A stretch of 64,000 nucleotides of DNA from a bacterium. Lineage in GTDB: Bacteria > Patescibacteriota > Minisyncoccia > Phycocordibacterales > UBA2100. The position numbers and the translations under genes were made by a program. The DNA lies in the NCBI GenBank assembly GCA_030647655.1, contig JAUSJH010000009.1:82196-146195 (forward strand), in the 5' to 3' direction. Below are positions 1-64,000 of this stretch, one piece after another. How positions within the stretch are numbered: the stretch's first letter is position 1; each line of letters begins with the position of its first letter. The notes below the pieces were generated by a model. That model did not search any database and was not told the DNA's origin. It was given only the letters and a program-made list of their open reading frames with translations.

Positions 1-478
1 AGAGAAGCCTCTGCGACGTTGTCTTCAGGCACATAGATGGAGGCGAATCCTGCGTCGCGCGCGGCGGCGGCTATCGAAAGACATCCGAGGATGGGGGAGA
101 GTGTGCCGTCGAGCGAAAGCTCGCCCGCAAACATTTTTCCGGCAGGGTCGAAGTGTATCTGCTCGGAGGCCAGCAGGAATGATAGTGCGAGCGGCAGATC
201 GAAAACCGCGCCCTCTTTTTTCAGCGCAGCGGGCGCGAGCGAGAGCACGATTTTTTTGTTACTGCGCTTGGGCGACTCGAGCTCATCCGTATTTTTTATC
301 GCTGCGGCGATGCGATCCTTCGCTTCCTCCACCGATTTGTCCGGTAACCCGACGATGGTAAAAGCATGCAGACCTTTCACGATGTCACACTCGACGGAAA
401 CCACCGCGCCTTTCGGCAGCATCGGCTGAGCCCCGAAGACTCTCGCGAATCCCGAAGCGATTTTTTGTTTTGTACTCA
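1..478 (-). CDS. ComM/YifB-family Mg-chelatase-like ATPase, N-terminal portion only (gene continues beyond window start)
   Basis: Minus-strand frame open from GTG at 478 to position 1. Translation VSTKQKIASGFARVFGAQPMLPKGAVVSVECDIVKGLHAFTIVGLPDKSVEEAKDRIAAAIKN...KKEGAVFDLPLALSFLLASEQ matches the conserved N-terminal domain of YifB/ComM. Partial, hence absent from the ORF track. Confidence 0.55.
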
Positions 479-507
479 CCGCGCCATTGTACCAAGCGTT
501 TTTGTAC

Positions 508-873
508 TTAGGCGTGCGCTATGCACGTGCGTGCCGCCGGATTCGCTTCGAGGCGGTCAAGCGAGATCGGTTCTTTGCCAATCTCGCAGAGCCCATAGTT
601 CTCGTCTTCCATTTTTTCGAGGGCAGCTACAATGTCTTTATGACGTTTTTCAAGCTCCTCCACCAGCGGCACATTGGTCACCAGTTCTTCGATTTGGTCG
701 GCTGCGTCCGTGGGATCAGCCTCGGTGCCCTGCAGTCCGCTCGAATTTCCCTGCCAGTTGCCGCTCTCATTCTGGACGCGACCGTGGCCCGCGAGCTCCT
801 CTTCCAGAGAATCACGCTCGGCCTCGAGCGCTCCACGCAGCTCTTCCAGTTGATTTCCAGTGATGTGTACCAT
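508..873 (-). CDS. DksA/TraR-family C4-type zinc-finger protein
   Basis: 121 aa with a coiled-coil N-terminus and C-terminal CEIGKEPISLDRLEANPAARTCIAHA (Cys-x2-Cys ... Cys) typical of the DksA/TraR fold. Confidence 0.7.
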   Translation of the reverse strand: MVHITGNQLEELRGALEAERDSLEEELAGHGRVQNESGNWQGNSSGLQGTEADPTDAADQIEELVTNVPLVEELEKRHKDIVAALEKMEDENYGLCEIGKEPISLDRLEANPAARTCIAHA

Positions 874-912
874 AGGCGAGATGGTAGCAAAAATAAAGCA
901 ATGATACCAATA

Positions 913-2400
913 TCACAACTTGCGGCTTGCCTGCAGGCGGCTTAATATCTCAGTGAATGAATACGGACTTTCAGCGATAATAAGGATGTTCTGCGTCGGG
1001 AACGAATAATAAAGTTGTGTAGTACCGGAGTCATCTTTGAGTGCGCGCACATCATAGTTGCGCATCACAAGGTCTTGGAACACTCTCTTGATGGGAAGCC
1101 CATTACCGTCAGTTGCGAGTACGGGCACTGAGGTAAATACAGGGGCGAGGTCGGCATTTAGGGAAGATTCCCATTCGAGCATTCCCGCGAACGCGTGATC
1201 GTGGGAAGTGACCGGTATCACAAAGAGCGGCGCATTTTTATCCACGGTATGTATACCGAAAAAGAAATCATTGCCCAGGGCGCGTATGAGGTCTTCGGGA
1301 GCGTGCACGCCGAGTGCCTGCATAAATTCGGCGAAGGTCGCGGGGACTTGCTCCGAACCACCGTCCGTCCCGACTGTCTTTACTGGGATTATTCTCGTGA
1401 TGGAACCGAGCGACCCGTTTTGTGCAACACGCGCGGAAGCGAGCATACGCTTGAGGTCACCCTGCGCGGTATCATCGAGGGAAAGAGGCACGCTTTGTTC
1501 GGCGAAGAGAATTGATGAGGCGTTTATCGGAGGAGGTGGAGTGCCTGTACGTTGTTGCATGACGGTGTACACGCCGAAAAGCGCTCCTGCGCCGAGTAGC
1601 ATCAAAAGCACGATACTGAAAATGACCCCGAAGGTCCGTTTCGACCTCTGCGTCGTCGCGGGAGCCTCCACTTTTTCCGCGGCTTTTCGGACGCGACGAT
1701 CTTCCTCGAGCGACACCGCACGCACGACCGATATTTTTTTGTCCCGTACGACACCCTGCAGGTCGTCCTTGAGTGTGTGTACCGCGGCGACGCTTCCCGC
1801 TTCTCGCTTTGCACTCTGCGCGGGGACGTCCTTGGAAATTTGTGTCGGATCCGCGATGCTCTCTTTGAGCGAGGGCGCTTGTGGCGAGATAGGAGAAACA
1901 ACTTTTGCGTCCGCGGCTCCATTCTGATCGCCTGTCTGCGCGGGCGCTCGGCGCTCGGGCAGTTTCACCTCATCGAGTATTTTTGTGATATCGGCGCGGA
2001 TAGTTTTTGGTTCTGGTTTTGCCGCAGACACAGGGAGGGTCATCGATACTGGTGGAACGGCGGAAGTTACCGGTGGACGTGGTTTCGGTTGCGGAGCCGG
2101 TGCGGGGGTTGGAGGAGGTACTACTTTAGGCACGGCCGGAGGCACTGTAGGAACAGGCGGAGATACCACTTTCTTTTCGTGCGGGATGACCACCTCCTCG
2201 AGGATTTTGGGTTCAGGCGCGTCCTGCAGTAGATTAGGCGCTGCTGTGGTAGCAGTGTTGAGGGCGACCGGTGTGCTCGGCTGTAGTTTAGATGCGTCTG
2301 CGGCTAAAACATTCTGTTTGGCAGAATGTTCGCCCGACACCGCATTAGATGCGGTGTCTAGGGGGTCCTTTTGAATCTCGTCTGCCATGGGAATCTCCAC
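913..2400 (-). CDS. hypothetical membrane-anchored protein with long Pro/Ala-rich low-complexity region and globular C-terminal domain
   Basis: 495 aa with a PxxP-rich N-terminal half, one TM helix (FGVIFSIVLLMLLGAGALFGVY) and a C-terminal domain of unknown family. The start overlaps the pnp stop by about 56 nt. Confidence 0.5.
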   Translation of the reverse strand: MEIPMADEIQKDPLDTASNAVSGEHSAKQNVLAADASKLQPSTPVALNTATTAAPNLLQDAPEPKILEEVVIPHEKKVVSPPVPTVPPAVPKVVPPPTPAPAPQPKPRPPVTSAVPPVSMTLPVSAAKPEPKTIRADITKILDEVKLPERRAPAQTGDQNGAADAKVVSPISPQAPSLKESIADPTQISKDVPAQSAKREAGSVAAVHTLKDDLQGVVRDKKISVVRAVSLEEDRRVRKAAEKVEAPATTQRSKRTFGVIFSIVLLMLLGAGALFGVYTVMQQRTGTPPPPINASSILFAEQSVPLSLDDTAQGDLKRMLASARVAQNGSLGSITRIIPVKTVGTDGGSEQVPATFAEFMQALGVHAPEDLIRALGNDFFFGIHTVDKNAPLFVIPVTSHDHAFAGMLEWESSLNADLAPVFTSVPVLATDGNGLPIKRVFQDLVMRNYDVRALKDDSGTTQLYYSFPTQNILIIAESPYSFTEILSRLQASRKL

Positions 2401-4540
2401 CGCCTTCAGCCGGCTTGAGCCCTTTGCGTGCGGCCCACTCCGGATCGGCTGCTTTGATAGAGAGATTATAGCGCCCTTTCTCGTCGATCTCTTTCAAAAC
2501 GACGGGGACGATGTCGCCGAGCGCTAGTGCATCCGATATCTTATTGATTCGGAACGGGGCGACCTCGGATACGTGTACTAACCCGTCGTTGTTGGGGCCG
2601 ATTTTTACGAAAGCGCCGAAATCCATGAGCCGCACGACGGGACCTTCGAACTTATCCCCCACCATATATTCGCGCGTGAGGTCTACTATCTCTTTGAGCG
2701 CGGCCTCGGCGGTGCCATTGCGACCCGTCACGAAGATAGTCCCGTCTTCCTCGATGGTGATGTCGTCGCACAGTGTGCGCTCGCGGATGCCGTTGATGGT
2801 CTTTCCCCCAGGACCGATGACGAGACCTATCTGGTCCTTCTTGACCACGGTCGTGAGTATCTTGGGCGCGCGTGGAGAGATGTCGGCGCGCGCCGCAGAA
2901 ATTTCTTTTGTTATCACTTCGAGTATCTGCATGCGCGCGATTTTGGCCTGCGCGAACGCCTCAGCCAATACTTTGAGCGGCACACCATCAACCTTCACAT
3001 CCATTTGCACCGCTGTTACGCCCAGAGAGGTACCGGCCACTTTGAAATCCATATCGCCATGATGGTCTTCCGGTCCTTGAATGTCGGTAAGCACTTTATA
3101 TTTCCCTTCTTTTGCGTCGCTCATCAAGCCCATCGCTATCCCCGCGACAGGGCGTGCAATGGGGACTCCTGCGTCCATGAGCGCGATTGTGCCCGCACAG
3201 ACGGTCGCCATCGATGTCGAGCCGTTAGACGCCAGACATTCGGAAACGATGCGGACCGTGTACGGGAACACATCTTTCGGAGGCATCATGACGCGCAGTG
3301 CTTTTTCCGCGAGTGCGCCGTGCCCCGTCATGCGGCGGTTCATGCCGCCGACCCGACCTGTCTCGCCCACAGAAAACGGCGGGAAATTGTAGTGGAGCAT
3401 GAACGACTTTTTCGTATCCTGGTTCTCGATCGTATCGAGGAGCTGGGCGTCGCCGGGGCCGCCAAGAGTGAGCGCAGCCAAGACGTGTGTTTCTCCACGG
3501 TAGAAAATGCCGGTTCCGTGGATGACGGGCGAGACCCCGCCGGCTTGTGCAAAGAGAGTACGTATCTCATCGAGTGCGCGGCCGTCAACGCGCTTCCCTT
3601 CTTCTATTGCGAGCTTGTGTACGAATGCATCAAGACGCTCTTCGTAGTATGAATCGATCTGTCCTGAATGCATATCCGGGAGTTTTTCCGTAGCCATCTT
3701 CATCCATTCAGATTTCATCGGGCCTAACTCCTGTTTAATGAGCTTCCCCGCTGAAGCATTGAGTTTGGGTGCGACGAGCTCCGCGAACGCCGCCTCCAGT
3801 TCGGGCGTCGTCTCGGGCACTTTGAATGCCTGTTTTTCCCTTCCACGCTCGGCAATAATCATTTTCTGCCACGTTTGCATCTTTTCTATCTCCTCACTCG
3901 CGCGCGTAAGCGCTTTTTCAAGAACAGACTCGTCTATTTCACGCGCGCCGACCTCTATCATGTTGATAAGGCCGTCTTTGCCGCAGACCGTGAGGTCCAT
4001 GAGCGCCTTTGGGGGGAGCTCTTCTTCCCGTTGCTTATACGTGGGATTTACAATGAGAGCATCATTTCCCTCTTCGAGCCCGATGCGTAGCGATGAGACA
4101 GGCCCGTTCCACGGAATATCGGATGTTGCGAGCGCAAGAGACGCTGCGTTGATGGCGAGTATGTCGGTGTCGTATTCCTCGATAGAAAGGACGGTAATGA
4201 TGACCTGCACTTCGCGCTTCAGGCCCTTGGGGAACAAGGGGCGGATAGTGCGGTCAACCATGCGACCCGAGAGCACCGCCTCGTCGGAAGGTCGCCCTTC
4301 GCGGCGCATGAATCGTGAGCCGAGGATCGCTCCCGCGGCGTAAAACTTCTCCTCGTATTCGACAGAGAGCGGGAAATAATCTTTGTCCGATTCCTTGCCC
4401 ATGACGGCGGTTGCCAAAACCGCGCTGTTACCATAGCGCACCAATACCGATCCGTTCGCCTGGTCCGCCCAGTCGTTGAACTCGGCGGTCATTGTCTTCC
4501 CGCCGATCTCGACGGAATATTCTTTTTTCTGCATGTACAA
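2345..4540 (-). CDS. pnp: polynucleotide phosphorylase (PNPase)
   Basis: 731 aa starting MYMQKKEYSVEIGGKTMTAEF, with two RNase PH repeats, a KH region and a C-terminal S1 region plus a basic tail. Confidence 0.95.
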   Translation of the reverse strand: MYMQKKEYSVEIGGKTMTAEFNDWADQANGSVLVRYGNSAVLATAVMGKESDKDYFPLSVEYEEKFYAAGAILGSRFMRREGRPSDEAVLSGRMVDRTIRPLFPKGLKREVQVIITVLSIEEYDTDILAINAASLALATSDIPWNGPVSSLRIGLEEGNDALIVNPTYKQREEELPPKALMDLTVCGKDGLINMIEVGAREIDESVLEKALTRASEEIEKMQTWQKMIIAERGREKQAFKVPETTPELEAAFAELVAPKLNASAGKLIKQELGPMKSEWMKMATEKLPDMHSGQIDSYYEERLDAFVHKLAIEEGKRVDGRALDEIRTLFAQAGGVSPVIHGTGIFYRGETHVLAALTLGGPGDAQLLDTIENQDTKKSFMLHYNFPPFSVGETGRVGGMNRRMTGHGALAEKALRVMMPPKDVFPYTVRIVSECLASNGSTSMATVCAGTIALMDAGVPIARPVAGIAMGLMSDAKEGKYKVLTDIQGPEDHHGDMDFKVAGTSLGVTAVQMDVKVDGVPLKVLAEAFAQAKIARMQILEVITKEISAARADISPRAPKILTTVVKKDQIGLVIGPGGKTINGIRERTLCDDITIEEDGTIFVTGRNGTAEAALKEIVDLTREYMVGDKFEGPVVRLMDFGAFVKIGPNNDGLVHVSEVAPFRINKISDALALGDIVPVVLKEIDEKGRYNLSIKAADPEWAARKGLKPAEGGGDSHGRRDSKGPPRHRI

Positions 4541-4651
4541 AGGTCTTCTAATGACCCTCGGATTTTAGGTCTCAAACCGAGTTTGAGAACTACCTATCCA
4601 AGGATCGCTGATAACGTGAACAACTATAGCATAAAGGCTATACTTGTCACC

Positions 4652-5041
4652 ATGAACATCGTTATTCGCCGGATGTTCCGATACGCTGTCGCGAGTATCA
4701 CCTTTTTCGTCCTCGATCTTCTCGTAGTGTTCGTGCTGACTGGATTTTTCCACGCCTACTATGTCGCCTCGGTCGTCATAGGTTTTACCACGACGACCGT
4801 CGCGCTCTTTTTTGCGAACCGAACATGGACGTTCGGAAAGAATGTACACCCGCTCCGCGCCATCTATGCGGTGCTCGTGGCGGTAACTACGCTCGGTATT
4901 GTCACGGGCCTTACCTATCTTGGCGTCGAGTATTTCGGCCTTTACTATATTGTCGCGCGCGTCGTCGCCGCGTGGTTCGGACTCGCGTGGAGTTACCTCG
5001 GAGATTCACTCTTTACGTTCGAGGTACGCCCACTTGAGTGA
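4652..5041 (+). CDS. GtrA-family membrane protein (polysaccharide synthesis/flippase-associated)
   Basis: Four-TM small protein with RRMFRYAVASITFFVLDLLVVFVL...FANRTWTF, as in GtrA-like proteins. Start placed at internal Met MNIVIRR; the ORF track begins at 4583. Confidence 0.65.
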   Translation: MNIVIRRMFRYAVASITFFVLDLLVVFVLTGFFHAYYVASVVIGFTTTTVALFFANRTWTFGKNVHPLRAIYAVLVAVTTLGIVTGLTYLGVEYFGLYYIVARVVAAWFGLAWSYLGDSLFTFEVRPLE

Positions 5042-5806
5042 TTATTTTTTGGAAAGATTCCACAAGGCGTTGAAGAATTCGCGATAGCCGTCGGCAATCG
5101 TTTTTCCAGTGACGGTTATGCAAAGTACAGGATCACCGAAAATATTGAGCGTGATGTTGTCGTGCCAAATATCGGTGTTCATAAGCCCGGTGGCGTGACC
5201 GGGGAGTATTCGAAACGACCAGTGCCCCGTTTTCTCGAGCATCTGTAGACGCTCGTGTTGAGCCTCTCCTCCGAGATAACGCGTCTTAATATTTTTCTCT
5301 CTCGAGATTCGGAGATATTCGTCCCATGCCCCCTCGGCTTCGAGAGTTGTTTGGTATCGTTCAGTTTCGCTTGCGATTACGTCGATAACAGTGTCATTTG
5401 GTTGTCGCTTGAGCAATTCGAATTGTTGTGCGACGAAAGAGCTGTCACCCTGAAAAATCTCCACATCTTGCTCGCGCTCTCCCGCGTATCGGCTCTGAAG
5501 CTCTTTCGCCAGTGCGTTTGCGGCAAGCTTCTTCTCCTCGATGAGCGAGAGCAGGCGATTGGGCGTGTTAGCGCTGAACTTTTTACGGCCATTTTGAACC
5601 ACATGCCGTGCAAGGCCTTTTTCCTCGAGCTTTGCAAGCGCGTCATACACAAATTGTCCGTGAAGACCAGTCATTCTAATGATTTTCGACGTGCCGATGT
5701 CCCGGTAGGGCAAGAGCGATAGGTACACGCGGCTTTCTTTTTCCGATAGCCCCAATCCAGCAAGCCTGGTTTCAATCACAGTATTTTCATCAGTATTTTT
5801 TGACAT
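5042..5806 (-). CDS. TrmB-family transcriptional regulator
   Basis: N-terminal wHTH (LSEKESRVYLSLLPYRDIGTSKIIRMTGLHGQFVYDALAKLEEKGL) followed by a TrmB-type C-terminal domain. Confidence 0.7.
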   Translation of the reverse strand: MSKNTDENTVIETRLAGLGLSEKESRVYLSLLPYRDIGTSKIIRMTGLHGQFVYDALAKLEEKGLARHVVQNGRKKFSANTPNRLLSLIEEKKLAANALAKELQSRYAGEREQDVEIFQGDSSFVAQQFELLKRQPNDTVIDVIASETERYQTTLEAEGAWDEYLRISREKNIKTRYLGGEAQHERLQMLEKTGHWSFRILPGHATGLMNTDIWHDNITLNIFGDPVLCITVTGKTIADGYREFFNALWNLSKK

Positions 5807-5865
5807 ATAAGAAGGAAGTACCCTATTTAGAAGCTATTTTATCATAATAGTATCATCAATAAAGA

Positions 5866-5893
5866 TTGACAATAGGGTCAGACGTGGTATAGT
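5866..5893 (+). promoter_or_regulatory. sigma70-like promoter (TTGACA, 16-nt spacer, TGgTATAGT extended -10) upstream of the 5973 gene
   Basis: TTGACA at 5866-5871 and TATAGT at 5888-5893, preceded by TGG. AT-rich context, followed by a GAGAGGAGGTGA Shine-Dalgarno and ATG at 5973. Confidence 0.5.
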
Positions 5894-5972
5894 TATGCAG
5901 GAAATCGAAGCTCATTAACTCAAATTGACTGCAGTATTCAATCCACGCCGACATCGAGAGGAGGTGATTTGA

Positions 5973-6308
5973 ATGTCTGGCACAATCGGGCTTTTCGAAG
6001 CCCGGGCCTGGGTCGCTAAACAGTGCGGCCTAGCCAAGAAGAAGGGAGATGAGGATCTGATCCCGTCGGGAGTACAAACTCTCGAGAAATTCGGGATTGA
6101 TTCCTTCTTCGCCTTTAGCAAAGGTGACGAAGTCCCCGCTTCTTGGCACGAAAGGGCCGAGTTGCTGGAAGACATGCTGAATGTCTTCCACCCGGAGAAC
6201 GAGAAGTTCATCTTTCTCGGACTCGCGGACCACGAGCAATTCTTAGTGGTCGAATCTTCTGGGCCCGCCTCTGTTGTGGTGGTTCCGGTCGCTTCCCTGG
6301 CCTTCTAG
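5973..6308 (+). CDS. hypothetical small protein (111 aa)
   Basis: Strong RBS GGAGGTGA 6 nt upstream and a promoter-like element upstream. I recognise no family. Confidence 0.55.
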   Translation: MSGTIGLFEARAWVAKQCGLAKKKGDEDLIPSGVQTLEKFGIDSFFAFSKGDEVPASWHERAELLEDMLNVFHPENEKFIFLGLADHEQFLVVESSGPASVVVVPVASLAF

Positions 6309-6486
6309 GGATTGAAGACTTGGAGAGGGACTACGGCCCCTCTCCCCTTATTAGAGAGTTTGTGAAAGTCGAACTCTCTTAAAGGAAAGTTCTTTGAAAA
6401 TATTTGGGAAGTGGTCGTAGCAAAGATGCGGCGGTACACCCCATCTTTGCTGTGACTACACCCAAATCAACCAATTGGAGGATTCC

Positions 6487-7185
6487 ATGCAGCATTCTCG
6501 AGTTAGTCCCGATGAATGGAAAGTCGGTCTCTACGAAAGTTTCGACAAAGTTCGGCGACATACCGAGCCATACGAGATGACCGTCGGTAAATTCGACATC
6601 TTGGTACTTCCGAACGTCTTTTCGCCGAAGTACTTCACGGACAGTCTGTGGTTCGCAGAGCGGCTGCCTGCAATCGTGAAGAGTGCGAGCTTCCTCGAAA
6701 TCGGAACTGGAACCGGTATCGCGGCACTCTACTGCGCGGCTGCAGGCGCCACGGTGACGGCGACTGACATCAATCAGAGGGCGGTCACGAACACCATCCG
6801 TAACGCGAGAAAGGCGAGCCTTCCGATTTCCGTGCGCCATGGCGATATGTTTGCGCCGCTGTTCTCGTTCGAGAAATATGACTACATGTTCTGGAACCAC
6901 CCGTTCAATAGTTGGAACGGGCAGGTACCCGACATGTTGATGCGGGCGGGAATCGATCCCGATTATCGTGACTTGGAGCGCTACATGCTTCATGGCAAGA
7001 GCCATCTCACAGGTCGAGGAGCGCAGCTGCTCGGGTCTTCGGATATGGCGGAAGTCGATTGCATCAACGAAATCGCTGATCGGTACGGCAGGAAGTTGAC
7101 CGTGCTTTCGGAGGGCGAAATGCCCATCGAAAACGGTAGCGAGGTGTGGAACACGTACTACATCTATCGCATCGATACGTTGTGA
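6487..7185 (+). CDS. class I SAM-dependent methyltransferase, HemK/Mtq2-like small-domain (MTS) family
   Basis: Motif I LEIGTGTGIAAL, TATDIN, and an NPPY-like motif IV variant WNHPF. Start at the second ATG (6487), which has GGAGG 7 nt upstream; the ORF track begins at 6475. Confidence 0.7.
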   Translation: MQHSRVSPDEWKVGLYESFDKVRRHTEPYEMTVGKFDILVLPNVFSPKYFTDSLWFAERLPAIVKSASFLEIGTGTGIAALYCAAAGATVTATDINQRAVTNTIRNARKASLPISVRHGDMFAPLFSFEKYDYMFWNHPFNSWNGQVPDMLMRAGIDPDYRDLERYMLHGKSHLTGRGAQLLGSSDMAEVDCINEIADRYGRKLTVLSEGEMPIENGSEVWNTYYIYRIDTL

Positions 7186-7242
7186 ACCTCGACACAATAC
7201 CCCGCGCGGAGAAATCCGCGCGGGCAAACTTTTTAATATTTC

Positions 7243-7884
7243 TTATTCCACACCCGTGATCTTTCCTATCTCTGAGATGTCCTGCTCATTTTGCGGCGCG
7301 ATGGAATCCTCCGGCGCGGAGACTTGCACATCGCCACCATCACGTGTGCGGCCGCCACGCGAAGAACGCGTGGGGCGATAGTTCATTAGATAGCGGCGCG
7401 GGTCTTCGTCGAGGTCGAGAAAGTGATCGGCTGCTTCTTTGAGCTTGCCGGAGGTCGAGCGACCGAAAGAGGCTATCTCCACCTGACAGCCGCCGTGCAC
7501 CTGAAGGTATTTGACGAGCGGAATGAAATCACCGTCGCCGGTGAAAAGTATCACCGTGTCGAGTTTGGGTGACATCGTGATGGCGTCTACCGCCATGCCG
7601 ACGTCCCAATCTGCCTTCTTGGCGCCGCCGAAGAATATTTGGAGGTCTTTCGTCGTCGTTTCGATGCCAATCTTCTCGAGTGCTTCGAAAAAACCCTTCT
7701 CCTCGCCACTCTCTGTCGTCACGACATAGGCGCGAGCGCGGATGAGGCGGCGCCCACCGAGGGAGTCTTTTAATACGTTGCCGAAATTCACGCGCGCGTG
7801 GTAGATATTCTTCGCGCTGTGATAAAGGTTTTGCGTGTCGATGAATACACCGACGCGTTGTTCTGGATGTTTAATGATAGCCAT
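7243..7884 (-). CDS. NYN/LabA-like (PIN-fold) domain protein
   Basis: VGVFIDTQNLYHSA ... ILFTGDGDFIPLV, typical of the NYN ribonuclease fold. Start taken at ATG 7884; the track uses an upstream TTG at 7905. Confidence 0.7.
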   Translation of the reverse strand: MAIIKHPEQRVGVFIDTQNLYHSAKNIYHARVNFGNVLKDSLGGRRLIRARAYVVTTESGEEKGFFEALEKIGIETTTKDLQIFFGGAKKADWDVGMAVDAITMSPKLDTVILFTGDGDFIPLVKYLQVHGGCQVEIASFGRSTSGKLKEAADHFLDLDEDPRRYLMNYRPTRSSRGGRTRDGGDVQVSAPEDSIAPQNEQDISEIGKITGVE

Positions 7885-8054
7885 ATGATTTTGCGAAATT
7901 ACCAAGTCTCGAATCTACTGATTCGCATGTGCGTTGCGTCCATTGTTACGCGACCTGTTTTCAGTAATTAGTCACTAGGGTCTAGCCACTAGTGAAATAC
8001 ATTTATTAAAATATCCACTAGATAGAGTATAGCTTACAAAACGAAAAGGAGGAA

Positions 8055-8321
8055 TTATTTCTTCAAACCAAGCTTTCTAACCAAAGTACCGTATGCGCGA
8101 CGATTTGTAGCCTCCAAGTACTTCAAATGCTTGCGGCGGTCTGCGACGAGACCCAAAAGACCGCGACGACCATGTTTGTCCTTGCGATTCTTATCCAAAT
8201 GCACAGAAAGTTCCTCAATTCGGCGCGTCAAAACGGCAACTTGCACCTCCGGAGAGCCAGTGTCCGTGTCGTGCCGGCGCGATTTAGCAATCTCGTTTGC
8301 TTTCTTACGCTTCGTAAGCAT
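8055..8321 (-). CDS. rpsO: 30S ribosomal protein S15
   Basis: 88 aa containing HDTDTGSPEVQVAVLTRRIEELSVHL...HGRRGLLGLVADRRKHLKYL. Confidence 0.95.
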   Translation of the reverse strand: MLTKRKKANEIAKSRRHDTDTGSPEVQVAVLTRRIEELSVHLDKNRKDKHGRRGLLGLVADRRKHLKYLEATNRRAYGTLVRKLGLKK

Positions 8322-8425
8322 GGTAGAACAATATCACATTCCGTGGCTCAACGCAAGCTCCCAATTTGTCCAAACGCCTCACGTTTGGCTACAAATTGCA
8401 GTCCTTTAGGGCTCCCTGCCCCTTC

Positions 8426-8941
8426 TTATTGCGTTTTGGGCGTCGTGGTATCCGCTGCGGCCGGCGTATCCTCAACCTTCTCCAGTTGAATCTCGAAAAT
8501 GAGTGTCGAGTTGGCGGGGATTATCACTTTTCCTGAAGCGTCTTTCACGTCTTGCGCCCCATAGCCGAAGCTCGGGGGAATAGAGAGCACGCGCTGGCCA
8601 CCTTCTTTCATGCCATTAACTCCTATCTGGAAGCCGGCGATGAGACCCCCCGCGCCCAGAGTGAATTTGAGCGGCTCATTGTTGTGTGCGGCAGAGCTGT
8701 CAAATACAGTACCATCGGAAAATTTGCCCACATAGAGGACGGAGACGGTGTCGCCGGGCTTCGCTTCCCTGCCAGTGCCGACTTTCACGTCCTGTCCTTG
8801 CACTTGATCGGTTGCTCCTGCTGCCGAAGCTGCCTGAGTTCCTGCGGGAGTGTTATTGCCCATGAATTTGAAGATAAAATATCCGCCGATAAGAATGACA
8901 ATAATGACGACGAACCCGATAACCATTGGTTTTGTGTTCAT
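8426..8941 (-). CDS. FKBP-type peptidyl-prolyl cis-trans isomerase, N-terminally membrane-anchored
   Basis: TM helix then an FKBP domain (GDTVSVLYVGKFSDGTVFDSS...PLKFTLGAGGLIAGFQIGVNGMKEGGQRVLSIPPSFGYG). Start at MNTKPMVIG. Confidence 0.8.
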   Translation of the reverse strand: MNTKPMVIGFVVIIVILIGGYFIFKFMGNNTPAGTQAASAAGATDQVQGQDVKVGTGREAKPGDTVSVLYVGKFSDGTVFDSSAAHNNEPLKFTLGAGGLIAGFQIGVNGMKEGGQRVLSIPPSFGYGAQDVKDASGKVIIPANSTLIFEIQLEKVEDTPAAADTTTPKTQ

Positions 8942-9066
8942 ATCGCGCCACGATACAGGCACACAGTATTTTTTGCAAGCTCCCGATTTGTCCGCGCGAA
9001 GCGCGGCAACAAATCGCAGTCCCTTTGGGGTTGGGGACAAAATTCAAGAAGAGTATACTGAAATCT

Positions 9067-10203
9067 ATGGAACCATTAGCCTCCAAAATAAGGCCGAAAA
9101 ATGTGGACGAATTCGTCGGGCAGGTTCACCTCACAGGCGCGGGGAAGCCTCTCCGCGTTGCGATAGCGAAGAAAGAATTGTTCTCATTTATTTTATGGGG
9201 CCCGCCCGGCTCGGGCAAGACGACGCTCGCGCGTATCTACGCAAATGCGGTCGGCGCGGATTTCTACGAACTCTCGGCAGTCGACTCGGGCAAAGACGAT
9301 ATCAAGAAAATAATCGGCGGCCGACAGTTGAAACTCGGCGGCAAACCGAAAATCTTATTCGTCGACGAAATCCACCGTTTCAACAAAGCACAGCAGGATT
9401 TTCTTCTACCGTTCGTCGAGCGCGGCGAGCTCACGCTCATTGGTGCGACGACCGAGAACCCGAGTTTCGAGATAATTTCCCCACTCCTCTCGCGCTGCCG
9501 CGTGTTCGTGTTGAATGAACATTCGGAGAAAGAGATGGAAAAGATTATTACGCGCACAAAGATGAAAGTTCCAAAAGATGCGCTCGATTGGCTCATCAGG
9601 ATGGCTGGAGGCGATGCACGGCAAGCCATCACGACACTCGAAACTGCAGAAAAACTCTACGGCAAGATTACACTCGATACGCTCAAAGAAGCAATTCAAT
9701 CTAAACATCTCCGCTACGACAAAAAAGGAGAGGAACACTACAACACCATCTCGGCGTTCATTAAGAGCATGCGTGCATCGCAACCGGATGCCGCACTCTA
9801 CTATCTGGCGCGCATGGTGGATGCAGGAGAGGACCCCAAATTCATCGCGCGGCGCATGGTTATTTTTGCGAGCGAAGACATCGGCTTGGCACAACCAACC
9901 GCGCTCGTCGTTGCCAACGCGGTTTTCGAAGCTGTCAATAAGATCGGATATCCCGAAGCGACGATAAATCTCGCGCACGGCGTCGCGTACCTCGCGCAGT
10001 GCAAAAAAGACCGCCGCTCATACGACGCGGTCTTTGAAGCGCTCGACGATGTGAAAAAATTCGGCAACCTGCCGATACCGATGCGTGTACGCAATGCCCC
10101 GACGAAGCTTATGAAAGAACTCGGCTATCACAAAGGCTACAAGATGTACGACCAAGAATCCTATCTGCCGGAGAAACTTAAGAAAAAGAGATATCTCAAA
10201 TAG
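9067..10203 (+). CDS. rarA: replication-associated recombination protein A (AAA+ ATPase RarA/MgsA)
   Basis: Walker A GPPGSGKTTLA, Walker B ILFVDEIHRFNK, and the C-terminal MgsA helical domain. Start at MEPLASK. Confidence 0.9.
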   Translation: MEPLASKIRPKNVDEFVGQVHLTGAGKPLRVAIAKKELFSFILWGPPGSGKTTLARIYANAVGADFYELSAVDSGKDDIKKIIGGRQLKLGGKPKILFVDEIHRFNKAQQDFLLPFVERGELTLIGATTENPSFEIISPLLSRCRVFVLNEHSEKEMEKIITRTKMKVPKDALDWLIRMAGGDARQAITTLETAEKLYGKITLDTLKEAIQSKHLRYDKKGEEHYNTISAFIKSMRASQPDAALYYLARMVDAGEDPKFIARRMVIFASEDIGLAQPTALVVANAVFEAVNKIGYPEATINLAHGVAYLAQCKKDRRSYDAVFEALDDVKKFGNLPIPMRVRNAPTKLMKELGYHKGYKMYDQESYLPEKLKKKRYLK

Positions 10204-10220
10204 TCTGACAAACTAAAAAA

Positions 10221-10240
10221 CCTGCCTGCCGGTAGGCAGG
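10221..10240. terminator. palindromic hairpin CCTGCCTGCCGGTAGGCAGG flanked by A-run/T-run (bidirectional terminator-like); near-identical palindrome recurs at 58105-58124
   Basis: Inverted repeat seen directly, flanked by AAAAAA on the 5' side, 17 nt after the rarA stop. Confidence 0.5.
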
Positions 10241-10267
10241 GAAAAAGTATTTGAAATAAAAAAACAA

Positions 10268-10299
10268 ACGCGATTCGCCCACGAACTGGGGCGAATCGC
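10268..10299 (-). terminator. rho-independent terminator (12-13 bp GC-rich stem followed by T-run on minus strand)
   Basis: CGCGATTCGCCC-acgaact-GGGGCGAATCGCG followed on the minus strand by TTTGTTTTTTTATTT, immediately downstream of the minus-strand ORF 10317-10553. Confidence 0.65.
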
Positions 10300-10316
10300 G
10301 ATTTCGGCGGCCGAGC

Positions 10317-10553
10317 CTACTTCGTGCTGGCGCTGTGCCAGTCGATTTTCACAGGCTTCGGCGGAACTTGTTCGGCGTCGAAGACGGGTTGAGCGAGCAC
10401 ATTACTCGCCTCGCCTGGGGTGACGACCCGGAAGTGCGGTGGCCCCAGATCAACGGGATCGCAGGACTTGTCTTCGGGGGGCTTGGTGGTCTTTTGGACC
10501 ATGGGCTTCCTCGTTTGCGTGCAGGCAAAGAATGATTCTTTGCGTAGCAGCAT
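10317..10553 (-). CDS. hypothetical small protein
   Basis: 60-78 aa ORF between metA and a strong terminator. I recognise no family; the start is ambiguous. Confidence 0.35.
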   Translation of the reverse strand: MLLRKESFFACTQTRKPMVQKTTKPPEDKSCDPVDLGPPHFRVVTPGEASNVLAQPVFDAEQVPPKPVKIDWHSASTK

Positions 10554-10592
10554 TATGCCACTTGTTGGGAGATTATCAAGCTCGCCAAAGTC

Positions 10593-11519
10593 TTAGTCCA
10601 TCAAGGGCTTCTTCACATCCACGTTGGTCGTTTGGTAGACCCAGTTTATCCAGTTGGCATAAAATACCTGCCCGTTCGCTCCCCAATTCTTGAGCGGGGT
10701 TTTGGTCTCGTCGCCTTCCGGAAAATAATTTGTCGGGCGATTAATAGCGATACCTCCCGCCTTGTCGCGGAAATACTCTTCCGCGATATCATTGCGATAA
10801 TATTCTGGATGTCCCTGTACGTATATCTCGCGTCCCGAGCGGCCGACGATAAGATGGGGCCCGACCTTCTTGCTTTCGATAAGAATCTCAAAGTCTTTGT
10901 GTGCGGCGATATCTTTGAGCTCGACCCCGCGCCACCGTGAATGCGGAATAAATACCTCATCGTCCATCCCCGCCACAAATGGTGAGTTGGACTCATGGTG
11001 CACTTGATGCAGGAAAATGCCAAACTGTTTTGTTTTGTATTTGTGAGGAGCGATAGCGTACTGATAATACAGCTTTGCTTGTGATGCCCAACAGCTGAAG
11101 ATGGTGGAGGTAATACGCTCGCGCGCCCAGTCGAAGAATTTCGTGAGTTCTTTCCAGTAGTGCACATCCTCGAATGCCTGTTCTTCAAGATTTGCGCCCG
11201 TGATGATAAGCCCATCAAGGCCGCGCTCCTTCACTTCGTGAATGGTGCGATAGAACGCGTCGAAGTGGCCCTGCTTCGAGCGCGATTTATGCGTGTCGAA
11301 ATAGAGGAACGTGGGACGGATCTGGAGTGGCGAGTTTCCAAGCAGGCGCAAGAGCTGTACCTCGGTGCGCTCCACGGCCGCGCTCGGCATGAGATTCAGT
11401 ATTCCGATCTCTAAGGGGCGGATGTCTTGTTTCTCTGCGCGCTCGGTGGAGATCTCAAACACTTGTTCGCGCTTAAGAAACGCGAACGCGGGAAGTCTTT
11501 TGTCTATGATGAGCGCCAT
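10593..11519 (-). CDS. metA: homoserine O-acyltransferase (MetA family)
   Basis: MALIIDKRLPAFAFLKREQVF...RPLEIGILNLMPSAAVERTEVQLLRLLGNSPLQI is the MetA N-terminus, about 309 aa. The track ORF has an N-terminal extension to 11609. Confidence 0.85.
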   Translation of the reverse strand: MALIIDKRLPAFAFLKREQVFEISTERAEKQDIRPLEIGILNLMPSAAVERTEVQLLRLLGNSPLQIRPTFLYFDTHKSRSKQGHFDAFYRTIHEVKERGLDGLIITGANLEEQAFEDVHYWKELTKFFDWARERITSTIFSCWASQAKLYYQYAIAPHKYKTKQFGIFLHQVHHESNSPFVAGMDDEVFIPHSRWRGVELKDIAAHKDFEILIESKKVGPHLIVGRSGREIYVQGHPEYYRNDIAEEYFRDKAGGIAINRPTNYFPEGDETKTPLKNWGANGQVFYANWINWVYQTTNVDVKKPLMD

Positions 11520-11614
11520 AGGGGTTCTCTCAAAATACCACCTGAAGCCGCGACATCCAATGGTACAATTATTGTGCGACCCATCCTCCGCTAAAGCTTC
11601 GGAGGGCACAGCGT

Positions 11615-12529
11615 ATGGCCTCAGACTTGAAGGGACTTAAGACACAATTCCTCGAATACATCGAGATAGAAAAAGGCCGTAGTGTGAAAACGGTGGAGAA
11701 TTACGATCGCTATCTCAACCGATTTTTCACGTTTGCCAAAGCGAAGTCTACTGCCCAGATAACCGAAGCGATGGTGCGCGAATTTCGTATCACTTTGAAT
11801 CGCTCGAGTGGAGTTTCTGGCACGATGAAGAAGAACACCCAGAATTACCATCTCATCGCTCTGCGTGCATTTCTCAAATTTCTCCGCAAGCGCGATGTCG
11901 ATAGTCTCAACCCAGAGCGCATCGAACTCGCGAAGGTAGGTGGCCGCGATTTAGACCTCATCACCGCGGACGAACTCAACAGAATCATGAAAGCACCGGC
12001 GGGCGATGAGCTTCCGGCTCTGCGCGACCGCGCAATTTTGGAACTTTTCTTTTCTACGGGTCTGCGCGTCTCCGAATTGTGCGGGCTCAATCAAGATCTG
12101 GACCTCTCACGCGACGAATTTTCGGTGCGTGGCAAAGGCGAGAAGGTCCGCGTCGTGTTCCTCTCCCATTCTGCAAAAACGGCAGTTGCAGAATATATCA
12201 AGAAGCGAGGCGACATGAGCGAAGCGCTTTTTGTGAGCTATGGGAAAGGGAGCGCGAATAAAGGAAAAGATTTGCCGCGCATCACTCCCCGCTCCGTCGA
12301 GCGAATGGTGAAGCAATACGCAATCAAAGCCGGCATCACGCGCAAAGTTACGCCGCACGTCATCCGCCACAGCTTCGCAACCGACCTACTTGAGAACGGC
12401 GCAGACCTACGCTCCGTACAGGCGCTTCTTGGCCACGCCAACATCGCAACGACGCAAGTCTACACACACGTAACCGACAAACACTTGCGTGAAGTGCACC
12501 AAGCCTTCCACGGTAAACGCAGGAAGTAA
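11615..12529 (+). CDS. tyrosine site-specific recombinase, XerC/XerD family
   Basis: N-terminal SAM-like domain plus catalytic C-terminus with RHSFATDLLENGADLRSVQALLGHANIATTQVYTHV (R..HxxR..Y). Confidence 0.85.
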   Translation: MASDLKGLKTQFLEYIEIEKGRSVKTVENYDRYLNRFFTFAKAKSTAQITEAMVREFRITLNRSSGVSGTMKKNTQNYHLIALRAFLKFLRKRDVDSLNPERIELAKVGGRDLDLITADELNRIMKAPAGDELPALRDRAILELFFSTGLRVSELCGLNQDLDLSRDEFSVRGKGEKVRVVFLSHSAKTAVAEYIKKRGDMSEALFVSYGKGSANKGKDLPRITPRSVERMVKQYAIKAGITRKVTPHVIRHSFATDLLENGADLRSVQALLGHANIATTQVYTHVTDKHLREVHQAFHGKRRK

Positions 12530-12910
12530 TATTCCACTACTGGCGGACGAAGGTCGGAGTGATGTGGCGCGGATATCCTGTCTGCGCAGGCAGGCGGTTG
12601 ATGTGGAGGATGTTGGTATAGCGGGGTGTTTCGTGTTTGCGAGGCGTGAGCACACGATATGCCCCGGCTTGGTCATATCGCACGACATTGAATGTGCTCC
12701 ACTCTCGAGACCCACGTTCGCTCGGTGTTGAGAAGAGGGGCATCTGGTTTTCTGAGGCTTGATTTTTCATAGTTTTGTTTGTTATGCGACGGGAAGTTAC
12801 GCACCCTTCGCTGATTAATAAGACGATTACTTCCCTTTGCCATTACATCATCTACTAAGTGCCATGATGTTTGTATGAAACCTCATTAGCTCCTGTGCTA
12901 TCGTTCACGT

Positions 12911-13708
12911 ATGAAACTCGTGTCATGGAATGTAAATGGCATTCGAAGCGTCCATCGCAAAAATGCACTCGTGCCATTCCTCCAGCAAGTGAAACCGGAT
13001 ATCGCGTGCTTCCAAGAGACCAAGGCAGAGGAGCATCAGTCGGAGGTGGACCTGCCGGAATATGACGAATACTGGAATTCTTCGAAAGGCCGCAAAGGCT
13101 ATGCCGGTACGGCGATTTTCTCGAAAACCAAGCCTTTGAGCCTTATTTCCGGCTTTCCCGAAGAAATCCTCAAGAAGTACAAGCTCAAAGATGGTTACGG
13201 GGACCCAAATGAGGAAGGGCGGGTAATCACGGCAGAATACGAGGACTTTTATGTAGTGAATGTGTATACGCCCAACTCAAAACCAGACTTGAGTCGCCTT
13301 ACACTCCGGCATAAACACTGGGACCCTGCATTTCTGGCGTTCTGTAAACAATTAGAGAGGAAAAAGCCCGTTATTTTCTGCGGCGACCTAAATGTGGCGC
13401 ACATCCCAGATGATTTAGCCAATCCGAAGGCCAATGAGGGCAAACATGGTTTCACCAAAGAAGAGCGCGAAGGCGTTGATACAGTCATCAAGGCTGGATT
13501 CGTGGATACATTCCGTATTTTCACGAAGGGCAACGGGCATTACACATGGTGGAGCCACTTTGGGAACGCACGGGACAGGAACGTGGGCTGGAGAATAGAT
13601 TATTTCTTCGTAAGCAAAACGTTGGCTTCAAAGGTCCGCTCTGCCAAGATCTATCCCGAAGCATACGGATCCGACCACTGCCCTGTCTCGTTAGAGCTTG
13701 ATTTATAG
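12911..13708 (+). CDS. xth: exodeoxyribonuclease III (AP endonuclease, Xth family)
   Basis: MKLVSWNVNGIRS...CFQETK...FCGDLNVAHIPDD...SDHCPVSLEL. Confidence 0.9.
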   Translation: MKLVSWNVNGIRSVHRKNALVPFLQQVKPDIACFQETKAEEHQSEVDLPEYDEYWNSSKGRKGYAGTAIFSKTKPLSLISGFPEEILKKYKLKDGYGDPNEEGRVITAEYEDFYVVNVYTPNSKPDLSRLTLRHKHWDPAFLAFCKQLERKKPVIFCGDLNVAHIPDDLANPKANEGKHGFTKEEREGVDTVIKAGFVDTFRIFTKGNGHYTWWSHFGNARDRNVGWRIDYFFVSKTLASKVRSAKIYPEAYGSDHCPVSLELDL

Positions 13709-14033
13709 CCATCCGTCAGCTGGCGGATAAAAGACGTAGCGATATCCACAGGATGTCCTTTACAGTGTCCGATACGGCGCTATGCTTACCCGTGGCCGCT
13801 CTTTACTGTCTCTCGTAACTCTAATCAACGAGTAAATAGCGGTATAAGTACTCTCGCAAACTAAAATTACGGTTGCCTCTGCGGCCGATTGGATGCCTAC
13901 GTACTTGTCCAAGATTTTCTCAAGTTCTTTTGGAGGAACTGGGAGACGCACTAAAAGCCGCTTCACGGCGGCGATCCACAAAATAGAAACTGGGTCGCCT
14001 GGTGAGGCGGCTTTTTCTTTTTGTGACACCTTT

Positions 14034-15512
14034 TTACGATACGTGGTGTTTCTCTCGCAGTTTCTGAATGGCGGCTTCATCCTCTTCTTCGCGTCGGTCT
14101 TTCCCCGCCTCGCCGAGCTTGCGTAGTTCAGCATCATCAAATTTCATGAGTTCCGCCGCTCTCTCTTCAAGGTATTCTTCAGTGTTTTTTTGGGGCTCAT
14201 CGAGCACTTCCTCTAGGAGCGCATGCAATATCCAGCCGATACGAGGCCCCGGCTTTTCACCAAATTTAATCATCTTCGAGCCGTCGATTTTGAGCATGCC
14301 GACAGAAACTGCATCGCGCATCGCCTCATCCACCATCGACATGTATTTGCGGAGACGGAACGGATGCGCTTTGGGCCGACCGGTGCCGATGCGGTCGCAC
14401 ACACGCAAATTCAAAAGGTCGTTGATGTTTTCTTTTCCCACGCGCGCGATAACTCTTCTCACTGCCGAGAGGGTAACGACTTCCGGATCGGAGAAGAACA
14501 TGTGCGTACGCACAAGTGTTGCAACTTTATCTATCGTTTCCTTGGGAAATTTGAGATTAGCAAGAATTCTTTTTGCCATACGCGCAGAGACCACATCGTG
14601 CCCGTGGAATGTCCAATCTTTTTTCTCATCGGACCATACACGCGTTGCAGGCTTGCCCACATCGTGGAGCAGTGCGGCGAGCCGCACGTCGAGCGGCCAT
14701 TTTTTGTCTGCCGCGTGCTGTAGGCTCCGCATTAAATGTTCGAATACATCGAACGAGTGTGCCTGATTCTGCGCGCAGCCGATCCCCTCTTCCAATTCCG
14801 AGATGACGTACTTCACTAACCCAAGTTTTTGGGCGACATAAATGGCTTGCATAGGCCGATCACTTTCGAGAATGCGCACAAGTTCGTCGCGTACACGCTC
14901 GCGGGAGATTTTTTCGAGTTGTCTCGCTTGTGCCGCGATACCCTCTGCTGTGTGCGCCTCTATCACAAAATCGAGCTCGGCCGCGATGCGCACTGCACGG
15001 AGCATACGCAATGCATCCTCCTCAAATCGCTCATGCGGGTTACCTACCGTCTTTACGCGCTTAGCGGCGAGGTCTTCTTTTCCACCATGTTCGTCGATGA
15101 GTTTTGCCTGCACAGGATCATACGCCAGTGCATTGATAGTGAAATCCCTGCGCTTCAGGTCTTCGGAGAGATTTTCGCTGAAACGGACCTCGTCGGGATG
15201 CCGCGCGTTCGAGTACTTTCCCTCGACACGGTACGGCGTCACCTCGATGACCTTCAATCGCGGGTTTTCCGATTTAGTAACAACACCCACGGTCCCATAC
15301 GCGTTCTCATAGAATGTTTCCTCGAACAAGGATTGTATTTGTTCGGGCTTCGCGTTGGTCGTAATGTCCCAATCTTTCGGTTCTCGATCCAAGATGAGGT
15401 CGCGTACGCATCCGCCTACTAGATACGCCTCAAAGCCCGCAGTATGCAGTGTCGCGAACACATTCTGCACCTCCTCGGGGACTTTAAGTTGGACTGTTTT
15501 CATATCCTGCAT
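14034..15512 (-). CDS. cca: CCA-adding tRNA nucleotidyltransferase (class II, with HD domain)
   Basis: Motif GGCVRDLIL...DWDITT, RRDFTINALA, and an HD domain LLHDVGK. Confidence 0.85.
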   Translation of the reverse strand: MQDMKTVQLKVPEEVQNVFATLHTAGFEAYLVGGCVRDLILDREPKDWDITTNAKPEQIQSLFEETFYENAYGTVGVVTKSENPRLKVIEVTPYRVEGKYSNARHPDEVRFSENLSEDLKRRDFTINALAYDPVQAKLIDEHGGKEDLAAKRVKTVGNPHERFEEDALRMLRAVRIAAELDFVIEAHTAEGIAAQARQLEKISRERVRDELVRILESDRPMQAIYVAQKLGLVKYVISELEEGIGCAQNQAHSFDVFEHLMRSLQHAADKKWPLDVRLAALLHDVGKPATRVWSDEKKDWTFHGHDVVSARMAKRILANLKFPKETIDKVATLVRTHMFFSDPEVVTLSAVRRVIARVGKENINDLLNLRVCDRIGTGRPKAHPFRLRKYMSMVDEAMRDAVSVGMLKIDGSKMIKFGEKPGPRIGWILHALLEEVLDEPQKNTEEYLEERAAELMKFDDAELRKLGEAGKDRREEEDEAAIQKLREKHHVS

Positions 15513-15533
15513 TGTAGTGCATTATAGACCCAC

Positions 15534-15605
15534 GCTCCCGTGGTGAAACGGATATCACATCAGTCTTCGGAACTGACGTTCCAGGTTCGAATCCTGGCGG
15601 GAGCA
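15534..15605 (+). tRNA. tRNA-Arg (anticodon UCG), no encoded CCA
   Basis: Hand-folded cloverleaf. Acceptor GCTCCCG/CGGGAGC, D stem GTGA/TCAC, anticodon stem TCAGT/ACTGA with loop CTTCGGA, T arm CCAGG-TTCGAAT-CCTGG, discriminator A, then CAA. Confidence 0.85.
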
Positions 15606-15611
15606 CAAGGA

Positions 15612-15639
15612 CAGAAAAGCGAACTGCTTCGCTTTTCTG
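15612..15639. terminator. perfect 12-bp hairpin CAGAAAAGCGAA-ctgc-TTCGCTTTTCTG after tRNA-Arg
   Basis: Seen directly; A/T-rich stem with T-run, so terminator-like in both orientations. Confidence 0.5.
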
Positions 15640-15829
15640 CACACTTGTGCTGGGCGGAGCGATGACTCGCTAGCAAGCGAGGCCGCGAGCCGGGGTCGCG
15701 GAAATTCAATCGCGTCGGCGATTGGATTATCATGTGACCACATACATCTGTGCGGGGTAACGCCTCGCTCGATCGCGCGTCGTCTCTCGGAAAAGTAAAA
15801 GCAAGATTTTTATTTTCGCTCGTTCCTAG

Positions 15830-15900
15830 TGCGGGTACGGAGAATCGAACTCCGATCTCGTCCTTGGCAAGGACGCGTTCTACCATTAAACCATGCCCGC
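15830..15900 (-). tRNA. tRNA-Gly (anticodon GCC), no encoded CCA
   Basis: Reverse complement GCGGGCA-TG-GTTTAATGGTAGAAC-G-CGTCC-TTGCCAA-GGACG-AGAT-CGGAG-TTCGATT-CTCCG-TACCCGC-A, with one C:A mismatch in the acceptor stem. Confidence 0.8.
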
Positions 15901-15985
15901 ATACGCCCCGTTGAAGCGGGCGTCGCCATCAACAAAAGCAGTTTGTGGATTATACAATATCGGACTTCTGTAGCAACGAGGACGG

Positions 15986-17005
15986 CTAAATCTTTTTCAC
16001 CGGGTCTTGCTGAATAAGAAGAAGCTGGGTCACACGCGGATGATTCCAGAAGGCCGCGAGCAGTCCAAGGACAGCGATGAGGAAAGCGACGAGAGGCATC
16101 CAGAGCGCCGCACGGCACGAGGCAGATAGATACCAGAACGCGAGCAGAAGAAGCAAGAGAGCGAGAATGGCGGTTGCGATACGTTCCGGCGTGCGCGCCC
16201 ACGAGGCTGACATCGGGAATTCGGCCCAGAGCGCCGCGCCCACGACGAGTGCATAAAGGACAAGGAGAATGACCCAGAGACGGTAGGCACTCGTTTCTGA
16301 TGCGCACAGATTTTGGAGATTGCTCTGCATCGTGCCAACGACCGAACCCGTAGCGCTCGTAGCGGCAATAGGCTGAATCGGCTGAACAGGTGTTATCACA
16401 GGCGTGGGATTGAAAGGAGGTGTCGACGCTGTAGGAGCCTCTACTGGCTTCGTCGGAGTCGATGGTGCGGTCTGTGTAGGAACATTCTGCACAACGACTG
16501 GCCCTGACCCAACGCTCGTGGAGACAATACCCACACACACTGGTTGTCCGGTACGTGCAGAAAGCAGAGTTACTTTAAGGGGCACGGTACCCAAGATGCG
16601 TGTCGTCGGGATGTCTACGTGGATACGGACACTGCCTGCAGGGGCCGCCTGGCGTGTTATAAGGTTGAACGGTATGGACGTATTCCCTACTGATCCTAGA
16701 AGTGCTACATACGATGAGTCTGAAAGCGTGAACTCAAATGAATGGAGAGAACCGTCGTAAATATAGGGCGTAAAAGCAGTGGCAGATATAGGAGCGCAGG
16801 TATTACTGCCAGGTGGCAAAACCTGTGCTGTCTGGACAGAGATAGTGTCTGCCGATGCTCTGATTGGAAAGACGCTGAACGAAACGAGGAGAGCACTTGC
16901 CACGAGTACGAAAAGGAGCAACTGATTCAACCTATCGTGATACGCAATCTGAGCAACTTGTCCCATATGGTGGGAAAGGTAGTATACGAACGACCTTTGC
17001 GTCAA
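15986..17005 (-). CDS. hypothetical membrane protein (signal/TM, Pro/Thr-rich linker, C-terminal multi-TM domain)
   Basis: 339-aa ORF with an N-terminal hydrophobic segment, a PTxxP linker and 3-4 C-terminal TM helices. The start could be the internal Met at 16966. Confidence 0.5.
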   Translation of the reverse strand: MTQRSFVYYLSHHMGQVAQIAYHDRLNQLLLFVLVASALLVSFSVFPIRASADTISVQTAQVLPPGSNTCAPISATAFTPYIYDGSLHSFEFTLSDSSYVALLGSVGNTSIPFNLITRQAAPAGSVRIHVDIPTTRILGTVPLKVTLLSARTGQPVCVGIVSTSVGSGPVVVQNVPTQTAPSTPTKPVEAPTASTPPFNPTPVITPVQPIQPIAATSATGSVVGTMQSNLQNLCASETSAYRLWVILLVLYALVVGAALWAEFPMSASWARTPERIATAILALLLLLLAFWYLSASCRAALWMPLVAFLIAVLGLLAAFWNHPRVTQLLLIQQDPVKKI

Positions 17006-17441
17006 GGATAATCTGTGTTGTAAAGAATATTTTTTGTGAATGAAATCTCATGCAAACTCTAAAGGACATGTGCACACATCCACAATGTCCTTTTGCTTTT
17101 CAGAATTCAGTCTTGGAAATACGAATTAGAGTAAAGGTATTTTTCGGTGAGAACTGTGGACAACTCTGTGGACATGTGGATAAAGGACATAATATAGGAG
17201 GAGCTTTTGTCCGTTCGAAGTTCCGATATCAAGCTTTTGGGCCATACTCCAAACTTTTAAGCTTCGAACAGTAACGGACGGCGTCTGAGAGTATATGTTA
17301 CTTAAGAAACATATCGTGCACGTTTCGCGTGAACCCCATTGGATGCGCGAGGAAGGGCCTCACTTTATGAAGGCTTTTGCACCTTCGCATAGATTTATAG
17401 CTTCTAACAGGCTGAAAGTAGGCCTTTATATGCCTTATACT

Positions 17442-17831
17442 ATGAAGTATATGATCAATGACCCTTTGAGGAAGGAAGTCGGTCGCATCGGGGAAGATAT
17501 TGCAGCCCAATTTCTCCAACGGAAAGGTTTCAGGGTTATTACTAGAAATTACCGAAAGCCGTGGGGGGAGATCGACATAATCGCCGAGAAGGGGAATGTC
17601 GTCCGATTTGTCGAAGTAAAGGCAGTTTCACGTGAAAGCCCTGATTACCGGCCAGAGGAACTCGTGGACGCGAGAAAGCTTCGCAAGGTCTCCCGAACAG
17701 CGGCCTTGTATATGGAGACTACAAAAGATAGGCGTGAATATCAGATTGACGTTGTTGGAGTTATTTTGAACAAGGCGACAAGAACAGCCCGCTGTAGGTT
17801 ATTTGAGCAAGCATTGGAGGGCAATCTATAA
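17442..17831 (+). CDS. YraN-family (UPF0102) predicted endonuclease
   Basis: GEDIAAQFLQRKGFRVITRNYRKPWGEIDIIAEKGNVVRFVEVKA has the PD-(D/E)xK-like YraN signature. The upstream extension in the track (from 17295) is probably not coding. Confidence 0.65.
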   Translation: MKYMINDPLRKEVGRIGEDIAAQFLQRKGFRVITRNYRKPWGEIDIIAEKGNVVRFVEVKAVSRESPDYRPEELVDARKLRKVSRTAALYMETTKDRREYQIDVVGVILNKATRTARCRLFEQALEGNL

Positions 17832-17900
17832 AGGACGTTCACCAACTGACGGATGTCCGATAGGATGTCCTTTATAATCTATGATAATATGCACTGTTCT

Positions 17901-17974
17901 CGGGGCGTAGTATACCGGTAGTACGCCTGCTTTGGGAGCAGGTAGACCGAGTCCGATTCTCGGCGCCCCGACCA
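17901..17974 (+). tRNA. tRNA-Pro (anticodon UGG), CCA encoded
   Basis: CGGGGCG-TA-GTATACCGGTAGTAC-G-CCTGC-TTTGGGA-GCAGG-TAGA-CCGAG-TCCGATT-CTCGG-CGCCCCG-A-CCA, with G37 as expected for Pro. A TATAAT box lies 23 nt upstream. Confidence 0.8.
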
Positions 17975-18084
17975 TGTGGCTTACTTTTGCGCTGGCGAGT
18001 GCGCTCTTGCCTGCGATGCGGCGTATCTATGAGGACGCTCTTCACACTCGGCACACTCTTTCGCGCTGTCGGATAGAAAGAAAA

Positions 18085-19248
18085 TCACTTCGCGAGCTCT
18101 GCTATATACATATCTACCAGACGGGGAAAGAGGCGTATTTTGAAATCCTGTGCCTGTGCAGAGACGTCGCCGCCGAGAATCGTCGGGAGGTCGAATTGTG
18201 TCTGCTCGGCGAGGTCGCGACTGATGTAGCTCAAGGTGATAGCGCGCAAATCGCGGTCGGCGGTTGTGGCGCCTTCACTCGTCGTTGCGATGAGAGCAAT
18301 GAGGCGGCCCCACACATTCACGACGGCCCCTCCCGAGGAACCGCTTTGCGCTCCGATTATGCCTCCGAGTGAAATAAGGTCGACGGATTTCATAAAGAAG
18401 GTCATGAGCTGACCTATCGTCGTTACAGATGAAGCACCGTACAAATTCAACTGCGCGGCGATGCCGCCCACGAATTCCGCAGGGTAGCTTGCAACCAAGA
18501 CCTGATCACCCTCAAATCCTATCGCTTCACGAGTGTCGAACGGAAGATAGGGATATGCTGAAGTAGTGGAGCCATCGAGAGCCCCTGTGATTCGGAGGAG
18601 CGCGTAGTCGTGCTCGCCGGTGCCGGTGGGATGTGTTGCTTTTATCTCACGCGCATGCGCCTCGACCCATACGGGCGGTATGTAGAGGATTTCGGCGCTC
18701 CAGCGCGGTGTTGCTGGGGTACCGCTACGGATAACACACGATAGGTCGATACGCGGGTCCTGCGAGAGAAGCACGTATTGTGCGACGTGTGCGTTGGTAA
18801 GAATGACTCCACGCGGGTCTATGATAACGCCGGAGCCCGAAGTGGGCTGAAACGAGCCACCGCCGCGCGGCATGCAGAGGATATTCACAAGTGCCGCTCG
18901 AGTCTCGTCGTTGATGTCGGGGAATGATTGAGGCGGGAACGGATACGGATTTTCGATGCGTACGGCTTGATTGTCGGTCTGTTTTTGTACTACAGGCTTT
19001 TGGACTGGCGGTTTTGTAGAGTCTCTAACAATGCTCGTCACCGGTTTTGTGGGAGTCGTGGTCGCTATTGGCGTGGTCGAAGCTTCGAGGCCAACGTTCA
19101 CAAGAGCTGTTTGCGTGCTTATACTCGCGCCCTTTTGGGCTACCGGCGTCGCTATAGCGGGCCAGCGGTTCAACACAAATAGGAATCCCGCCGCGATGAG
19201 TACAAACGCGCCGAAATGCGCAAGGAGAGATTGAAGGCGAGGAGACAT
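18085..19248 (-). CDS. trypsin-like (S1-family) serine protease, membrane-anchored
   Basis: Catalytic triad contexts ILTNAHVAQ, EHDYALLRI and GSSGGAVV. N-terminal TM helix. The start is trimmed to MSPRLQ because the longer track ORF would overlap tRNA-Gly. Confidence 0.8.
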   Translation of the reverse strand: MSPRLQSLLAHFGAFVLIAAGFLFVLNRWPAIATPVAQKGASISTQTALVNVGLEASTTPIATTTPTKPVTSIVRDSTKPPVQKPVVQKQTDNQAVRIENPYPFPPQSFPDINDETRAALVNILCMPRGGGSFQPTSGSGVIIDPRGVILTNAHVAQYVLLSQDPRIDLSCVIRSGTPATPRWSAEILYIPPVWVEAHAREIKATHPTGTGEHDYALLRITGALDGSTTSAYPYLPFDTREAIGFEGDQVLVASYPAEFVGGIAAQLNLYGASSVTTIGQLMTFFMKSVDLISLGGIIGAQSGSSGGAVVNVWGRLIALIATTSEGATTADRDLRAITLSYISRDLAEQTQFDLPTILGGDVSAQAQDFKIRLFPRLVDMYIAELAK

Positions 19249-19298
19249 ACCCGTGAATATACGTTCTATGCGGCTTTCTTTCAAGTTTTTGATGTCGT

Positions 19299-19369
19299 TG
19301 CGGGATGGGGGAATCGAACCCCCGACCACAGTTTGGAAAACTGTTATTTTGCCATTAAACTAATCCCGC
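19299..19369 (-). tRNA. tRNA-Gly (anticodon UCC), no encoded CCA
   Basis: Reverse complement GCGGGAT-TA-GTTTAATGGCAAAAT-A-ACAGT-TTTCCAA-ACTGT-GGTCG-GGGGG-TTCGATT-CCCCC-ATCCCGC-A. Confidence 0.85.
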
Positions 19370-19405
19370 CTCGTTCGTAACTTTACACGAATCTTTCCAC
19401 AACAC

Positions 19406-19430
19406 AAAAACCCGCCATAGGCGGGTTTTT
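19406..19430. terminator. bidirectional rho-independent terminator AAAAACCCGCC-atag-GGCGGGTTTTT
   Basis: Perfect 7-bp GC stem flanked by an A-run and a T-run, between tRNA-Gly and the hup stop. Confidence 0.7.
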
Positions 19431-19452
19431 GTGTTTGCAGCGCTGCAAATAA

Positions 19453-19728
19453 TTACTTAACCGCGTCCTTCAAGGTTTTGGAAGCGCGGAACTTCGGCAC
19501 TTTCATCGCCTTTATCTGTATCGAAGCGCCTGTGCGCGGGTTTCGCCCCGTGCGACCAGCGCGCATCTTCGCTTGGAAGATTCCAAGACCTGCGATCGAG
19601 ACCTCCTCGCCCCGTTTCAAGGTGTCGGTGATCATCGCGATTATGGCCTCAACCGCGCGCTCCCCGTCGGCCTTCGTGCAACCAATCGTGGCGGCTACCT
19701 TCTCAACCAAATCCATTTTATTTGCCAT
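19453..19728 (-). CDS. hup: HU-family DNA-binding protein
   Basis: 91 aa: MANKMDLVEKVA...GFGIFQAKMRAGRTGRNPRTGASIQI. Confidence 0.9.
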   Translation of the reverse strand: MANKMDLVEKVAATIGCTKADGERAVEAIIAMITDTLKRGEEVSIAGLGIFQAKMRAGRTGRNPRTGASIQIKAMKVPKFRASKTLKDAVK

Positions 19729-19890
19729 ACGTGTTTAATTACGTGGTTATTAAATGACTAAGCATACGCACTCGACCTATCTGTGGAACCATTTTGAGCC
19801 GTATTTTCCGGCTGTCAATTGACAAACGTCCACAATCCACAGCTTTTAAGCCGCATAATAAGAGGCTCAAAATATGGCTCAACAAGGGCT

Positions 19891-21420
19891 TTATCTCGCG
19901 AACTCGATAACCCTCGTCTCTCGAATCACGCTGATTTTTATTTCGCCCGGGTACTGCATGTCCTTCTCTATCTTGTCGGCGATGTCGCGCGCGAGCTTGC
20001 GCGCTTCGAGGTCGCTGATCTCTGTTGGCTTCACAATGACGCGTACTTCGCGTCCTGCGGCGATAGCGTAGCTCTTTTCGACCCCGGGCTGTGAGTTGGC
20101 GATAGCTTCTAGCTCAGTGAGACGTTTGATGTAATTCTCCGCCGAATCGCGCCGTGCGCCGGGCCTGCCGCCGGAAATGGCGTCGGCGACCTGTACGATC
20201 ATACTCTCGGGAGTTTCGTATGGATATTCCTCGTGGTGCGCCTGCATTGCTTTGACGACCTCTTCACCGACACCGAATTTCTGCAAAATCCTCCGTCCGA
20301 TTTCCACATGCGTGCCGGGGACCTCGTGGTCTACCGCTTTACCGATGTCGTGGAAGAGTGCGCCGGCGCGCGCGATAGCAGGATCGGCCCCCAGTTCTTC
20401 GGCGAGCATAGCTGCCAAATGAGCGACCTCGACCGAGTGGTCGAGCACGTTTTGTCCGTAGCTCGAGCGGAAATAGAGGCGGCCGAGTATCATCAAGAGC
20501 TTCGGATCGATATTCGGAACTTTCGCGTTGAAGGCTGCTTCTGCGCCCTTTTTCTTTATGATGTTGTTGATCTCCGCTTCGGCTTTCTGCACAGACTCTT
20601 CTATTTTTGCCGGCTGAATGCGTCCGTCGAGTATGAGGTTCTCGAGTGCGATACGCGCTATCTGACGGCGTATCGGGTCGTAAGAAGAAAGCGTGATGGT
20701 GCCCGGCGTATCGTCGACAATGACGTCGACGCCGGTGGCGCGCTCAAATGCGCGAATATTGCGGCCTTCTTTGCCAATGATCTTGCCTTTTATCTCGTCG
20801 TTTGGAAGCGAAATTGTGGTCGCGAGAACGTCTGAGACGACCGAATTGCCGAGGCGGTGTACCGCAGTCACGAGAATCTCGTTCGCGCGCCTCTCCAAGG
20901 TCTCATTGCCGGATATCTCAAGCTTCCTCATGCGGCTCTCTATGTCGCCTTCGGCCTGTTTCTCGACCGACTTCAAGAGGTCGTTCTTGGCTTCCTCTGC
21001 GGAAAGTCCCGCTATTTTCTCCAACTTCTCCTGCTGTGTACGCGCCATGTGCTCGGCTTCGATCTTTGCGGCGACAACCTCTTCATTCTTTCTTGAAAGG
21101 GTTTCCTGTTCGAGGTCGAGATTGGTCTGTCGCTTATCCAAAAGCTCTTCTTTGCGCACCAAACGTTCCTCGACCTGCTTCAGATCGCTCGCACGCCCTT
21201 TGAGTTCGTCGGTCGCGTGCGCTTCTTTTTCTTTTGCCCGCGCCTCGGCCTCTGTGGTTATTTTCTTTGCACGCTCCTCGGCATCAAGCTTCATCTTACG
21301 GATCTCGAGTTCCATCGAGCCGCGTTTACCCAAAGAAATAATAAGCCGAAGGAAATATCCGAGCGCAATACCAATCGCACCCGAAAGGGCGAGGAGGAGG
21401 ATAATGATTTTTAATGACAT
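19891..21420 (-). CDS. rny: ribonuclease Y
   Basis: N-terminal TM helix, long coiled coil, KH domain, and an HD domain (LFHDIGKAVDHEV). Confidence 0.9.
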   Translation of the reverse strand: MSLKIIILLLALSGAIGIALGYFLRLIISLGKRGSMELEIRKMKLDAEERAKKITTEAEARAKEKEAHATDELKGRASDLKQVEERLVRKEELLDKRQTNLDLEQETLSRKNEEVVAAKIEAEHMARTQQEKLEKIAGLSAEEAKNDLLKSVEKQAEGDIESRMRKLEISGNETLERRANEILVTAVHRLGNSVVSDVLATTISLPNDEIKGKIIGKEGRNIRAFERATGVDVIVDDTPGTITLSSYDPIRRQIARIALENLILDGRIQPAKIEESVQKAEAEINNIIKKKGAEAAFNAKVPNIDPKLLMILGRLYFRSSYGQNVLDHSVEVAHLAAMLAEELGADPAIARAGALFHDIGKAVDHEVPGTHVEIGRRILQKFGVGEEVVKAMQAHHEEYPYETPESMIVQVADAISGGRPGARRDSAENYIKRLTELEAIANSQPGVEKSYAIAAGREVRVIVKPTEISDLEARKLARDIADKIEKDMQYPGEIKISVIRETRVIEFAR

Positions 21421-21629
21421 ACGCGGATTATCCCGCGTGAGTCTTTATGTGCGCGTCAAACCAAACTTGAGAATTGAGAACTCATGAGTAAGTACTTGGA
21501 GCGCTCCATCGGCTCACCGGCGGAAACAAAATTGAATTTCTTGAACATACTAATAGGTACATGTGGGAGTGTATCACGACGATCGAAAAGCCGCCACTAG
21601 GGGAGAAGATCCCGTCTTTATGGGCTTTT

Positions 21630-22202
21630 TCAGCTCAACACCTTGTCTACAATGCCGTATTTGACGGACTCCTGCGCGTCCATGAAGAAGTCACGATCCA
21701 CGTCGGTGGCGATTTTTTCGAGCTTCTGGCCGGTATTTTTTGCGAGGATTTTGTTGAGACGCTCACGCAGTTTCAAGATCTGTTTTGCAGTTATCGCGAT
21801 GTCCGCCGCTTGCCCTTCGGCGCCGCCGTGCGGCTGGTGGATCATCACTTCGGCATTCGGTAGAGCAAAGCGTTTGCCTTTTTCTCCGGCCGAGAGCAGC
21901 ACCGCCGCCATCGAGGCCGCCATGCCGACACAGACCGTCGAAACATTGGGCTGGATGTGGTTCATCGTGTCCAAAATGGCGAGGCCAGCCGAGACCTGCC
22001 CGCCGGGGGAGTTGATATAGAACGAAATATCTTTTTTCGGATCTTCAGACGCGAGAAAGAGGAACTGCGCGACTACGAGATTTGCAACATCACTGTCTAT
22101 TGATCCTCCCAGAAAGACGATACGCTCTTTCAAGAGACGCGAGTAAATATCATACGCGCGTTCGCCCATCGAGGTTTTCTCGATAACCATCGGCACGAGC
22201 AT
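21630..22202 (-). CDS. clpP: ATP-dependent Clp protease proteolytic subunit
   Basis: [42 protein letters not shown] with the Ser-His-Asp context. Start at [10 protein letters not shown]; the track ORF begins at 22232. Confidence 0.9.
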
Positions 22203-22267
22203 TTGTGAACGGGGTGCTGTTTCTGTTTTCATGCAGGCATCCTAACAGATTTCTCCTGCACCGCAAA

Positions 22268-22633
22268 ATGAGCCATAATGCCCGCATGGTGAATTGGCGA
22301 GACATTCAGAAGAAGGCAGTAGGATTCCGAGATGCCAGAAACTGGAAACAGTTTCATAATCCGAAGGATATGGCGTTATCTCTCGTCTTGGAAGCGACTG
22401 AGGTCATGGAACACTTTCAATGGAAAAATGGCAAGGAGCTGGACAAGTATGTTCGTGAGCACAAAGGAGAGATTGCCGACGAACTCGCTGATGTTCTCTT
22501 TTGGATTGCAACAATGAGCAATGACCTGAAGATTGATCTATTTAAAGCATTTGAGGAGAAGATGAAAAAGAACGAAAAGAAATATCCTGTGAAAAAATCC
22601 AGAGGCAAACATACAAAATATACGGAGTTATGA
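22268..22633 (+). CDS. MazG-like nucleotide pyrophosphohydrolase (single-domain)
   Basis: ALSLVLEATEVMEHFQWK...EIADELADVLFWIATMSNDLKIDL is the MazG/NTP-PPase helical signature. The stop overlaps the next gene start (ATGA). Confidence 0.65.
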   Translation: MSHNARMVNWRDIQKKAVGFRDARNWKQFHNPKDMALSLVLEATEVMEHFQWKNGKELDKYVREHKGEIADELADVLFWIATMSNDLKIDLFKAFEEKMKKNEKKYPVKKSRGKHTKYTEL

Positions 22634-23358
22634 AATCGAAATCTTCCCCATACATACAAAGGGTAGAAGAGCACAAGAGTGTCGGCCATCGAGGGCGATT
22701 ACGGGAAAGATTTTTACAGGGCGGTCTCAATTCCTTTCTTGATTATGAGATTGTGGAATTGCTCCTGACCTTAGGAACTCCTCGAAAGGATTGTAAACCT
22801 ATGGCGAAGGAGGCTATCAAGAAATTTCGCGGATTACGGGCCGTACTTGACGCGTCTTTTGAAGAACTGCAAGAGGTAAAAGGTATTGGTCCCAGTAATG
22901 CATTTGGACTCAAACTATTTCAGGCAGTATCTGAGCGGCACGCCAAAGAACAAATATTCGAGAAGGTTATTCTCGATTCTCCTAAGGCCATATACAACTA
23001 TTTGCAAAAATCGATAGGCCGAGAAAAGAAAGAGAACTTTGTTTTGCTGTCTCTAGACACCCGTAACAATCTTATTAAAATCAGCAATATATCTGTGGGC
23101 ACACTTAATGCAAGCCTTGTCCATCCCAGAGAAGTATTCGAGCCTGCGATAAGAAATTCTGCTACTCAGGTTGTATTGGCGCATAATCACCCTGCCGGTA
23201 ATCCGGAACCAAGCGAAGAGGATGAGGTAGTTACGCGACAATTAGTTGATGCCGGTAAGATTTTGGGTATCCCTGTCATCGATCACGTAATAGTTGCGTC
23301 TAATTCTTATTTCAGCTTTGCTTCAAAATGCCCCGATATTTTTAGGCCAATCGTATGA
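22630..23358 (+). CDS. RadC-family JAB/MPN-domain protein
   Basis: N-terminal HhH (ELQEVKGIGPSNA) and a JAB motif VVLAHNHPAGNPEPSEED. 4-nt ATGA overlaps with both neighbouring genes. Confidence 0.8.
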   Translation: MKSKSSPYIQRVEEHKSVGHRGRLRERFLQGGLNSFLDYEIVELLLTLGTPRKDCKPMAKEAIKKFRGLRAVLDASFEELQEVKGIGPSNAFGLKLFQAVSERHAKEQIFEKVILDSPKAIYNYLQKSIGREKKENFVLLSLDTRNNLIKISNISVGTLNASLVHPREVFEPAIRNSATQVVLAHNHPAGNPEPSEEDEVVTRQLVDAGKILGIPVIDHVIVASNSYFSFASKCPDIFRPIV

Positions 23359-24476
23359 ATTTAGATGCTGTACTAAAAGCGAAGAATTTTTTCCGGTTTA
23401 CCGGACCGCCGGAACACTGGCTGACGGCAGTTAAATACATGACGTGGGGACTACAGAAGCATCATCTTAAGAGATGGCGGGATATCCAACCAGGTGACAT
23501 CTTTTTTATTCACAGTACAAGAGAATCCTTATTTCCCAATGCACAATCAGGAATCATCGGTCTTGGGGTAATTGGACCGAACCTGACACAAAAGCAGGGA
23601 CCCTTATGGCTTAAAGAGCTAATAGATAATTCTAATACTTGGCCTCTACTCATCCCGCTTTCAGAAATTTATCTCTTTAGTGAACTTCCCCCTATAGACA
23701 CTTGGGAAGCTCCAAACACAAAAAATCAGTCATTAACAAAGAATCTCATTGATACATTGATTGCCAATCGAATTCCCATACGGGAAGTCCCAGGCTTCCC
23801 GGCTATGGGCAGTTTTTCAAGTGTTAGCAGTAAGGTCTCGGACAGAATTTTGTCCGACAAACGCCCGCTTTATATATATACGGCTGGTGAAGTGGCAGAT
23901 ACTCCTCTCGAAGTTATCACCCTGAAAGAGAAAGATAACGACCAGCTTTTGGAAGTTAAAAATGCTGACGAGGCGTTGCGATATGCAGACACGCTCCAAA
24001 TATTTGACGTCGTTAAGGGTAGAACCATACGTGAACCAACCTCTGAATATATTCGCGATAATGAAACGCTCGAACGTGCAAATTCAGCCCACACAACTGT
24101 GCTACAACAATTGATACATTTATTTCGAAGCAGGGGATACGAGACCCGTTTCGGGCGTAAAACAATTGACCTTTTTGCTTACAACGAAAGAAAATCTTTT
24201 TTGTGCGAGGTTAAAAGTACAGAAAACAGAAATTTCAGGAGCCAAGCCCGGAAAGGAATTGCACAGCTATTTGAATACGAATACTTTGATGTTCAGAAAT
24301 TTACCGATGAAAATAAGTTGACGTTTACTGAGAAGCATAAATTAATAATACCTTCTCAGGTACCCGGTGACGAACGGTATGTAAATTTCATAAACAGTTT
24401 AACAATTGGTGTAGCAATGGTTGGACAGGAAAAATTACAACCCATAGGGAAAGATACGGGCTTCTCAAAGATATGA
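23355..24476 (+). CDS. EVE/PUA-like domain fused to PD-(D/E)xK nuclease domain; putative modification-dependent (type IV-like) restriction endonuclease
   Basis: N-terminus WGLQKHHLKRWRDIQPGDIFFIHSTRES...GIIGLGVIG is EVE/PUA-like. C-terminus ...RGYETRFGRKTIDLFAYNERKSFLCEVKST has D...E-x-K spacing. The region is AT-rich relative to its flanks. Confidence 0.55.
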   Translation: MNLDAVLKAKNFFRFTGPPEHWLTAVKYMTWGLQKHHLKRWRDIQPGDIFFIHSTRESLFPNAQSGIIGLGVIGPNLTQKQGPLWLKELIDNSNTWPLLIPLSEIYLFSELPPIDTWEAPNTKNQSLTKNLIDTLIANRIPIREVPGFPAMGSFSSVSSKVSDRILSDKRPLYIYTAGEVADTPLEVITLKEKDNDQLLEVKNADEALRYADTLQIFDVVKGRTIREPTSEYIRDNETLERANSAHTTVLQQLIHLFRSRGYETRFGRKTIDLFAYNERKSFLCEVKSTENRNFRSQARKGIAQLFEYEYFDVQKFTDENKLTFTEKHKLIIPSQVPGDERYVNFINSLTIGVAMVGQEKLQPIGKDTGFSKI

Positions 24477-24616
24477 TGAAGCTGATTCTCGACGTCTGTT
24501 ATGGCCCTCCTTCGCGCGAGGCTTCGGAAGGGCACAGCAAAAAGATTTTCAAATCCGAGCCCGAGCGGCTGGAGTTTTTGTTTGAAATGTATCAGAAGTT
24601 GACCGCACGCGAATAA
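24473..24616 (+). CDS. 47-aa micro-ORF translationally coupled to the nuclease gene
   Basis: ATGATG overlaps the upstream TGA stop. Encodes MMKLILDVCYGPPSREASEGHSKKIFKSEPERLEFLFEMYQKLTARE. Below the ORF-track size cut-off. Confidence 0.3.
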   Translation: MMKLILDVCYGPPSREASEGHSKKIFKSEPERLEFLFEMYQKLTARE

Positions 24617-24674
24617 ACCCGTCGTGTAATGAAATGGTATTGACAACGTGCGCACGATGTATATACTTCTTTAT

Positions 24675-24923
24675 ATGACTACATTGAACGTAAGAATCGA
24701 AAAAAAGACCAAGGCTGCCGCAAGCAAGGCGCTTGCGGGTATAGGCCTTGATTTGTCTACGGGCGTCAAACTTTTTTTGCATCAGGTTGTGACGGAGCAG
24801 GGACTACCGTTCACCCCCACCAAAAACCCCGCAGCGCTTCGAGCGAAGTGGGACAAAGAGGTCGCTGAAGCTCTGAAGAAAGGGAAGGTGTATGATGCGC
24901 GGGATGCTCTGAAAGGGCTATAA
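24675..24923 (+). CDS. type II antitoxin, RelB/DinJ family
   Basis: MTTLNVRIEKKTKAAASKALAGIGLDLSTGVKLFLHQVVTEQGLPF is a ribbon-helix-helix antitoxin signature. Start at internal Met. Confidence 0.75.
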   Translation: MTTLNVRIEKKTKAAASKALAGIGLDLSTGVKLFLHQVVTEQGLPFTPTKNPAALRAKWDKEVAEALKKGKVYDARDALKGL

Positions 24924-24930
24924 TTCCCGA

Positions 24931-25218
24931 ATGCATAGAGTCGTTAGAACACGACGGTTTGAACGTTCATTCCGGAAGCTCAGGAAATCCGGGCTTCTCA
25001 AAGACATATTGAGGGCTGAAATAGATGCCACGATTATTCTACTTGCTGAAGGCAAGTCCTTACCCGCTTCATATTCTGACCACCAACTCACCGGAGACCT
25101 CGACAGGTATCGGGAATGTCATATCAGGAGCGATCTACTGCTCGTCTACGAACGTCACGACGACAAGCTCGTGCTTGTTCTCATCGATATTGGAAGCCAC
25201 TCGTATCTATTCGAATAG
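24931..25218 (+). CDS. type II toxin, YafQ/RelE family mRNA interferase
   Basis: DHQLTGDLDRYRECHIRSDLLLVYERHDDKLVLVLIDIGSHSYLF resembles YafQ and sits 8 nt after the antitoxin. Confidence 0.75.
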   Translation: MHRVVRTRRFERSFRKLRKSGLLKDILRAEIDATIILLAEGKSLPASYSDHQLTGDLDRYRECHIRSDLLLVYERHDDKLVLVLIDIGSHSYLFE

Positions 25219-25313
25219 CGACTCTAAGGGTTTTTGGTCGGTTACATCTCACAGAGTAGGCGAAAACAGGTTCGGTTCGTTAGTCGTCCGAGGGGGATGT
25301 GCCACGTTTTTTA

Positions 25314-26375
25314 TTATTGTCCTGATTTCTCCTCTTTTGGACCATTATTATCTTCATCTTGCGAATCACGCTTGTCCGAGTCGCTCGAGTCGGATATGAG
25401 CGCCTCTATTTCTGTTGCGGCCTCGAGCGCCGAATTGAAATTCGAGGACGCCTCCTCTTTATTGCCGCGCGCGTCGTCGTCGTCTCCCGTGGAAAACGCC
25501 TCTGTTGCAATTTCCAAGCGTTCCTTTGCCTGCTCACGTGCGCCCTCGGGAAGACTAGGAGGAGAGCGGTCGAGGAATTTCTTGGCGGCTTTGATGCGCG
25601 CCTTAGCGGCAGTCCTGAGACCCTTGCTGACCGTTTCGGAGTCATCGTCAACCTTTTTCGCCTCGATGCTCTCTGCCATATGTGCCGCAGATGCACCAAT
25701 CGTGCGCACGGTATTGCTTGCCGTTTCCGCTCGCAGCGCGACCGCCACCGCATTCCCTATACGCTTTTTGCCGAGGATATTTTCGCGCGCGAGTAATACA
25801 GCGCCGATATTCGTCCCAATCCCCGAAGCGTCAGAGCTGTTCTCGTTCTCGAGTTGCTGACGATTTCTTCCCGCAGTTCTGATGTGTTCGTCGAGATTCG
25901 TGTCGAGCTCTGCGCGCGCCTCCTCATCGAGCTTCCCGCTCAAGACAAGAGTTGCCGCCTCTTCGAGCCGGCGTTCCGCACGGTCCATTTCCCAATCGGC
26001 CTTTGCCTTCGGTGTCGTGGCAAGGGTTGCCCGCACTTCCTCGGTGACATGCACTTTGATAGGGTAGAGGATATCTCCGGGGAGCGAAGTCTCCGCGGCG
26101 GCGACCCCCCCGCCACTTACTGCGACGACGAGTATTGCCGCAATAACGGGCATCGGGCGAATATGCGAGGTAATAAGCCACAAGAGCCTGTTTTGTGGGG
26201 TCTTCTGTTGTACCGAATGACTATCTATCCGAATTGGTCGGAGCTTCGCATATTCAAAAAGGTGTGCGCGCATGCGCTCACGGGAGGTGTCGTCCATTTT
26301 GAGATACGTCGCAGCTTTTATCTGCGCCGCTAAACGGCGGTCATTATTCTGTTTGAAAAAGTCGCTGAATTTCAT
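25314..26375 (-). CDS. putative anti-sigma factor (single TM, DUF5667-like extracytoplasmic region, acidic tail)
   Basis: ATGA overlap with the upstream ECF sigma gene; TM helix PVIAAILVVAVSGGGVAAA; LYPIKVHVTE motif. Confidence 0.55.
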   Translation of the reverse strand: MKFSDFFKQNNDRRLAAQIKAATYLKMDDTSRERMRAHLFEYAKLRPIRIDSHSVQQKTPQNRLLWLITSHIRPMPVIAAILVVAVSGGGVAAAETSLPGDILYPIKVHVTEEVRATLATTPKAKADWEMDRAERRLEEAATLVLSGKLDEEARAELDTNLDEHIRTAGRNRQQLENENSSDASGIGTNIGAVLLARENILGKKRIGNAVAVALRAETASNTVRTIGASAAHMAESIEAKKVDDDSETVSKGLRTAAKARIKAAKKFLDRSPPSLPEGAREQAKERLEIATEAFSTGDDDDARGNKEEASSNFNSALEAATEIEALISDSSDSDKRDSQDEDNNGPKEEKSGQ

Positions 26376-26905
26376 ATATTTTTTGTGTTTGGCCCAAGGA
26401 GGATGCGAAGTTTCTCCACACCGCGATGTATCCGGACCGAGACTACATTTTCCGAAAGTCCCGTTATCCGCGCGATTTCTTTTGGCGGCAGGTCTTCGGT
26501 GTATCGCATGAGGATGATGTCGCGATACGTTTCATCAAGCGCATCGATGGCTATTCGCACCCGCGACATTTCTGCTCGTGCGACCGTGCTCTTTTCGCCC
26601 ACGCTATCGTCCGTGACCGCAAAACCATCGTCCTCAATGAGCGCGTCAAGCGAGACCGCTTTCTTCTTCCGATACGTATCGACGACGAGGTTGTAGGCCG
26701 TGCGATATAAGAACGGTTTCCACTCCCTGATGACTCCGCCTTCTCGGCAGTAATCCCACGCGCGCGTGAACGTTTCTTGGGTGAGGTCGCGCGCCGTTTC
26801 CCGGTCGGCAATCTTCATGCAAAGGAAGCGGAAGATCGTATCCCCATATGCATCATATGCGGCAAGGAACGCCTTCTCTCCCTCATGCTCTGACGGATTT
26901 TTCAT
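26372..26905 (-). CDS. ECF-type RNA polymerase sigma factor (sigma-70 family, regions 2 and 4)
   Basis: Region 2 contains LTQETFTRAWDY; region 4 contains ILMRYTEDLPPKEIARITGLSENVVSVRIHRG. Confidence 0.85.
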   Translation of the reverse strand: MKNPSEHEGEKAFLAAYDAYGDTIFRFLCMKIADRETARDLTQETFTRAWDYCREGGVIREWKPFLYRTAYNLVVDTYRKKKAVSLDALIEDDGFAVTDDSVGEKSTVARAEMSRVRIAIDALDETYRDIILMRYTEDLPPKEIARITGLSENVVSVRIHRGVEKLRILLGPNTKNI

Positions 26906-26917
26906 GGCATTCTTACC

Positions 26918-27988
26918 TCACTCGGTTTTCTCGAGGAATTTTAACACCGCATTATTGCGGAGAGCGTGGGCGATGTGTGCGCGAAGCGCCTGCGGGTCGG
27001 CTTGTTTGTAGTGCTCGCGGGCATGGGCGACTTCTTTTTCGAGCGCTTTCTCTTCGGGCTCGATACTCTCCTTGCGTGCGATCTCGGTCAAGATAAGACG
27101 GACTTTTGCGCGCTTGTCGGCGGCGTCTTTCCACTCGGCACGTATACCCTCGCGGGTTTTCTTTGTTTGCGTGAGATGTGCGTCGAGCGTAGTTCCCATG
27201 CGAGAGAGGTCGTCTTTGAGGCGCGCCTCCATGTCGTCGAGTTCATATTCGCGTAGTGCCGCGGGATAGAAAATCTTGGAATCCCTCACCAGATCGTCGA
27301 GCATAGCGGCGCGACGTTTCTCGGTAGCCTGCATTTCTTTTTCGGTCTTGATGTTTATACGGAGTGCGTCTCTGAATTTCTCCGCACTTTCGTATCCGAG
27401 CGACTGCACGAACGCGTCGTCGAGTAGAGGGAGCTCTTCTTCTTTGGTGGCGCGCGATTCTTCCGCCGCTTTTTGTGCTTCGGTGCCGCTTTCTATTTTG
27501 TCGATACGCGCACGCTCGCGGCGCAGATGCGTGAGAGCCTGCGCGTGTTCTTCATCAGAAACGGACACCTCCTCTTTTTGTGAAGTATGTTTGTCCGCGA
27601 TCTTTTTGTAATCTGGCAACTCAACCGAAGGAGCAAGTGCCGCGCGAGCCGTAAATACGAGCGATTTGCCAGCTTCAGGAGTGTCGGTCGTAACGCGTGG
27701 GGACTCGATTATGAGAAGCTTTTCCGATGCAAGAAGCTCCGGCAATTCGTGCTCTATCGCATGCTGTACCGCTTCACGCAGGACGGCACTTTCTCCGTAC
27801 ACTTGAATGATGCGCTCTTCGGGCGCGTGGCCTTGACGGAAGCCGTCGAGTTTCGCGGTCTTTTTTATTTCTTTCAACGCATCAGTGCGATATCGAGAAA
27901 GGACTTCGGCAGGAATCTCAGCCTTCACTTCGACTTCCCATTTCTCCTCGTCGCGCGAGACTTTCACGTTCGTCAGATTACTCGACAT
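26918..27988 (-). CDS. tig: trigger factor (short form, no obvious PPIase domain)
   Basis: The N-terminal ribosome-binding domain carries LDGFRQGHAPE (GFRxGxxP signature). 356 aa. Confidence 0.75.
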   Translation of the reverse strand: MSSNLTNVKVSRDEEKWEVEVKAEIPAEVLSRYRTDALKEIKKTAKLDGFRQGHAPEERIIQVYGESAVLREAVQHAIEHELPELLASEKLLIIESPRVTTDTPEAGKSLVFTARAALAPSVELPDYKKIADKHTSQKEEVSVSDEEHAQALTHLRRERARIDKIESGTEAQKAAEESRATKEEELPLLDDAFVQSLGYESAEKFRDALRINIKTEKEMQATEKRRAAMLDDLVRDSKIFYPAALREYELDDMEARLKDDLSRMGTTLDAHLTQTKKTREGIRAEWKDAADKRAKVRLILTEIARKESIEPEEKALEKEVAHAREHYKQADPQALRAHIAHALRNNAVLKFLEKTE

Positions 27989-28033
27989 TGCGCGAGTGTA
28001 GCAGAAAACAATTCGAGCCCCAAGGTCGGACTT

Positions 28034-28291
28034 CTACTGGATGGTTGTGGACGAATCGTTCCCAGGGATGAGCGGTAGCTGGTCCTCGGCATCCCGCTGA
28101 TTCAATTGCGCGCCCCAAAAATATAATGCGCCGACTACGAGAAGCACGACAATAATAATGGTGCCGACGATCGGCCCTGTCGACGACTTATGCGCCGGTG
28201 GCCCGCCTTCGCCGGAGGCTCCGGCGTGGCGAGGAAGCAGGTGGTCCTTCGGGTCGAATGGGGGTTGGTTGGGTGGAGGCATTACCTCCAT
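28034..28291 (-). CDS. small Pro-rich membrane protein, hypothetical
   Basis: GGAGG RBS and one TM helix (IVGTIIIVVLLVVGALYFW). Confidence 0.4.
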   Translation of the reverse strand: MEVMPPPNQPPFDPKDHLLPRHAGASGEGGPPAHKSSTGPIVGTIIIVVLLVVGALYFWGAQLNQRDAEDQLPLIPGNDSSTTIQ

Positions 28292-28342
28292 TGTAGCACC
28301 GGAGCGTTTCCGTCAAGCCCGAAAGGGAGGTGGAAACCAACC

Positions 28343-28756
28343 TCAATTATTCCACGGGAAATTAACAACATTACTGACTTCTTTGAGCAAATAATCGGGC
28401 CTGATTTCTGAGATAGGCATTGTATAAAGGCAGGCTGTTTTTACCTCTGCCCCCCTTTCTTCAAGATACTTTTTGCCGGCAATCAGGCTCCGACCAGTCT
28501 CTATCATATCTTCAACCAGCAATACTTTTTTGTTGGAAACATCGGAAAGTACATAGGCCGAGATTTGTCGGCCCTCGCCCTCTCGCTGCATTTTAATCAC
28601 GCACGTGTCTTTTACACCCAGAAATTTCGATAGCAAAGCAGCGGGAATGATTCCACCACGCGCAATGCCTATGACGATGTCGGGCGTGTAGTCGATCTTT
28701 TGTGCGAGCAGTCTTGCTTCTTTTTCGAACTTGTACCAGTCCATACGTCGTATCAC
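28343..28756 (-). CDS. phosphoribosyltransferase-family protein (purine PRTase-like)
   Basis: PRPP-binding motif VLLVEDMIETGRSL, 137 aa. Confidence 0.7.
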   Translation of the reverse strand: MIRRMDWYKFEKEARLLAQKIDYTPDIVIGIARGGIIPAALLSKFLGVKDTCVIKMQREGEGRQISAYVLSDVSNKKVLLVEDMIETGRSLIAGKKYLEERGAEVKTACLYTMPISEIRPDYLLKEVSNVVNFPWNN

Positions 28757-29202
28757 TATTCTACTCTGGATGCATGAATATACTGCTCGGCGGTCTTCTG
28801 ATCTTCAACACTTGTGATTTGGTGGTGGCTTCCGTAGAAGGCAAGGACAAGCGACCTTCGCGTCTCATCGAGATCTTCCCACGCTTTTACGGCACTTTCG
28901 ATTTCTACCGCAACGACTTTCTCGTCATTATCGGAGCGCTTCAAGAGCGCTATCGGCCTGACATCTATTATCTCGCCGACCTTAGCAACTCTTTCCGAAA
29001 ATATGATGACGTCAACTTCGTCCCCGTCATGCGGATTATGCGTGTCGGGGATAAATCCATAATGCTCGGGGGCAACCCCATCATTGACCGGAATGTGGTC
29101 TTTCATCGGCCCGAGGTCAACGAATTCGGACTTGTTGTATTTATTGAGATGACGGCGGCGATTATCACCCCTAGGTATCTCAATCGTCGCTTGTACCTTC
29201 AT
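28756..29202 (-). CDS. divergent family I inorganic pyrophosphatase paralog
   Basis: IEIPRGDN..., YGFIPDT, and DGDEVDVIIF retaining the Asp cluster. Lacks some canonical Lys/Arg residues. Lies directly downstream of canonical ppa. Confidence 0.55.
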   Translation of the reverse strand: MKVQATIEIPRGDNRRRHLNKYNKSEFVDLGPMKDHIPVNDGVAPEHYGFIPDTHNPHDGDEVDVIIFSERVAKVGEIIDVRPIALLKRSDNDEKVVAVEIESAVKAWEDLDETRRSLVLAFYGSHHQITSVEDQKTAEQYIHASRVE

Positions 29203-29207
29203 CGCGG

Positions 29208-29738
29208 CTATTTATCGAACTTCTTTTTGTAGAGGTCGACAGACCTGCGCAATGCCTCCAGTGCCTCTTTCTTGCCTTTGAAACCGGGCACGGTCACTTC
29301 AGCTCCCTTAAGATGTTTGTAGGTCTCAAAAAAGTGCTTGATTTCTTTAAGGGTGTGTTTGTTTATGTCACCCAGATCGTGCACCTCATCCCAACGCTTG
29401 TCGTTCACCGGCACACCGATGATTTTTGCATCGGATTCTCCCGTGTCGATCATATCCATGAATGCAACCGGACGCACTTTTACGAGGATTCCGGTCGGTA
29501 TAGGGAAGCTTGCGAGCACAAGTACATCAATTGCATCGCCATCTTCCCAGTATGTCTGTGGCGCGAAGCCATATTCAACGGGGTACGCCGCCGCCGAGTA
29601 ATTGGCGCGATCGAGGTGGACAAGCCCTGTCTCTTTTTCTATTTCGTACTTGTTTTGAGATCCCTTCGGGACTTCAATGATGACATTAATCTCTTCGGGT
29701 GCGTTGTCGCCGAGCGGTATGTCGTGCCAGAGGTTCAT
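29208..29738 (-). CDS. ppa: inorganic pyrophosphatase (family I)
   Basis: IIEVPKGSQNKYEIEKETG...YGFAPQT...DGDAIDVLVL...MIDTGESDAKII. Start at MNLWHD. Confidence 0.85.
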   Translation of the reverse strand: MNLWHDIPLGDNAPEEINVIIEVPKGSQNKYEIEKETGLVHLDRANYSAAAYPVEYGFAPQTYWEDGDAIDVLVLASFPIPTGILVKVRPVAFMDMIDTGESDAKIIGVPVNDKRWDEVHDLGDINKHTLKEIKHFFETYKHLKGAEVTVPGFKGKKEALEALRRSVDLYKKKFDK

Positions 29739-29777
29739 AGCTAGAGAGTGTAATCCAAATGACAAAGTGCGCAACCT

Positions 29778-30350
29778 CTATTTGTTGAGATATCGCAAGA
29801 GCATAAGAGCGCTGCGTTCTTCTTGGATACTGCCGTTGAGGCACATTTTTTTCGCCTCCGCGAGCGTCGTCGGGACTATAGTAATGTTTTCTCCCGCTTC
29901 CAAATCTTGCTGCGCTTCTTTTGTATACGAATTGATTACAAAGTAGTACAAGTCCCATTCCACCGTCGTACCGCATTTGGAAATTCCAAAGAGCTCCGCA
30001 TCGCTGGCGATGAGGGCTACCTCCTCGCGCGCCTCTTTTACCGCAGCTTCACGTGCTTTCGCTTTAATATCGCCGTTGGTTTTCAGGAACGAATTGTATT
30101 CTTTCAGCGTGTCGAAAACTTTTCCGCCGGGGAGGCGATAATCGTAGCCTTTTATTTCCGGCCGGTATTCTTTTGTGAGAATGATTTTCCCGTCCGATGT
30201 TGGAATAATGAGGCGTGTGCCCGGAGCGCGCCGCGCGAATTCAAATGTAAGACTTTTCTCTCCTATCTTCATCGGCTGCTCGACCACTTCAATGATTTTT
30301 CCTTGGTACGTGACCTTTTCTGGGCCGGAAGGAGTGGGAAAGATGGACAT
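29778..30350 (-). CDS. NUDIX hydrolase
   Basis: Nudix-box-like GGKVFDTLKEY...REAAVKEAREEVAL. Start at MSIFPT. Confidence 0.6.
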   Translation of the reverse strand: MSIFPTPSGPEKVTYQGKIIEVVEQPMKIGEKSLTFEFARRAPGTRLIIPTSDGKIILTKEYRPEIKGYDYRLPGGKVFDTLKEYNSFLKTNGDIKAKAREAAVKEAREEVALIASDAELFGISKCGTTVEWDLYYFVINSYTKEAQQDLEAGENITIVPTTLAEAKKMCLNGSIQEERSALMLLRYLNK

Positions 30351-30464
30351 ATCAAGTAAAGAGTGTAGCAGAATGGACGTTTTTGCAAAGTAGTTGACCA
30401 ATCGGAGAGAATCATGTTAACTACCGTCTGGCAAGCGCAATCCCGCGCATAAATGGAGGCCGAT

Positions 30465-30752
30465 ATGGGTGCGTTCAACGCAATGCTTCTCGCATTCGGC
30501 CCGATGTTCCTACTCGGGCTTGCAATGCCGTTCGGGCTGTTCCTTTTTCGCGGGCTGGTGCCGAGCTCGTCAAGTCGTCGGCGGATTCCGATGTTTCTTA
30601 TAGCAACGTTTCCGCTGCTTCTGTATAGCTACCGTGAATCGGCGTGGCTCACGGATCAGTATGCGTCGTTCTCGCCAACATTTACTGGCGCAGTCTTTTT
30701 TCTTATCGGCACCCTCATCGGAATGGAGGTACGACGGATATGGCTACCGTAG
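30465..30752 (+). CDS. small membrane protein, hypothetical
   Basis: GGAGG 6 nt upstream of the ATG; 3 predicted TM helices. Confidence 0.4.
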   Translation: MGAFNAMLLAFGPMFLLGLAMPFGLFLFRGLVPSSSSRRRIPMFLIATFPLLLYSYRESAWLTDQYASFSPTFTGAVFFLIGTLIGMEVRRIWLP

Positions 30753-30806
30753 AGAGTAAAACAGGCGGGGCGCCTTTGCGCCCCGCCAAGAATTTATGCC
30801 AGACGC

Positions 30807-32147
30807 TTATTCAGCGTCTTTTTCTTTGTCCGTCACCACCTCCTCCTGCTGTTCTTCTACCTTTTCTGATGCAATGTCACGGTCTTGGGACACGGGATCG
30901 ATATTTTTCTCTCCCACATCGGCGACCTCCTCATCGGCGCCCATTTCTTTTTTCGTCTCCTCGAACGCACTTTCTTTTTGCGTGATGTCTTCCACCTGCG
31001 TGTCCTGTATTTTGGGAGCTTCGGTCCCGTCTGTTGCCGCGACTTGTTCGCCGCCGGCGCTTCTGATGTCTATTTTCCACCCAGTGAGCCGTGCGGCGAG
31101 GCGGACATTTTGGCCGCCGCGGCCGATTGCGAGTGATTGCTGGTCTTCGGCAACCTGCACGATTGCGCGGTTTTCTTCCTCGTTCAACTCGAGACTAAGA
31201 ACCTGCGCAGGCTTCAGTGATTCTTTCACGTAGTCAGCCGCAACTGCGGACCATTCTACGACGTCAATTTTTTCGCCGCCGAGCTCGGAGGTAACGACTG
31301 CCACACGCACACCGCGTTGGCCCACAAGCGCGCCCACCGGGTCCACGTGGTCATCGTTGGAAAATACCGCGATTTTTGCGCGGCTTCCGGGCTCGCGCAC
31401 GATGCCTTTTACCTCGACGACACCGCTTGCCATCTCGGGTACTTCGGCTTCAAAAAGCTTCGTAAGGAATCTAGGGTGAGAACGAGAGAGGCGGATGAAC
31501 GTGCCGCGCACGCCTTCGTCTACGCGCAAAAGGAGTGCGCGTACCCGCTCGCCTTGGCGGTATCTCTCGCCGGGGATTTGTTCGTCATAGGGAAGTATCG
31601 CGGTCGCACGGCCGAGGTCCACAAAAAGATTGCCGCGCTCGAAGCGCTGTACGTGGCCTGTCACGATGTCGCCCTCGCGCTGGCCGTATTCGGTTATGAT
31701 GCTCGCGCGCTCCGCTTCACGGACCTTTTGCATTATGACCTGCTTTGCGGCTTGTGCGGCGATGCGGCCGAAATCCTCGCGCGTCTCAAGCGGGAATGAA
31801 ATCTCCTCGTCGAGCGTAGAATCCTTTTTGATGCGGCGCGCGTCTTCGAGCATGATGTGCTGTTCCGGATTGAAACGCGAGCGGTGGTCATCGTCGCCCG
31901 TTGCATCTTCACCTTCTTGTCGCACCAAAGTATTGTCGACAACTATTTTCGCTTGGCGGAATTCCATGTCGCCGGTCGCGGGATTAAACGTGGCCCGGAT
32001 TATCTGCCCGCGCTTTCCGTATTCGCGGCGGTATGCGGCGGCGAGTGCGGTGGAGAGCGCGTCAACGACGCTTTCGCGCGAAATACCCCGCTCGTGCTGG
32101 AGTTCTTCGAGCGCAGAATTGAGTGATTTGATGTCGAGTAGAGACAT
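30807..32147 (-). CDS. nusA: transcription termination/antitermination factor NusA (with acidic C-terminal extension)
   Basis: N-terminal domain, S1 and KH1/KH2 regions (e.g. GGEKIDVVEW, AIGRGGQNVRLAARLTGWKIDI). Confidence 0.9.
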   Translation of the reverse strand: MSLLDIKSLNSALEELQHERGISRESVVDALSTALAAAYRREYGKRGQIIRATFNPATGDMEFRQAKIVVDNTLVRQEGEDATGDDDHRSRFNPEQHIMLEDARRIKKDSTLDEEISFPLETREDFGRIAAQAAKQVIMQKVREAERASIITEYGQREGDIVTGHVQRFERGNLFVDLGRATAILPYDEQIPGERYRQGERVRALLLRVDEGVRGTFIRLSRSHPRFLTKLFEAEVPEMASGVVEVKGIVREPGSRAKIAVFSNDDHVDPVGALVGQRGVRVAVVTSELGGEKIDVVEWSAVAADYVKESLKPAQVLSLELNEEENRAIVQVAEDQQSLAIGRGGQNVRLAARLTGWKIDIRSAGGEQVAATDGTEAPKIQDTQVEDITQKESAFEETKKEMGADEEVADVGEKNIDPVSQDRDIASEKVEEQQEEVVTDKEKDAE

Positions 32148-32259
32148 GGTTAGTTTTGATTAACGAGCGTACGCGAGTTTAGCAATAACTTCCACCACCT
32201 TACCGCTTTGCGGTAAGGGGATTAAGAATTTGTAATTCGCTTCGCTCATAACAACTTCT

Positions 32260-32286
32260 AAAAAAAGTTTCCGCCAAAGGCGGAAC
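32260..32286 (-). terminator. rho-independent terminator (GTTCCGCC-ttt-GGCGGAAC followed by T7 on minus strand)
   Basis: Seen directly, downstream of the minus-strand gene 32365-32733. Confidence 0.65.
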
Positions 32287-32364
32287 TTGTGGAGGCATTA
32301 TATGTAGAACGAGGCGGATGTCAAGAAGTTTCGATAACCGAGTGTTTGATACGACATTGGAACT

Positions 32365-32733
32365 CTAATCTACCGTCCAGATGAGTAAATACAATTGTAA
32401 TACCGCGAGACCAAACTGTGATATGGCAAGGAGAATTCCTGCGACCAAAAAACGAAATGACTTGCTTTTAACACTTTTTACAACGGCCACGATGAACGTT
32501 ATTACTGAGAGGAGTAGTAGGAGATTTCCAACAAGTATACTTTCGAAACCAAGCCCGCGTCCCCCAGAATCTAGATCTTGCGTCCACGGTCCGTGATTAA
32601 TACCCTGCTTCCACCACTCATCTTGAGAGGGTAAAACGCCGAGCGATCGTTCGACCGCGTAAAAGATAAATGGTAACGCAAAAAGTATTACTGTCGTGAT
32701 AACAATGCGCTTATAAGCTTTTATTTCGTTCAT
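32365..32733 (-). CDS. hypothetical membrane protein (3-4 TM)
   Basis: Hydrophobic helices and a terminator downstream. No family recognised. Confidence 0.45.
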   Translation of the reverse strand: MNEIKAYKRIVITTVILFALPFIFYAVERSLGVLPSQDEWWKQGINHGPWTQDLDSGGRGLGFESILVGNLLLLLSVITFIVAVVKSVKSKSFRFLVAGILLAISQFGLAVLQLYLLIWTVD

Positions 32734-32879
32734 ATACAGACTGAGAGACCTGGATTAGAACTCGGCAATAGTACACCCCCGAAAGGGGATTTCCACTTCA
32801 TTAAAATCATTCGCGCTTCGCTTGTTGCTGTACAGGCAAACGGCTCATATACCGGTATATGAGCCGTTTGAGTTTGCAG

Positions 32880-33101
32880 CTATCTTGCGCTGACCAGTGA
32901 GAACGGGAGCGGCACGGGCGCGTTTGCGTGCGCGGCGCGGCGTGAGGCATTGAGGAGCGTGAATCCTCGCACCCTCTTGGTGCGCGGATTGACGCGAACC
33001 AGGACATCGTTGCCCGCTTCGATGGTCTCGTCCTTCGCGCTCGGCTTACCTTGCGAGAAGTAGAACACGTCGGCCTCCTTGTCGTAGAAGTATTCCAACA
33101 T
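32880..33101 (-). CDS. DUF2283-family small protein
   Basis: MLEYFYDKEADVFYFSQGKPS...VLVRVNPRTKRVRGFTLLNASRR matches the YDxEADxxYI pattern of DUF2283. Confidence 0.55.
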   Translation of the reverse strand: MLEYFYDKEADVFYFSQGKPSAKDETIEAGNDVLVRVNPRTKRVRGFTLLNASRRAAHANAPVPLPFSLVSAR

Positions 33102-33140
33102 GTTCCGAGTATAGCAGGATTTGTTTGTTATAATTCCACT

Positions 33141-34883
33141 ATGTATATCTCCGACACGCACCTCAAATCATTTCTCGCCGACGCGGGGCTTGTCTCTCAA
33201 AAGGATTTTGATAATGCGGAAGCGGAGGCCAAACAGACGGGCCAGCCGGTCGGGGACATTTTAACGGCAAAAAATTCGATAGGAGAGGACGAACTGCGCC
33301 GCACCTATGCCTACATTCTCGGCATTCCATTCGTCTCGCTTGCAGGCACCAACATCAAATACGAAACACTCGGCATGATCCCCGAGCCCATCGCGCGGCG
33401 CAACAACATCATCGCCTACAATCACCGTGGCGAAGAGCTCGAGGTCGCCATGCTCGACACCGACGACCTCGCGGCGATTGATTTCATCAAGAAGAAAACG
33501 CACTTGAAGATTTTGCCTCGGCTCACGGACGTGGCATCCATCAAGACCGCACTCAAACTCTATCAGCAGGGGCTCAAAGATAATCTGGGCGATGTCATTG
33601 AACGCGAGACGGCGGCCTTGGAAAAGACTGCGCTCGTCGAAGGAAAAGAAGTAGACCTCAAACAAATAGCGGAAGGGGTGTCCGCGGTGCGCATAGTAGA
33701 TACGCTCATCCGGCACGCGAATGCGCAGAACGCTTCCGACATTCACATCGAGCCTTTGGAGGGTTCGCTCCTCATCCGATATCGTATCGACGGCATCTTG
33801 CATGATGCGATGGAGCTACCCAAGCACGCCGCCGCCGCCATCACGGCGCGCGTAAAGGTCTTGGCCAATATGCGGCTCGACGAGCACCGCTTGCCGCAAG
33901 ACGGGCGTTTCGGCGCGGAGAGCGGCGGCGAGAAGATATCGTTCCGTGTCTCCATCCTTCCCACGTATTACGGCGAGAAAATCGTGATGCGCCTTTTGCG
34001 CGATTCGATATCCGGCTTCACGCTCGAGTCCATCGGCTTCCATGGCACGGGCTTGGAGCGCATGCATGAGGCGATGCGCAAGACGACCGGCATGGTCCTC
34101 TCCTGTGGGCCGACGGGTGCAGGAAAATCCACCACACTGTACACGCTACTCGACATCGTCAATACACCCGACGTCAACATTTCGACCATAGAAGACCCGA
34201 TTGAATACCAGATGAACAGAATCAATCAGACGCAAGTGCGGCCGGAGATAGGATTCACCTTCGCCAATGGCCTGCGCTCTCTTGTGCGCCAAGACCCCGA
34301 CATCGTAATGGTCGGGGAAATCCGCGACAAAGAGACGGCATCACTTGCGATTAATGCCGCGCTTACCGGCCACCTCGTACTTTCGACTCTGCACACGAAT
34401 TCCGCCGCGGGCGCCATCGCGCGCCTGCTCGATATGGGCATCGAGCCGTTCCTCCTCGTCTCTACACTGCGCGTTATCATCGGCCAGCGGCTCGTACGCA
34501 AACTCTCTGCCGACAAAGAAAAATACGAGCTATCGCGCGACGAGCAGAGCCAGCTCGAACGCATCGTTGATGCTGGCAATGTCTTGAGGGCGCTCAAAGA
34601 TGAAAAAGCTGTCGCGAAGGACGCGACGTGGAAAAATATCCCATTTTTCAAATCGAAAGAAGGCGGCCAGAGCCCTTCGGGATACGCAGGCCGGGTCGGC
34701 ATCTACGAAGTCCTACCCGTCACCTCGACCATCAAAGAGCTCGTCATGAAAGGCTCGACAGGAGATGAGATAGAAAAGCAGGCGCGGAGCGAAGGCATGC
34801 TCACGATGAGCGAGGATGGCATCTTCAAAGCCGCGCAGGGTGTGACTACTATTGAAGAAGTGTTGCGTGTGATCACAGAATAA
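33141..34883 (+). CDS. pilB: type IV pilus assembly ATPase PilB/GspE family
   Basis: N-terminal GSPII domain; Walker A GPTGAGKSTT; Asp box; His box; tetracysteine-less C-terminus. Start at MYISDTHL. Confidence 0.9.
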   Translation: MYISDTHLKSFLADAGLVSQKDFDNAEAEAKQTGQPVGDILTAKNSIGEDELRRTYAYILGIPFVSLAGTNIKYETLGMIPEPIARRNNIIAYNHRGEELEVAMLDTDDLAAIDFIKKKTHLKILPRLTDVASIKTALKLYQQGLKDNLGDVIERETAALEKTALVEGKEVDLKQIAEGVSAVRIVDTLIRHANAQNASDIHIEPLEGSLLIRYRIDGILHDAMELPKHAAAAITARVKVLANMRLDEHRLPQDGRFGAESGGEKISFRVSILPTYYGEKIVMRLLRDSISGFTLESIGFHGTGLERMHEAMRKTTGMVLSCGPTGAGKSTTLYTLLDIVNTPDVNISTIEDPIEYQMNRINQTQVRPEIGFTFANGLRSLVRQDPDIVMVGEIRDKETASLAINAALTGHLVLSTLHTNSAAGAIARLLDMGIEPFLLVSTLRVIIGQRLVRKLSADKEKYELSRDEQSQLERIVDAGNVLRALKDEKAVAKDATWKNIPFFKSKEGGQSPSGYAGRVGIYEVLPVTSTIKELVMKGSTGDEIEKQARSEGMLTMSEDGIFKAAQGVTTIEEVLRVITE

Positions 34884-34945
34884 CGCAGGCTATCAACAAT
34901 CGCTTATGGCGTGTTTGTGAATCGGGTGACATACTGCCCGCATAT

Positions 34946-36700
34946 ATGATGGAAGTCTTGGCACTTCTGGTGACCATCGCCTTACTGGTCATGGTGTTCA
35001 ACTTGCGCAAACGCGTGAGCGACCTCGAAAGATCGCAAAAAGGAGGGCTGCAGCAAGCTCCAGCACCGCAAACTCCTCAATCGGTTCCAGTTCAAGCGCC
35101 TCTTGCCGTGCCAAATGTGCAACTAATATCCCCAGTAGGCGCCGTGGCGCAGTCAGGTCCTTCTGTAGATGCTCGCCTCATCGAGTGGTTCAAAGAAAAT
35201 TGGCTCTTAAAACTCGGCGCGTTATTGCTTCTCATAGGGTTTGGCTGGCTCGTGTCGTATGCGTTCCTCAATAATTGGATAGGTCCTATGGGCCGTATCA
35301 CGCTCGGGCTTGCGGGTGGTGCTCTCATACTCCTGCTCGGGACGTGGCGCATACGCTCATACGTGACGCAGGGCAGTATTTTTGTGGCTCTCGGTGCGAC
35401 CGTGGTGTTGCTCACTACCTATGCCGCCCGGACCGTGTACGATTTCTTCACCCCCACCAGCGCACTCGCGCTCATGTTCGGGACTTCGGCATTCGTCGCG
35501 TTCGTAAGCGGCATCTACAACCGCAAACAACTCGCGGTTGCAAGCGTTGCGCTTGCCGCGACGGCACCTATACTCGCGCACTCACCGACACAGGATTATG
35601 TCGGACTTTTCGCGTATCTCCTCGTCGTTGTCTTGGGTGCGGTATGGATAGTGGCGTGGAAGGGTTTTCGTGAGGCGGGAACAATGGCTCTTGTTGTAGT
35701 CGCACTCTATTCCATGCCGCTTCTCGTCGGTCTTGAACGCTCTGACATGTCGACGTTGTTACTCTTCGCGTATGGATTTGGAGCGATTTTCTACATCACC
35801 AATACTGCGGGACTACTCCGTCTAAAAGGCAGTGATGCGATGCCGGACCTTGTCACTGCCGCAGGGAACGCACTTCTCTTGGCCGCGTGGATTTACGTTG
35901 CCGCGCCCAAAGATTTTCAGAGTCTGATTCTTGCGGCGTGGGCGACCGCATTCATCGTCGGAGCGTTCGCTGTGTTTCGTGTGAGCGGTCAACAGGCGCC
36001 GTTGTTTCTCTATGCGGCGATAGGCGTTGGATATATTGCTGCTGCGACCGCGATAGAGTTAAGCGGCGCCGCTCTAACGATTGCCTACACGCTTGAAGCC
36101 ACGGCGGTCGCGGTCGCTTTGTTCGGTATTACGAGAAATGTTGCCGCCGCGCAGCGCTCCACGCTCCTTCTCATAGGTCCCGCGGTACTTTCGTTCGGGA
36201 GCGTCGTTTCAAGCGACTGGCAATTTGGGGTCTTCAATCAACATTTCTTTGTTCTCGCGGCGTTGGCAGTAACATTCCTTGGGCTCGGTGGCATATTTTT
36301 CCAATCTGCTCACGCGACTGGCGTAGAAGATGTCAAGACCGGAAATGGAGCTCTTCTTGTCGCGGGCTCGCTCTACGCCTACATCCTTTTGTGGCTCTCA
36401 CTTCATGCAGCTCTTCCGGAGAGCCCTGACATGGCTGTCATGGCGGCGCTTTTTGTGTACACCGTTATAGGTATCGGTGCGTATGTGTGGGGTACGACCG
36501 CTGCAAGCAAGGGGTTGCAGGCATACGGTGGAACGCTTCTCGTATTTGTCGTCGGGCGCCTGCTCGTCGTAGATGTGTGGCAGATGGAACTCACGGGTCG
36601 TATCATCACGTTCTTCCTCATCGGTACGCTACTTATGAGTACGGCATTTCTCGGCCGCACCAAGAAAACAGAGACTCCGGCTCCACCTGCCGCCACCTAA
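34946..36700 (+). CDS. large polytopic membrane protein (DUF2339-like), hypothetical
   Basis: 584 aa. N-terminal short helix plus coiled segment, then about 14 or more TM helices. Confidence 0.5.
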   Translation: MMEVLALLVTIALLVMVFNLRKRVSDLERSQKGGLQQAPAPQTPQSVPVQAPLAVPNVQLISPVGAVAQSGPSVDARLIEWFKENWLLKLGALLLLIGFGWLVSYAFLNNWIGPMGRITLGLAGGALILLLGTWRIRSYVTQGSIFVALGATVVLLTTYAARTVYDFFTPTSALALMFGTSAFVAFVSGIYNRKQLAVASVALAATAPILAHSPTQDYVGLFAYLLVVVLGAVWIVAWKGFREAGTMALVVVALYSMPLLVGLERSDMSTLLLFAYGFGAIFYITNTAGLLRLKGSDAMPDLVTAAGNALLLAAWIYVAAPKDFQSLILAAWATAFIVGAFAVFRVSGQQAPLFLYAAIGVGYIAAATAIELSGAALTIAYTLEATAVAVALFGITRNVAAAQRSTLLLIGPAVLSFGSVVSSDWQFGVFNQHFFVLAALAVTFLGLGGIFFQSAHATGVEDVKTGNGALLVAGSLYAYILLWLSLHAALPESPDMAVMAALFVYTVIGIGAYVWGTTAASKGLQAYGGTLLVFVVGRLLVVDVWQMELTGRIITFFLIGTLLMSTAFLGRTKKTETPAPPAAT

Positions 36701-36701
36701 C

Positions 36702-37847
36702 ATGAGTATTGCACGAGTAGTGTCTGCGCTCTTGGGTGTTGGAATACTTTTCTCAGCGTCAGTCGTGTTTGCGCAAGGTGATGTAGCAAGCATCCAGAGT
36801 GCCTATCAACAATACAAAGATATTGGTGTTTCTACGATCAAGATCGTCGTGCCCACGGTTACGGAAGTACCGTTCGATCGCGATTTTCTGGAGCGTACGG
36901 ATTTCGCGGTTCTCGACACGACGACGGGCCGTTTCGAGCCCTCATATTTCATGCAGACAAACCTATCGACAGTACTTTTTGCCTCAAGCGATACAGGAAC
37001 AAGCATCGGCTCACTGTCGGACGGCAACACCACTTCGTACGCGTCGTTCGATGTACCGGGTGACAGATTTGTACGCTCAATCATACGTCTCCAAGCCGCA
37101 GAGCCTACTGTTGCGTCCGCCCTCACGATCGCGCTCGATGCGAACGTTGCGTTGCCTGCAACAGTTGCTGTTCGCGCTGGTGGAAAAGTGGTCGTTGCCG
37201 AACGTGCTCTTGATTCGACAGTCGTTCGCTTTCCTCAAACGCGCGCAGGCGACTGGACCATAGAGTTCACGCACGTGCAACCACTTCGGATCACAGAAAT
37301 GCATTTGGTTGAAGATAACGTCCCATCAGGTACACGGTCATTGCGTTTCCTCGCCCAACCGAACCATTCGTATCGGATATATTTCAATCCTGATCGCTCG
37401 GTTATTGTCTCGGTCGGTGAGTCGGGAAATCTTCTGGACAGCAGAGAGGTCTATCGTATCGTGAGCCCACAATCGCGTAGCAATCCTGCATACATACAAG
37501 CAGACGTCGATAGCGACGGGGTCCCCGACATCCGGGACAACTGCGCTTCGATCGCAAATACCGACCAAGCAGATGTCGATATGAACGGCCTTGGTGATGT
37601 GTGCCAAGATTTCGACCGCGATGGAGTATCGAACGTTGAAGACAACTGCAAGGACACGCCGAACGTTGGCCAGACCGACGCGGACGGTGATGGGATAGGC
37701 GATGTGTGTGATGCGGAAGAAAGCCGACTAACAGAGAAATATACATGGATCCCGTGGGTCGGCATCGGCTTTGCCGCGATTGTTATTGTAGTGCTGTTCG
37801 GTCTCACCGCTTTTGCGAAAAAAGAGGACGCCCCTGTTCAGTCGTGA
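36702..37847 (+). CDS. secreted protein with thrombospondin type-3-like Ca-binding repeats and C-terminal TM anchor
   Basis: Signal peptide; repeated DxDxDGxxDxxDNC motifs (DVDSDGVPDIRDNC, DVDMNGLGDVCQD, DRDGVSNVEDNC, DADGDGIGDVCD); C-terminal TM. Confidence 0.65.
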   Translation: MSIARVVSALLGVGILFSASVVFAQGDVASIQSAYQQYKDIGVSTIKIVVPTVTEVPFDRDFLERTDFAVLDTTTGRFEPSYFMQTNLSTVLFASSDTGTSIGSLSDGNTTSYASFDVPGDRFVRSIIRLQAAEPTVASALTIALDANVALPATVAVRAGGKVVVAERALDSTVVRFPQTRAGDWTIEFTHVQPLRITEMHLVEDNVPSGTRSLRFLAQPNHSYRIYFNPDRSVIVSVGESGNLLDSREVYRIVSPQSRSNPAYIQADVDSDGVPDIRDNCASIANTDQADVDMNGLGDVCQDFDRDGVSNVEDNCKDTPNVGQTDADGDGIGDVCDAEESRLTEKYTWIPWVGIGFAAIVIVVLFGLTAFAKKEDAPVQS

Positions 37848-37911
37848 GCGATTGTCAGTCATCCTAGTGGAAAAAAGGAACCGCGGCGTATATCCACGCT
37901 ATACTAGTCGA

Positions 37912-39129
37912 ATGGCGAAGTTCACCTATACCGCCGAGAAGACGGGTGGAGAGGTATACAAGGGTGTCGCGGAGGCGACAGACCGTTTTGAACTGTACGA
38001 TATTGTGCGACAAGAAGGAGGAAGGATAATTTCGGTCGAGGAGGTCGGAGGAAAGGGCTGGCTAAGCATGGCCTACTGGAACTCACTTTTCTCGCATATC
38101 AGCGAATACGAAAAAATCCTTTTCGCGCGCAACTTGGGCGCGATGCTTTCTGCGGGCCTCGCGCTTGTGCGGGCGCTTTCTGTCATCGAACGGCAGACCA
38201 AGAACGCGAAAATGTCGAGCGTCGTCTCGTCTATTTCCTCGGATGTGCGCCGCGGCGACACTCTACACAGCGCTCTTGCCAAGTTCCCGAGCGTATTTCC
38301 GAAGCTTTTCGTCGCGATGGTGCGCGCGGGCGAGGAGGGCGGCGATCTACCCGCATCTCTTCAGGTCATAGCGGATCAGATGGAGCGCATGTATGCTCTC
38401 AAAAAAAAGATACGCGGCGCTCTCATCTATCCATGCATCGTTTTAATCGCGATTTTCGGCATCGGTGTTCTCATGATGATAGAGGTCGTGCCGACTCTTG
38501 CGCAGACGTTCGCGGAAATGAACGCAAAACTTCCAGCCTCGACCATGTTCATAATCGGGTTGAGCAATTTTCTCGTGCGGTACACCTTCGTGGCGCTGGG
38601 CCTCGTGGCGGGCATTATCGCACTCATTTATTTTGTGGCACGCACTTCTATCGGTAAACGCGGGCTCGACTTTTTCTTCCTGCACTTGCCCTTGATCGGT
38701 CCGATGGTGCGCGAGGTGAATGCCGCGCGCACATCACGCACTCTCGCCTCTCTTCTCACTTCCGGAGTCGACGTCATAACTTCGCTCGACATCGTCGGAG
38801 AAGTCGTCCAGAATTCGTACTTTCGGGAGGTCATACGCGACGCAGGAAAGGCGGTCGGCGGCGGCGAGCCTTTGTCTGCCGCGTTTACGCGCCGCGAAGA
38901 TCTTTACCCAGCGTTCGTGGGAGAGATGATGGCGGTCGGCGAGGAGACGGGGCAAGTGGGCGAGATGTTGAGGCGCCTCGCGCTTTTTTATGAGGACGAG
39001 GTGGACAGGAAGACCAAAGACATGTCGACCATTATCGAGCCGTTCCTCATGATCATCATCGGGGGCGCGGTCGGCTTCTTCGCGGTTTCCATGATCACAC
39101 CCATCTACCAACTCTCGGAGAACATTTAG
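37912..39129 (+). CDS. pilC: type IV pilus / T2SS platform protein PilC/GspF family
   Basis: Two GspF repeats and 3 TM helices. Start at MAKFTYT. Confidence 0.85.
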   Translation: MAKFTYTAEKTGGEVYKGVAEATDRFELYDIVRQEGGRIISVEEVGGKGWLSMAYWNSLFSHISEYEKILFARNLGAMLSAGLALVRALSVIERQTKNAKMSSVVSSISSDVRRGDTLHSALAKFPSVFPKLFVAMVRAGEEGGDLPASLQVIADQMERMYALKKKIRGALIYPCIVLIAIFGIGVLMMIEVVPTLAQTFAEMNAKLPASTMFIIGLSNFLVRYTFVALGLVAGIIALIYFVARTSIGKRGLDFFFLHLPLIGPMVREVNAARTSRTLASLLTSGVDVITSLDIVGEVVQNSYFREVIRDAGKAVGGGEPLSAAFTRREDLYPAFVGEMMAVGEETGQVGEMLRRLALFYEDEVDRKTKDMSTIIEPFLMIIIGGAVGFFAVSMITPIYQLSENI

Positions 39130-39130
39130 T

Positions 39131-40873
39131 ATGCGAACAATGGGCGAGCGCGGGGTGACTTTGATAGACACCGTCGTCGGAAGCGCGCTCATGCTCGTCA
39201 TTTTCCTCGGGATTGGTGCGGCATTCCAGCTTTCGGTCGATGTCGTTACCAACAACAAAGCGCGCGGTGGGGCAATCGCTCTCGCAGCCGAACGCATGGA
39301 ATACATCCGGAGCCTCACGTATGCTTCGGTCGGCACTTCGGGCGGCATTCCCGCGGGCGGAATCGCACAGTCAGAAACGGTCGTTCAAAATGGCATCACA
39401 TACACGCGCCGCACCGTCGTCGAATATGCAGATGACCCGAAGGATGGCTCGGGCGCGGCCGACGGGAACGGCATTACTTCGGATTACAAGGTCGCGAAGG
39501 TTGACGTCGCGTGGACCTCGCGCACGGGGACCCGCCACATCACACTCGTCTCGCGATTTGAACCTCCTGCAGGAATGGAAATAGCGTGCGCGCCTCCGTG
39601 CGGCACGCTCACCGTGAACGTGGCCAATGCCGCCTCACAGCCTCTCTCTAGCGTATCGGTTTCCATCGTGAACGCTTCGACCACACCCCCGATCAACATC
39701 AACACCTTCACCAATGCAAGCGGCACGGTCTCATTCATAGGCGCTCCCGCGTCCGCCGGATATGCCATAGTAGTGACGAAAACCGGTTACTCCACCGCGC
39801 GCACGTACAGCGTGACATCGGGGAATTCGGACCCGAATCCGGGGAATCTCACCGTATCCAACAACCAGACTACCGTGGGCACATTTCAAATCGACATACT
39901 CTCGACGCTGGCAGTCACCACGTATTCGCTTTCGACGAACACATGGTCGGACACGTTCTCAAATGACAGCAAAATCGGCGCCTCGACAAGCAATATTGAG
40001 GTAAGCGGCAATCGCGCGCGTTTTGCAGGGAGTCAGCCATGGACAGCACCTGCCGATCTCTATTCTCTGACCATCACACCAACCGCGCTTTCGCGTTGGG
40101 GGACCTTTTCTTGGAATGATACGCAACCTGCAGAAACGACTATAACCTATCATGTCTACTATCCTACCGGCCCCACTTTTTCACTTCTCCCCGATTCGGT
40201 CTTGGCAGGCAACAGCACGGGCTTTTCGGCGGGGACCTCTGTCGACTTGAGTGGCGTCCCTGCGAGCATATACCCGAGTCTCGTACTTCACGCGCATCTT
40301 GTCGCGCTCAATCCATCCGCACCCTCACCTTCTATTGAGGATTGGGAGCTCACCTACGAGAGCGGGCAGGGAATCGCAATTCCTTTCACATTGCGGGGTA
40401 TCAAGACTATCGGCAATGGGCCTAGTGGCGTCATATATAAGTACGATCAAGTCCACACCACAAATTCTTCAGGGACGCTCACTCTTCCTGCAATGGAGTG
40501 GGATACCTATACGATGACGGTCGCCACACCTACCGGATACGACATCGCGTCTTCGTGTCCGACACAGCCAATGGTGCTTGCACCGAATTCCTCACTCGCG
40601 GCGCAAATTTTCTTCTCCGCGCACACCGACAACTCACTTCTCGTTGATGTGAAAAATCCTACGGGAGGACTTCTTTCGGGCGCCTCTGTGCATCTGACCA
40701 AAGGCGGTTCCTACGACAAGACAACCACCACAGACGCATGCGGGCAGGCGTTCTTCAGCGCCCTCACGAATGGCAATTATTCTATCACCGCCTCTTCGAC
40801 GGGATATCAGACATACAGCTCGGATTTAGTGGATGTTACAGACACCTCTCGGTTCTCGATTACGCTCAATTAG
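39131..40873 (+). CDS. large pilin-like protein with prepilin-type N-terminus
   Basis: N-terminus RGVTLIDTVVGSALMLVIFL is a class III signal-like segment, followed by about 540 aa of Thr/Ser-rich beta-rich sequence. Confidence 0.5.
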   Translation: MRTMGERGVTLIDTVVGSALMLVIFLGIGAAFQLSVDVVTNNKARGGAIALAAERMEYIRSLTYASVGTSGGIPAGGIAQSETVVQNGITYTRRTVVEYADDPKDGSGAADGNGITSDYKVAKVDVAWTSRTGTRHITLVSRFEPPAGMEIACAPPCGTLTVNVANAASQPLSSVSVSIVNASTTPPININTFTNASGTVSFIGAPASAGYAIVVTKTGYSTARTYSVTSGNSDPNPGNLTVSNNQTTVGTFQIDILSTLAVTTYSLSTNTWSDTFSNDSKIGASTSNIEVSGNRARFAGSQPWTAPADLYSLTITPTALSRWGTFSWNDTQPAETTITYHVYYPTGPTFSLLPDSVLAGNSTGFSAGTSVDLSGVPASIYPSLVLHAHLVALNPSAPSPSIEDWELTYESGQGIAIPFTLRGIKTIGNGPSGVIYKYDQVHTTNSSGTLTLPAMEWDTYTMTVATPTGYDIASSCPTQPMVLAPNSSLAAQIFFSAHTDNSLLVDVKNPTGGLLSGASVHLTKGGSYDKTTTTDACGQAFFSALTNGNYSITASSTGYQTYSSDLVDVTDTSRFSITLN

Positions 40874-40874
40874 T

Positions 40875-41483
40875 ATGCCTAGTATGCCGCACAGGAATCG
40901 TTGCAGGGGGATGACGCTCATCGAGGCGCTCGTCTGGATAGCGGTATTCGTAATGGTGATGCTCGCGCTCACGACCTCCGTCCTGTATTTCTATCGCACG
41001 AGCAATTACGCAATCCAGCAGGCGAGCGCCATATCTTCGGCGCAGAGGGGTATCGAAGCTTTGATGAAAATCGTGCGGGAGGCTTCCTACGCGTCGAACG
41101 GTGCATATCCGGTCGCAGAAATCGCGACCAGCAGTCTCACGTTCTACGCCGATGCCGATTCCGACGCCGCGATAGAACGAGTGCACTACTATCTGCAGAA
41201 CAATACGCTGATGAAAGGTGTGCTCGATCCGAGCGGTGATCCGCCAGCATACAGCGGAGCGGAGGCGACATCCACCATTTCGGAGAATCTGCGCAACACA
41301 GCACTCGGCGTCTCCCTTTTCACCTACTACAACAAGAGCGGCGTACAGATAAGCGATTATACGCGCATCGCCGACGTTCGGTTCGTGTCGGTGGTTATCT
41401 ATGTCGACGTTGATCCTGGGAAAACCCCTACCCCGATTTTTCTGCGGTCATCGGCGGCGATGCGCAATCTCGTTGGAAAATAG
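40875..41483 (+). CDS. pseudopilin / minor pilin with prepilin N-terminal methylation motif
   Basis: G|MTLIEALVWIAVFVMVMLAL. Confidence 0.6.
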   Translation: MPSMPHRNRCRGMTLIEALVWIAVFVMVMLALTTSVLYFYRTSNYAIQQASAISSAQRGIEALMKIVREASYASNGAYPVAEIATSSLTFYADADSDAAIERVHYYLQNNTLMKGVLDPSGDPPAYSGAEATSTISENLRNTALGVSLFTYYNKSGVQISDYTRIADVRFVSVVIYVDVDPGKTPTPIFLRSSAAMRNLVGK

Positions 41484-41484
41484 T

Positions 41485-42975
41485 ATGCGGCACCAGACAC
41501 CAGACACCAGAGACCGGAAAACAGACGAAAGCGCTGTTGCCCGTTGCCCGTTGCCTATTGCTTGCGCGCAAGCAGGAGTTACCACCATGATGGTCATTGC
41601 CTTTATGGGGATTTTCCTCCTCATCATGGGCACTATCACGAGTTATGCGTTTGAGCAGGCAAAATATGGTCGTGCGCTCTACGGGCGCGAGCAGGCGCTC
41701 GCGATAGCCGAAAGCGGGCTCGAGTACTATCGTTGGTTCCTCGCGCACAATCCGGGCAATCTTACCAACGGAACCGGACTGCCCGGCCCCTACACTTACA
41801 CAGTGAACGATCCGGAAGGGGGCACGTTGGGGAACGCATCTCTGACGGTGACGGGGAACTCTCAATGCGGCGTCATCCAATCTATCGATATCACATCACG
41901 CGGAACGTCCAATGCGAATGTCGGGTTCCCGCGCACGCTCTTTGCGCGCTACATGCGTCCGTCGGTCGCGGCGTATTCGTATCTTCTCAAAAGCAACGTA
42001 TGGGCGGGCCCCGACCGCAACATCACCGGCCGGTATCACTCCAACGGGGGAATCCGCATGGACGGCACCAACAACTCCGACGTTTCCAGTGCCCTCACCA
42101 CTTGGACGTGTGACGCGGGCTCAGGGTGTCCCTCGACAAAAAATGGTGTGTTCGGTGCGGGGCCGGGGTTTGCGCTCTGGTACAATTCGGCCGCTTCGGT
42201 AGATTTTGCCGGCATCGCGACATCTCTCGCGAGCCTCAAGACCTATGCGCAGACAGGCGGCGGATTGTATTTTGCCTCCTCTACCGGGTCAGTAACCAGT
42301 CGCGGGTACCACATGCTCTTCAAATCGAACGGGACGGTCGATGTGTCCCGCGTGACAGGGACGGTGGGAGTGAAGGGCTCGGCTGACGGCTCCACGTTTC
42401 CCACCGAGTACAACATCATTGCCAACAAAACATTGCTCGGCAATTACACCATCCCCGCCTCATGCAGTTTGATTTTCGCCGATGACCGCGTATGGGTCGA
42501 AGGAGTCGTGAAGGGAAAAGTAACGGTCGTTGCGGCAACACCCTCCGACACAGGGACCTCGCCGGATGCGATAATTGCCAACAACATCACATACGCCGCA
42601 AACGATGGCACGTCGGGCCTTACTGTTATGTCGGAGCGCAACGTCCTTATCCCTCTTACGTCACCCGACATAATGGAAATCCACGGCATCTTTGTTGCCC
42701 AAAGCGGATACTATGGACGCAATCACTACACGACGAGCGGAAATAACGAAGTACCTTCGCAATACGATTCTTATGTCATGCAAACGCAGTTGACGACCGT
42801 CGGCACGATTGTTTCCGCGGGGCGCACGGGAACGAAGTGGACAAACGGCGGCGTCTTCGTTTCAGGCTACGCGACGCGCGTAGACGCATACGACCAACTG
42901 CAGGCGATGAACCCGCCACCTTTCACACCATCCGCATCGACGGACTACAGCTTCGTTTTGTGGCGTGAGCAATGA
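41485..42975 (+). CDS. pilus-associated protein (PilX-like minor pilin candidate)
   Basis: N-terminal hydrophobic segment QAGVTTMMVIAFMGIFLLIMG, then a large extracellular region. Contains a (CACCAGA)x3 repeat at its 5' end. Confidence 0.45.
   Translation: MRHQTPDTRDRKTDESAVARCPLPIACAQAGVTTMMVIAFMGIFLLIMGTITSYAFEQAKYGRALYGREQALAIAESGLEYYRWFLAHNPGNLTNGTGLPGPYTYTVNDPEGGTLGNASLTVTGNSQCGVIQSIDITSRGTSNANVGFPRTLFARYMRPSVAAYSYLLKSNVWAGPDRNITGRYHSNGGIRMDGTNNSDVSSALTTWTCDAGSGCPSTKNGVFGAGPGFALWYNSAASVDFAGIATSLASLKTYAQTGGGLYFASSTGSVTSRGYHMLFKSNGTVDVSRVTGTVGVKGSADGSTFPTEYNIIANKTLLGNYTIPASCSLIFADDRVWVEGVVKGKVTVVAATPSDTGTSPDAIIANNITYAANDGTSGLTVMSERNVLIPLTSPDIMEIHGIFVAQSGYYGRNHYTTSGNNEVPSQYDSYVMQTQLTTVGTIVSAGRTGTKWTNGGVFVSGYATRVDAYDQLQAMNPPPFTPSASTDYSFVLWREQ
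41491..41511 (+). repeat. heptanucleotide tandem repeat (CACCAGA)x3
   Basis: Seen directly, 6 nt after the ATG at 41485. Confidence 0.6.
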
Positions 42976-43000
42976 TTATCCATCATGCTACAATCGGCGC

Positions 43001-43756
43001 ATGAAAGCGCTCGTGGTCGCGAATTGGAAGATGAATCCTCCCACTTTCCGAGAGGCAAAAAAACTCCTTGAGACGACGCGGAAGGCAGCCGATGCTACAG
43101 AGCACGTGACGCTCGTAGTGGCACCACCCGCGATATTCTTGCGCGAGTTGCGCGCCCGCCACAAAGGAAAAAAAATTGCCTTTGCGCTCCAAAATGCGAG
43201 TGCGGAAGAAAGCGGTGCATACACGGGAGAAATATCACTTGCGCAAGGCGCGGACGCGGGTGCTACCTACGCAATCGTCGGGCATGCCGAGCGTAGAGCG
43301 ATGGGGGAGAGTAGTGATGACACGCAAAAAAAAGTCGCCGCGGCCCTTGCAGCAAATATGACGCCTATTTTATGCGTCGGCGAAGCTACGCGCACGGCTT
43401 CCGCAGAATATTTCGGTGTTGTGAAAGAACAACTTCGCATCGGCCTTGCCGATATCTCATCCTCACAACTCGGTAGCGTCATCATCTCGTACGAGCCAGT
43501 CTGGGCTATCGGCGGCGAGAAGACAATGAGCCCGCGGGATATGCATGAAATGGCGATTTTCATCAGGAAAACGGTCGTCGAACTGCACGGCGAAAAAGGT
43601 ATGGGTGTAAAGATTATTTATGGAGGCGCCGCTACGGAATCCAATGCGGCGAATATGCTCCGCGACGGGGATGTAGATGGCCTTCTTGTGGGGCATGTGA
43701 GTGTCGATGCGCCACGCTTCGCGGCGCTCTTACAGGCTATAGAGGACGCGACATGA
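43001..43756 (+). CDS. tpiA: triosephosphate isomerase
   Basis: MKALVVANWKMN...VGHAERR...YEPVWAIGG...IYGGA. Confidence 0.9.
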   Translation: MKALVVANWKMNPPTFREAKKLLETTRKAADATEHVTLVVAPPAIFLRELRARHKGKKIAFALQNASAEESGAYTGEISLAQGADAGATYAIVGHAERRAMGESSDDTQKKVAAALAANMTPILCVGEATRTASAEYFGVVKEQLRIGLADISSSQLGSVIISYEPVWAIGGEKTMSPRDMHEMAIFIRKTVVELHGEKGMGVKIIYGGAATESNAANMLRDGDVDGLLVGHVSVDAPRFAALLQAIEDAT

Positions 43757-44883
43757 GGTGCATCGACAAAATACCGGCGGGTGAGTTGAAAGGGAAGCGA
43801 GTATTTTTGCGCACGATACTTAATCTCCCGACTGCGCCAGACGGTAGCGTGACCGACATCTTTCGTCTCAAGCAAGGACTTCCCACCGTCGAGTTTCTCG
43901 TGAAGAACGGCGCGAAGGTAATCATCGCGGGATATTTCGGGCGCAAAGGAGAAAGTATGCGGCCCGTTGCCGAAGCACTTCAGAAACTTGCTCCGGAAAT
44001 CAAGATATATTTCTTCGGGACTCCGTTTGAACAAGCGCCAGCTGAAGCGGCTGCTCTCAAAGAAGGCGAGTGTCTTGTTTTGGAAAATACTCGTCGCGAC
44101 CCTGGAGAGGAATCGAATGATCCCAAATTTGTACGACTTCTTGCAAGTATGGCAGATATATTTGTGAGTGATTCACTACCCGACGCACATCGCAACTACG
44201 CCTCGAGTGTCGGTATTGCAAAAGTTCTCCCACCGTACGCCGGATTTCTTATGCGAGACGAGGTAGCTAATCTTTCGGTCGCGCGGACACCCGAACATCC
44301 GTCACTCGCTATTCTCGGCGGCGCGAAATTCGAGACCAAAGCGCCGCTCATCAAGTTGTTGCTTGAAAAATATGACCATGTGTTCATCGCCGGCGCCCTC
44401 GCGAACGATGTTTTCAAAGCGCGCGGACTTCCTGTCGGCCGCTCGCTTATCTCAAAGGAATTACCGAGTGAGAACATTCTTTCGAACCCGCGTTTTCTTG
44501 CACCAATTGATGTCACGGTAGAGCGCTCGGACGGGCAGGCGCGCGTAAAAAAGCCGCAAGAGGTGGACACCGACGACAAAATCGTTGATATCGGACCGGA
44601 CACCATAGCACTTCTCGCACCGCACATCGCAAGCGCAAAATTCATTCTCTGGAGCGGCCCCACCGGCATGTACGAGAACGGATACATCTCATGGACGACC
44701 GCGCTCGCGGAGCTGATAGCGACGAGTAACGCAAAGAAGGTCATCGGCGGCGGCGACACCATCGCCGCGATAGAAGCAACGGGTGTGCCGCAGGAGAAAT
44801 TGGGATTTCTCTCGACCGGTGGCGGCGCGATGTTGGCGTACTTGTTAAAAGGCACGCTTCCCGGAATCGCGGCGCTCGGCTGA
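43753..44883 (+). CDS. pgk: phosphoglycerate kinase
   Basis: KRVFLRTILNLP..., GAKVIIAGYFGR, C-terminal GGGDTIAAIE. ATGA overlap with tpiA. Confidence 0.9.
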   Translation: MRCIDKIPAGELKGKRVFLRTILNLPTAPDGSVTDIFRLKQGLPTVEFLVKNGAKVIIAGYFGRKGESMRPVAEALQKLAPEIKIYFFGTPFEQAPAEAAALKEGECLVLENTRRDPGEESNDPKFVRLLASMADIFVSDSLPDAHRNYASSVGIAKVLPPYAGFLMRDEVANLSVARTPEHPSLAILGGAKFETKAPLIKLLLEKYDHVFIAGALANDVFKARGLPVGRSLISKELPSENILSNPRFLAPIDVTVERSDGQARVKKPQEVDTDDKIVDIGPDTIALLAPHIASAKFILWSGPTGMYENGYISWTTALAELIATSNAKKVIGGGDTIAAIEATGVPQEKLGFLSTGGGAMLAYLLKGTLPGIAALG

Positions 44884-44976
44884 CTTGCCTCGCGAAGCGT
44901 TCCTGTGCCAAGATGCCCGCGGGAGCCGTGCTAAGGCTCACAATAGCTAAACAGAAGGGCGGGGGAGACCCCGTGT

Positions 44977-45525
44977 ATGAAAATGCCATTCTTTCTCAAT
45001 CGGTTCTGGCCGACCGTCGTTCTCGTCCTGATGACGACTACCTACCTGACGGGAGTCAAATACGGCATGTCGACATCGAATGCTTTGGCGGCGGCGGCAT
45101 GGACGGGGTTCGTAACGTTCTTGCTGGTCGTTGGCGTTATCAACGAATCTGGAGGCCGTCACCGGATGGATAATCCGATCGCGCTGTGGGTGACATCCTT
45201 CATGGCGTTCGCTCCGGTAGGACCCGCAGCGTATTCTGGCAATGTGTATCTCTCGGTGCTCATTGTCATCGCGACGGTTCTTATGGCCGGCGCCATCGTC
45301 TATCTGCTCGAGCGAGCGATTATCGGCGGGAGAAAAGGTCTGTGGTCGCTCGAGTACGGGCTCGTCCCGCTCGGTGTCGTTTTTGCCGCGGGGCTCGAGG
45401 TCAGCGGCAAACACGAGTGGGCGGGTGCCTTGCTCGCGGTCTGTTGGTTCCTGCACTTTTTCTTCAAACAGATACCCCAGCTTCTTGCGAGCGTGGGCAT
45501 CATGCCTCTCCGCAGTGGCGGATGA
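44977..45525 (+). CDS. hypothetical membrane protein (5-6 TM)
   Basis: Hydrophobicity only. Confidence 0.4.
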   Translation: MKMPFFLNRFWPTVVLVLMTTTYLTGVKYGMSTSNALAAAAWTGFVTFLLVVGVINESGGRHRMDNPIALWVTSFMAFAPVGPAAYSGNVYLSVLIVIATVLMAGAIVYLLERAIIGGRKGLWSLEYGLVPLGVVFAAGLEVSGKHEWAGALLAVCWFLHFFFKQIPQLLASVGIMPLRSGG

Positions 45526-45570
45526 GGTGACAGGCGCGCCGGGAAAGTTCCCCCGACGCGCCTTCGACTT

Positions 45571-45984
45571 TTACGTTAGCGCAGAGCGGATTTTGTCGGC
45601 CGTTTTTGCGAACTCTCCCTCGGCGTACGGTTTTCCGGGCCAGAGCGAGTGCGGGTCTCCTGCAAAGCGCGGCATCACGTGTACGTGCGCATGGAATACT
45701 ACTTGCCCTGCTCCAGCGCGGTTGTTCATGCCGAGATTAATGCCATCGGTCTTCAACGCTTTCTCCAAAGCGTGCGCGACGATGCGCGAGGCGCGCATGA
45801 CGGCTATCCAATCTTTGTCGTCTATCTCAAAGACGTCGGCCGAGTGTTTTTTGGGAATGACGAGCGCGTGTCCGGGATTCACCGGATTAATATCCAAAAA
45901 CGCGAGTGTCTCCGCATCTTCATAGATGATTTGTCCGGGAAGCTCTCGGGCGGCAATCTTGCAGAACAAACAATCAGTGTTCAT
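45571..45984 (-). CDS. HIT-family (histidine triad) nucleotide hydrolase
   Basis: CLFCKI..., HAHVHVMPRF. Confidence 0.8.
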   Translation of the reverse strand: MNTDCLFCKIAARELPGQIIYEDAETLAFLDINPVNPGHALVIPKKHSADVFEIDDKDWIAVMRASRIVAHALEKALKTDGINLGMNNRAGAGQVVFHAHVHVMPRFAGDPHSLWPGKPYAEGEFAKTADKIRSALT

Positions 45985-46008
45985 GCATCCAGTATACAAT
46001 AGAGCTTC

Positions 46009-47679
46009 ATGCAGATCCTGGTTTCCACACTTCTTTCAAAGCGGGGGATTACTGGAGCCTCTGCGGTTTCTGCTTTTTTGAACCCAGACTATGAACGACA
46101 TACGCACTCACCGTTTTTACTTCTCGGGATGGATCGAGCGGTGGCGCGGCTTCTTTTAGCGATTAGTCAGAATGAACGTATTGCCGTCTATGCAGATTTT
46201 GATTGTGATGGCATTCCCGGTGCCGCGCTTCTCTCCGATTTTTTAAAAAAGATAGGCTACGAGAATTTTGAAGTGTATCTCCCGCATCGCGATAGGGAAG
46301 GATATGGATTCCATACTGATGCGATAGCCGCACTTGCTGCTCGCGATGTGAAACTCATCATTACCGTTGATGTCGGGACGACGGCGCTCGACGCGGTGCA
46401 TTTCGCGAAAGAAAAAGGTGTTGATGTAATTATCACCGACCATCATGAAGTTACCGGCGCCTTGCCGGAAGCGGTTGTTGTGTTGAATCCAAAATTAGGG
46501 GATTACCCATTCCCCCACCTCTGTGGTGCGGCGGTCGCGTTCAAGCTCGTTCAGGCGACGCTTACCGAAGGTAAGCGTCTTAGCCTGCAGGCATTTAAAA
46601 ACATCCCAGACGGTTGGGAGAAATGGCTTCTCGACATGGTCGCCATTGCGACGATTGCCGACATGGTGCCTCTGGTCGGAGAAAATCGCGTCCTCGCGCA
46701 CTGGGGACTTATCGTCCTGCGGAAATCACCGCGCCATGGCATCACCGCGCTCTGCGCAAAATTACGTTTGCGCAAGAGCGAGCTTACCGAAGACGATATC
46801 GGGTTCTCGATAGCGCCACGCATCAATGCCGCCTCACGCATGGACGAGCCGATGTTGGCGCTCCGACTTTTGACCACAGGGGACAGTGATGAAGCGAAAC
46901 AACTCGCCGCGCAATTGGAAAAACTCAACGCGAGCCGCAAGGGAGTTGTCGCTGGCATGGTGAAGCAGGCGCGTTCTCATGTGAAGCAACGTTTTGGCGA
47001 GAGCGATCGTGTCATCGTCTTGGGAAATCCTGAATGGAAGCCTGCGCTCTTGGGGCTCGCGGCGAATTCCATTATGAATGAACGCGGCGGGGTTGTGTGC
47101 TTGTGGGGGCGCGATACGCTCGGCCGTATCAAGGGCTCATGCCGCTCAGACGGCGACGTTTCGCTCACAGAACTTTTCGCGAATGCGGGAGACGTATTTG
47201 AAGAAAGCGGCGGCCACAAGGCCTCCGGCGGCTTCACCGTTTCACATGAGCGCGTGCATACATTGCCGGAAATACTGGCGGCCGCGAGTTCGATGCTCGC
47301 CACCGTTCCGAGTGTTGCTGAAGCTAGCGCACATGATGCGCTTGTTACCCTCTCCGAGGTCACGTCAGCGCTCTTCGCGGAAGTTTCAAAGCTCGCGCCA
47401 TTCGGCGCAGGCAATCCGAAGCCGGTGTTTTTGGTGCGCGGCGCAATCGTCACCGGCATGCAACGTTTCGGGAAGGAAAAGGCGCATCTGGAATTACTGC
47501 TTGAATGTCGAGAAAGCGGCGTGCGGTGTCGCGCATTTGATTTTTTCCGCTCGCCTGAAGATTCCACGCATCTACCCGTGCAGGGGGAGGAGGCAGGTGT
47601 CTTGGCGACGATAGCGCGCGACTCATATCGCGGCGGGCTTGCACTTCGAATTGTGGATGTCGTTCCAGTGTCGGTATAA
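46009..47679 (+). CDS. recJ: single-stranded-DNA-specific exonuclease RecJ
   Basis: DHH motifs (VYADFDCDGI, TVDVGT, ITDHHE) and a DHHA1 region. Confidence 0.85.
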   Translation: MQILVSTLLSKRGITGASAVSAFLNPDYERHTHSPFLLLGMDRAVARLLLAISQNERIAVYADFDCDGIPGAALLSDFLKKIGYENFEVYLPHRDREGYGFHTDAIAALAARDVKLIITVDVGTTALDAVHFAKEKGVDVIITDHHEVTGALPEAVVVLNPKLGDYPFPHLCGAAVAFKLVQATLTEGKRLSLQAFKNIPDGWEKWLLDMVAIATIADMVPLVGENRVLAHWGLIVLRKSPRHGITALCAKLRLRKSELTEDDIGFSIAPRINAASRMDEPMLALRLLTTGDSDEAKQLAAQLEKLNASRKGVVAGMVKQARSHVKQRFGESDRVIVLGNPEWKPALLGLAANSIMNERGGVVCLWGRDTLGRIKGSCRSDGDVSLTELFANAGDVFEESGGHKASGGFTVSHERVHTLPEILAAASSMLATVPSVAEASAHDALVTLSEVTSALFAEVSKLAPFGAGNPKPVFLVRGAIVTGMQRFGKEKAHLELLLECRESGVRCRAFDFFRSPEDSTHLPVQGEEAGVLATIARDSYRGGLALRIVDVVPVSV

Positions 47680-47688
47680 TACAGACTC

Positions 47689-48099
47689 ATGTCAGAAAAA
47701 ATTGTCATCTACACAGATGGCGGGGCTAGGAACAACCCCGGGCCCGCAGGAGTCGGCGTTGTTATCGCGGACGGTCCAAAGAAGGTCGAGCTCAAAAAGT
47801 ATATCGGCGAGCGGACGAACAATTGGGCGGAGTATGAAGCTGTCGCCCTTGCACTCACCGAAGCGAAAAAGCGCGGACTCGCAGGGCGGGAGATAGAAGT
47901 ACGCATGGACAGTGAACTCATTCAGCGTCAGCTTACCGACGAGTATCAGGTAAAGGAAGAGACGCTCTGGCCGCAGTATATGAAGGTACATAATTTAATA
48001 GTTGCGCATTTTCCTAACATCCGATTCGTGCATGTGCGGCGCGAGGAAAATGAGGAAGCTGACCGCCTTGTCAACGAGGCCATTGATGCCGCAGAATAG
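47689..48099 (+). CDS. rnhA: ribonuclease HI
   Basis: IYTDGGARNNPGPAGVGVV...NNWAEYEAV...DSELI...ENEEADRL. Confidence 0.85.
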   Translation: MSEKIVIYTDGGARNNPGPAGVGVVIADGPKKVELKKYIGERTNNWAEYEAVALALTEAKKRGLAGREIEVRMDSELIQRQLTDEYQVKEETLWPQYMKVHNLIVAHFPNIRFVHVRREENEEADRLVNEAIDAAE

Positions 48100-48103
48100 G
48101 AGT

Positions 48104-48406
48104 ATGCGCGGACAATTCACCGGATTCATTGATTTCATGCGCGAACGTGGCGTCGCGGGCTTCGCCATCGGTTTTATCTTGGGCGGTGCCGCGCAAAAGC
48201 TCGTGCAAGCTTTCATGGACGACATCGTTAATCCCATGCTCGGACTTTTTGGGGGGAGCGGACAGAATCTTGCCGACTACACCATCGGCACATTTAAGGT
48301 CGGCGATTTTATCTCGGTCCTCATCAATTTTTTCATTCTGTGTTTGGTCGTTTATTTGGTTTTCAAAGTCCTGCATCTCGAGAAACTGGATAAATCCAAA
48401 GAATGA
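48104..48406 (+). CDS. mscL: large-conductance mechanosensitive channel MscL
   Basis: FIDFMRERGVAGFAIGFILGGAAQKLVQAFMDDIVNPMLG is the MscL TM1 signature. About 100 aa. Confidence 0.7.
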   Translation: MRGQFTGFIDFMRERGVAGFAIGFILGGAAQKLVQAFMDDIVNPMLGLFGGSGQNLADYTIGTFKVGDFISVLINFFILCLVVYLVFKVLHLEKLDKSKE

Positions 48407-49875
48407 TAGCGAGCCACATCCTCTGGGCGATCGTCGGAGGATTTTTACTCGGGGTTTTCGCGCGCTCGTTCGTGTCACTTGGGAACGCGTTTGTGTTATT
48501 TCTGCTCCTGCTTGCGGGCGGGAGCATGCTCTTAGCACTTCTTGAGCGTGCAAAGATGCGGGGGCTCGTCGTTGCCGCCGTTGCACTCACGGCGTGTGCC
48601 TCAGGGATACTTCGCATGGATGCGGCAGGTCTGCACGGTGCTGCCGAACTCACATCGCGTATTGGAGAAACAATCACGATAGAAGGCCGCGTTATAGATG
48701 AACCCGATGTGCGCGACAGCAACGTGCGACTGCATATGGATACGGGCGATGTCGGTGTGCTCGTGGTAGCGCCTCCGCATACGGAAGTGCGCTACGGAGA
48801 CATTATTCGGACCAAGGGAAAGCTCGACTTGCCAGAAACATTTGATACCAATGACGGCCGACAATTCAATTACCCGATGTTTCTTGCAAAAGACGGGATT
48901 TTGTACACGCTTTCATTTGCGGAAGTTGATGTCACTGGTCACGGCCCGACAAATCCACTGAAAGTCGCGGCGATACGGACGAAACAGAAATATCTCGAAG
49001 GTCTACACCGTGTCTTGCCCGAACCGGAATCCGGCCTCGCGGGCGGCATCACGGTCGGCGACAAGCGGGGAGTGGGAAAAGAGTTTTCAAACATTTTTAT
49101 TACGGTCGGGCTCGTACACATCATCGTGCTCTCCGGATACAACATCACGCTCGTGATGAACGCGGTCGGCATATTTTTCTCGCGGACTCCGCGCCTTGTA
49201 CAGCTCGGTGCGAGTGCCCTCATCATGGTTTTAATCGTGCTTATGGCAGGAGCTCCGGCGAGTGCCTCGCGCGCGGGTACCATGGCTCTGCTCCCGCTCA
49301 TCGCGCGCATGACGGGGCGCCTTTACCTAGCGCTCCGCGCGCTTGGGGTCGTCGCACTCGCGATGGTGCTGTGGAATCCATTTATTCTCACATTCGATCC
49401 TGGATTTCAATTGTCAGTGCTTGCAACACTCGGTCTTGTACTTTTTTCGCCCGTGTTTACAACGTGGCTCCCATGGATACCGGAGAAATTCGCACTGCGC
49501 GAGATTGCCGCCGCAACACTCGGCACGCAGACCAGTGTGTTGCCGCTTCTCTTGTATCAAAATGGTTTGCTTTCTCTCGTCGCGCTTCCGGCAAATCTCC
49601 TCGCGCTCGTCGCAGTGCCCTACGCGATGTTTGCCTCCGTCATTGCCGCAATCGGTGGAATTATTGCAGGACCTCTCGCGATTCCCGTTGCTGCTCCCGC
49701 GCTCGCGCTTCTGTGGTACATCCTCGGCGTTGCAAAATTCTTCGCATCGCTTCCATTCGCCGCCGTATCGGTGAGTGCATTCAGTGTGTGGTGGGTGTTT
49801 ATTGCCTACGCGCTCATGTTTGGTGGATTGTGGTTCCTGCAAAAAAAGCGGCGAGGTTTGAGCCCGCCGCTTTGA
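48403..49875 (+). CDS. comEC: ComEC/Rec2 DNA-internalisation channel, membrane part only (DUF4131 + competence domain, no MBL domain)
   Basis: Competence domain LAGGITVGDKRGV...VGLVHIIVLSGYNITLV...RAGTMALLPL. Ends without a metallo-beta-lactamase domain. Confidence 0.8.
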   Translation: MIASHILWAIVGGFLLGVFARSFVSLGNAFVLFLLLLAGGSMLLALLERAKMRGLVVAAVALTACASGILRMDAAGLHGAAELTSRIGETITIEGRVIDEPDVRDSNVRLHMDTGDVGVLVVAPPHTEVRYGDIIRTKGKLDLPETFDTNDGRQFNYPMFLAKDGILYTLSFAEVDVTGHGPTNPLKVAAIRTKQKYLEGLHRVLPEPESGLAGGITVGDKRGVGKEFSNIFITVGLVHIIVLSGYNITLVMNAVGIFFSRTPRLVQLGASALIMVLIVLMAGAPASASRAGTMALLPLIARMTGRLYLALRALGVVALAMVLWNPFILTFDPGFQLSVLATLGLVLFSPVFTTWLPWIPEKFALREIAAATLGTQTSVLPLLLYQNGLLSLVALPANLLALVAVPYAMFASVIAAIGGIIAGPLAIPVAAPALALLWYILGVAKFFASLPFAAVSVSAFSVWWVFIAYALMFGGLWFLQKKRRGLSPPL

Positions 49876-49924
49876 TACTCGCCTCGCAACGTGTGCTTCA
49901 CGTTACGGAAAGGTGCGATTCCGA

Positions 49925-50344
49925 TTAGTCGGGCTGCCCCGCCTCCGTACGCTCCGGACTTGGAGCCGGTTTGGCGATGCTTGCGGCCATGTGGCGATCG
50001 CTATCAGCCGGCGTATCAGCTTTTGCCGACACTGCGGCCAGCTTCGCCTTACGCTTCACCCTCGCATCGCGCTCGCCGGCCAGCAGGTTGGCATTCGCCT
50101 CGGTCACGTAGTACTCGCCGACTTGGTCGAACACGACGGCACCATCCTCAATGGCTTTCCGCCACGGCCTGTGGAACCCGGGGATGTGCGTCCTGGCGAT
50201 GATGTGGACCTGATCACTGAAGCTCATCTTACCGGCGTAGCGGTCGTCGGCTTCACGGTAACAGTCGATGAGTTCTCTCAACTGTTTCAGTCCAGTTTTG
50301 TAGTACTTGCCCGTTGGGGCCCTCTTTGCGGCCTGTGTGGCCAT
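49925..50344 (-). CDS. hypothetical protein
   Basis: ORF with an internal Met start. No family recognised. Confidence 0.3.
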   Translation of the reverse strand: MATQAAKRAPTGKYYKTGLKQLRELIDCYREADDRYAGKMSFSDQVHIIARTHIPGFHRPWRKAIEDGAVVFDQVGEYYVTEANANLLAGERDARVKRKAKLAAVSAKADTPADSDRHMAASIAKPAPSPERTEAGQPD

Positions 50345-50444
50345 GGTATTGCCTTTCTCGCTAGAGCAACCCATTGCGCGTACGCAACGGGGCTCCACGA
50401 CAGTGGAGCCCCGAAAGACTAGCGCACAAAGAAGTTTTAGACAA

Positions 50445-50870
50445 TCACATCGCCGAACCCTTCGGTTGCATGTACCACCCGACGAGTGTTGCGGGGATGA
50501 CCCAGTAGCCTAGGAGGACGAGCGTGGACCAGTTGGCGAGGAAGGGCCAGAAATTCGGAAGTACGTTCACGACTGCCGAAAGCGAGCCGCTTTGCGCTAA
50601 GACTCCAGCGACGCCTGTGATGAAGGCGGTCACGATAGCGACGACGAATCCTATAGCGCCAAATGTGATGCCGTCCTTTAGAGAGTTTGCGCCATGCCAC
50701 CACGTGAGGACAGCGACAACGATGACCGCGAGAACGACGAATGAAATATATTGAGGTGTGAGAACTCCACCGCCCGCTGAGGCAGGGACGAACGCGACAA
50801 GCGCCGCGACCACTGTGTTTATCAGATAATTCCCCAAAAATCCTATTAAGATTGATCGTTCAACGTTCAT
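50445..50870 (-). CDS. hypothetical membrane protein (4 TM)
   Basis: Hydrophobic helices. Confidence 0.45.
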   Translation of the reverse strand: MNVERSILIGFLGNYLINTVVAALVAFVPASAGGGVLTPQYISFVVLAVIVVAVLTWWHGANSLKDGITFGAIGFVVAIVTAFITGVAGVLAQSGSLSAVVNVLPNFWPFLANWSTLVLLGYWVIPATLVGWYMQPKGSAM

Positions 50871-50944
50871 AATTGTGCGAGCTAGGGATAATGCATTCAG
50901 TATAGCAGGTAACCAGAGCGCGCAAGTAGGTTTTCCACCTTATA

Positions 50945-50972
50945 AAAAAGAGCCGCCGTTGCCGGCAGCTCA
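50945..50972 (-). terminator. rho-independent terminator; near-identical to the hairpin at 51585-51614
   Basis: On the minus strand, GAGCTGCCGGC-aacg-GCGGCTC followed by TTTTTT. Confidence 0.6.
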
Positions 50973-51015
50973 GTTCCGATAGTTGCGTAACAATCGATTT
51001 CGGACAGCGAGGATG

Positions 51016-51465
51016 TCAAGCGGTCCGGATGTAATCCTTCATCGCTCGGTTTTCGCGGTCGATCTCTATGAGCCGCCAGTTCACGACATCGCCGATGGAG
51101 ATCATGCCGGCAAGCTGCCCGTACTCGTTCAGCACCGGCATGTGGCGGAATTTGCCCGTCGTCATTTGCTCCATGATCGAGGCAGTGGTGTCGCTCGCCG
51201 TGCAGGTGACGAGGGCCTCTTTGGGCGTCATGGCCTGGTGGACCTGATATCCGAGTGCGACATGCCCGCACTCCGCGATTTTCCTCACGATGACACGCTC
51301 GGATATAATGCCGAGCGTGTCGTTGTTTTCCTCACTGACAACGAGGAGCGCGCCAATGCGGTGTTCAGCGAGCTTCTGCGTCGCGGCGACAAGGGTTGCG
51401 TCTGCCCGGACGGTAAAGACTTGTCTGCCGATTGGCTTCCCGTCCAGCATCCATCTGACGGTCAT
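51016..51465 (-). CDS. CBS-pair domain protein
   Basis: Two CBS motifs (RIGALLVVSEENNDTLGIISERVIV; RHMPVLNEYGQLAGMISIGDVV). Confidence 0.75.
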   Translation of the reverse strand: MTVRWMLDGKPIGRQVFTVRADATLVAATQKLAEHRIGALLVVSEENNDTLGIISERVIVRKIAECGHVALGYQVHQAMTPKEALVTCTASDTTASIMEQMTTGKFRHMPVLNEYGQLAGMISIGDVVNWRLIEIDRENRAMKDYIRTA

Positions 51466-51584
51466 GGCGGCGTTTACCTCAAGGTTCTAGTGTTTGCCTT
51501 GCCACAGAGGCAAGGGTCTCCCCATGGGAGTTTCGGAAGCCTATCGCCGCGGAGCCCTCTCGGTCAAGTTCGCCTTTATACGTA

Positions 51585-51614
51585 TAAAAAAGGAGCCGGC
51601 GTTGCCGCCGGCTC
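51585..51614 (-). terminator. rho-independent terminator; near-identical to the hairpin at 50945-50972
   Basis: On the minus strand, GAGCCGGCG-gcaa-CGCCGGCTC followed by CTTTTTT. Confidence 0.6.
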
Positions 51615-51668
51615 GCATCCTCGGTTGTCAGGGGTTTACGAGGATGTACTCGGAATACTGGTCGCCGC

Positions 51669-52079
51669 TTAGTCCTGGGCCGACGGTGCGCTGGCCGGCG
51701 AAGGTGGACTCGCTTCGCGTGCGGTTAACAGAGCCGCCTTCTTGCTCGTCGCCCTCGACTTCTCGTCGTCGACGAGTTTCGCGAGGGTTGAACTGACAAG
51801 CGACATTTCGCGGAGCCCGGTCTTGTTGGCGAGCCACTCGATCTCGAAGCGTAGCGGCTTGAAGCAGCTGCTTGCTGGATCATCCTCGAGCTTCTTCAGG
51901 GCATCGTAGAACATGATGCCCGTGCCGACCAACGTTTTGTGCTCGAGAACCGTGCCCATAGATCTTCCGGCGTCGGCCTTCTCGTACTGCGCCCGCAAGC
52001 CGCTGAATACATCGAGCGCCCCGCGGCCCGTATCGTCACCCCACTTCTTGGGGATTCTCCTCGGCCTCTCTCTGGCCAT
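51669..52079 (-). CDS. hypothetical protein
   Basis: ORF only. Start placed at MARERPRR. Confidence 0.3.
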   Translation of the reverse strand: MARERPRRIPKKWGDDTGRGALDVFSGLRAQYEKADAGRSMGTVLEHKTLVGTGIMFYDALKKLEDDPASSCFKPLRFEIEWLANKTGLREMSLVSSTLAKLVDDEKSRATSKKAALLTAREASPPSPASAPSAQD

Positions 52080-52174
52080 GGTGGTCGTCCTTCCGTTATC
52101 AGAGCAATTCCATGTTGACATGGAGCTTCGCGGGTGCGAAGCTCGCAGACTATACGACAAGTCAATGAACCTGT

Positions 52175-52771
52175 CTATTTTTGAATTTCAGCGAACCGCT
52201 TTTCCACAACATCCCAATTAAGGTTCTTGAAGAAGGCATCTATGTACTTGCCCTTGCCCGCGGCGCCATAATCAAGGATAAAAGCGTGTTCCCATACATC
52301 CAAGGCGAGGATGATAGGGAGGGTGACGAAATGGCCTTGGTGCTGTTCGCCGGAGAACCCCGTAAGCAATTCCTTTGCCTCTGGGTCAAAATAGAGGATT
52401 GCCCAGCCGGGGCCTCTCATGCTCCCAATCATTGTCATGACTTTTTCGAGCGTGAAGGGCTTGTAAGCGCTTTCAAGTGCTTTCGCGAACGGGCCTCCCG
52501 TGGTGAGCGCAGTCGAACCGCCTTCCAGCTGTGTGAAGTAGTACTCATGCAGTCGCATGCCATCGAATTCAAATGAGCGGCGGCGCACGAGCTCGGAGAT
52601 CGCGTGCACATATTTTTCCGAATCACTCATGGCAAGCTCCGCGATCTGTTTGGAAATGGCGTTGAAATTTTTCACATAGCCTTCATACAATCCGATATGT
52701 TGTTTGACCGACTCGTCCGAGATGCCTTCAAGCGAGGGCAGATTAAATTTCTTTGCTTCGTATGTGTGCAT
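52175..52771 (-). CDS. Fe/Mn superoxide dismutase
   Basis: C-terminal DVWEHAFILDYG motif. The His ligands are present but the N-terminal HHxKHH context is atypical. Confidence 0.75.
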   Translation of the reverse strand: MHTYEAKKFNLPSLEGISDESVKQHIGLYEGYVKNFNAISKQIAELAMSDSEKYVHAISELVRRRSFEFDGMRLHEYYFTQLEGGSTALTTGGPFAKALESAYKPFTLEKVMTMIGSMRGPGWAILYFDPEAKELLTGFSGEQHQGHFVTLPIILALDVWEHAFILDYGAAGKGKYIDAFFKNLNWDVVEKRFAEIQK

Positions 52772-52794
52772 GGAAACAGTATATCATTATCACC

Positions 52795-53655
52795 ATGCGC
52801 AGGAGCGTGCAGGTCAAAGGTGCGGCAATACTCGTGCTTCTCGCGCTCACGCTCTGCATCTGGTACGCGGCGATACAAGAGGACCGTCACGGTAAACTCA
52901 CTGTTTCATTTCTCGACGTGGGGCAAGGCGATGCGATATTCATAGAAGCGCCGAGCGGGAGACAGGCGCTAATAGATGGTGGGAAAGGCACTTCGGTTCT
53001 GCGTCAACTTTCTAGCGTCGTACCGTGGTACGACAAATCAATTGATGTCGTTGTTGGTACACATCCGGATCAGGACCACATCGGGGGGCTAGTCGAGGTA
53101 CTACGGCGGTACCGCGCACCGTTCATCCTGGAGTCGAGCGTGCTTGATACCAAAGGGGCGGATTCCAAGGCGTTTGAAAAAGCCATCTCGGAAGAAGAGG
53201 ATGCGAAGGTGCTCGAAGCCAAACGGGGAACCATTATTGATCTGGGAGACGGCGCGTACATCGAGATTTTATTTCCCGACCGAGCTCTCCCGAGCGTCGA
53301 AACAAATACCGGCTCCATCGTGACGCGGATTGTATACGGGGATACAGCTTTTATGCTCACAGGCGATTCACCGGATGAAATAGAAAATTATCTCGTGACA
53401 CTCGATGGAGAGAAGCTCAAGTCGAATGTGCTAAAAGCAGGACATCACGGTTCGAAAACCTCGTCCGCGCCGCTTTTCGTAGGATTCGTAGCTCCAGAAT
53501 ACGCAGTTTTTTCGCGCGGGTGCAACAACAGCTACGGCCATCCTGCTCCCGAGACAGTCGCGACCTTCGCGCGTTTCGGCATCCCGACACTGGATACCTG
53601 CAATGAGGGCACGATCACGTTCGTGTCGGACGGGAAAACTGTTGTACGAAAATAG
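52795..53655 (+). CDS. ComEC-associated metallo-beta-lactamase-fold domain protein (stand-alone MBL part of ComEC)
   Basis: N-terminal TM, then VSFLDVGQGDAIFIEAPSGRQALIDGG...VVGTHPDQDHIGG...GHHGS. Confidence 0.75.
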   Translation: MRRSVQVKGAAILVLLALTLCIWYAAIQEDRHGKLTVSFLDVGQGDAIFIEAPSGRQALIDGGKGTSVLRQLSSVVPWYDKSIDVVVGTHPDQDHIGGLVEVLRRYRAPFILESSVLDTKGADSKAFEKAISEEEDAKVLEAKRGTIIDLGDGAYIEILFPDRALPSVETNTGSIVTRIVYGDTAFMLTGDSPDEIENYLVTLDGEKLKSNVLKAGHHGSKTSSAPLFVGFVAPEYAVFSRGCNNSYGHPAPETVATFARFGIPTLDTCNEGTITFVSDGKTVVRK

Positions 53656-53739
53656 GGCGGCGACGAATTTTTCCCATCTGCGGGACTTTCGCACAAGGTC
53701 CTCGCCGGAAAAAATTTGTCGCCGCCCTGCCGCTTTCAA

Positions 53740-53985
53740 TTACGCAACGAGCCCTGCTTTCTTGAGAGTGAGGAACGCACCGCGTTTCTTCATCGTTTTT
53801 AAGCCTTTGGCCGAAACCGTGATGGTGATTTTCTTGCCGAGTTCGGGGATGAAAAGAGTTTTGGTCTGGAGATTGACCTGCCGGCGGCGTTTGCCGGTCG
53901 GGTTGAACTTGGTCGCACGCGTTCTATTAGAATACCCCCCGCCGACTTGGGAGTGCTTGCCTGTTATTGCGCATATTCGTGCCAT
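53740..53985 (-). CDS. rpmB: 50S ribosomal protein L28
   Basis: MARICAITGKHSQVGGGYSNRTRATKFNPTGKRRRQVNLQTK. Confidence 0.9.
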   Translation of the reverse strand: MARICAITGKHSQVGGGYSNRTRATKFNPTGKRRRQVNLQTKTLFIPELGKKITITVSAKGLKTMKKRGAFLTLKKAGLVA

Positions 53986-54053
53986 ACGTCGGTGCACTCT
54001 AACGCGGACGCTGGCAAAAGTCAAAATAAAAGAGTAAATGGTATAGTTATTGC

Positions 54054-54677
54054 ATGATAGGTCTAGACGCGATTTTTCTTATCGTCATCATTATCTTCTC
54101 TGCCATCATCCATGAGGTGATGCACGGTGTCGCGGCCGACAAGCTCGGCGACCCGACGGCGCGCTACGCGGGGCGCCTTACGCTTAATCCCATTCCGCAC
54201 CTCGACATGTTCGGCTCAATCATACTGCCCCTTGTGCTCGTACTCTCGCACTCATCCTTTTTCTTCGGATGGGCGAAGCCAGTGCCGTACAATCCGTACA
54301 ATTTACGGCCCGGAAGGTTTAGTGAGGCAATCGTCGCTGGAGCCGGCCCTGCATCCAATATCGTCATCGCGCTCATAGGCGGTCTCATCATCCGCTCGGG
54401 GCTTCTCCCCACAGGAAATGACATCGTATTTCTCATCGTTGTCGTCAATGTCATGCTCTGCATTTTCAACCTCATCCCCGTGCCGCCACTCGACGGCTCC
54501 AAAGTGCTTGCGGCACTTTTACCCCGTGCTTTGTCTGGTAGCTATGAAGGGTGGCGGGCACGTATGGAAATGAACCCGTTTCTCGGCATAGGCATTGTTC
54601 TACTAATAGTGTTTCTTGCCGGCGGCGCCTTCGGCAATCTCATCTACGCGCTCGCGAGCGCGATTGCGGGGGTGTGA
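54054..54677 (+). CDS. site-2 protease family (M50) zinc metalloprotease
   Basis: HEVMHG zinc motif in a TM helix; NLIPVPPLDGSKV (LDG motif). Confidence 0.8.
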   Translation: MIGLDAIFLIVIIIFSAIIHEVMHGVAADKLGDPTARYAGRLTLNPIPHLDMFGSIILPLVLVLSHSSFFFGWAKPVPYNPYNLRPGRFSEAIVAGAGPASNIVIALIGGLIIRSGLLPTGNDIVFLIVVVNVMLCIFNLIPVPPLDGSKVLAALLPRALSGSYEGWRARMEMNPFLGIGIVLLIVFLAGGAFGNLIYALASAIAGV

Positions 54678-54712
54678 TCATTGTCCCCATTAATGATGCT
54701 AAACTTTATCTC

Positions 54713-55249
54713 ATGCGAGGAGGAAAAGAGAAGCTGAGAGTTGGTGAAAAGGCGAAGGCTCTTGCCGCCGCCGGCATCGCCGCGCTCGGAATAACTGGTG
54801 CCACGGACAAGTCTCCAGCGACCGCACAAACACACGATCCCAGTCTACGGTTCGAGCTTTCTCGGGAGTTTGTAACTCCGCTTACCCGGATGAGTTCCGG
54901 TGTTGATGCTTTTCTTAAGAGACACAAAGATAAAATTTTCTTTAATGCTGAAACAGGAGAGATTACGGTTCGCATCGCAAATGGTATAAGCAAAGGCAAA
55001 GGTCCTGTTGATCGAGAGAGGGTGAGTGAGGTAATGGTTCGGGCGAGTCAGGACGGAAAGATAATCTCCCTCAATTATCAAATTAAAGAGGCGGGCCGGA
55101 TAATCGGTATAGAAGTTCTCAATATTCGAGAGGAGAATAACGGAGAGCTAACCGTTGATGGAGCTCTAGACTTCGAAACAGGGTACGACGAAATTATAGA
55201 AGACACGACGGTCGTTCCGGGGGGAGAGGAGGGTACACGGCCGCGATAG
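54713..55249 (+). CDS. hypothetical secreted/exported protein
   Basis: Signal-like AAAGIAALGITGA. Start placed at MRGGKEK; the track ORF carries a spurious 5' extension from 54551. Confidence 0.4.
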   Translation: MRGGKEKLRVGEKAKALAAAGIAALGITGATDKSPATAQTHDPSLRFELSREFVTPLTRMSSGVDAFLKRHKDKIFFNAETGEITVRIANGISKGKGPVDRERVSEVMVRASQDGKIISLNYQIKEAGRIIGIEVLNIREENNGELTVDGALDFETGYDEIIEDTTVVPGGEEGTRPR

Positions 55250-55337
55250 AGAGTTGCGTCGGGGGCGGTTTCATAGTACATTTCTCGAGCTCCCATTGGG
55301 AGTTTTAATTTGCCTTTCGACAGGCTCAAGCTAAGCA

Positions 55338-55754
55338 ATGTCTACGATAAATCAACTTACGCGTAAGGGGCGCACGCAAAAGACGTGGCGCACGAAAACC
55401 ATCGCGCTTTCGCGCGGCTTCAACACGCTTAAGAACCGTCCATCTTTTTATCCCGCACCCTTCAAGCGCGGTGTTTGCACCCGTGTAACGACGAAAACCC
55501 CGCGCAAACCGAACTCCGCTATCCGCAAAATCGCCCGCGTGCGCCTCACCAACGGCATGGAAGTTACCGCCTACATTCCCGGCGAAGGACACACTCTGCA
55601 AGAGCACTCGGTAGTACTTTTGCGCGGCGGCCGCGTAAAAGACATCGGCGTGCGCTATACCATCGTTCGTGGCAAATTGGATGCGACGGGTGTTGAGAAG
55701 CGCCGCCGTGGCCGCTCGCTCTACGGCGCGAAGAAGCCGAAAGCCGCCAAGTAA
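55338..55754 (+). CDS. rpsL: 30S ribosomal protein S12
   Basis: PTINQL-like start ...[60 protein letters not shown]. Confidence 0.95.
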
Positions 55755-55759
55755 TTTTT

Positions 55760-56221
55760 ATGCGACGCCCCACAAAAAATAGAAAACAGCCCCAGCCGGA
55801 CGAAGTGTACGGCTCGTTCAAAGTCGCAAAGCTCATCAATTATGTGATGGAACGCGGAAAGAAGGACACAGCGCGCAAAATCGTCTACAAAGTGATGGAC
55901 GAATTGAAGAAAGAAGGGGACCCACTCGTAATTCTTGAAGAAGCGCTCGAGAAGGCATCTCCATCGGTGGAGGTGCGCTCGCGTCGCGTTGGTGGTGCCA
56001 ACTATCAGGTGCCGCGCGAAGTGAATCCCGCTCGCAAAATGTCTCTAGGCATGCGTTGGATTGTGGAAGCGGCCGAAGGCACCAAGGGCAAGCCGATGCA
56101 TGAATCGCTCCTCGCCGAAATCAAAGCCGCGCACAAAGGCGAAGGCGCCGCGGTGACCAAAAAAGAAACGACGCATCGCATGGCCGAGGCCAACAAAGCT
56201 TTTGCCCACTTCGCGTGGTAG
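55760..56221 (+). CDS. rpsG: 30S ribosomal protein S7
   Basis: KFVNYVMERGKK...ARKIVY...VEVRSRRVGGANYQVP. Confidence 0.95.
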   Translation: MRRPTKNRKQPQPDEVYGSFKVAKLINYVMERGKKDTARKIVYKVMDELKKEGDPLVILEEALEKASPSVEVRSRRVGGANYQVPREVNPARKMSLGMRWIVEAAEGTKGKPMHESLLAEIKAAHKGEGAAVTKKETTHRMAEANKAFAHFAW

Positions 56222-56230
56222 AATGAACGT

Positions 56231-56644
56231 ATGAGATTCGCACTGGCAGTGCTCTTGCTAACCATCGCATCTTCTTTATTTTCGTGGGTATTTGGATTCG
56301 GCGGTTCAGCGATTATAATGTTCTTACTCCCAACATTCGCGCCCACGACAAGCGCGTACCTTGCCGGCGTGCTCCTTATAGATATAGCGAGTACGGTACT
56401 TAGCTGTTGGCTTGCCGTTTTTTCGGTAACAAAAATGGGGCAACTAAAGTCTATCGATTATCCCAAAAGACTTGCCGGCGCTGTGACCTTGGTGTTTGTC
56501 GCGGTTGATTTCCTCTTTATTCTCCCGGTGGTCATAGCTGGTGGAAAGCCGTCGACGTTTACCCTCGCTTCGGTCGGGTTGTCGCTCGTTGTCACGTATT
56601 TCACCCTTCGTTTCTTTCTTGTCCGTCTCAAATCCCAAGGTTAA
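56231..56644 (+). CDS. hypothetical membrane protein (4 TM)
   Basis: Hydrophobic helices. The stop codon lies within a palindrome at the IS boundary. Confidence 0.45.
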   Translation: MRFALAVLLLTIASSLFSWVFGFGGSAIIMFLLPTFAPTTSAYLAGVLLIDIASTVLSCWLAVFSVTKMGQLKSIDYPKRLAGAVTLVFVAVDFLFILPVVIAGGKPSTFTLASVGLSLVVTYFTLRFFLVRLKSQG

Positions 56645-57400
56645 ACCTTCGCCCACTTTAAACCCCTGAGGTTAAACCTCGGGAGGTAGGTCTGCGTAGT
56701 ATGCTCGGGCATCTCGCAGCATTGCGCCGAAACTTGGCAGCGCATCGTAGTATTCCTTGATTGAAGCAGTTGTGATACGGCCTAGCCCTGTCTTGTTGGC
56801 ATGGAAGAATTCATCCACGCTCGCATACGGATAGGCGAGGATTTCCCGGCGGAGCATGCGGATGTCGCATTTCCCACGTTTCCATTCCGGCGCAAAAAGC
56901 TCTGCCGGATTCAGGAGAATATATGGCACGACCTGCTTTAAGTACCGGTCGTCGCGAATATGCTTTGCCTTGTATGTTCCGCTAAATAAGGAACCGGTCC
57001 GGTCGTTTCTGCTGTTGAAATACATCGTGTAACCAGTGAACACTTTTTGCATGAATCGCGCAATGCCATTGTCTTGCAACTGCCGGAGCAACAGGTGAAC
57101 GTGCGTCGGCATGAGAGCAAACGCGCCAATATCAACAAGTTGCTCCCCGCGGTCGACATGTTTGTCGGCGAGTATGGACTGCAAATCGACCTTGAATCTT
57201 TCCGAGACCGTCTCCGCCTTCGTCCCATTGCTTAGATACAACAAACTCATGAACCGTTCATAATCGCGACGGTGGCCAAACACCCTCCGCTTATCGACAC
57301 CTCTGTTGTAGCAGTGGTACCACTCATCGGTGACGCACGGTTCTCGTGTTGCCATGCTCTCCAGTATACCACCATCTCCCGAGGTTAAACCTCGGGAGAT
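56633..57400 (-). mobile_element. IS200-like / RAYT-type element: single Y1 HuH transposase gene bounded by palindromic hairpins
   Basis: Left palindromes AAGGTTAAACCTT (56637-56649) and CCTGAGGTTAAACCTCGGG (56665-56683). Right perfect 25-nt palindrome TCTCCCGAGGTTAAACCTCGGGAGA (57375-57399). Confidence 0.7.
56672..57355 (-). CDS. IS200/RAYT-family Y1 (HuH) transposase
   Basis: HuH motif PTHVHLLL; catalytic Tyr context GSLFSGTYKAKH; N-terminus WYHCYNRGVDKRRVF. Confidence 0.8.
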   Translation of the reverse strand: MATREPCVTDEWYHCYNRGVDKRRVFGHRRDYERFMSLLYLSNGTKAETVSERFKVDLQSILADKHVDRGEQLVDIGAFALMPTHVHLLLRQLQDNGIARFMQKVFTGYTMYFNSRNDRTGSLFSGTYKAKHIRDDRYLKQVVPYILLNPAELFAPEWKRGKCDIRMLRREILAYPYASVDEFFHANKTGLGRITTASIKEYYDALPSFGAMLRDARAYYADLPPEV

Positions 57401-57505
57401 TAGGGTTACGCTATTCAGTTGGTAAGTAATTGAGAAGCTGGCCGTCTACATAAGCAGGTAGCATACGCTACCGTCGAATTTATCACGCTAGGTTAATCAT
57501 AATAT

Positions 57506-57970
57506 ATGACAATTACAAGAACGTACACTATTGGTGCAGTTGCACTCGCCATTATCCTGCTTTTCTCCGGCGTCGCTATCGCGCAAACAGGCGCAGAAAA
57601 TGAACTTCTTGCCGCAAAGGCAAGCGCGAGCGATGCGGGCGTCCCTGTAGAATGGGATGGAGACAATCCCGTAAAGAGCGCGAACGATACGGGTCTCCCT
57701 GTAGAGATGCAGTGGGATGGATGGGATGTAACAAAGAAGGAAGCACTGCAGGCTGAACTTAAGGCAAGCGCGAACGATACGACACAAAACAGCGACCCTG
57801 CAGAATGGAATGGACCCAGCAAGGAAGGATCGGGTTCAGAGCCAAATCCGAACGATGCAGAGTTTGATTGGAGCAAGAAGGGGGCATCCGATTCAGAGGT
57901 AAGCGCAAACAGCACGACACCAAATGGCGGCACCGTAGAATGGAATGGACCCGATAAGGAAGCACAGTAA
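57506..57970 (+). CDS. small secreted repeat protein (EW[DN]G repeats)
   Basis: Signal peptide AIILLFSGVAIAQTG. Five imperfect repeats: VEWDGDNP, MQWDGWD, AEWNGPSKE, AEFDWSKK, VEWNGPDKE. Confidence 0.5.
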   Translation: MTITRTYTIGAVALAIILLFSGVAIAQTGAENELLAAKASASDAGVPVEWDGDNPVKSANDTGLPVEMQWDGWDVTKKEALQAELKASANDTTQNSDPAEWNGPSKEGSGSEPNPNDAEFDWSKKGASDSEVSANSTTPNGGTVEWNGPDKEAQ

Positions 57971-58019
57971 TCTGGGCATCCTAGGCGGATTGAAGAATCC
58001 ACTCGATTATTAAGGCATA

Positions 58020-58052
58020 GTAACGTCCGAAGGTGAAACCTTCGGACGTTAC
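58020..58052. repeat. perfect 15-bp-stem palindrome GTAACGTCCGAAGGT-gaa-ACCTTCGGACGTTAC (REP-like, shares GGTGAAACC core with IS-end palindromes)
   Basis: Seen directly, about 100 nt upstream of fusA. Confidence 0.6.
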
Positions 58053-58104
58053 CACTTCGCGTGGCAAGTTTGCATTTCCGCGGATTTCCGCTACATTACT
58101 GGGA

Positions 58105-58124
58105 CCTGCCTGCCGGCAGGCAGG
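58105..58124. repeat. perfect palindrome CCTGCCTGCCGGCAGGCAGG (second copy; first at 10221-10240)
   Basis: Seen directly, followed by a T-run. Terminator-like for the 57506-57970 gene. Confidence 0.55.
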
Positions 58125-58154
58125 CGCCTTTGGGCGATTATTTTTTGAAATTCT

Positions 58155-60296
58155 ATGGCACGAGATTATCCTCTAGAGAAAGTGAGAAATTTTGGCATAA
58201 TCGCGCACATCGATGCGGGTAAAACGACCACGTCGGAGCGCATCCTCTACTACACCGGTGAGAGTCACAAAATAGGCGAGGTACACGAGGGTGACACGGT
58301 GACCGACTGGATGGAGCAGGAGCGCGAGCGCGGCATCACCATCACCGCCGCCGCCATCACGTGTTTCTGGAATCCCAGCTACATGGGCGCGGACCTTTCA
58401 CAGAAAGTCCGCTTCAACATTATTGATACCCCCGGACACATCGACTTCACGTCCGAGGTGAAGCGAAGCATGCGCGTACTCGACGGCGCGGTCGTTGTCT
58501 TCGATGGTGTCGCGGGCGTGGAGCCGCAGAGCGAGACCAACTGGCGCTACGCGGAGGAAGCCAACGTGCCACGCGTCTGCTACATCAACAAGCTCGATCG
58601 TACCGGCGCATCATTTGAAAAATCATTTGCGAGTATTTTGGATAGGCTCTCCACAAAAGCGGTGCGCGTGCAAATCCCGATCGGTCTTGAAGATAAATTT
58701 GAAGGTGTCGTCGATCTTCTCACGATGAAGGCCTATCACTTCGAGGGGGAGAAAGGTGAAAAAGTGGTCGCGGGCGAGATCCCCGAAAATGTGAAAGCGG
58801 AAGCGGAAAAATACCGCAAAGAACTCATCGAGAAAATCGTCGAACATGACGATGCTCTAATGCATGAGTATCTTGAAGGAAGAGAGATACCGGTCGAGAT
58901 GTTGAAAAAGACGCTACGCAAAGCGGTGATTGCAAACGGTATTTTCCCCGTCCTAACAGGTTCGTCGCTCAAGAACAAGGGCGTACAGCTTGTACTCGAC
59001 GCGGTCGTCGATTACCTCCCATCGCCACTGGATATGCCTCCGGCAAAAGGCACGAACACTGACACGGGTGCCGAGGAGACCAGGCCCGCGAGCGACGAGG
59101 CGCCGTTCGCCGCTCTCATTTTTAAACTGCAGGTAGACCCGTTCGTCGGCGCTCTCTCGTTCTTCCGCGTCTATTCCGGTTCGATTGCCGCGGGCGATGA
59201 CATTTACGATTCCGCGAACAACAAAAAAGAGCGGCTCGGACGCATCGTGCGCTTGCAAGCTGACAAGCGCGAGGACGTGAAGATAGTCTACGCGGGCGAG
59301 ATTGCCGCCGCTGTCGGCTTGAAAGAAGTGAAGATTGGGCATACGCTCTGTGACCCCGCGCACCCAATCGCGCTAGAGTCCATTGTCTTCCCAGAGCCGG
59401 TGGTTTCGATGCGCATCGAGCCCAACACCAAAGCCGACCAGGAAAGAATGGGCATCGCGCTCTCGCGCCTTTCGGATGAGGACCCAACATTTCGTATCAA
59501 ATCAGATCCGGAAACGATGGAAACCATCGTTTCCGGCATGGGTGAGCTTCACCTCGAGATCATCGTCGAGCGCATGAAGCGCGAATTTGGCGTGCAAGCT
59601 TCGACGGGGAAGCCGCAGGTCGCCTATCGCGAGACCATTCAAGGCACGTCGGACGTGGAGTACAAACACATCAAGCAGACGGGCGGCCGCGGCCAGTATG
59701 GGCACGTGAAAATCCGCATCAAACCGCTCGAGCCATTGATTGAAGGAAAGAAAATCAAGAACAACGTCGAGCGCGAGGACCACTTTGAATTCATCAACAG
59801 CGTCAGGGGAGGCGTCATTCCACAGGAGTTCATCCAGCCGGTCAAAAAGGGCATCAAGGAGGCGATGGATCGCGGAGTACTCGCAGGATTTCCCGTGGTG
59901 GATATTTCCGTCGAGCTCTACGACGGCTCGGCCCACGATGTGGACTCATCCGAAATCGCCTTCAAGCTCGCGGCTATCAATGCAATGCAGGAAGCGATGC
60001 AAAAAGCGAAACCGGTACTGCTCGAACCTATTATGAAATTGGAGGTCGTGACGCCCGAGAAATTCATGGGCGATGTCACCGGCTCCATCAACTCAAAACG
60101 CGGAGCAATAGAGGCGATGGGCGAGCGTGGACAAGCACGCGTCATAACCGCCAAAGTCCCGCTCTCCGAGCTTTTCGGATTCACGACGCAATTGCGCTCT
60201 CTCACCGAAGGCCGAGCCGTGCCCAACCTCGAATTCAGCCACTACGCCATCGTCCCGAAATCTGCCGCCGACCTCGTCATTGCTGCGAGGAAGTAG
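58155..60296 (+). CDS. fusA: translation elongation factor G
   Basis: 713 aa: MARDYPLEKVRNFGIIAHIDAGKTTTSERILYYTG... through ...AIVPKSAADLVIAARK. Confidence 0.97.
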   Translation: MARDYPLEKVRNFGIIAHIDAGKTTTSERILYYTGESHKIGEVHEGDTVTDWMEQERERGITITAAAITCFWNPSYMGADLSQKVRFNIIDTPGHIDFTSEVKRSMRVLDGAVVVFDGVAGVEPQSETNWRYAEEANVPRVCYINKLDRTGASFEKSFASILDRLSTKAVRVQIPIGLEDKFEGVVDLLTMKAYHFEGEKGEKVVAGEIPENVKAEAEKYRKELIEKIVEHDDALMHEYLEGREIPVEMLKKTLRKAVIANGIFPVLTGSSLKNKGVQLVLDAVVDYLPSPLDMPPAKGTNTDTGAEETRPASDEAPFAALIFKLQVDPFVGALSFFRVYSGSIAAGDDIYDSANNKKERLGRIVRLQADKREDVKIVYAGEIAAAVGLKEVKIGHTLCDPAHPIALESIVFPEPVVSMRIEPNTKADQERMGIALSRLSDEDPTFRIKSDPETMETIVSGMGELHLEIIVERMKREFGVQASTGKPQVAYRETIQGTSDVEYKHIKQTGGRGQYGHVKIRIKPLEPLIEGKKIKNNVEREDHFEFINSVRGGVIPQEFIQPVKKGIKEAMDRGVLAGFPVVDISVELYDGSAHDVDSSEIAFKLAAINAMQEAMQKAKPVLLEPIMKLEVVTPEKFMGDVTGSINSKRGAIEAMGERGQARVITAKVPLSELFGFTTQLRSLTEGRAVPNLEFSHYAIVPKSAADLVIAARK

Positions 60297-60310
60297 GGTA
60301 TACTTTCGGC

Positions 60311-61312
60311 ATGCCTCCCGAAGAACGTGCGCCACAAGTTCCGCAGTTGCAGACCTCTCCGAATTCACACAGTACGGCTATCGCGCTCGTGATTGCTCTT
60401 GCGTCCATAAGTATTGGCGGGGTCGCGTATGCATATCGTGCGCCTTTACTGGAAATACTGCATCGGACACAAAGTCCAGCAGGTACCGTTGCGACAGAAA
60501 GTCCCGTGGATACTATTCCTCCAGCCCAAAGCCTTACAAATACTCCCACGGCAACTTCTACACATGCGCCCATAGATACAATCGCAAAAGTAAATCCCAT
60601 GCCGGAGACTGCAGGCACTGTGATGCCTTTATTTGAATACCGCCACACGGCGCGGCTACAAAAAGCTACAACTCGCGTCCCTAACACTATCCGCGTGCAG
60701 CTATATGGCCCGGCTAAACTTAGCGGATATGATTCGGATGGCAATTTTGTCACGAGAGATTCGATACTCGATCTTTGCAAAGGCATCTGTTCGGGCAAGG
60801 AAAAGCTGTCGTTTGAACTTCTTCAACAAGGAGTCGCCGATGAGCCACTGGCGAACATTGCACTTGAGAACGTACAAAAGGAGTACGATGCGTACGTCCA
60901 AAATGGAAAAGTCGGGATGTTTTACTCATCAGTTATAAGCGTATCGCTTCCCGCGAAGCCGCCTCAATCGGAAAGCTACCCGTACCCGATTTGGAGTTCG
61001 TCCTTCATTCCGTACGTTTTTTCTGACTTAAATGATAATGGTGTCTGGGATTCAGAGAAAAGTGTGGGTGGTGCTACCGACTATTTAATGTTTGTGCGAG
61101 AAAATGAAAAAAGGCCAGAGTTCGTGTTGGGATGGAATTTTGCATATGCTTCGGGCGATCAAGAAAAAGCCGCCGTGGTCAAGTTCAAAGATGATCCACG
61201 TGGACTGCAAGAATATCGGAAATCATATGATTCCGTCATATTCCAGATTCCGGTTCTTTCGACTAAAGAGTTGCTATTTTCGACAGATCTCTCCAATGTC
61301 CCGCTCCAGTAG
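60311..61312 (+). CDS. hypothetical membrane-anchored extracytoplasmic protein (cassette 1 after fusA)
   Basis: 333 aa with an N-terminal TM (AIALVIALASISIGGVAYAY), a Thr/Pro linker and a globular domain of unknown family. Starts 14 nt after the fusA stop. Confidence 0.5.
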   Translation: MPPEERAPQVPQLQTSPNSHSTAIALVIALASISIGGVAYAYRAPLLEILHRTQSPAGTVATESPVDTIPPAQSLTNTPTATSTHAPIDTIAKVNPMPETAGTVMPLFEYRHTARLQKATTRVPNTIRVQLYGPAKLSGYDSDGNFVTRDSILDLCKGICSGKEKLSFELLQQGVADEPLANIALENVQKEYDAYVQNGKVGMFYSSVISVSLPAKPPQSESYPYPIWSSSFIPYVFSDLNDNGVWDSEKSVGGATDYLMFVRENEKRPEFVLGWNFAYASGDQEKAAVVKFKDDPRGLQEYRKSYDSVIFQIPVLSTKELLFSTDLSNVPLQ

Positions 61313-61340
61313 TCTCGGGCACACCACCCTGTAACTAGCT

Positions 61341-61430
61341 GACGGCCGCGCCGTGCCCAACCTCGAATTTTCCCACTACGCAATTGTTCCGAAATCTTCT
61401 GCCGACCTTGTCATCGCGGCGAGGAAGTAG
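61341..61430 (+). repeat. degenerate copy of fusA 3' end (copy 2)
   Basis: Aligns to 60208-60296 with roughly 85% identity. In frame it re-encodes DGRAVPNLEFSHYAIVPKSSADLVIAARK plus a stop. Confidence 0.8.
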
Positions 61431-61466
61431 CTTGACATATATCTAAGCTATATATAAACTATACCA

Positions 61467-61733
61467 ATGACCACGCAAGTTGTATTCAATATAGATCCGA
61501 AGATAAAAGCGCGCGCGATGAAGCGTGCCAAGAGCGAGGGTATACCGTTTGCATCCGTTCTTAAATTCGCTACGAAGGCTTTCGCCGACGGCGCACTTTC
61601 ACTTGAGATGGTTGAAGAGATCAGACCCGAAAAATTGCAACTGATGGAGCGGGCGTCACGAGCCCTCGATCAGGGTAAGGGAAAGAGGTTTAATTCGGTG
61701 GCGGAACTTCGTAAACATATACGGAGCCTGTAA
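61467..61733 (+). CDS. type II antitoxin (RelB/DinJ- or RHH-like)
   Basis: MTTQVVFNIDPKIKARAMKRAKSEGIPFASVLKFATKAFADG, with TTGACA-type promoter upstream (61432-61437) and the toxin gene 2 nt downstream. Confidence 0.6.
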   Translation: MTTQVVFNIDPKIKARAMKRAKSEGIPFASVLKFATKAFADGALSLEMVEEIRPEKLQLMERASRALDQGKGKRFNSVAELRKHIRSL

Positions 61734-61735
61734 CT

Positions 61736-62017
61736 ATGACGGATTGTCCGCGCTATACCATCGCGTATGATTCCGCATTTGATCGCATTCTCAAAAAACT
61801 GAAGCGCCGCGACCCGGCGCTTCTCACGGCACTTGATCTCGGGATTGAGAAAATATTGAAAGAGCCGATGCTTGGGAAACCGTTGAAAAATGTGTTGCGG
61901 AATTCTCGGAGACTCCATATCGAAGGGTCGTTTGTCCTTCTCTATGAAATATACGAATGCCAAGTTCGTTTGCTCGATTTTGACCATCACGACCGGATAT
62001 ACAGGAAATACTCTTAA
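61736..62017 (+). CDS. type II toxin, RelE/ParE family
   Basis: LGKPLKNVLRNSRRLHIEGSFVLLYEIYECQVRLLDFDHHDRIYRK. Confidence 0.7.
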   Translation: MTDCPRYTIAYDSAFDRILKKLKRRDPALLTALDLGIEKILKEPMLGKPLKNVLRNSRRLHIEGSFVLLYEIYECQVRLLDFDHHDRIYRKYS

Positions 62018-62031
62018 CATCTTCGAACCCT

Positions 62032-62209
62032 TCGGCTTCACCACACAGCTCCGCTCTCTCACCGAAGGCTCCCGATTTTCATATCGTTACTGCGATATAG
62101 AAAAGCGCAGTCCCCTTTGGGGGCCGCGCGGTACCCAATCTCGAGTTCTCTCACTACGCAATTGTTCCGAAATCTGCCGCCGACCTCGTCATCGCGGCGA
62201 GGAAGTAAA
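62032..62209 (+). repeat. composite degenerate copy of fusA 3' end (copy 3) interrupted by a 52-nt insert (62071-62122)
   Basis: 62032-62070 matches fusA 60174-60212 (FGFTTQLRSLTEG). 62123-62209 matches fusA 60211-60296 (VPNLEFSHYAIVPKSAADLVIAARK plus a stop). The insert carries two small hairpins. Confidence 0.8.
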
Positions 62210-62298
62210 ATACCGCGGCTGAACCTCGACAATCAGGGGGCTTTGCGATATCAGGCCTCTGTAATAGTATGAGGTCTTAGCCGTCTAAAAGGCACACT

Positions 62299-62814
62299 AT
62301 GCAAAAACCATACACATGGGTAATCGGACTTCTCATTGTCGCGTTTGTAGGATATGGCGTCTATGCGCTCAGCTCTAAAAACACCACTCCTCCCGGAGGA
62401 CAGGCATGTACGCAGGAAGCAAAGCAGTGCCCCGACGGCTCGTATGTCAGTCGCGTCGCACCCTCGTGCGAATTCGCGGCGTGCCCATCGACAGTGGGCT
62501 ACGGCACCATACAAGGGAGGGTAACGCTCGGGCCCACCTGCCCCGTGGAAACTGTGCCGCCAGACCCATCATGCGCCACCCAACCCTACCCCTACCAGAC
62601 TACTGTAACGGCTACGGGCGGCGGGCGTAGTGTGACGGTACCGACCGACGCCGCGGGCTCTTTCCGCGTCTCGCTTACTCCCGGCACTTACACTGTCTCT
62701 GCGGCCGGAGGCAACAACACGTTTCCTTCGTGTGCAAAAGCGGAACAAAGTGTTGAGCTCAAAGCAGGACAGACCACGACCGTGGATATCTCCTGCGATA
62801 CCGGCATCCGATAA
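62299..62814 (+). CDS. small membrane-anchored secreted protein, Cys-rich, hypothetical
   Basis: N-terminal TM, then a Cys-rich region and a Thr/Gly-rich beta domain. Promoter-like TTGCGA/TAGTAT upstream. Confidence 0.5.
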   Translation: MQKPYTWVIGLLIVAFVGYGVYALSSKNTTPPGGQACTQEAKQCPDGSYVSRVAPSCEFAACPSTVGYGTIQGRVTLGPTCPVETVPPDPSCATQPYPYQTTVTATGGGRSVTVPTDAAGSFRVSLTPGTYTVSAAGGNNTFPSCAKAEQSVELKAGQTTTVDISCDTGIR

Positions 62815-62907
62815 TAAATAACCAGGGCGGGCTGTTCCAGAGAGGCCCTAGACACAACTGCGTGGCGTGCCACCATGGAGAGATTATGAATAGGTCCCTC
62901 ATTCTCC

Positions 62908-64000
62908 ATGTTTAAAAAAATCGCGTTCGCGGGTCTTGGCCTTGTTTTACTCGCGTCTCCGGTACTCGCCTCCGCCGATGTACTCTCCGACCTGCGGGCA
63001 CAGCTCGAAGGCCTCCTCTCACAGCTCTCGCAATTGCAATCGCAGCTTTCGGCGGTCGCAACCACCGCCACTCCCAGACCAAGCTGCACCCTAAGAGCTT
63101 CACCGAGCACAGTGCAATCAGGCAGGGGCTCTCGTATTTCGTGGACCACTAGGAACGCGACTTGGGGCACGATCAATCAGGGAATCGGTAGCATGACACC
63201 GATTGCGAGCAGCTCACGGGCAATTAGCGCAGGCATAACACAGACGACCGCGTACACAGCTACTATAAGAGGTCTCGGGGGCAGTGCTACGTGTTCAACG
63301 ACCGTGACAGTTACGAGCGGAGGCACAAGTCCTTCAATCACGATCACGTCTCCGAATGGCGGACAGACGTTCAATCTCGGGAACCTTCTGACAATCCGTT
63401 GGGTGGCTAGGAATCTGCCGGTCAGAAATCAGATCTGCACATATCTTGTAGATTCAGCGGCCCATCAGTTTGCCTTTCCGGCGGAGGGTGCATGCAGGAC
63501 CGATGAAGCGCCGGGCGCGTTAGCTGTCTCGGGCACTTTGGTGCGGAGGGCAGGATATGACCTCGCTCCGGGTGCGTACCGGATCTTTGCACGTATCCTC
63601 GGAGCAGATCCGGGCAACGGAAGGGATCGTCCGGTCCTTGCAGAGGATCAGGAGCCAATTGGAATTACAGTCGCAAGCACCACGTCCAACCTCACGCTCA
63701 CCGCCTCGCCGACATCCGGCTCGGTACCGCTCGCTGTACACTTCAGCGCCAGAAATATGCCGGATGCGAGCAGGTGGAATTATTCCGTCGACTATAAAGA
63801 CGGACACGCAGAACAGTTGGATTCTCATGGTGCCACGGGGACCTTCTCCGCAGACACAAATCACACCTATACTGCGGCGGGCACGTATTTGGCAGTCCTG
63901 AACAGATGTTGGACGGGTTGCCAGACGCTTGGCACCACGACGATTACGGTTACGAGCTCGTCGAGCGGCACGATTGTCGTCGCTCCCGGTCAGCAGCCTG
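62908..64000 (+). CDS. secreted protein, partial (runs off window end)
   Basis: Signal peptide MFKKIAFAGLGLVLLASPVLASA, coiled segment, then Thr/Ser-rich beta-rich domains. No stop before 64000, so not in the ORF track. Confidence 0.5.
   Translation, partial: MFKKIAFAGLGLVLLASPVLASADVLSDLRAQLEGLLSQLSQLQSQLSAVATTATPRPSCTLRASPSTVQSGRGSRISWTTRNATWGTINQGIGSMTPIASSSRAISAGITQTTAYTATIRGLGGSATCSTTVTVTSGGTSPSITITSPNGGQTFNLGNLLTIRWVARNLPVRNQICTYLVDSAAHQFAFPAEGACRTDEAPGALAVSGTLVRRAGYDLAPGAYRIFARILGADPGNGRDRPVLAEDQEPIGITVASTTSNLTLTASPTSGSVPLAVHFSARNMPDASRWNYSVDYKDGHAEQLDSHGATGTFSADTNHTYTAAGTYLAVLNRCWTGCQTLGTTTITVTSSSSGTIVVAPGQQP

Follow-up and report, generated by a model that had tools for sequence, protein, structure and literature searches.

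Class-2 Y1 enzymes (RAYTs) are usually seen as domesticated genes with an indirect link to mobility, and the genomes of Patescibacteria are small and supposedly transposon-poor. The described systems closest to the locus reported here are the IS200/IS605 insertion sequences (IS200, IS608, and ISDra2; subclass 1.1), the REPtrons, in which a RAYT/TnpAREP gene goes together with REP/BIME palindromes (subclasses 2.2, 2.4, and 2.5), and the subclass 2.1 or TIRYT genes (Bertels group 1). The hairpins of IS200/IS605 elements are imperfect and subterminal, share one orientation, and have guide and cleavage tetranucleotides outside them; REPs have bulged stems and a 5' GT[AG]G foot. At the level of the enzyme, a Y-x3-Q motif defines the true IS200 transposases and a Y-x3-NP motif defines RAYT-like class 2 (Quentin et al. 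2018, PMC6006769). For the large subclass 2.1, reported features are a lack of REP-like hairpins and a DnaA_C/HTH-like C-terminal domain, with some members flanked by terminal inverted repeats (PMC6006769).

We analyzed a 64-kb stretch of DNA (the window) in which a Y1 gene sits between rpsG and fusA of the str operon (Table 1), and we found that positions 56665-57400 are one intact copy of a compact 736-bp unit made up of a palindrome, a promoter, the Y1 gene, and a second palindrome. The length of ~0.7 kb and the single Y1 HuH gene between hairpin-forming ends are as in IS200/IS605 elements, as are the fold and the match to Pfam Y1_Tnp, while the occurrence of a discrete unit in several locations, some of which are unoccupied in relatives, is shared with these elements and with insertion sequences in general. 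The element is IS200-like in size and layout, its enzyme is RAYT-type, and its low copy number, cognate palindromes, and solo copies are RAYT-like. As a whole, the locus is best explained as a compact mobile unit with a RAYT-like class-2 Y1 nuclease, a reading to which we give a probability of roughly 0.6, and we judge the window copy to be old yet intact and to represent an IS-like Y1 element of the RAYT class. The family would then represent a clear and widespread case of a RAYT-type enzyme whose gene and two palindromes form the mobile unit, as well as a simple system for understanding how REP/RAYT systems arose from insertion sequences.

Table 1. Features of the locus, in positions of the 64-kb window
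Feature	Position	Strand	Remarks
rpsL	55338-55754		
rpsG	55760-56221		
Membrane-protein ORF, 137 aa	56231-56644	+	No family match; variable spacer cargo
P1, AAGGTTAAACCTT	56637-56649 (within 56633-56651)	no strand	Degenerate extra palindrome, 13 nt from P2
P2, CCTGAGGTTAAACCTCGGG	56665-56683	no strand	Stop-side terminal palindrome, one T-G mismatch
Y1 HuH nuclease/transposase gene	56672-57355	-	227 aa; from ORF list and Pfam Y1_Tnp
-10-like box TATACT, TGG before it	57363-57368	-	5 nt after P3, 7 nt before ATG
P3, ATCTCCCGAGGTTAAACCTCGGGAGAT	57374-57400	no strand	Promoter-side terminal palindrome, 27 nt, perfect 13-bp stem, one central base
Secreted Trp-rich repeat ORF, 154 aa	57506-57970	+	No family match; variable spacer cargo
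P4, GTAACGTCCGAAGGTGAAACCTTCGGACGTTAC	58020-58052	no strand	Solo palindrome, sister subtype, 15-bp stem, CGAAGGTGAAACCTTCG core
rpsG 3' end remnant, 13 nt, CCACTTCGCGTGG	58052-58064	+	Abuts P4
fusA	58155-60296		

The Y1 protein and its place among HuH enzymes

An earlier sequence-only reading of this DNA had called the protein an IS200/RAYT-type Y1 HuH transposase and had suggested a Y1_Tnp profile search as a check. Pfam PF01797 (Y1_Tnp) matched residues 73-146 with 26 bits, only just over the cutoff of 23 (E 1.1e-5), and the NCBIfam RAYT equivalog model NF047646 (REP_Tyr_transpos) scored 34.9 bits, far under its cutoff of 80. In a family alignment of 32 sequences, H85, H87, Y145, and N149 were invariant; H85 and H87 are the HuH residues of the HVHLL motif (residues 85-89), which had been recognized correctly. 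On the other hand, the catalytic tyrosine had been assigned to GSLFSGTYKAKH (Y128, in GTYKAKH), but this residue is replaced by Phe in many of the aligned homologues, and the segment is the counterpart of the 'W/F' motif of Y1 enzymes. The candidate catalytic tyrosine is instead Y145, which lies at the end of the Pfam match within Y-[IV]-L-L-N-P (YILLNP here) and fits the class-2 Y-x3-NP motif (Y145-x3-N149-P150). By its HuH and Y-x3-NP motifs, the protein is a RAYT-like class 2 Y1 enzyme, and it differs from IS200/IS605 transposases both in this motif (Y-x3-Q in the latter) and in having 227 aa with a C-terminal extension rather than a core of only ~150 aa (PMC6006769, Table 1). The earlier assignment to Y1 HuH transposases of RAYT type is upheld by the Pfam and structural matches, whereas its IS200 half does not agree with the motif.

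The C-terminal extension (residues 150-227, ~80 aa) is helical and has no Pfam match. An AlphaFold model built with 32 homologues reached a pLDDT of 87, and its top match in the PDB was 4er8, the REP-associated transposase YafM (a RAYT/TnpAREP) of E. coli in complex with a REP hairpin (TM 0.70 on target); the IS608, ISDra2, and IS200 transposases ranked after it. Sequence-level matches to solved structures were weak, with ISDra2 at E 0.037 when a profile was used and none with the single sequence. The dN/dS of the Y1 gene against relatives was 0.09-0.10, indicating purifying selection on the unit.

When the family alignment was set against Table 1 of PMC6006769, subclass 2.1 was the most similar in HuH form, protein length, and LF-x-G-x-[YF]-K segment. 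The compared features were the protein length (~230 aa here, ~238 aa in subclass 2.1), the HuH motif ([NT]HVH and NHVH), the presence of a C-terminal extension, the Phe-containing 'W' motif (LF-x-G-x-[YF]-K, as LF[AS]G, and FQ/WE), and the tyrosine motif (Y[IV]LLNP and Y[IV]-x-LNP). Unlike the reported subclass 2.1 genes, the gene here is flanked by perfect palindromes, and the C-terminal part of its product matches no HTH or other Pfam domain.

Palindromes, promoter, and layout of the unit

The ORF and the three palindromes quoted in the sequence-only reading were located where it had put them, and the perfect 25-mer it described extends to a perfect palindrome of 27 nt, which is P3. P4 (58020-58052) was not listed there; it is centered on GGTGAAACC and lies 50 nt past the secreted-protein ORF. 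Four GGT(T/G)AAACC palindromes fall inside 1.4 kb, with none elsewhere in the 64 kb. When up to one mismatch was allowed, the core AGGTTAAACCT had seven strand-matches in the 64 kb, all at P1-P4, compared to 0.5 on average in shuffled sequence (0 of 100 shuffles reached seven), and no further family member was found among all perfect palindromes of the window. Folded as ssDNA, P3 and P4 reached -13.9 (z -6.0) and -17.5 kcal/mol (z -7.1), while the fold of P2 was weaker (-7.7) and that of P1 marginal (-2.3). The Y1 stop codon, which had been said to lie inside a hairpin, falls at the center of P2 (56672-56674), and the stop codon of the membrane-protein ORF (56642-56644) falls at the center of P1 and is supplied by it. 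Since P1 is missing from the 88%-identical unit of L215, it lies outside the conserved unit; a second palindrome is present at the equivalent place in L091. Palindromes similar to P4 (GAAGGTGTCACCTTC) flank other family members and adjoin solo copies in metagenomes.

The proposal that the palindromes are the cognate ends of the gene is supported by the layout of homologous loci, as a matching palindrome pair brackets the gene in ~70 of the 80 loci fetched. In these loci, the center of the upstream palindrome is ~20-60 nt before the ATG (median ~32), and the other palindrome overlaps or just follows the stop codon. An AGG-N5-CCT core is nearly invariant among 127 distinct palindromes, with at least 112 carrying it. 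Outside the core the stems covary: positions 8-12 from the center are paired in 60-97% of palindromes with all four pair types used, and outer-arm identity is 5.3/7 within a locus versus 2.2/7 between loci. Such covariation suggests that the core is conserved for recognition and that there is selection, or a generating mechanism, for pairing elsewhere in the stem.

The sequence-only reading had also regarded these palindromes as the canonical subterminal hairpins of the IS200/IS605-RAYT architecture, and here our findings disagree. We found no conserved flanking motif, GT[AG]G foot, or cleavage tetranucleotide beside the palindromes, with no flanking position more than 47% conserved, and within a unit the two palindrome loops were in direct orientation in 24 cases and inverted in 29. 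Compared to the imperfect, co-oriented subterminal hairpins of IS200/IS605 with their external guide and cleavage tetranucleotides, the palindromes described here are perfect, symmetric, at the very edge of the unit, and of mixed orientation. Such mixed loop orientation is unexpected under the strand-specific IS608 model. As a separate observation, half-arm direct repeats were seen beside 14 of 128 palindromes, compared to 1 in control windows.

The promoter of the Y1 gene in the window reads ...GGGAGAT-GGTGG-TATACT-GGAGAGC-ATG. Among 68 homologous loci, 56 have the upstream palindrome followed within about 10 nt (0-10) by a TAnnnT box, and in most the distance from this box to the start codon is 6-7 nt. 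Since the box is 7 nt from the ATG in the window, the leader of the mRNA would be very short or absent, and the upstream palindrome (P3) overlies the gene's own promoter in its -35/spacer part. One could argue from the overlap of the upstream palindrome with the promoter at a fixed distance, and of the downstream palindrome with the stop codon, that the two are an ordinary operator and terminator and that the protein plays no part in mobility but binds DNA as a regulator or acts as a repair nuclease, and some exact-match metagenome palindromes do resemble intrinsic terminators with A and T runs. We consider this explanation highly improbable, since no T-run follows P2, P3, or P4, both palindromes of a unit have the same sequence and covary, whole units are present or absent at different sites, and the HuH and Tyr residues assigned to catalysis are invariant.

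Distribution of the family and evidence for its mobility

We obtained 688 homologues in an initial protein search, almost all of them ~225 aa long, with the named ones coming from Kaiserbacteria, Paceibacterota, and other Patescibacteria. Relatives are present in >581 species genomes, often several per genome (scan with one genome per species), and a profile search of 1.8 billion representatives yielded 729 clusters (50% identity) at E<=1e-30. Database labels for members are already generic ('transposase' or 'RayT'), and the searchable literature yielded no account of this family in Patescibacteria or of its palindromes; it is apparently a large, undescribed family of this phylum. No relative was found on the viral contigs of IMG/VR, and PADLOC returned no defense-system match. 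Most relatives have two palindrome copies per 12-kb locus. Paralogues from the same genome belong to separate, deep branches of the Y1 tree, unlike the copies of an actively multiplying IS, and each has its own palindrome type. The family could provide many orthogonal nuclease-hairpin pairs with which to study or exploit ssDNA recognition by HuH enzymes.

The edges of the unit are defined by comparison with four metagenomic or genomic copies. Nucleotide homology of 82-88% to L091, L215, L179, and L182 spans only 56659/56665-57396, with unrelated flanks; it ends on the P2 side at 56665 for L091, L179, and L182 and at 56659 for L215, and on the P3 side at 57396 for all four. Since homology between copies stops at the palindrome edges, there is no sequence beyond the palindromes as there would be with subterminal hairpins. 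The genomic contexts of these units vary. The L091 unit lies between genes for a Pro/Ala-rich secreted protein and a 677-aa protein, the L182 unit sits among homologues of window genes at 0.1-4.5 kb, and L143, L122, and L205 have a decayed 3' remnant enclosed by two palindromes at yet another site, with homologues of window positions 34.9 and 37.9 kb on either side. Between the window and L182, pS was 0.51 for the Y1 gene compared to 0.76-0.79 (saturated) for three flanking genes, and the unit is therefore younger than the split between its hosts. In L007 and L011, units occupy different nearby sites, and each site is empty, without a palindrome, in the other genome. The strains L116 and L176/L187, which are ~98% identical in their aligned flanks, differ by a 167-nt palindrome-bearing segment.

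Together, the sharp unit edges, varied contexts, lower synonymous divergence, and filled and empty sites are evidence for mobility over evolutionary time. Recent activity is disfavored by the single copy in the window, where no second unit was found in 64 kb, by the diverged paralogues, and by fixed sites across samples, as identical proteins (P0052, P0004, and P0019) each occupied one site across 11-23 contigs from many samples. No target-site motif was identified near the palindromes. We considered whether the unit inserts into a pre-existing palindrome (att-like) with target duplication, but at the comparable sites, those of L007 and L011, the empty versions are free of palindromes.

Copies of the palindrome alone bear on the question, also raised earlier, of whether this RAYT mobilizes a REP family. 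None are dispersed in the 64 kb, but solo and MITE-like copies occur in related metagenomic genomes, with ~25 distinct solo contexts of the family-specific 25-mer. This count is limited to those in which the family-specific CCT...AGG extension is present. Taken as a whole, the more than 120 exact 19-mer matches in metagenomes are no sign of dispersal, since many are flanked by an A-run and a T-run and are probably unrelated terminators; the palindrome has only ~12 free positions, so chance matches are expected.

These solo palindromes, together with the polymorphic 167-nt element, also suit an account in which the locus is a domesticated REPtron, that is, an immobile, vertically inherited RAYT-like host gene that disperses or maintains short REP/MITE-like palindromes, with copies at other sites arising through horizontal transfer and recombination. 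The Y-x3-NP motif and the best fold match to TnpAREP speak for it, as do the strong purifying selection, the low copy number with diverged paralogues that each have their own palindrome type, the location that is stable across samples, and the occupation of the str-operon site in distant relatives also; REPtrons likewise have cognate palindromes that bracket the gene, with extra copies adjoining. However, copies in different contexts cease to be homologous exactly at the palindromes, an outcome not predicted by general recombination; the palindromes are missing from empty orthologous sites; and the unit is younger than the host genes at synonymous sites. The palindromes also lack the canonical GT[AG]G foot, their stems are perfect whereas those of REPs are bulged, dispersed copies are few or absent in the 64-kb window, the gene and palindromes act together as the mobile element, and the RAYT equivalog score is far under its cutoff (34.9 versus 80). 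We therefore regard domestication as rather unlikely, at about one chance in four in our estimate.

The unit does not fit either canonical class. Without Y-x3-Q, asymmetric subterminal hairpins, and cleavage motifs, it is not a canonical IS200/IS605 element, and it further differs from that group in lacking tnpB and in that no high-identity multicopy state was seen (in the 64-kb window, and with paralogues that branch deeply). Without a GT[AG]G foot, dispersed REPs in the 64 kb, and a RAYT score above cutoff, it is not a canonical REPtron. A more speculative idea, which we hold as possible though doubtful, is that the family is a living intermediate, with IS200-type insertion sequences on one side and domesticated REPtrons on the other, namely an autonomous 0.74-kb unit with a RAYT-class nuclease, palindromes usable on either strand, short fragments mobilized in trans, and perhaps a preference for a few permissive spacers such as rpsG-fusA. 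If true, use of the palindromes on either strand would explain the ~50:50 flip of loop orientation, and hundreds of protein-palindrome pairs would form a readable specificity code for HuH-hairpin recognition.

For the compact mobile unit that we favor, IS608/ISDra2 TnpA and the TnpAREP of E. coli suggest a mechanism, and from this analogy we infer single-strand recognition, the chemistry and position of cleavage, and autoregulation. The protein would recognize its two cognate palindromes folded as ssDNA hairpins, with the AGG/CCT core as the likely recognition determinant and a variable outer stem that need only pair. DNA would be cut and rejoined via a 5'-phosphotyrosine link to Y145, with a metal held by H85 and H87, and the whole unit, or occasionally a short palindrome-bearing fragment, would be moved. 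Binding at the upstream palindrome probably represses transcription and would hold activity very low.

Occupation of the rpsG-fusA spacer

The gene order of the window agrees with the earlier description of an rpsG-fusA arrangement interrupted by the Y1 gene along with genes for a membrane protein and a secreted repeat protein. The cargo ORFs vary from genome to genome: the membrane-protein ORF had no homologue in the spacers of relatives, and the secreted repeat ORF was found only in an identical Logan contig, L223. It had also been suggested that related genomes be checked for an uninterrupted rpsG-fusA junction, but the spacer is occupied in distant relatives too. The window is syntenic with the complete Kaiserbacteria chromosome L015, with 84-88% protein identity for RpsL, RpsG, and FusA, and the rpsG-fusA spacer of that chromosome contains a Y1 unit from another subclade (48% identity), on the opposite strand and adjoined by different small ORFs. 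L012 likewise has a Y1 unit in this spacer, with palindromes between each of three unrelated ORFs, and L215 has a full 88%-identical unit there; in L005, the unit is upstream of rpsL. Among the metagenome matches, a solo palindrome is present in the spacer of L169, L129, L147, the L127 group, and L200, and the one in L169 keeps 8 nt of the Y1 3' end, which identifies it as a deletion remnant.

Since the spacer is occupied in distant relatives too, the window copy is probably old rather than the product of a recent hop; the unit would have landed in the rpsG-fusA spacer and apparently been resident there for long. The occupancy may reflect either an ancient insertion with repeated decay or repeated targeting of the spacer. 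A motif close to TTTCCGCTACATTACTG (58085-58101 in the window) is kept before fusA in all these spacers, which suggests that fusA probably has its own promoter and that the spacer tolerates insertions because this conserved promoter-like motif is retained. The unit could serve as a marker of a variable hotspot within the otherwise conserved str operon.

Several further observations concern the spacer itself. The family is concentrated in it, and the presence there, in many lineages, of family palindromes or of Y1 genes from other subclades is as compatible with long vertical residence as it is with mobility. Small ORFs in the window, L012, and L005 are set apart by palindromes, which led us to consider capture of neighboring cassettes by the Y1 enzyme; this was unsupported, as the borders of a toxin-antitoxin cassette in the L169 spacer are formed by a duplicated rpsG tail, with no palindromes. 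At the place of the 13-nt rpsG remnant of the window, longer duplicates of the rpsG tail are present in L169, L129, L147, and L215.

Gene-tail duplications at fusA and rpsG

Three copies of the fusA 3' end lie within positions 60215-62207 of the window, separated by a 333-aa ORF, an antitoxin-like ORF and a ParE-family toxin. The 333-aa ORF had no family match, and no recombinase was found in this cassette region. The fusA 3' end looks like a site of serial cassette insertion, in which a further copy of the gene tail came with every cassette. The third copy is broken by a 53-nt insertion, which has an imperfect inverted repeat of its own, TTTTCATATCG...CGATATAGAAAA.

The same signature is found at rpsG, where several related genomes (L169, L129, L147 and L215) carry a downstream duplicate of the 3' end; in L169 this copy is 59 nt long and is placed after a toxin-antitoxin cassette. 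In the window, the rpsG duplicate is reduced to a 13-nt remnant adjoining P4, a solo palindrome of a sister subtype. The rpsG tail duplication appears to be independent of the palindromes of the Y1 family, the RAYT-class transposase units.

The rpsG-fusA spacer

Upstream of fusA, TTTCCGCTACATTACTG is kept in every related spacer that we examined (L169, L215, L147, L127 and the complete Kaiserbacteria chromosome L015), regardless of the upstream insert, and is likely a fusA-proximal promoter or regulatory site. The spacer in the window also holds a 154-aa secreted ORF, which had no family match and consists of diverged repeats centred on a Trp motif (VEWDG, MQWDGWD, AEWNGP, FDWSKK and VEWNGP).

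A possible short derivative and a terminal repeat in the Y1 family

A 167-nt structured segment containing a Y1-family palindrome, flanked by CAGGGTTAACCT repeats beside which lies a second inverted repeat, is present in the related strain L176 and missing from L116, with the aligned flanks of the two strains about 98% identical. GTCTACCTGTGCTGGCAC was found again next to solo palindromes on three other contigs (L105, L141 and L185), and this recurrence suggests a MITE-like derivative.

In one Y1 clade (L007, L041, L059, L061, L062 and L064), a second promoter copy, TGGTATAGT followed by ATG, lies 3' of the downstream palindrome. The end of the unit is therefore a direct repeat, about 45 nt long, and the unit may drive the next gene.

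Other palindromes in the window

The fusA coding sequence contains a 29-nt perfect palindrome with a 13-bp stem, which encodes PETMETIVSG and probably arose by chance from the codons used for a conserved EF-G motif. Two further long perfect palindromes have no relation to the Y1 family; one is 34 nt long (CAAACGGCTCATATACCGGTATATGAGCCGTTTG), and the other is a 35-nt hairpin resembling a bidirectional terminator.

Coordinates of the features described (window positions unless a locus is named)
Feature	Position	Detail
Genuine fusA 3' end	60215-60296	
Second fusA-tail copy	61344-61430	87 nt, 86% identity
Antitoxin-like ORF and ParE-family toxin	61467-62017	between fusA-tail copies
Third, longer fusA-tail copy	about 62020-62207	
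Insertion in third copy	62070-62122	
rpsG-tail remnant	58052-58064	
Motif upstream of fusA	58085-58101	
Secreted ORF	57506-57970	
167-nt segment	L176:8905-9075	
Site lacking the segment	L116:4515-4525	
Second promoter copy	L007:6700-6760	also at downstream ends in L041, L059, L061, L062, L064
fusA palindrome	59508-59536	
Further palindromes	32837-32870; 19401-19435

Follow-up and report, generated by a model that had tools for sequence, protein, structure and literature searches.

Stacked cassettes and silent gene-end copies behind fusA in a Patescibacteriota genome: a candidate case of sequential 3′-end displacement

In the window, i.e., the 64,000-nt stretch of DNA analyzed here, an intact fusA gene, essential for translation in this uncultured bacterium, is followed by an array of cassettes separated by silent copies of the fusA 3′ end. 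Each copy evolved as the working end of a fusA gene, most simply in a different genome. We propose, with about even confidence, that this accretion array was built by sequential displacement of the fusA 3′ end without a dedicated integrase. An earlier note on this DNA had attributed the array to repeated 3′-end insertion of site-specific integrative elements carrying an attP mimic. Our analysis agrees that each inserted piece has its own gene end and that the earlier end was left silent downstream. The site-specific part of the claim was not supported: no integrase was found in the available sequence, the boundaries vary, and silent gene-end fragments (stubs) also occur at other genes.

All EF-G Pfam domains (GTP_EFTU, EFG_III, EFG_IV, and EFG_C) were found in the 713-aa product of fusA (58155–60296 in the ORF list; all parts of the array described here lie on the + strand). 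The last 87 nt of the gene, the working tail R0 (60210–60296), were delimited by alignment and substitution analysis and encode GRAVPNLEFSHYAIVPKSAADLVIAARK followed by the stop codon. The fusA end does reappear twice downstream, as the earlier note had reported. The first silent copy, R1 (61344–61430), retains the stop and translates as GRAVPNLEFSHYAIVPKSSADLVIAARK, with one A-to-S change, and an upstream in-frame start codon is absent. The second copy consists of an upstream half, E2 (62020–62069; FGFTTQLRSLTEG), and the tail R2 (62122–62208). E2 starts 3 nt past the stop codon of a toxin gene and is 80% identical to fusA 60163–60212 (E0, codons ...SELFGFTTQLRSLTEG), while R2 ends in TAA and encodes the fusA peptide with zero amino acid changes. 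Alignment revealed that a 52-nt insert with a 12-bp hairpin (62070–62121; fold z = −2.3) splits this copy and shifts the reading frame between E2 and R2. The insert has no second occurrence in the window and none in the loci of 80 relatives, and it lies at the same fusA position as the start of R1, between GGC and GGCCG. The two copies have different lengths, 87 nt for R1 and ~137 nt for copy 2. The tail copies were recovered by repeat search, MAFFT, and self-BLAST alike (E-values of 1e-20 to 1e-25), and the 64-kb window contains no other significant dispersed direct repeats. They showed neither RNA nor ssDNA structure and did not match any Rfam family.

Pairwise alignment gave nucleotide identities of 86% between R1 and R0, 84–85% between R2 and R0, and 89.5% between R2 and R1, in line with the previously estimated divergence of ~15% (84–86% identity to R0). 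The claim that frame and stop are kept is correct for R1 and R2; the insert that shifts the frame between the halves of copy 2 had not been mentioned before. The stop codon has the identical position in R0, R1, and R2, the similarity ends there, and the copies share identical runs of 20–26 nt at most. Although 10–14 of the 87 bases differ pairwise, only 0–1 amino acids do, and the differences at codon position 3 number 9 of 12, 12 of 14, and 9 of 10. When the same number of random substitutions was simulated in 50,000 runs, not one trial gave ≤1 amino acid change, and the mean was 8.2–8.8. Because so few amino acids differ even between R1 and R2, which are both silent now, we conclude that the copies diverged under coding selection. 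If each incoming piece carried its own gene end, synonymous-only divergence would be predicted, as observed.

The same pattern bears on the possibility that the copies arose by duplication in situ, as a long target-site or tandem duplication, and then decayed or were kept similar by gene conversion or a present function. Neutral decay would be expected to yield ~60–75% amino-acid-changing differences, far from the 0–1 of 10–14 seen here, R1 versus R2 included; furthermore, the copies lack start codons, the insert disrupts the frame of copy 2, and neither RNA nor ssDNA structure was found. However, long target duplications are known (PMC2853133), young tail pairs that are 96–98% identical in two relatives (L005 and L079) are indistinguishable from fresh duplications, and a conserved mini-ORF that duplicates the 5′ end of fusA indicates a possible function for some copies. 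Overall, we consider in-situ duplication very improbable, and for the fusA array in the window it was already disfavored.

Cassette 1 (60297–61343) carries an ORF (60311–61312) that begins 15 nt past the fusA stop and encodes the 333-aa membrane-anchored protein seen by the earlier reader. This protein is an orphan with no Pfam or NCBIfam match, and among 5.8 billion proteins it matched only itself and one partial homologue. The GC content is 46–50% in cassette 1 compared with 54–60% in fusA. No terminator was found in a search between fusA and cassette 1, which is probably read through from fusA. Cassette 2 (61431–62019) is a discrete conserved unit, and its contents largely agree with the earlier note. 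It comprises the promoter TTGACA-17-TAAACT (61432–61460; 10/12 in the promoter scan), an 88-aa antitoxin candidate as the upstream partner of the toxin (61467–61733), and a 93-aa toxin of the RelE/YafQ/ParE superfamily (61736–62017; Pfam ParE_toxin, 1.3e-6; NCBIfam YafQ/RelE). This 590-nt unit (61431–62017) is also present in other contexts: L163, L164, and L165 contain it with 66–68% nucleotide identity from promoter to toxin stop and with unrelated flanks, beside tuf in L163 and beside rpe, with an rpe 5′ stub, in L164. A toxin with 43% identity to that of cassette 2 sits in the fusA–tuf gap of L046. Cassette 3 (62209–64000, continuing past the window end) encodes secreted proteins as described. 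Pfam identified CarboxypepD_reg in a 171-aa anchored protein (62299–62814) and a PKD domain in a surface protein whose ORF starts at 62908 and whose full length is 1615 aa (NCBI protein P0003). The separate promoter attributed to this cassette was not detected in the promoter scan.

A Logan contig, SRR13727527_42930 (L081), lengthens the PKD-type ORF to 1570 aa and is 100% identical to the window across 59937–64000 (4,064 nt). The array is therefore not confined to a single assembly, although the Logan assembly of run SRR13727527 may share its reads with the metagenome-assembled genome from which the DNA was taken. The metagenomic source raises the possibility of an assembly chimera that joined alternative strain haplotypes via the shared fusA tail. 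We find this hardly credible in view of the identical Logan sequence, the exact shared runs of ≤26 nt, the junctions at the edge of similarity rather than within it, and the matching architecture in many unrelated assemblies. A template/variable pair of a diversity-generating retroelement was considered separately and is equally hard to credit. Such pairs are present near the fusA operon in relatives, but the mismatches here have no adenine specificity and a reverse transcriptase is absent.

Comparable stubs were found in relatives, and the array architecture is seen again in other Patescibacteria. Tail stubs of fusA occur in ten loci (L005, L011, L013, L044, L048, L079, L089, L113, L129, and L144), where the position of the left boundary varies from 8 to at least 59 codons, and L089 is a second array in which MazF and VapC cassettes alternate with fusA tails. 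Stubs of rpsG accompany insertions in L002, L023, and L086, a stub of rplC was found in L058, and 5′-end stubs were found for fusA in seven loci and for rpe in L164. Each stub begins directly after the preceding cassette, and in L002 it overlaps the toxin stop. The differences in the nine measured stubs of fusA and rpsG are mainly at codon position 3. Cargo-less stubs lie 48–200 nt behind fusA in some relatives, and stubs are strongly commoner at fusA than at neighboring conserved genes. An upstream mini-ORF duplicating the N-terminus of EF-G appears to be conserved across genomes; given this, stubs may not all be passive relics. The earlier note had considered fusA uncoupled from tuf, a claim that is probably incorrect in this form. 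Across 91 relatives tuf is still downstream of fusA, with a spacer of ~100 nt to 9.5 kb (~100–300 nt in 29 and 3–9.5 kb, with unrelated contents, in 17). Comparison of this junction in related genomes, as had been suggested, identifies the spacer as an insertion hotspot with recognizable empty sites, and tuf is probably merely further downstream here.

From these comparisons we infer the following course of displacement. A fragment from a diverged relative, entering by transformation, would bring its distal fusA together with whatever followed, either a toxin-antitoxin module or surface-protein genes. Pairing with the resident gene would follow, probably in a RecA-dependent manner, since fusA is highly conserved and offers a good homologous anchor, and the far non-homologous end of the fragment would be joined illegitimately within the last 90–140 nt of the resident gene. 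The outcome would be an intact fusA with the donor tail and a gain of cargo, and the former tail of the resident would be displaced downstream as a silent stub. Repeated displacement would stack the cassettes, the newest adjoining fusA. Cassette 3 with R2 would thus be the oldest, the toxin-antitoxin unit would have come second with R1 and a join at −137, and the 333-aa gene would have come latest with a join at −87, R0 presumably having arrived with cassette 1. The window encodes the DNA-uptake genes ComEC, RecJ, and a PilB-type pilus ATPase, and Saccharibacteria have been documented to be naturally competent (PMC10633639, PMC10187176). Precedents exist in T6SS and Rhs loci, where gene 3′ ends are displaced by homology-facilitated illegitimate recombination (PMC5361080), and in restriction-modification units (Nobusato/Furuta/Kobayashi; PMC2853133), which insert with long target duplications, mostly in naturally competent bacteria. 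Against displacement, the position shared by the R1 start and the 52-nt insert is easier to reconcile with a preferred site than with illegitimate joining at random, and the strong excess of fusA stubs could be a sign of some targeting activity. [quoted passage not shown]

A preferred site would suit another explanation, in which site-specific elements accreted in tandem at an attB in the fusA 3′ end. The cassettes would be decayed elements that, like cis-mobilizable ones, lack an integrase and are moved by a recombinase whose gene lies either at the far end of the array or in another part of the genome, e.g., the Xer-type enzyme encoded at 11615–12529 of the window. We regard this as possible but unlikely. 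The arrangement matches attL/attR with 3′-end replacement exactly, the tails are functional mimics, and two junctions coincide. Integrase-less elements are well-documented members of accretion arrays (PMC5704250), aEF-2, the archaeal EF-G orthologue, is a known casposon 3′-end target (PMC4046053), and the sequence examined ends before the distal end of the array, the classical place for an integrase. However, no integrase was found in cassettes 1 and 2 or the first 5.5 kb of cassette 3, and no recombinase in the 3.7 kb inspected past position 64000, where the earlier note had advised looking for one. Searches alongside ~12 similar arrays and across 190 ORFs that follow fusA in relatives also yielded none. 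In Pfam searches of 118, 72, and 20 ORFs downstream of fusA, no integrase family matched more than one protein among the families listed; each run was read from 25 listed families, so a single weak integrase match could escape and is covered by the motif scan alone. The sole match of that scan in 161 loci was the Xer-type gene, which lies 48 kb upstream in the window, and the tail repeats have no dif-like motif by eye. Furthermore, stub lengths always differ, with two lengths within the present array, stubs at rpsG, rplC, rpe, and 5′ ends would require several site-specific systems, and the toxin-antitoxin homologue in L164 adjoins the stub of a different gene.

The cassettes might also propagate themselves. 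A cassette with one tail would loop out as a circle by recombination between the flanking tails and enter any related genome again through one RecA-mediated (Campbell-type) crossover at the fusA tail, duplicating the tail without an integrase or an illegitimate join. This would account for the direct repeats around each cassette, with the downstream copy starting exactly at the cassette end, and for the synonymous tails, the addiction-module cargo, and integrase-less units down to 0.6 kb; a comparable cycle has been suggested for restriction-modification units flanked by long repeats (PMC2853133). However, the identical runs of 20–26 nt are marginal for a RecA crossover, transformation brings in linear single strands, and neither the origin of the first tail-carrying circle nor the cargo-less stubs are explained, which makes self-propagation decidedly improbable in our judgment.

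Sequential displacement of the fusA 3′ end has partial parallels in known systems. SCC composite islands at the rlmH/orfX 3′ end represent a comparable tandem accretion. Integron cassette arrays are small units without mobility genes, often toxin-antitoxin modules, lined up at a single site downstream of a strong promoter; in contrast, no IntI or attI was found here, the repeats lack an attC-like hairpin, and cassette 2 has its own promoter. Neisseria minimal mobile elements are variable cassettes between two conserved genes that are exchanged by transformation, but they are not known to leave gene-end duplications, unlike the fusA array. Casposons at the 3′-distal region of aEF-2 in Thaumarchaeota use the orthologous gene end as a docking point and leave the gene intact (PMC4046053). 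They encode Cas1 and PolB, with terminal inverted repeats, both of which are absent from the fusA array. Their short target-site duplications of ~14–15 bp are also absent. ICE, IME, and cis-mobilizable accretion at the 3′ ends of tRNA and protein genes involves replacement of the target 3′ end, degenerate gene-end repeats that part the elements, and possible integrase-less members (PMC5704250), but these systems have a defined core site and an adjacent integrase in at least some members or strains, neither of which was found in the fusA arrays.

In Rhs/CDI/T6SS effector loci, such as the Vibrio cholerae immunity-gene arrays (PMC5361080 and the Rhs C-terminal displacement studies it cites), incoming DNA likewise finds its anchor in the conserved 5′ portion of a gene, a new 3′ end arrives with downstream genes, and the old 3′ end and partner genes are shifted downstream, giving integrase-free strings of orphaned 3′ regions for which homology-facilitated illegitimate recombination was proposed. 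However, their displaced ends encode different toxins and the gene-end change is under selection, whereas fusA is a housekeeping gene whose tails encode one peptide and differ only at synonymous sites, what is delivered is unrelated cargo downstream of the gene, and the stubs are short (87–137 nt). Restriction-modification units are also small selfish addiction-type units without a mobility gene, flanked by direct repeats of variable length, tens to hundreds of bp, several of which overlap gene 3′ ends (PMC2853133). Their repeats are nearly identical (e.g., 44/46 or 417/423), fitting duplication at insertion, whereas those of fusA are 84–90% identical with coding-type divergence and therefore represent different alleles; here, moreover, several units lie stacked, and their cargo consists of surface-protein genes and a toxin-antitoxin module. 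The displacement array described here would thus be a new form of known displacement and long-target-duplication insertion.

The fusA gene (58155-60296, forward strand) encodes a protein with all EF-G domains, and its last 87 nt (R0, 60210-60296, forward strand) recur twice downstream in the same orientation, as R1 (61344-61430; 86% identity to R0) and R2 (62122-62208; 84-85% identity to R0 and 89.5% to R1). A repeat finder, MAFFT and self-BLAST, three independent methods, recovered R0, R1 and R2 alike, and these were the sole significant dispersed direct repeats in the 64-kb window. The stop codon is the exact limit of similarity in all three copies. The earlier note had proposed tail copies here, which are real at R1 and R2, but the second copy is longer than it described. 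This copy opens with an extra fusA-like stretch of 50 nt (E2, 62020-62069; 80% identity to 60163-60212), so that it begins 50 nt further upstream in fusA than R1, 3 nt past the stop codon of a toxin gene. E2 and R2 are split by a 52-nt insert (62070-62121) which contains a 12-bp hairpin, shifts the reading frame and has a GGC triplet on each side, and whose position is the exact fusA position at which R1 starts (GGC|GGCCG). A repeated miniature element was rejected as the identity of this insert, which is unique in the window and has no copy in 80 relatives' loci.

Along the array, R0, cassette 1, R1, cassette 2, E2-R2 and cassette 3 follow one another, the cassettes being the gene blocks behind each tail. 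The repeats are 87-137 nt long, and cassettes 1 and 2 measure 0.6-1.0 kb and carry no mobility genes. The Logan assembly of SRR13727527 contains a contig (L081) with 100% identity to window positions 59937-64000, reaching 3.7 kb beyond the window. Because no exact run common to the copies is longer than 26 nt, similarity runs out at the junctions instead of spanning them, and L081 is identical, an assembly chimera is very unlikely to be the source of the array. Cassette 1 starts 15 nt past the fusA stop codon, with no terminator found between, and encodes a 333-aa membrane-anchored protein with next to no relatives among 5.8 billion proteins (partial homologue P0002). Cassette 3 encodes first a 171-aa anchored CarboxypepD_reg protein and then a PKD-type giant, the surface protein P0003 (1615 aa in full), with whose ORF the window closes; a paralogue with the same signal peptide (P0006) is encoded elsewhere on the same 155,854-nt NCBI contig. 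The separate promoter that had been assigned to cassette 3 was not detected in a promoter scan. The G+C content is 46-50% in cassettes 1 and 2, 54-60% in fusA and 56-62% in cassette 3, and no known RNA families were found in 54000-64000.

The pairwise differences among the copies number 12, 14 and 10 of 87 positions, and 9, 12 and 9 of these, respectively, fall at third codon positions. R1 carries one amino-acid change (A to S) and R2 carries none. When an equal number of random substitutions was introduced into R0, none of 50,000 simulations gave one or fewer amino-acid changes (mean 8.2-8.8). The claim that the frame is conserved holds for the tail peptide and stop, which are kept with synonymous differences save for the A to S change in R1, but not for copy 2 as a whole, in which the insert breaks the frame. 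R1 lacks an in-frame start codon, copy 2 is frame-broken, and both R1 and R2 are now untranslatable. Since the synonymous pattern is also seen between R1 and R2, the divergence must have arisen under coding selection. This pattern contradicts in-situ duplication with decay; by their synonymous-only divergence, also between R1 and R2, the copies can be classed as other alleles of horizontal origin. The simplest reading is that each copy would once have served as a real fusA end, which must have been in different genomes. None of about 160 sampled relatives showed the tail encoded here, ..IVPKS[A/S]ADLVIAARK. One tail peptide is often common to related lineages despite saturated synonymous differences, which makes donors at roughly the genus level plausible.

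These features fit a sequential displacement of the fusA 3' end. A DNA fragment from a relative would bring the distal part of fusA together with downstream cargo and anchor by homology in the resident fusA, and its non-homologous far end would be joined illegitimately within the resident gene's last 90-140 nt. The fusA gene would stay intact with the donor tail, and the resident tail would become a silent partial copy, or stub, behind the cargo. On this model, we infer that cassette 3 is the oldest, that the toxin-antitoxin unit came next and that the 333-aa gene arrived last; uptake by transformation and an illegitimate distal join are likewise inferred. Displacement accounts for the topology, the synonymous allelic divergence, the stub right after the cassette, the variable stub lengths and the fact that the scans turned up no recombinase. 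Stubs at more than one highly conserved gene, and at 5' as well as 3' ends, are also in keeping with it. In the array the fusA target end is intact and every tail encodes the same peptide with synonymous differences, R1 A to S excepted; junction positions vary between stubs, and the scans described below revealed no recombinase. The window itself encodes DNA-uptake and recombination equipment, namely ComEC (48403-49875), RecJ (46009-47679), a PilB-type type IV pilus ATPase (33051-34883) and a single Xer-type tyrosine recombinase, and natural competence has been shown in Saccharibacteria (PMC10633639, PMC10187176). A cycle relying on RecA only, with circles that carry one tail, seems improbable to us; identical runs of just 20-26 nt put a strain on such a model.

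Cassette 2 consists of a promoter (TTGACA-17-TAAACT, 61432-61460), which is the region's best promoter match, and of two genes behind it, the first for an 88-aa antitoxin candidate and the second for a 93-aa RelE/YafQ/ParE-type toxin. The toxin matched PF05016 with 29.4 bits (cut-off 23), TIGR00053 at 3e-14, which is below that model's cut-off, and TIGR02385 at 2e-5. The antitoxin candidate had no family match and is kept together with the toxin and promoter in four loci. With a toxin family match, an adjacent small gene and one promoter, the cassette is predicted to be a type II toxin-antitoxin system of the RelE/YafQ/ParE superfamily. The stretch from the promoter to the toxin stop codon (61431-62017) shares 66-68% nucleotide identity over about 590 nt with loci L163, L164 and L165; the TTGACATATA promoter core is unchanged across all four units, and the similarity ends sharply on both sides. 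In these comparisons the predicted toxin-antitoxin cassette moves as one unit. It lies directly upstream of tuf in L163. In L164 it lies upstream of rpe (ribulose-phosphate 3-epimerase): the real rpe follows right after the toxin gene, and a diverged partial copy of the rpe 5' end stands on the other, upstream side of the cassette block (5301-5461 versus 6305-6674). A toxin 43% identical to that of the window is encoded among four toxin-antitoxin pairs in the fusA-tuf gap of L046. This gap (6328-10063) holds the four pairs and small membrane proteins, in which three cassettes are separated by 65-78-nt repeats composed of a terminator hairpin and a TTGACA promoter; no fusA stubs were seen in it.

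The genome belongs to the Patescibacteria and is Paceibacteria/Kaiserbacteria-like. The closest EF-G proteins found were 84-90% identical, and a metagenome contig scan revealed no genome nearer than 90% EF-G identity. Among 91 relatives with both genes on the locus, the fusA-tuf spacer was shorter than 300 nt in 29, 0.3-1 kb in 29, 1-3 kb in 16 and 3-9.5 kb in 17, and its contents (surface proteins, toxin-antitoxin pairs and unknowns) were unrelated between genomes. The spread in size and the unrelated contents indicate that fusA-tuf adjacency is the ground state and that the spacer is an insertion hotspot. Distant relatives, none more than 95% identical, have a single fusA tail and a fusA-tuf spacer of 100-300 nt. 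The earlier note had regarded fusA as uncoupled from tuf, but with spacers of up to 9.5 kb in these 91 relatives, tuf most likely just lies further downstream here.

Silent fusA tail copies were found in L005, L011, L013, L044, L048, L079, L089, L113, L129 and L144. On the left they begin between 8 and at least 59 codons ahead of the stop, and the copies in L011 and L048 take in the terminator behind the gene. In L089, from the same clade as the window, a MazF toxin comes first, then a fusA tail, next a VapC (PIN) cassette and finally another fusA tail. When the last 40 residues of 2,180 ORFs were surveyed, 26 matches were obtained, of which fusA tails were by far the commonest; the others were rpsG (L023), rplC (L058) and three pairs resembling those of diversity-generating retroelements, and the remainder were paralogous surface proteins. 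DNA alignment and an N-terminal survey revealed further rpsG stubs in L002 and L086. The rpsG stub of L002 adjoins a RelE-type toxin gene right at its stop codon, mirroring the start of copy 2 at 3 nt past the toxin stop in the window. In 9 further stubs of fusA and rpsG from relatives, the mismatches to the working gene end are mainly at third codon positions. Stubs of 5' ends were also present, for fusA in seven loci, for rplC in one and for rpe in L164, and the N-terminal survey showed no tuf 5' stubs; under displacement, 5' stubs would result from mirror-image events anchored in the downstream gene. Two loci show tail repeats without cargo. In L079 (12107-12319) a 140-nt ORF-less insert with two strong hairpins lies between fusA and a 96%-identical 73-nt tail copy, and in L048 (12095-12364) the fusA tail and terminator are repeated in tandem.

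A short ORF was observed 8-140 nt upstream of fusA in L002 (7480-7665), L086 (7810-8007), L092 (7818-7880), L044 (2237-2278), L091 (7930-8004), L123 (1352-1396) and L144 (105-203). Over 14-21 codons from its start it repeats the EF-G N-terminus (M.RDYPLEKVRNFGI[IV]AP..). In L002, L086 and L092 these copies are closer to each other than to their own fusA, from which they differ mostly at codon position 3, and the remainder of the 61-65-aa ORF is also alike in L002 and L086. This mini-ORF may be a translated leader rather than a relic. None was found in the window. The str operon of the window is also interrupted between rpsG (55760-56221) and fusA, at 56231-57970, by genes for a 137-aa membrane protein, a Y1/IS200-like transposase and a secreted protein of 154 aa that contains internal repeats. 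Neither rpsG nor fusA has left a stub at this interruption, and positions 58020-58052 form a perfect 15-bp hairpin. Elsewhere in the window there are a perfect 34-nt palindrome (32837-32870) and a 35-nt, 91% matching palindrome (19401-19435), the latter just past tRNA-Gly (19299-19369).

An integrase-driven element had been proposed as the source of the array. However, no recombinase domains were found in the cassette ORFs over 60297-64000 or in the 3.7 kb that L081 adds past the window end, where the earlier note had advised looking for a tyrosine or serine recombinase. A heuristic motif scan for such enzymes over the window and 161 loci gave a single match, the Xer-type enzyme (11615-12529), 48 kb upstream of the array. 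Pfam searches covered ORFs downstream of fusA, 118 from 44 relatives and 72 from the window's own clade, 190 in total, and no integrase family among the 25 commonest families listed matched more than one protein. As these results cover the commonest families, they exclude recurrent integrases but not single ones; 20 ORFs from stub-carrying loci, scanned individually, contained no integrase. The REP-associated-type Y1/IS200-like transposase between rpsG and fusA (56672-57355, reverse strand) was rejected as the driver: its homologues lie within 10 kb of fusA in just 4 of 80 relatives, which is about chance by a rough estimate. This transposase family is not known to make long duplications. A search for fusA-tail mimics in viral contigs returned only one irrelevant 47% match.

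Site-specific accretion could still operate if the cassettes resemble cis-mobilizable elements served by a recombinase acting in trans or encoded at the distal end of the array. Tandem accretion including cis-mobilizable elements has been described (PMC5704250), and casposons at aEF-2 show that an orthologous gene end can be a specific target (PMC4046053). Here, fusA is intact and its tails keep the peptide, as they would if element-borne sequence rebuilt the 3' end, and the R1 start and the 52-nt insert share one point, GGC|GGCCG; two junctions at the same point hint at a preferred site. On the other hand, neither the region 60297-64000 with the 3.7 kb beyond it nor the relatives' 190 ORFs revealed a recombinase or a recurrent integrase, respectively, copy 2 starts 50 nt upstream of the R1 start, and the relatives' stubs begin 8 to at least 59 codons from the stop. 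Moreover, one cassette family sits beside stubs of different genes, which argues against a fusA-specific integrase. We consider site-specific accretion unlikely, yet give it some weight because of the shared junction and the excess of stubs at fusA, an excess that could reflect conservation and operon-end position or a targeting activity. There is a slender chance that a dedicated, still unrecognised cassette platform of Patescibacteria docks at the fusA tail. Recombination would then take place at the tail copies, and gain and loss would be catalysed by a recombinase that is novel or acts in trans, or by the cassettes' own products. Such a platform would follow an integron-like logic, with the newest cassette placed by the strong str-operon promoter, and its footprints would be the shared GGC|GGCCG junction and the marked excess of fusA stubs relative to conserved genes nearby.

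Known element classes were compared with the array. It is not an integron: its head is fusA rather than intI/attI, and attC-like folding was rejected, as the R copies folded no better than shuffles (z 0.06 to 1.65; -0.49 to 1.65; either strand). A casposon was rejected, since the cassette ORFs have no Cas1 or PolB domains and an inverted-repeat search found no inverted repeats flanking the cassettes. The copies are not a diversity-generating retroelement pair either, because their mismatches are of all kinds and not adenine-specific; no reverse transcriptase was found. Pairs resembling such retroelements were seen in L041 (6959-7076/7414-7531), L056 (6133-6252/6590-6709) and L059 (6267-6386/6654-6773), where three unrelated ORFs lying some 3.5 kb upstream of fusA each have their 3' end repeated 270-340 nt further on. 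These pairs have no relation to the fusA tail copies. Their mismatches are nearly all adenines in the downstream copy, the signature of variable and template repeats.

[quoted passage not shown] As in the fusA array, an intact gene in Rhs/T6SS-type arrays is trailed by one or more orphans of its 3' region, with the genes of the displacing fragment in front of each. Insertion with long target duplication has been described for restriction-modification units without mobility genes, mostly in competent bacteria, and is defined by direct repeats of more than 30 bp, an insert of less than 20 kb without mobility genes and a single-copy target in insert-free genomes (PMC2853133). The fusA array shows all of these features, its empty sites being known from distant relatives. 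It is distinct in several respects: it is anchored in a housekeeping gene, its displaced ends all specify one peptide, its cargo has no relation to fusA, and its repeats are diverged alleles rather than fresh duplicates. We found no report in the literature of a fusA 3'-end hotspot in Patescibacteria or elsewhere.

Patescibacteria have tiny genomes in which few mobile elements can be recognised, and little is understood of the ways in which they acquire accessory genes. The present locus, with about a dozen similar ones, suggests a simple, integrase-free route, in which highly conserved housekeeping genes act as landing pads for relatives' DNA and silent allelic stubs record each event. Should a dedicated mechanism be responsible instead, it would represent a cassette platform of a new kind. 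The cargo, toxin-antitoxin modules and large surface proteins, belongs to gene classes that are expected to be important to epibionts. Searching for stubs is easy, and they could be used to map recombination hotspots, to date or order acquisitions and to identify donors in uncultured lineages. The array is chiefly of value because gene gain without an integrase can be read from it, in a phylum with few mobile elements.
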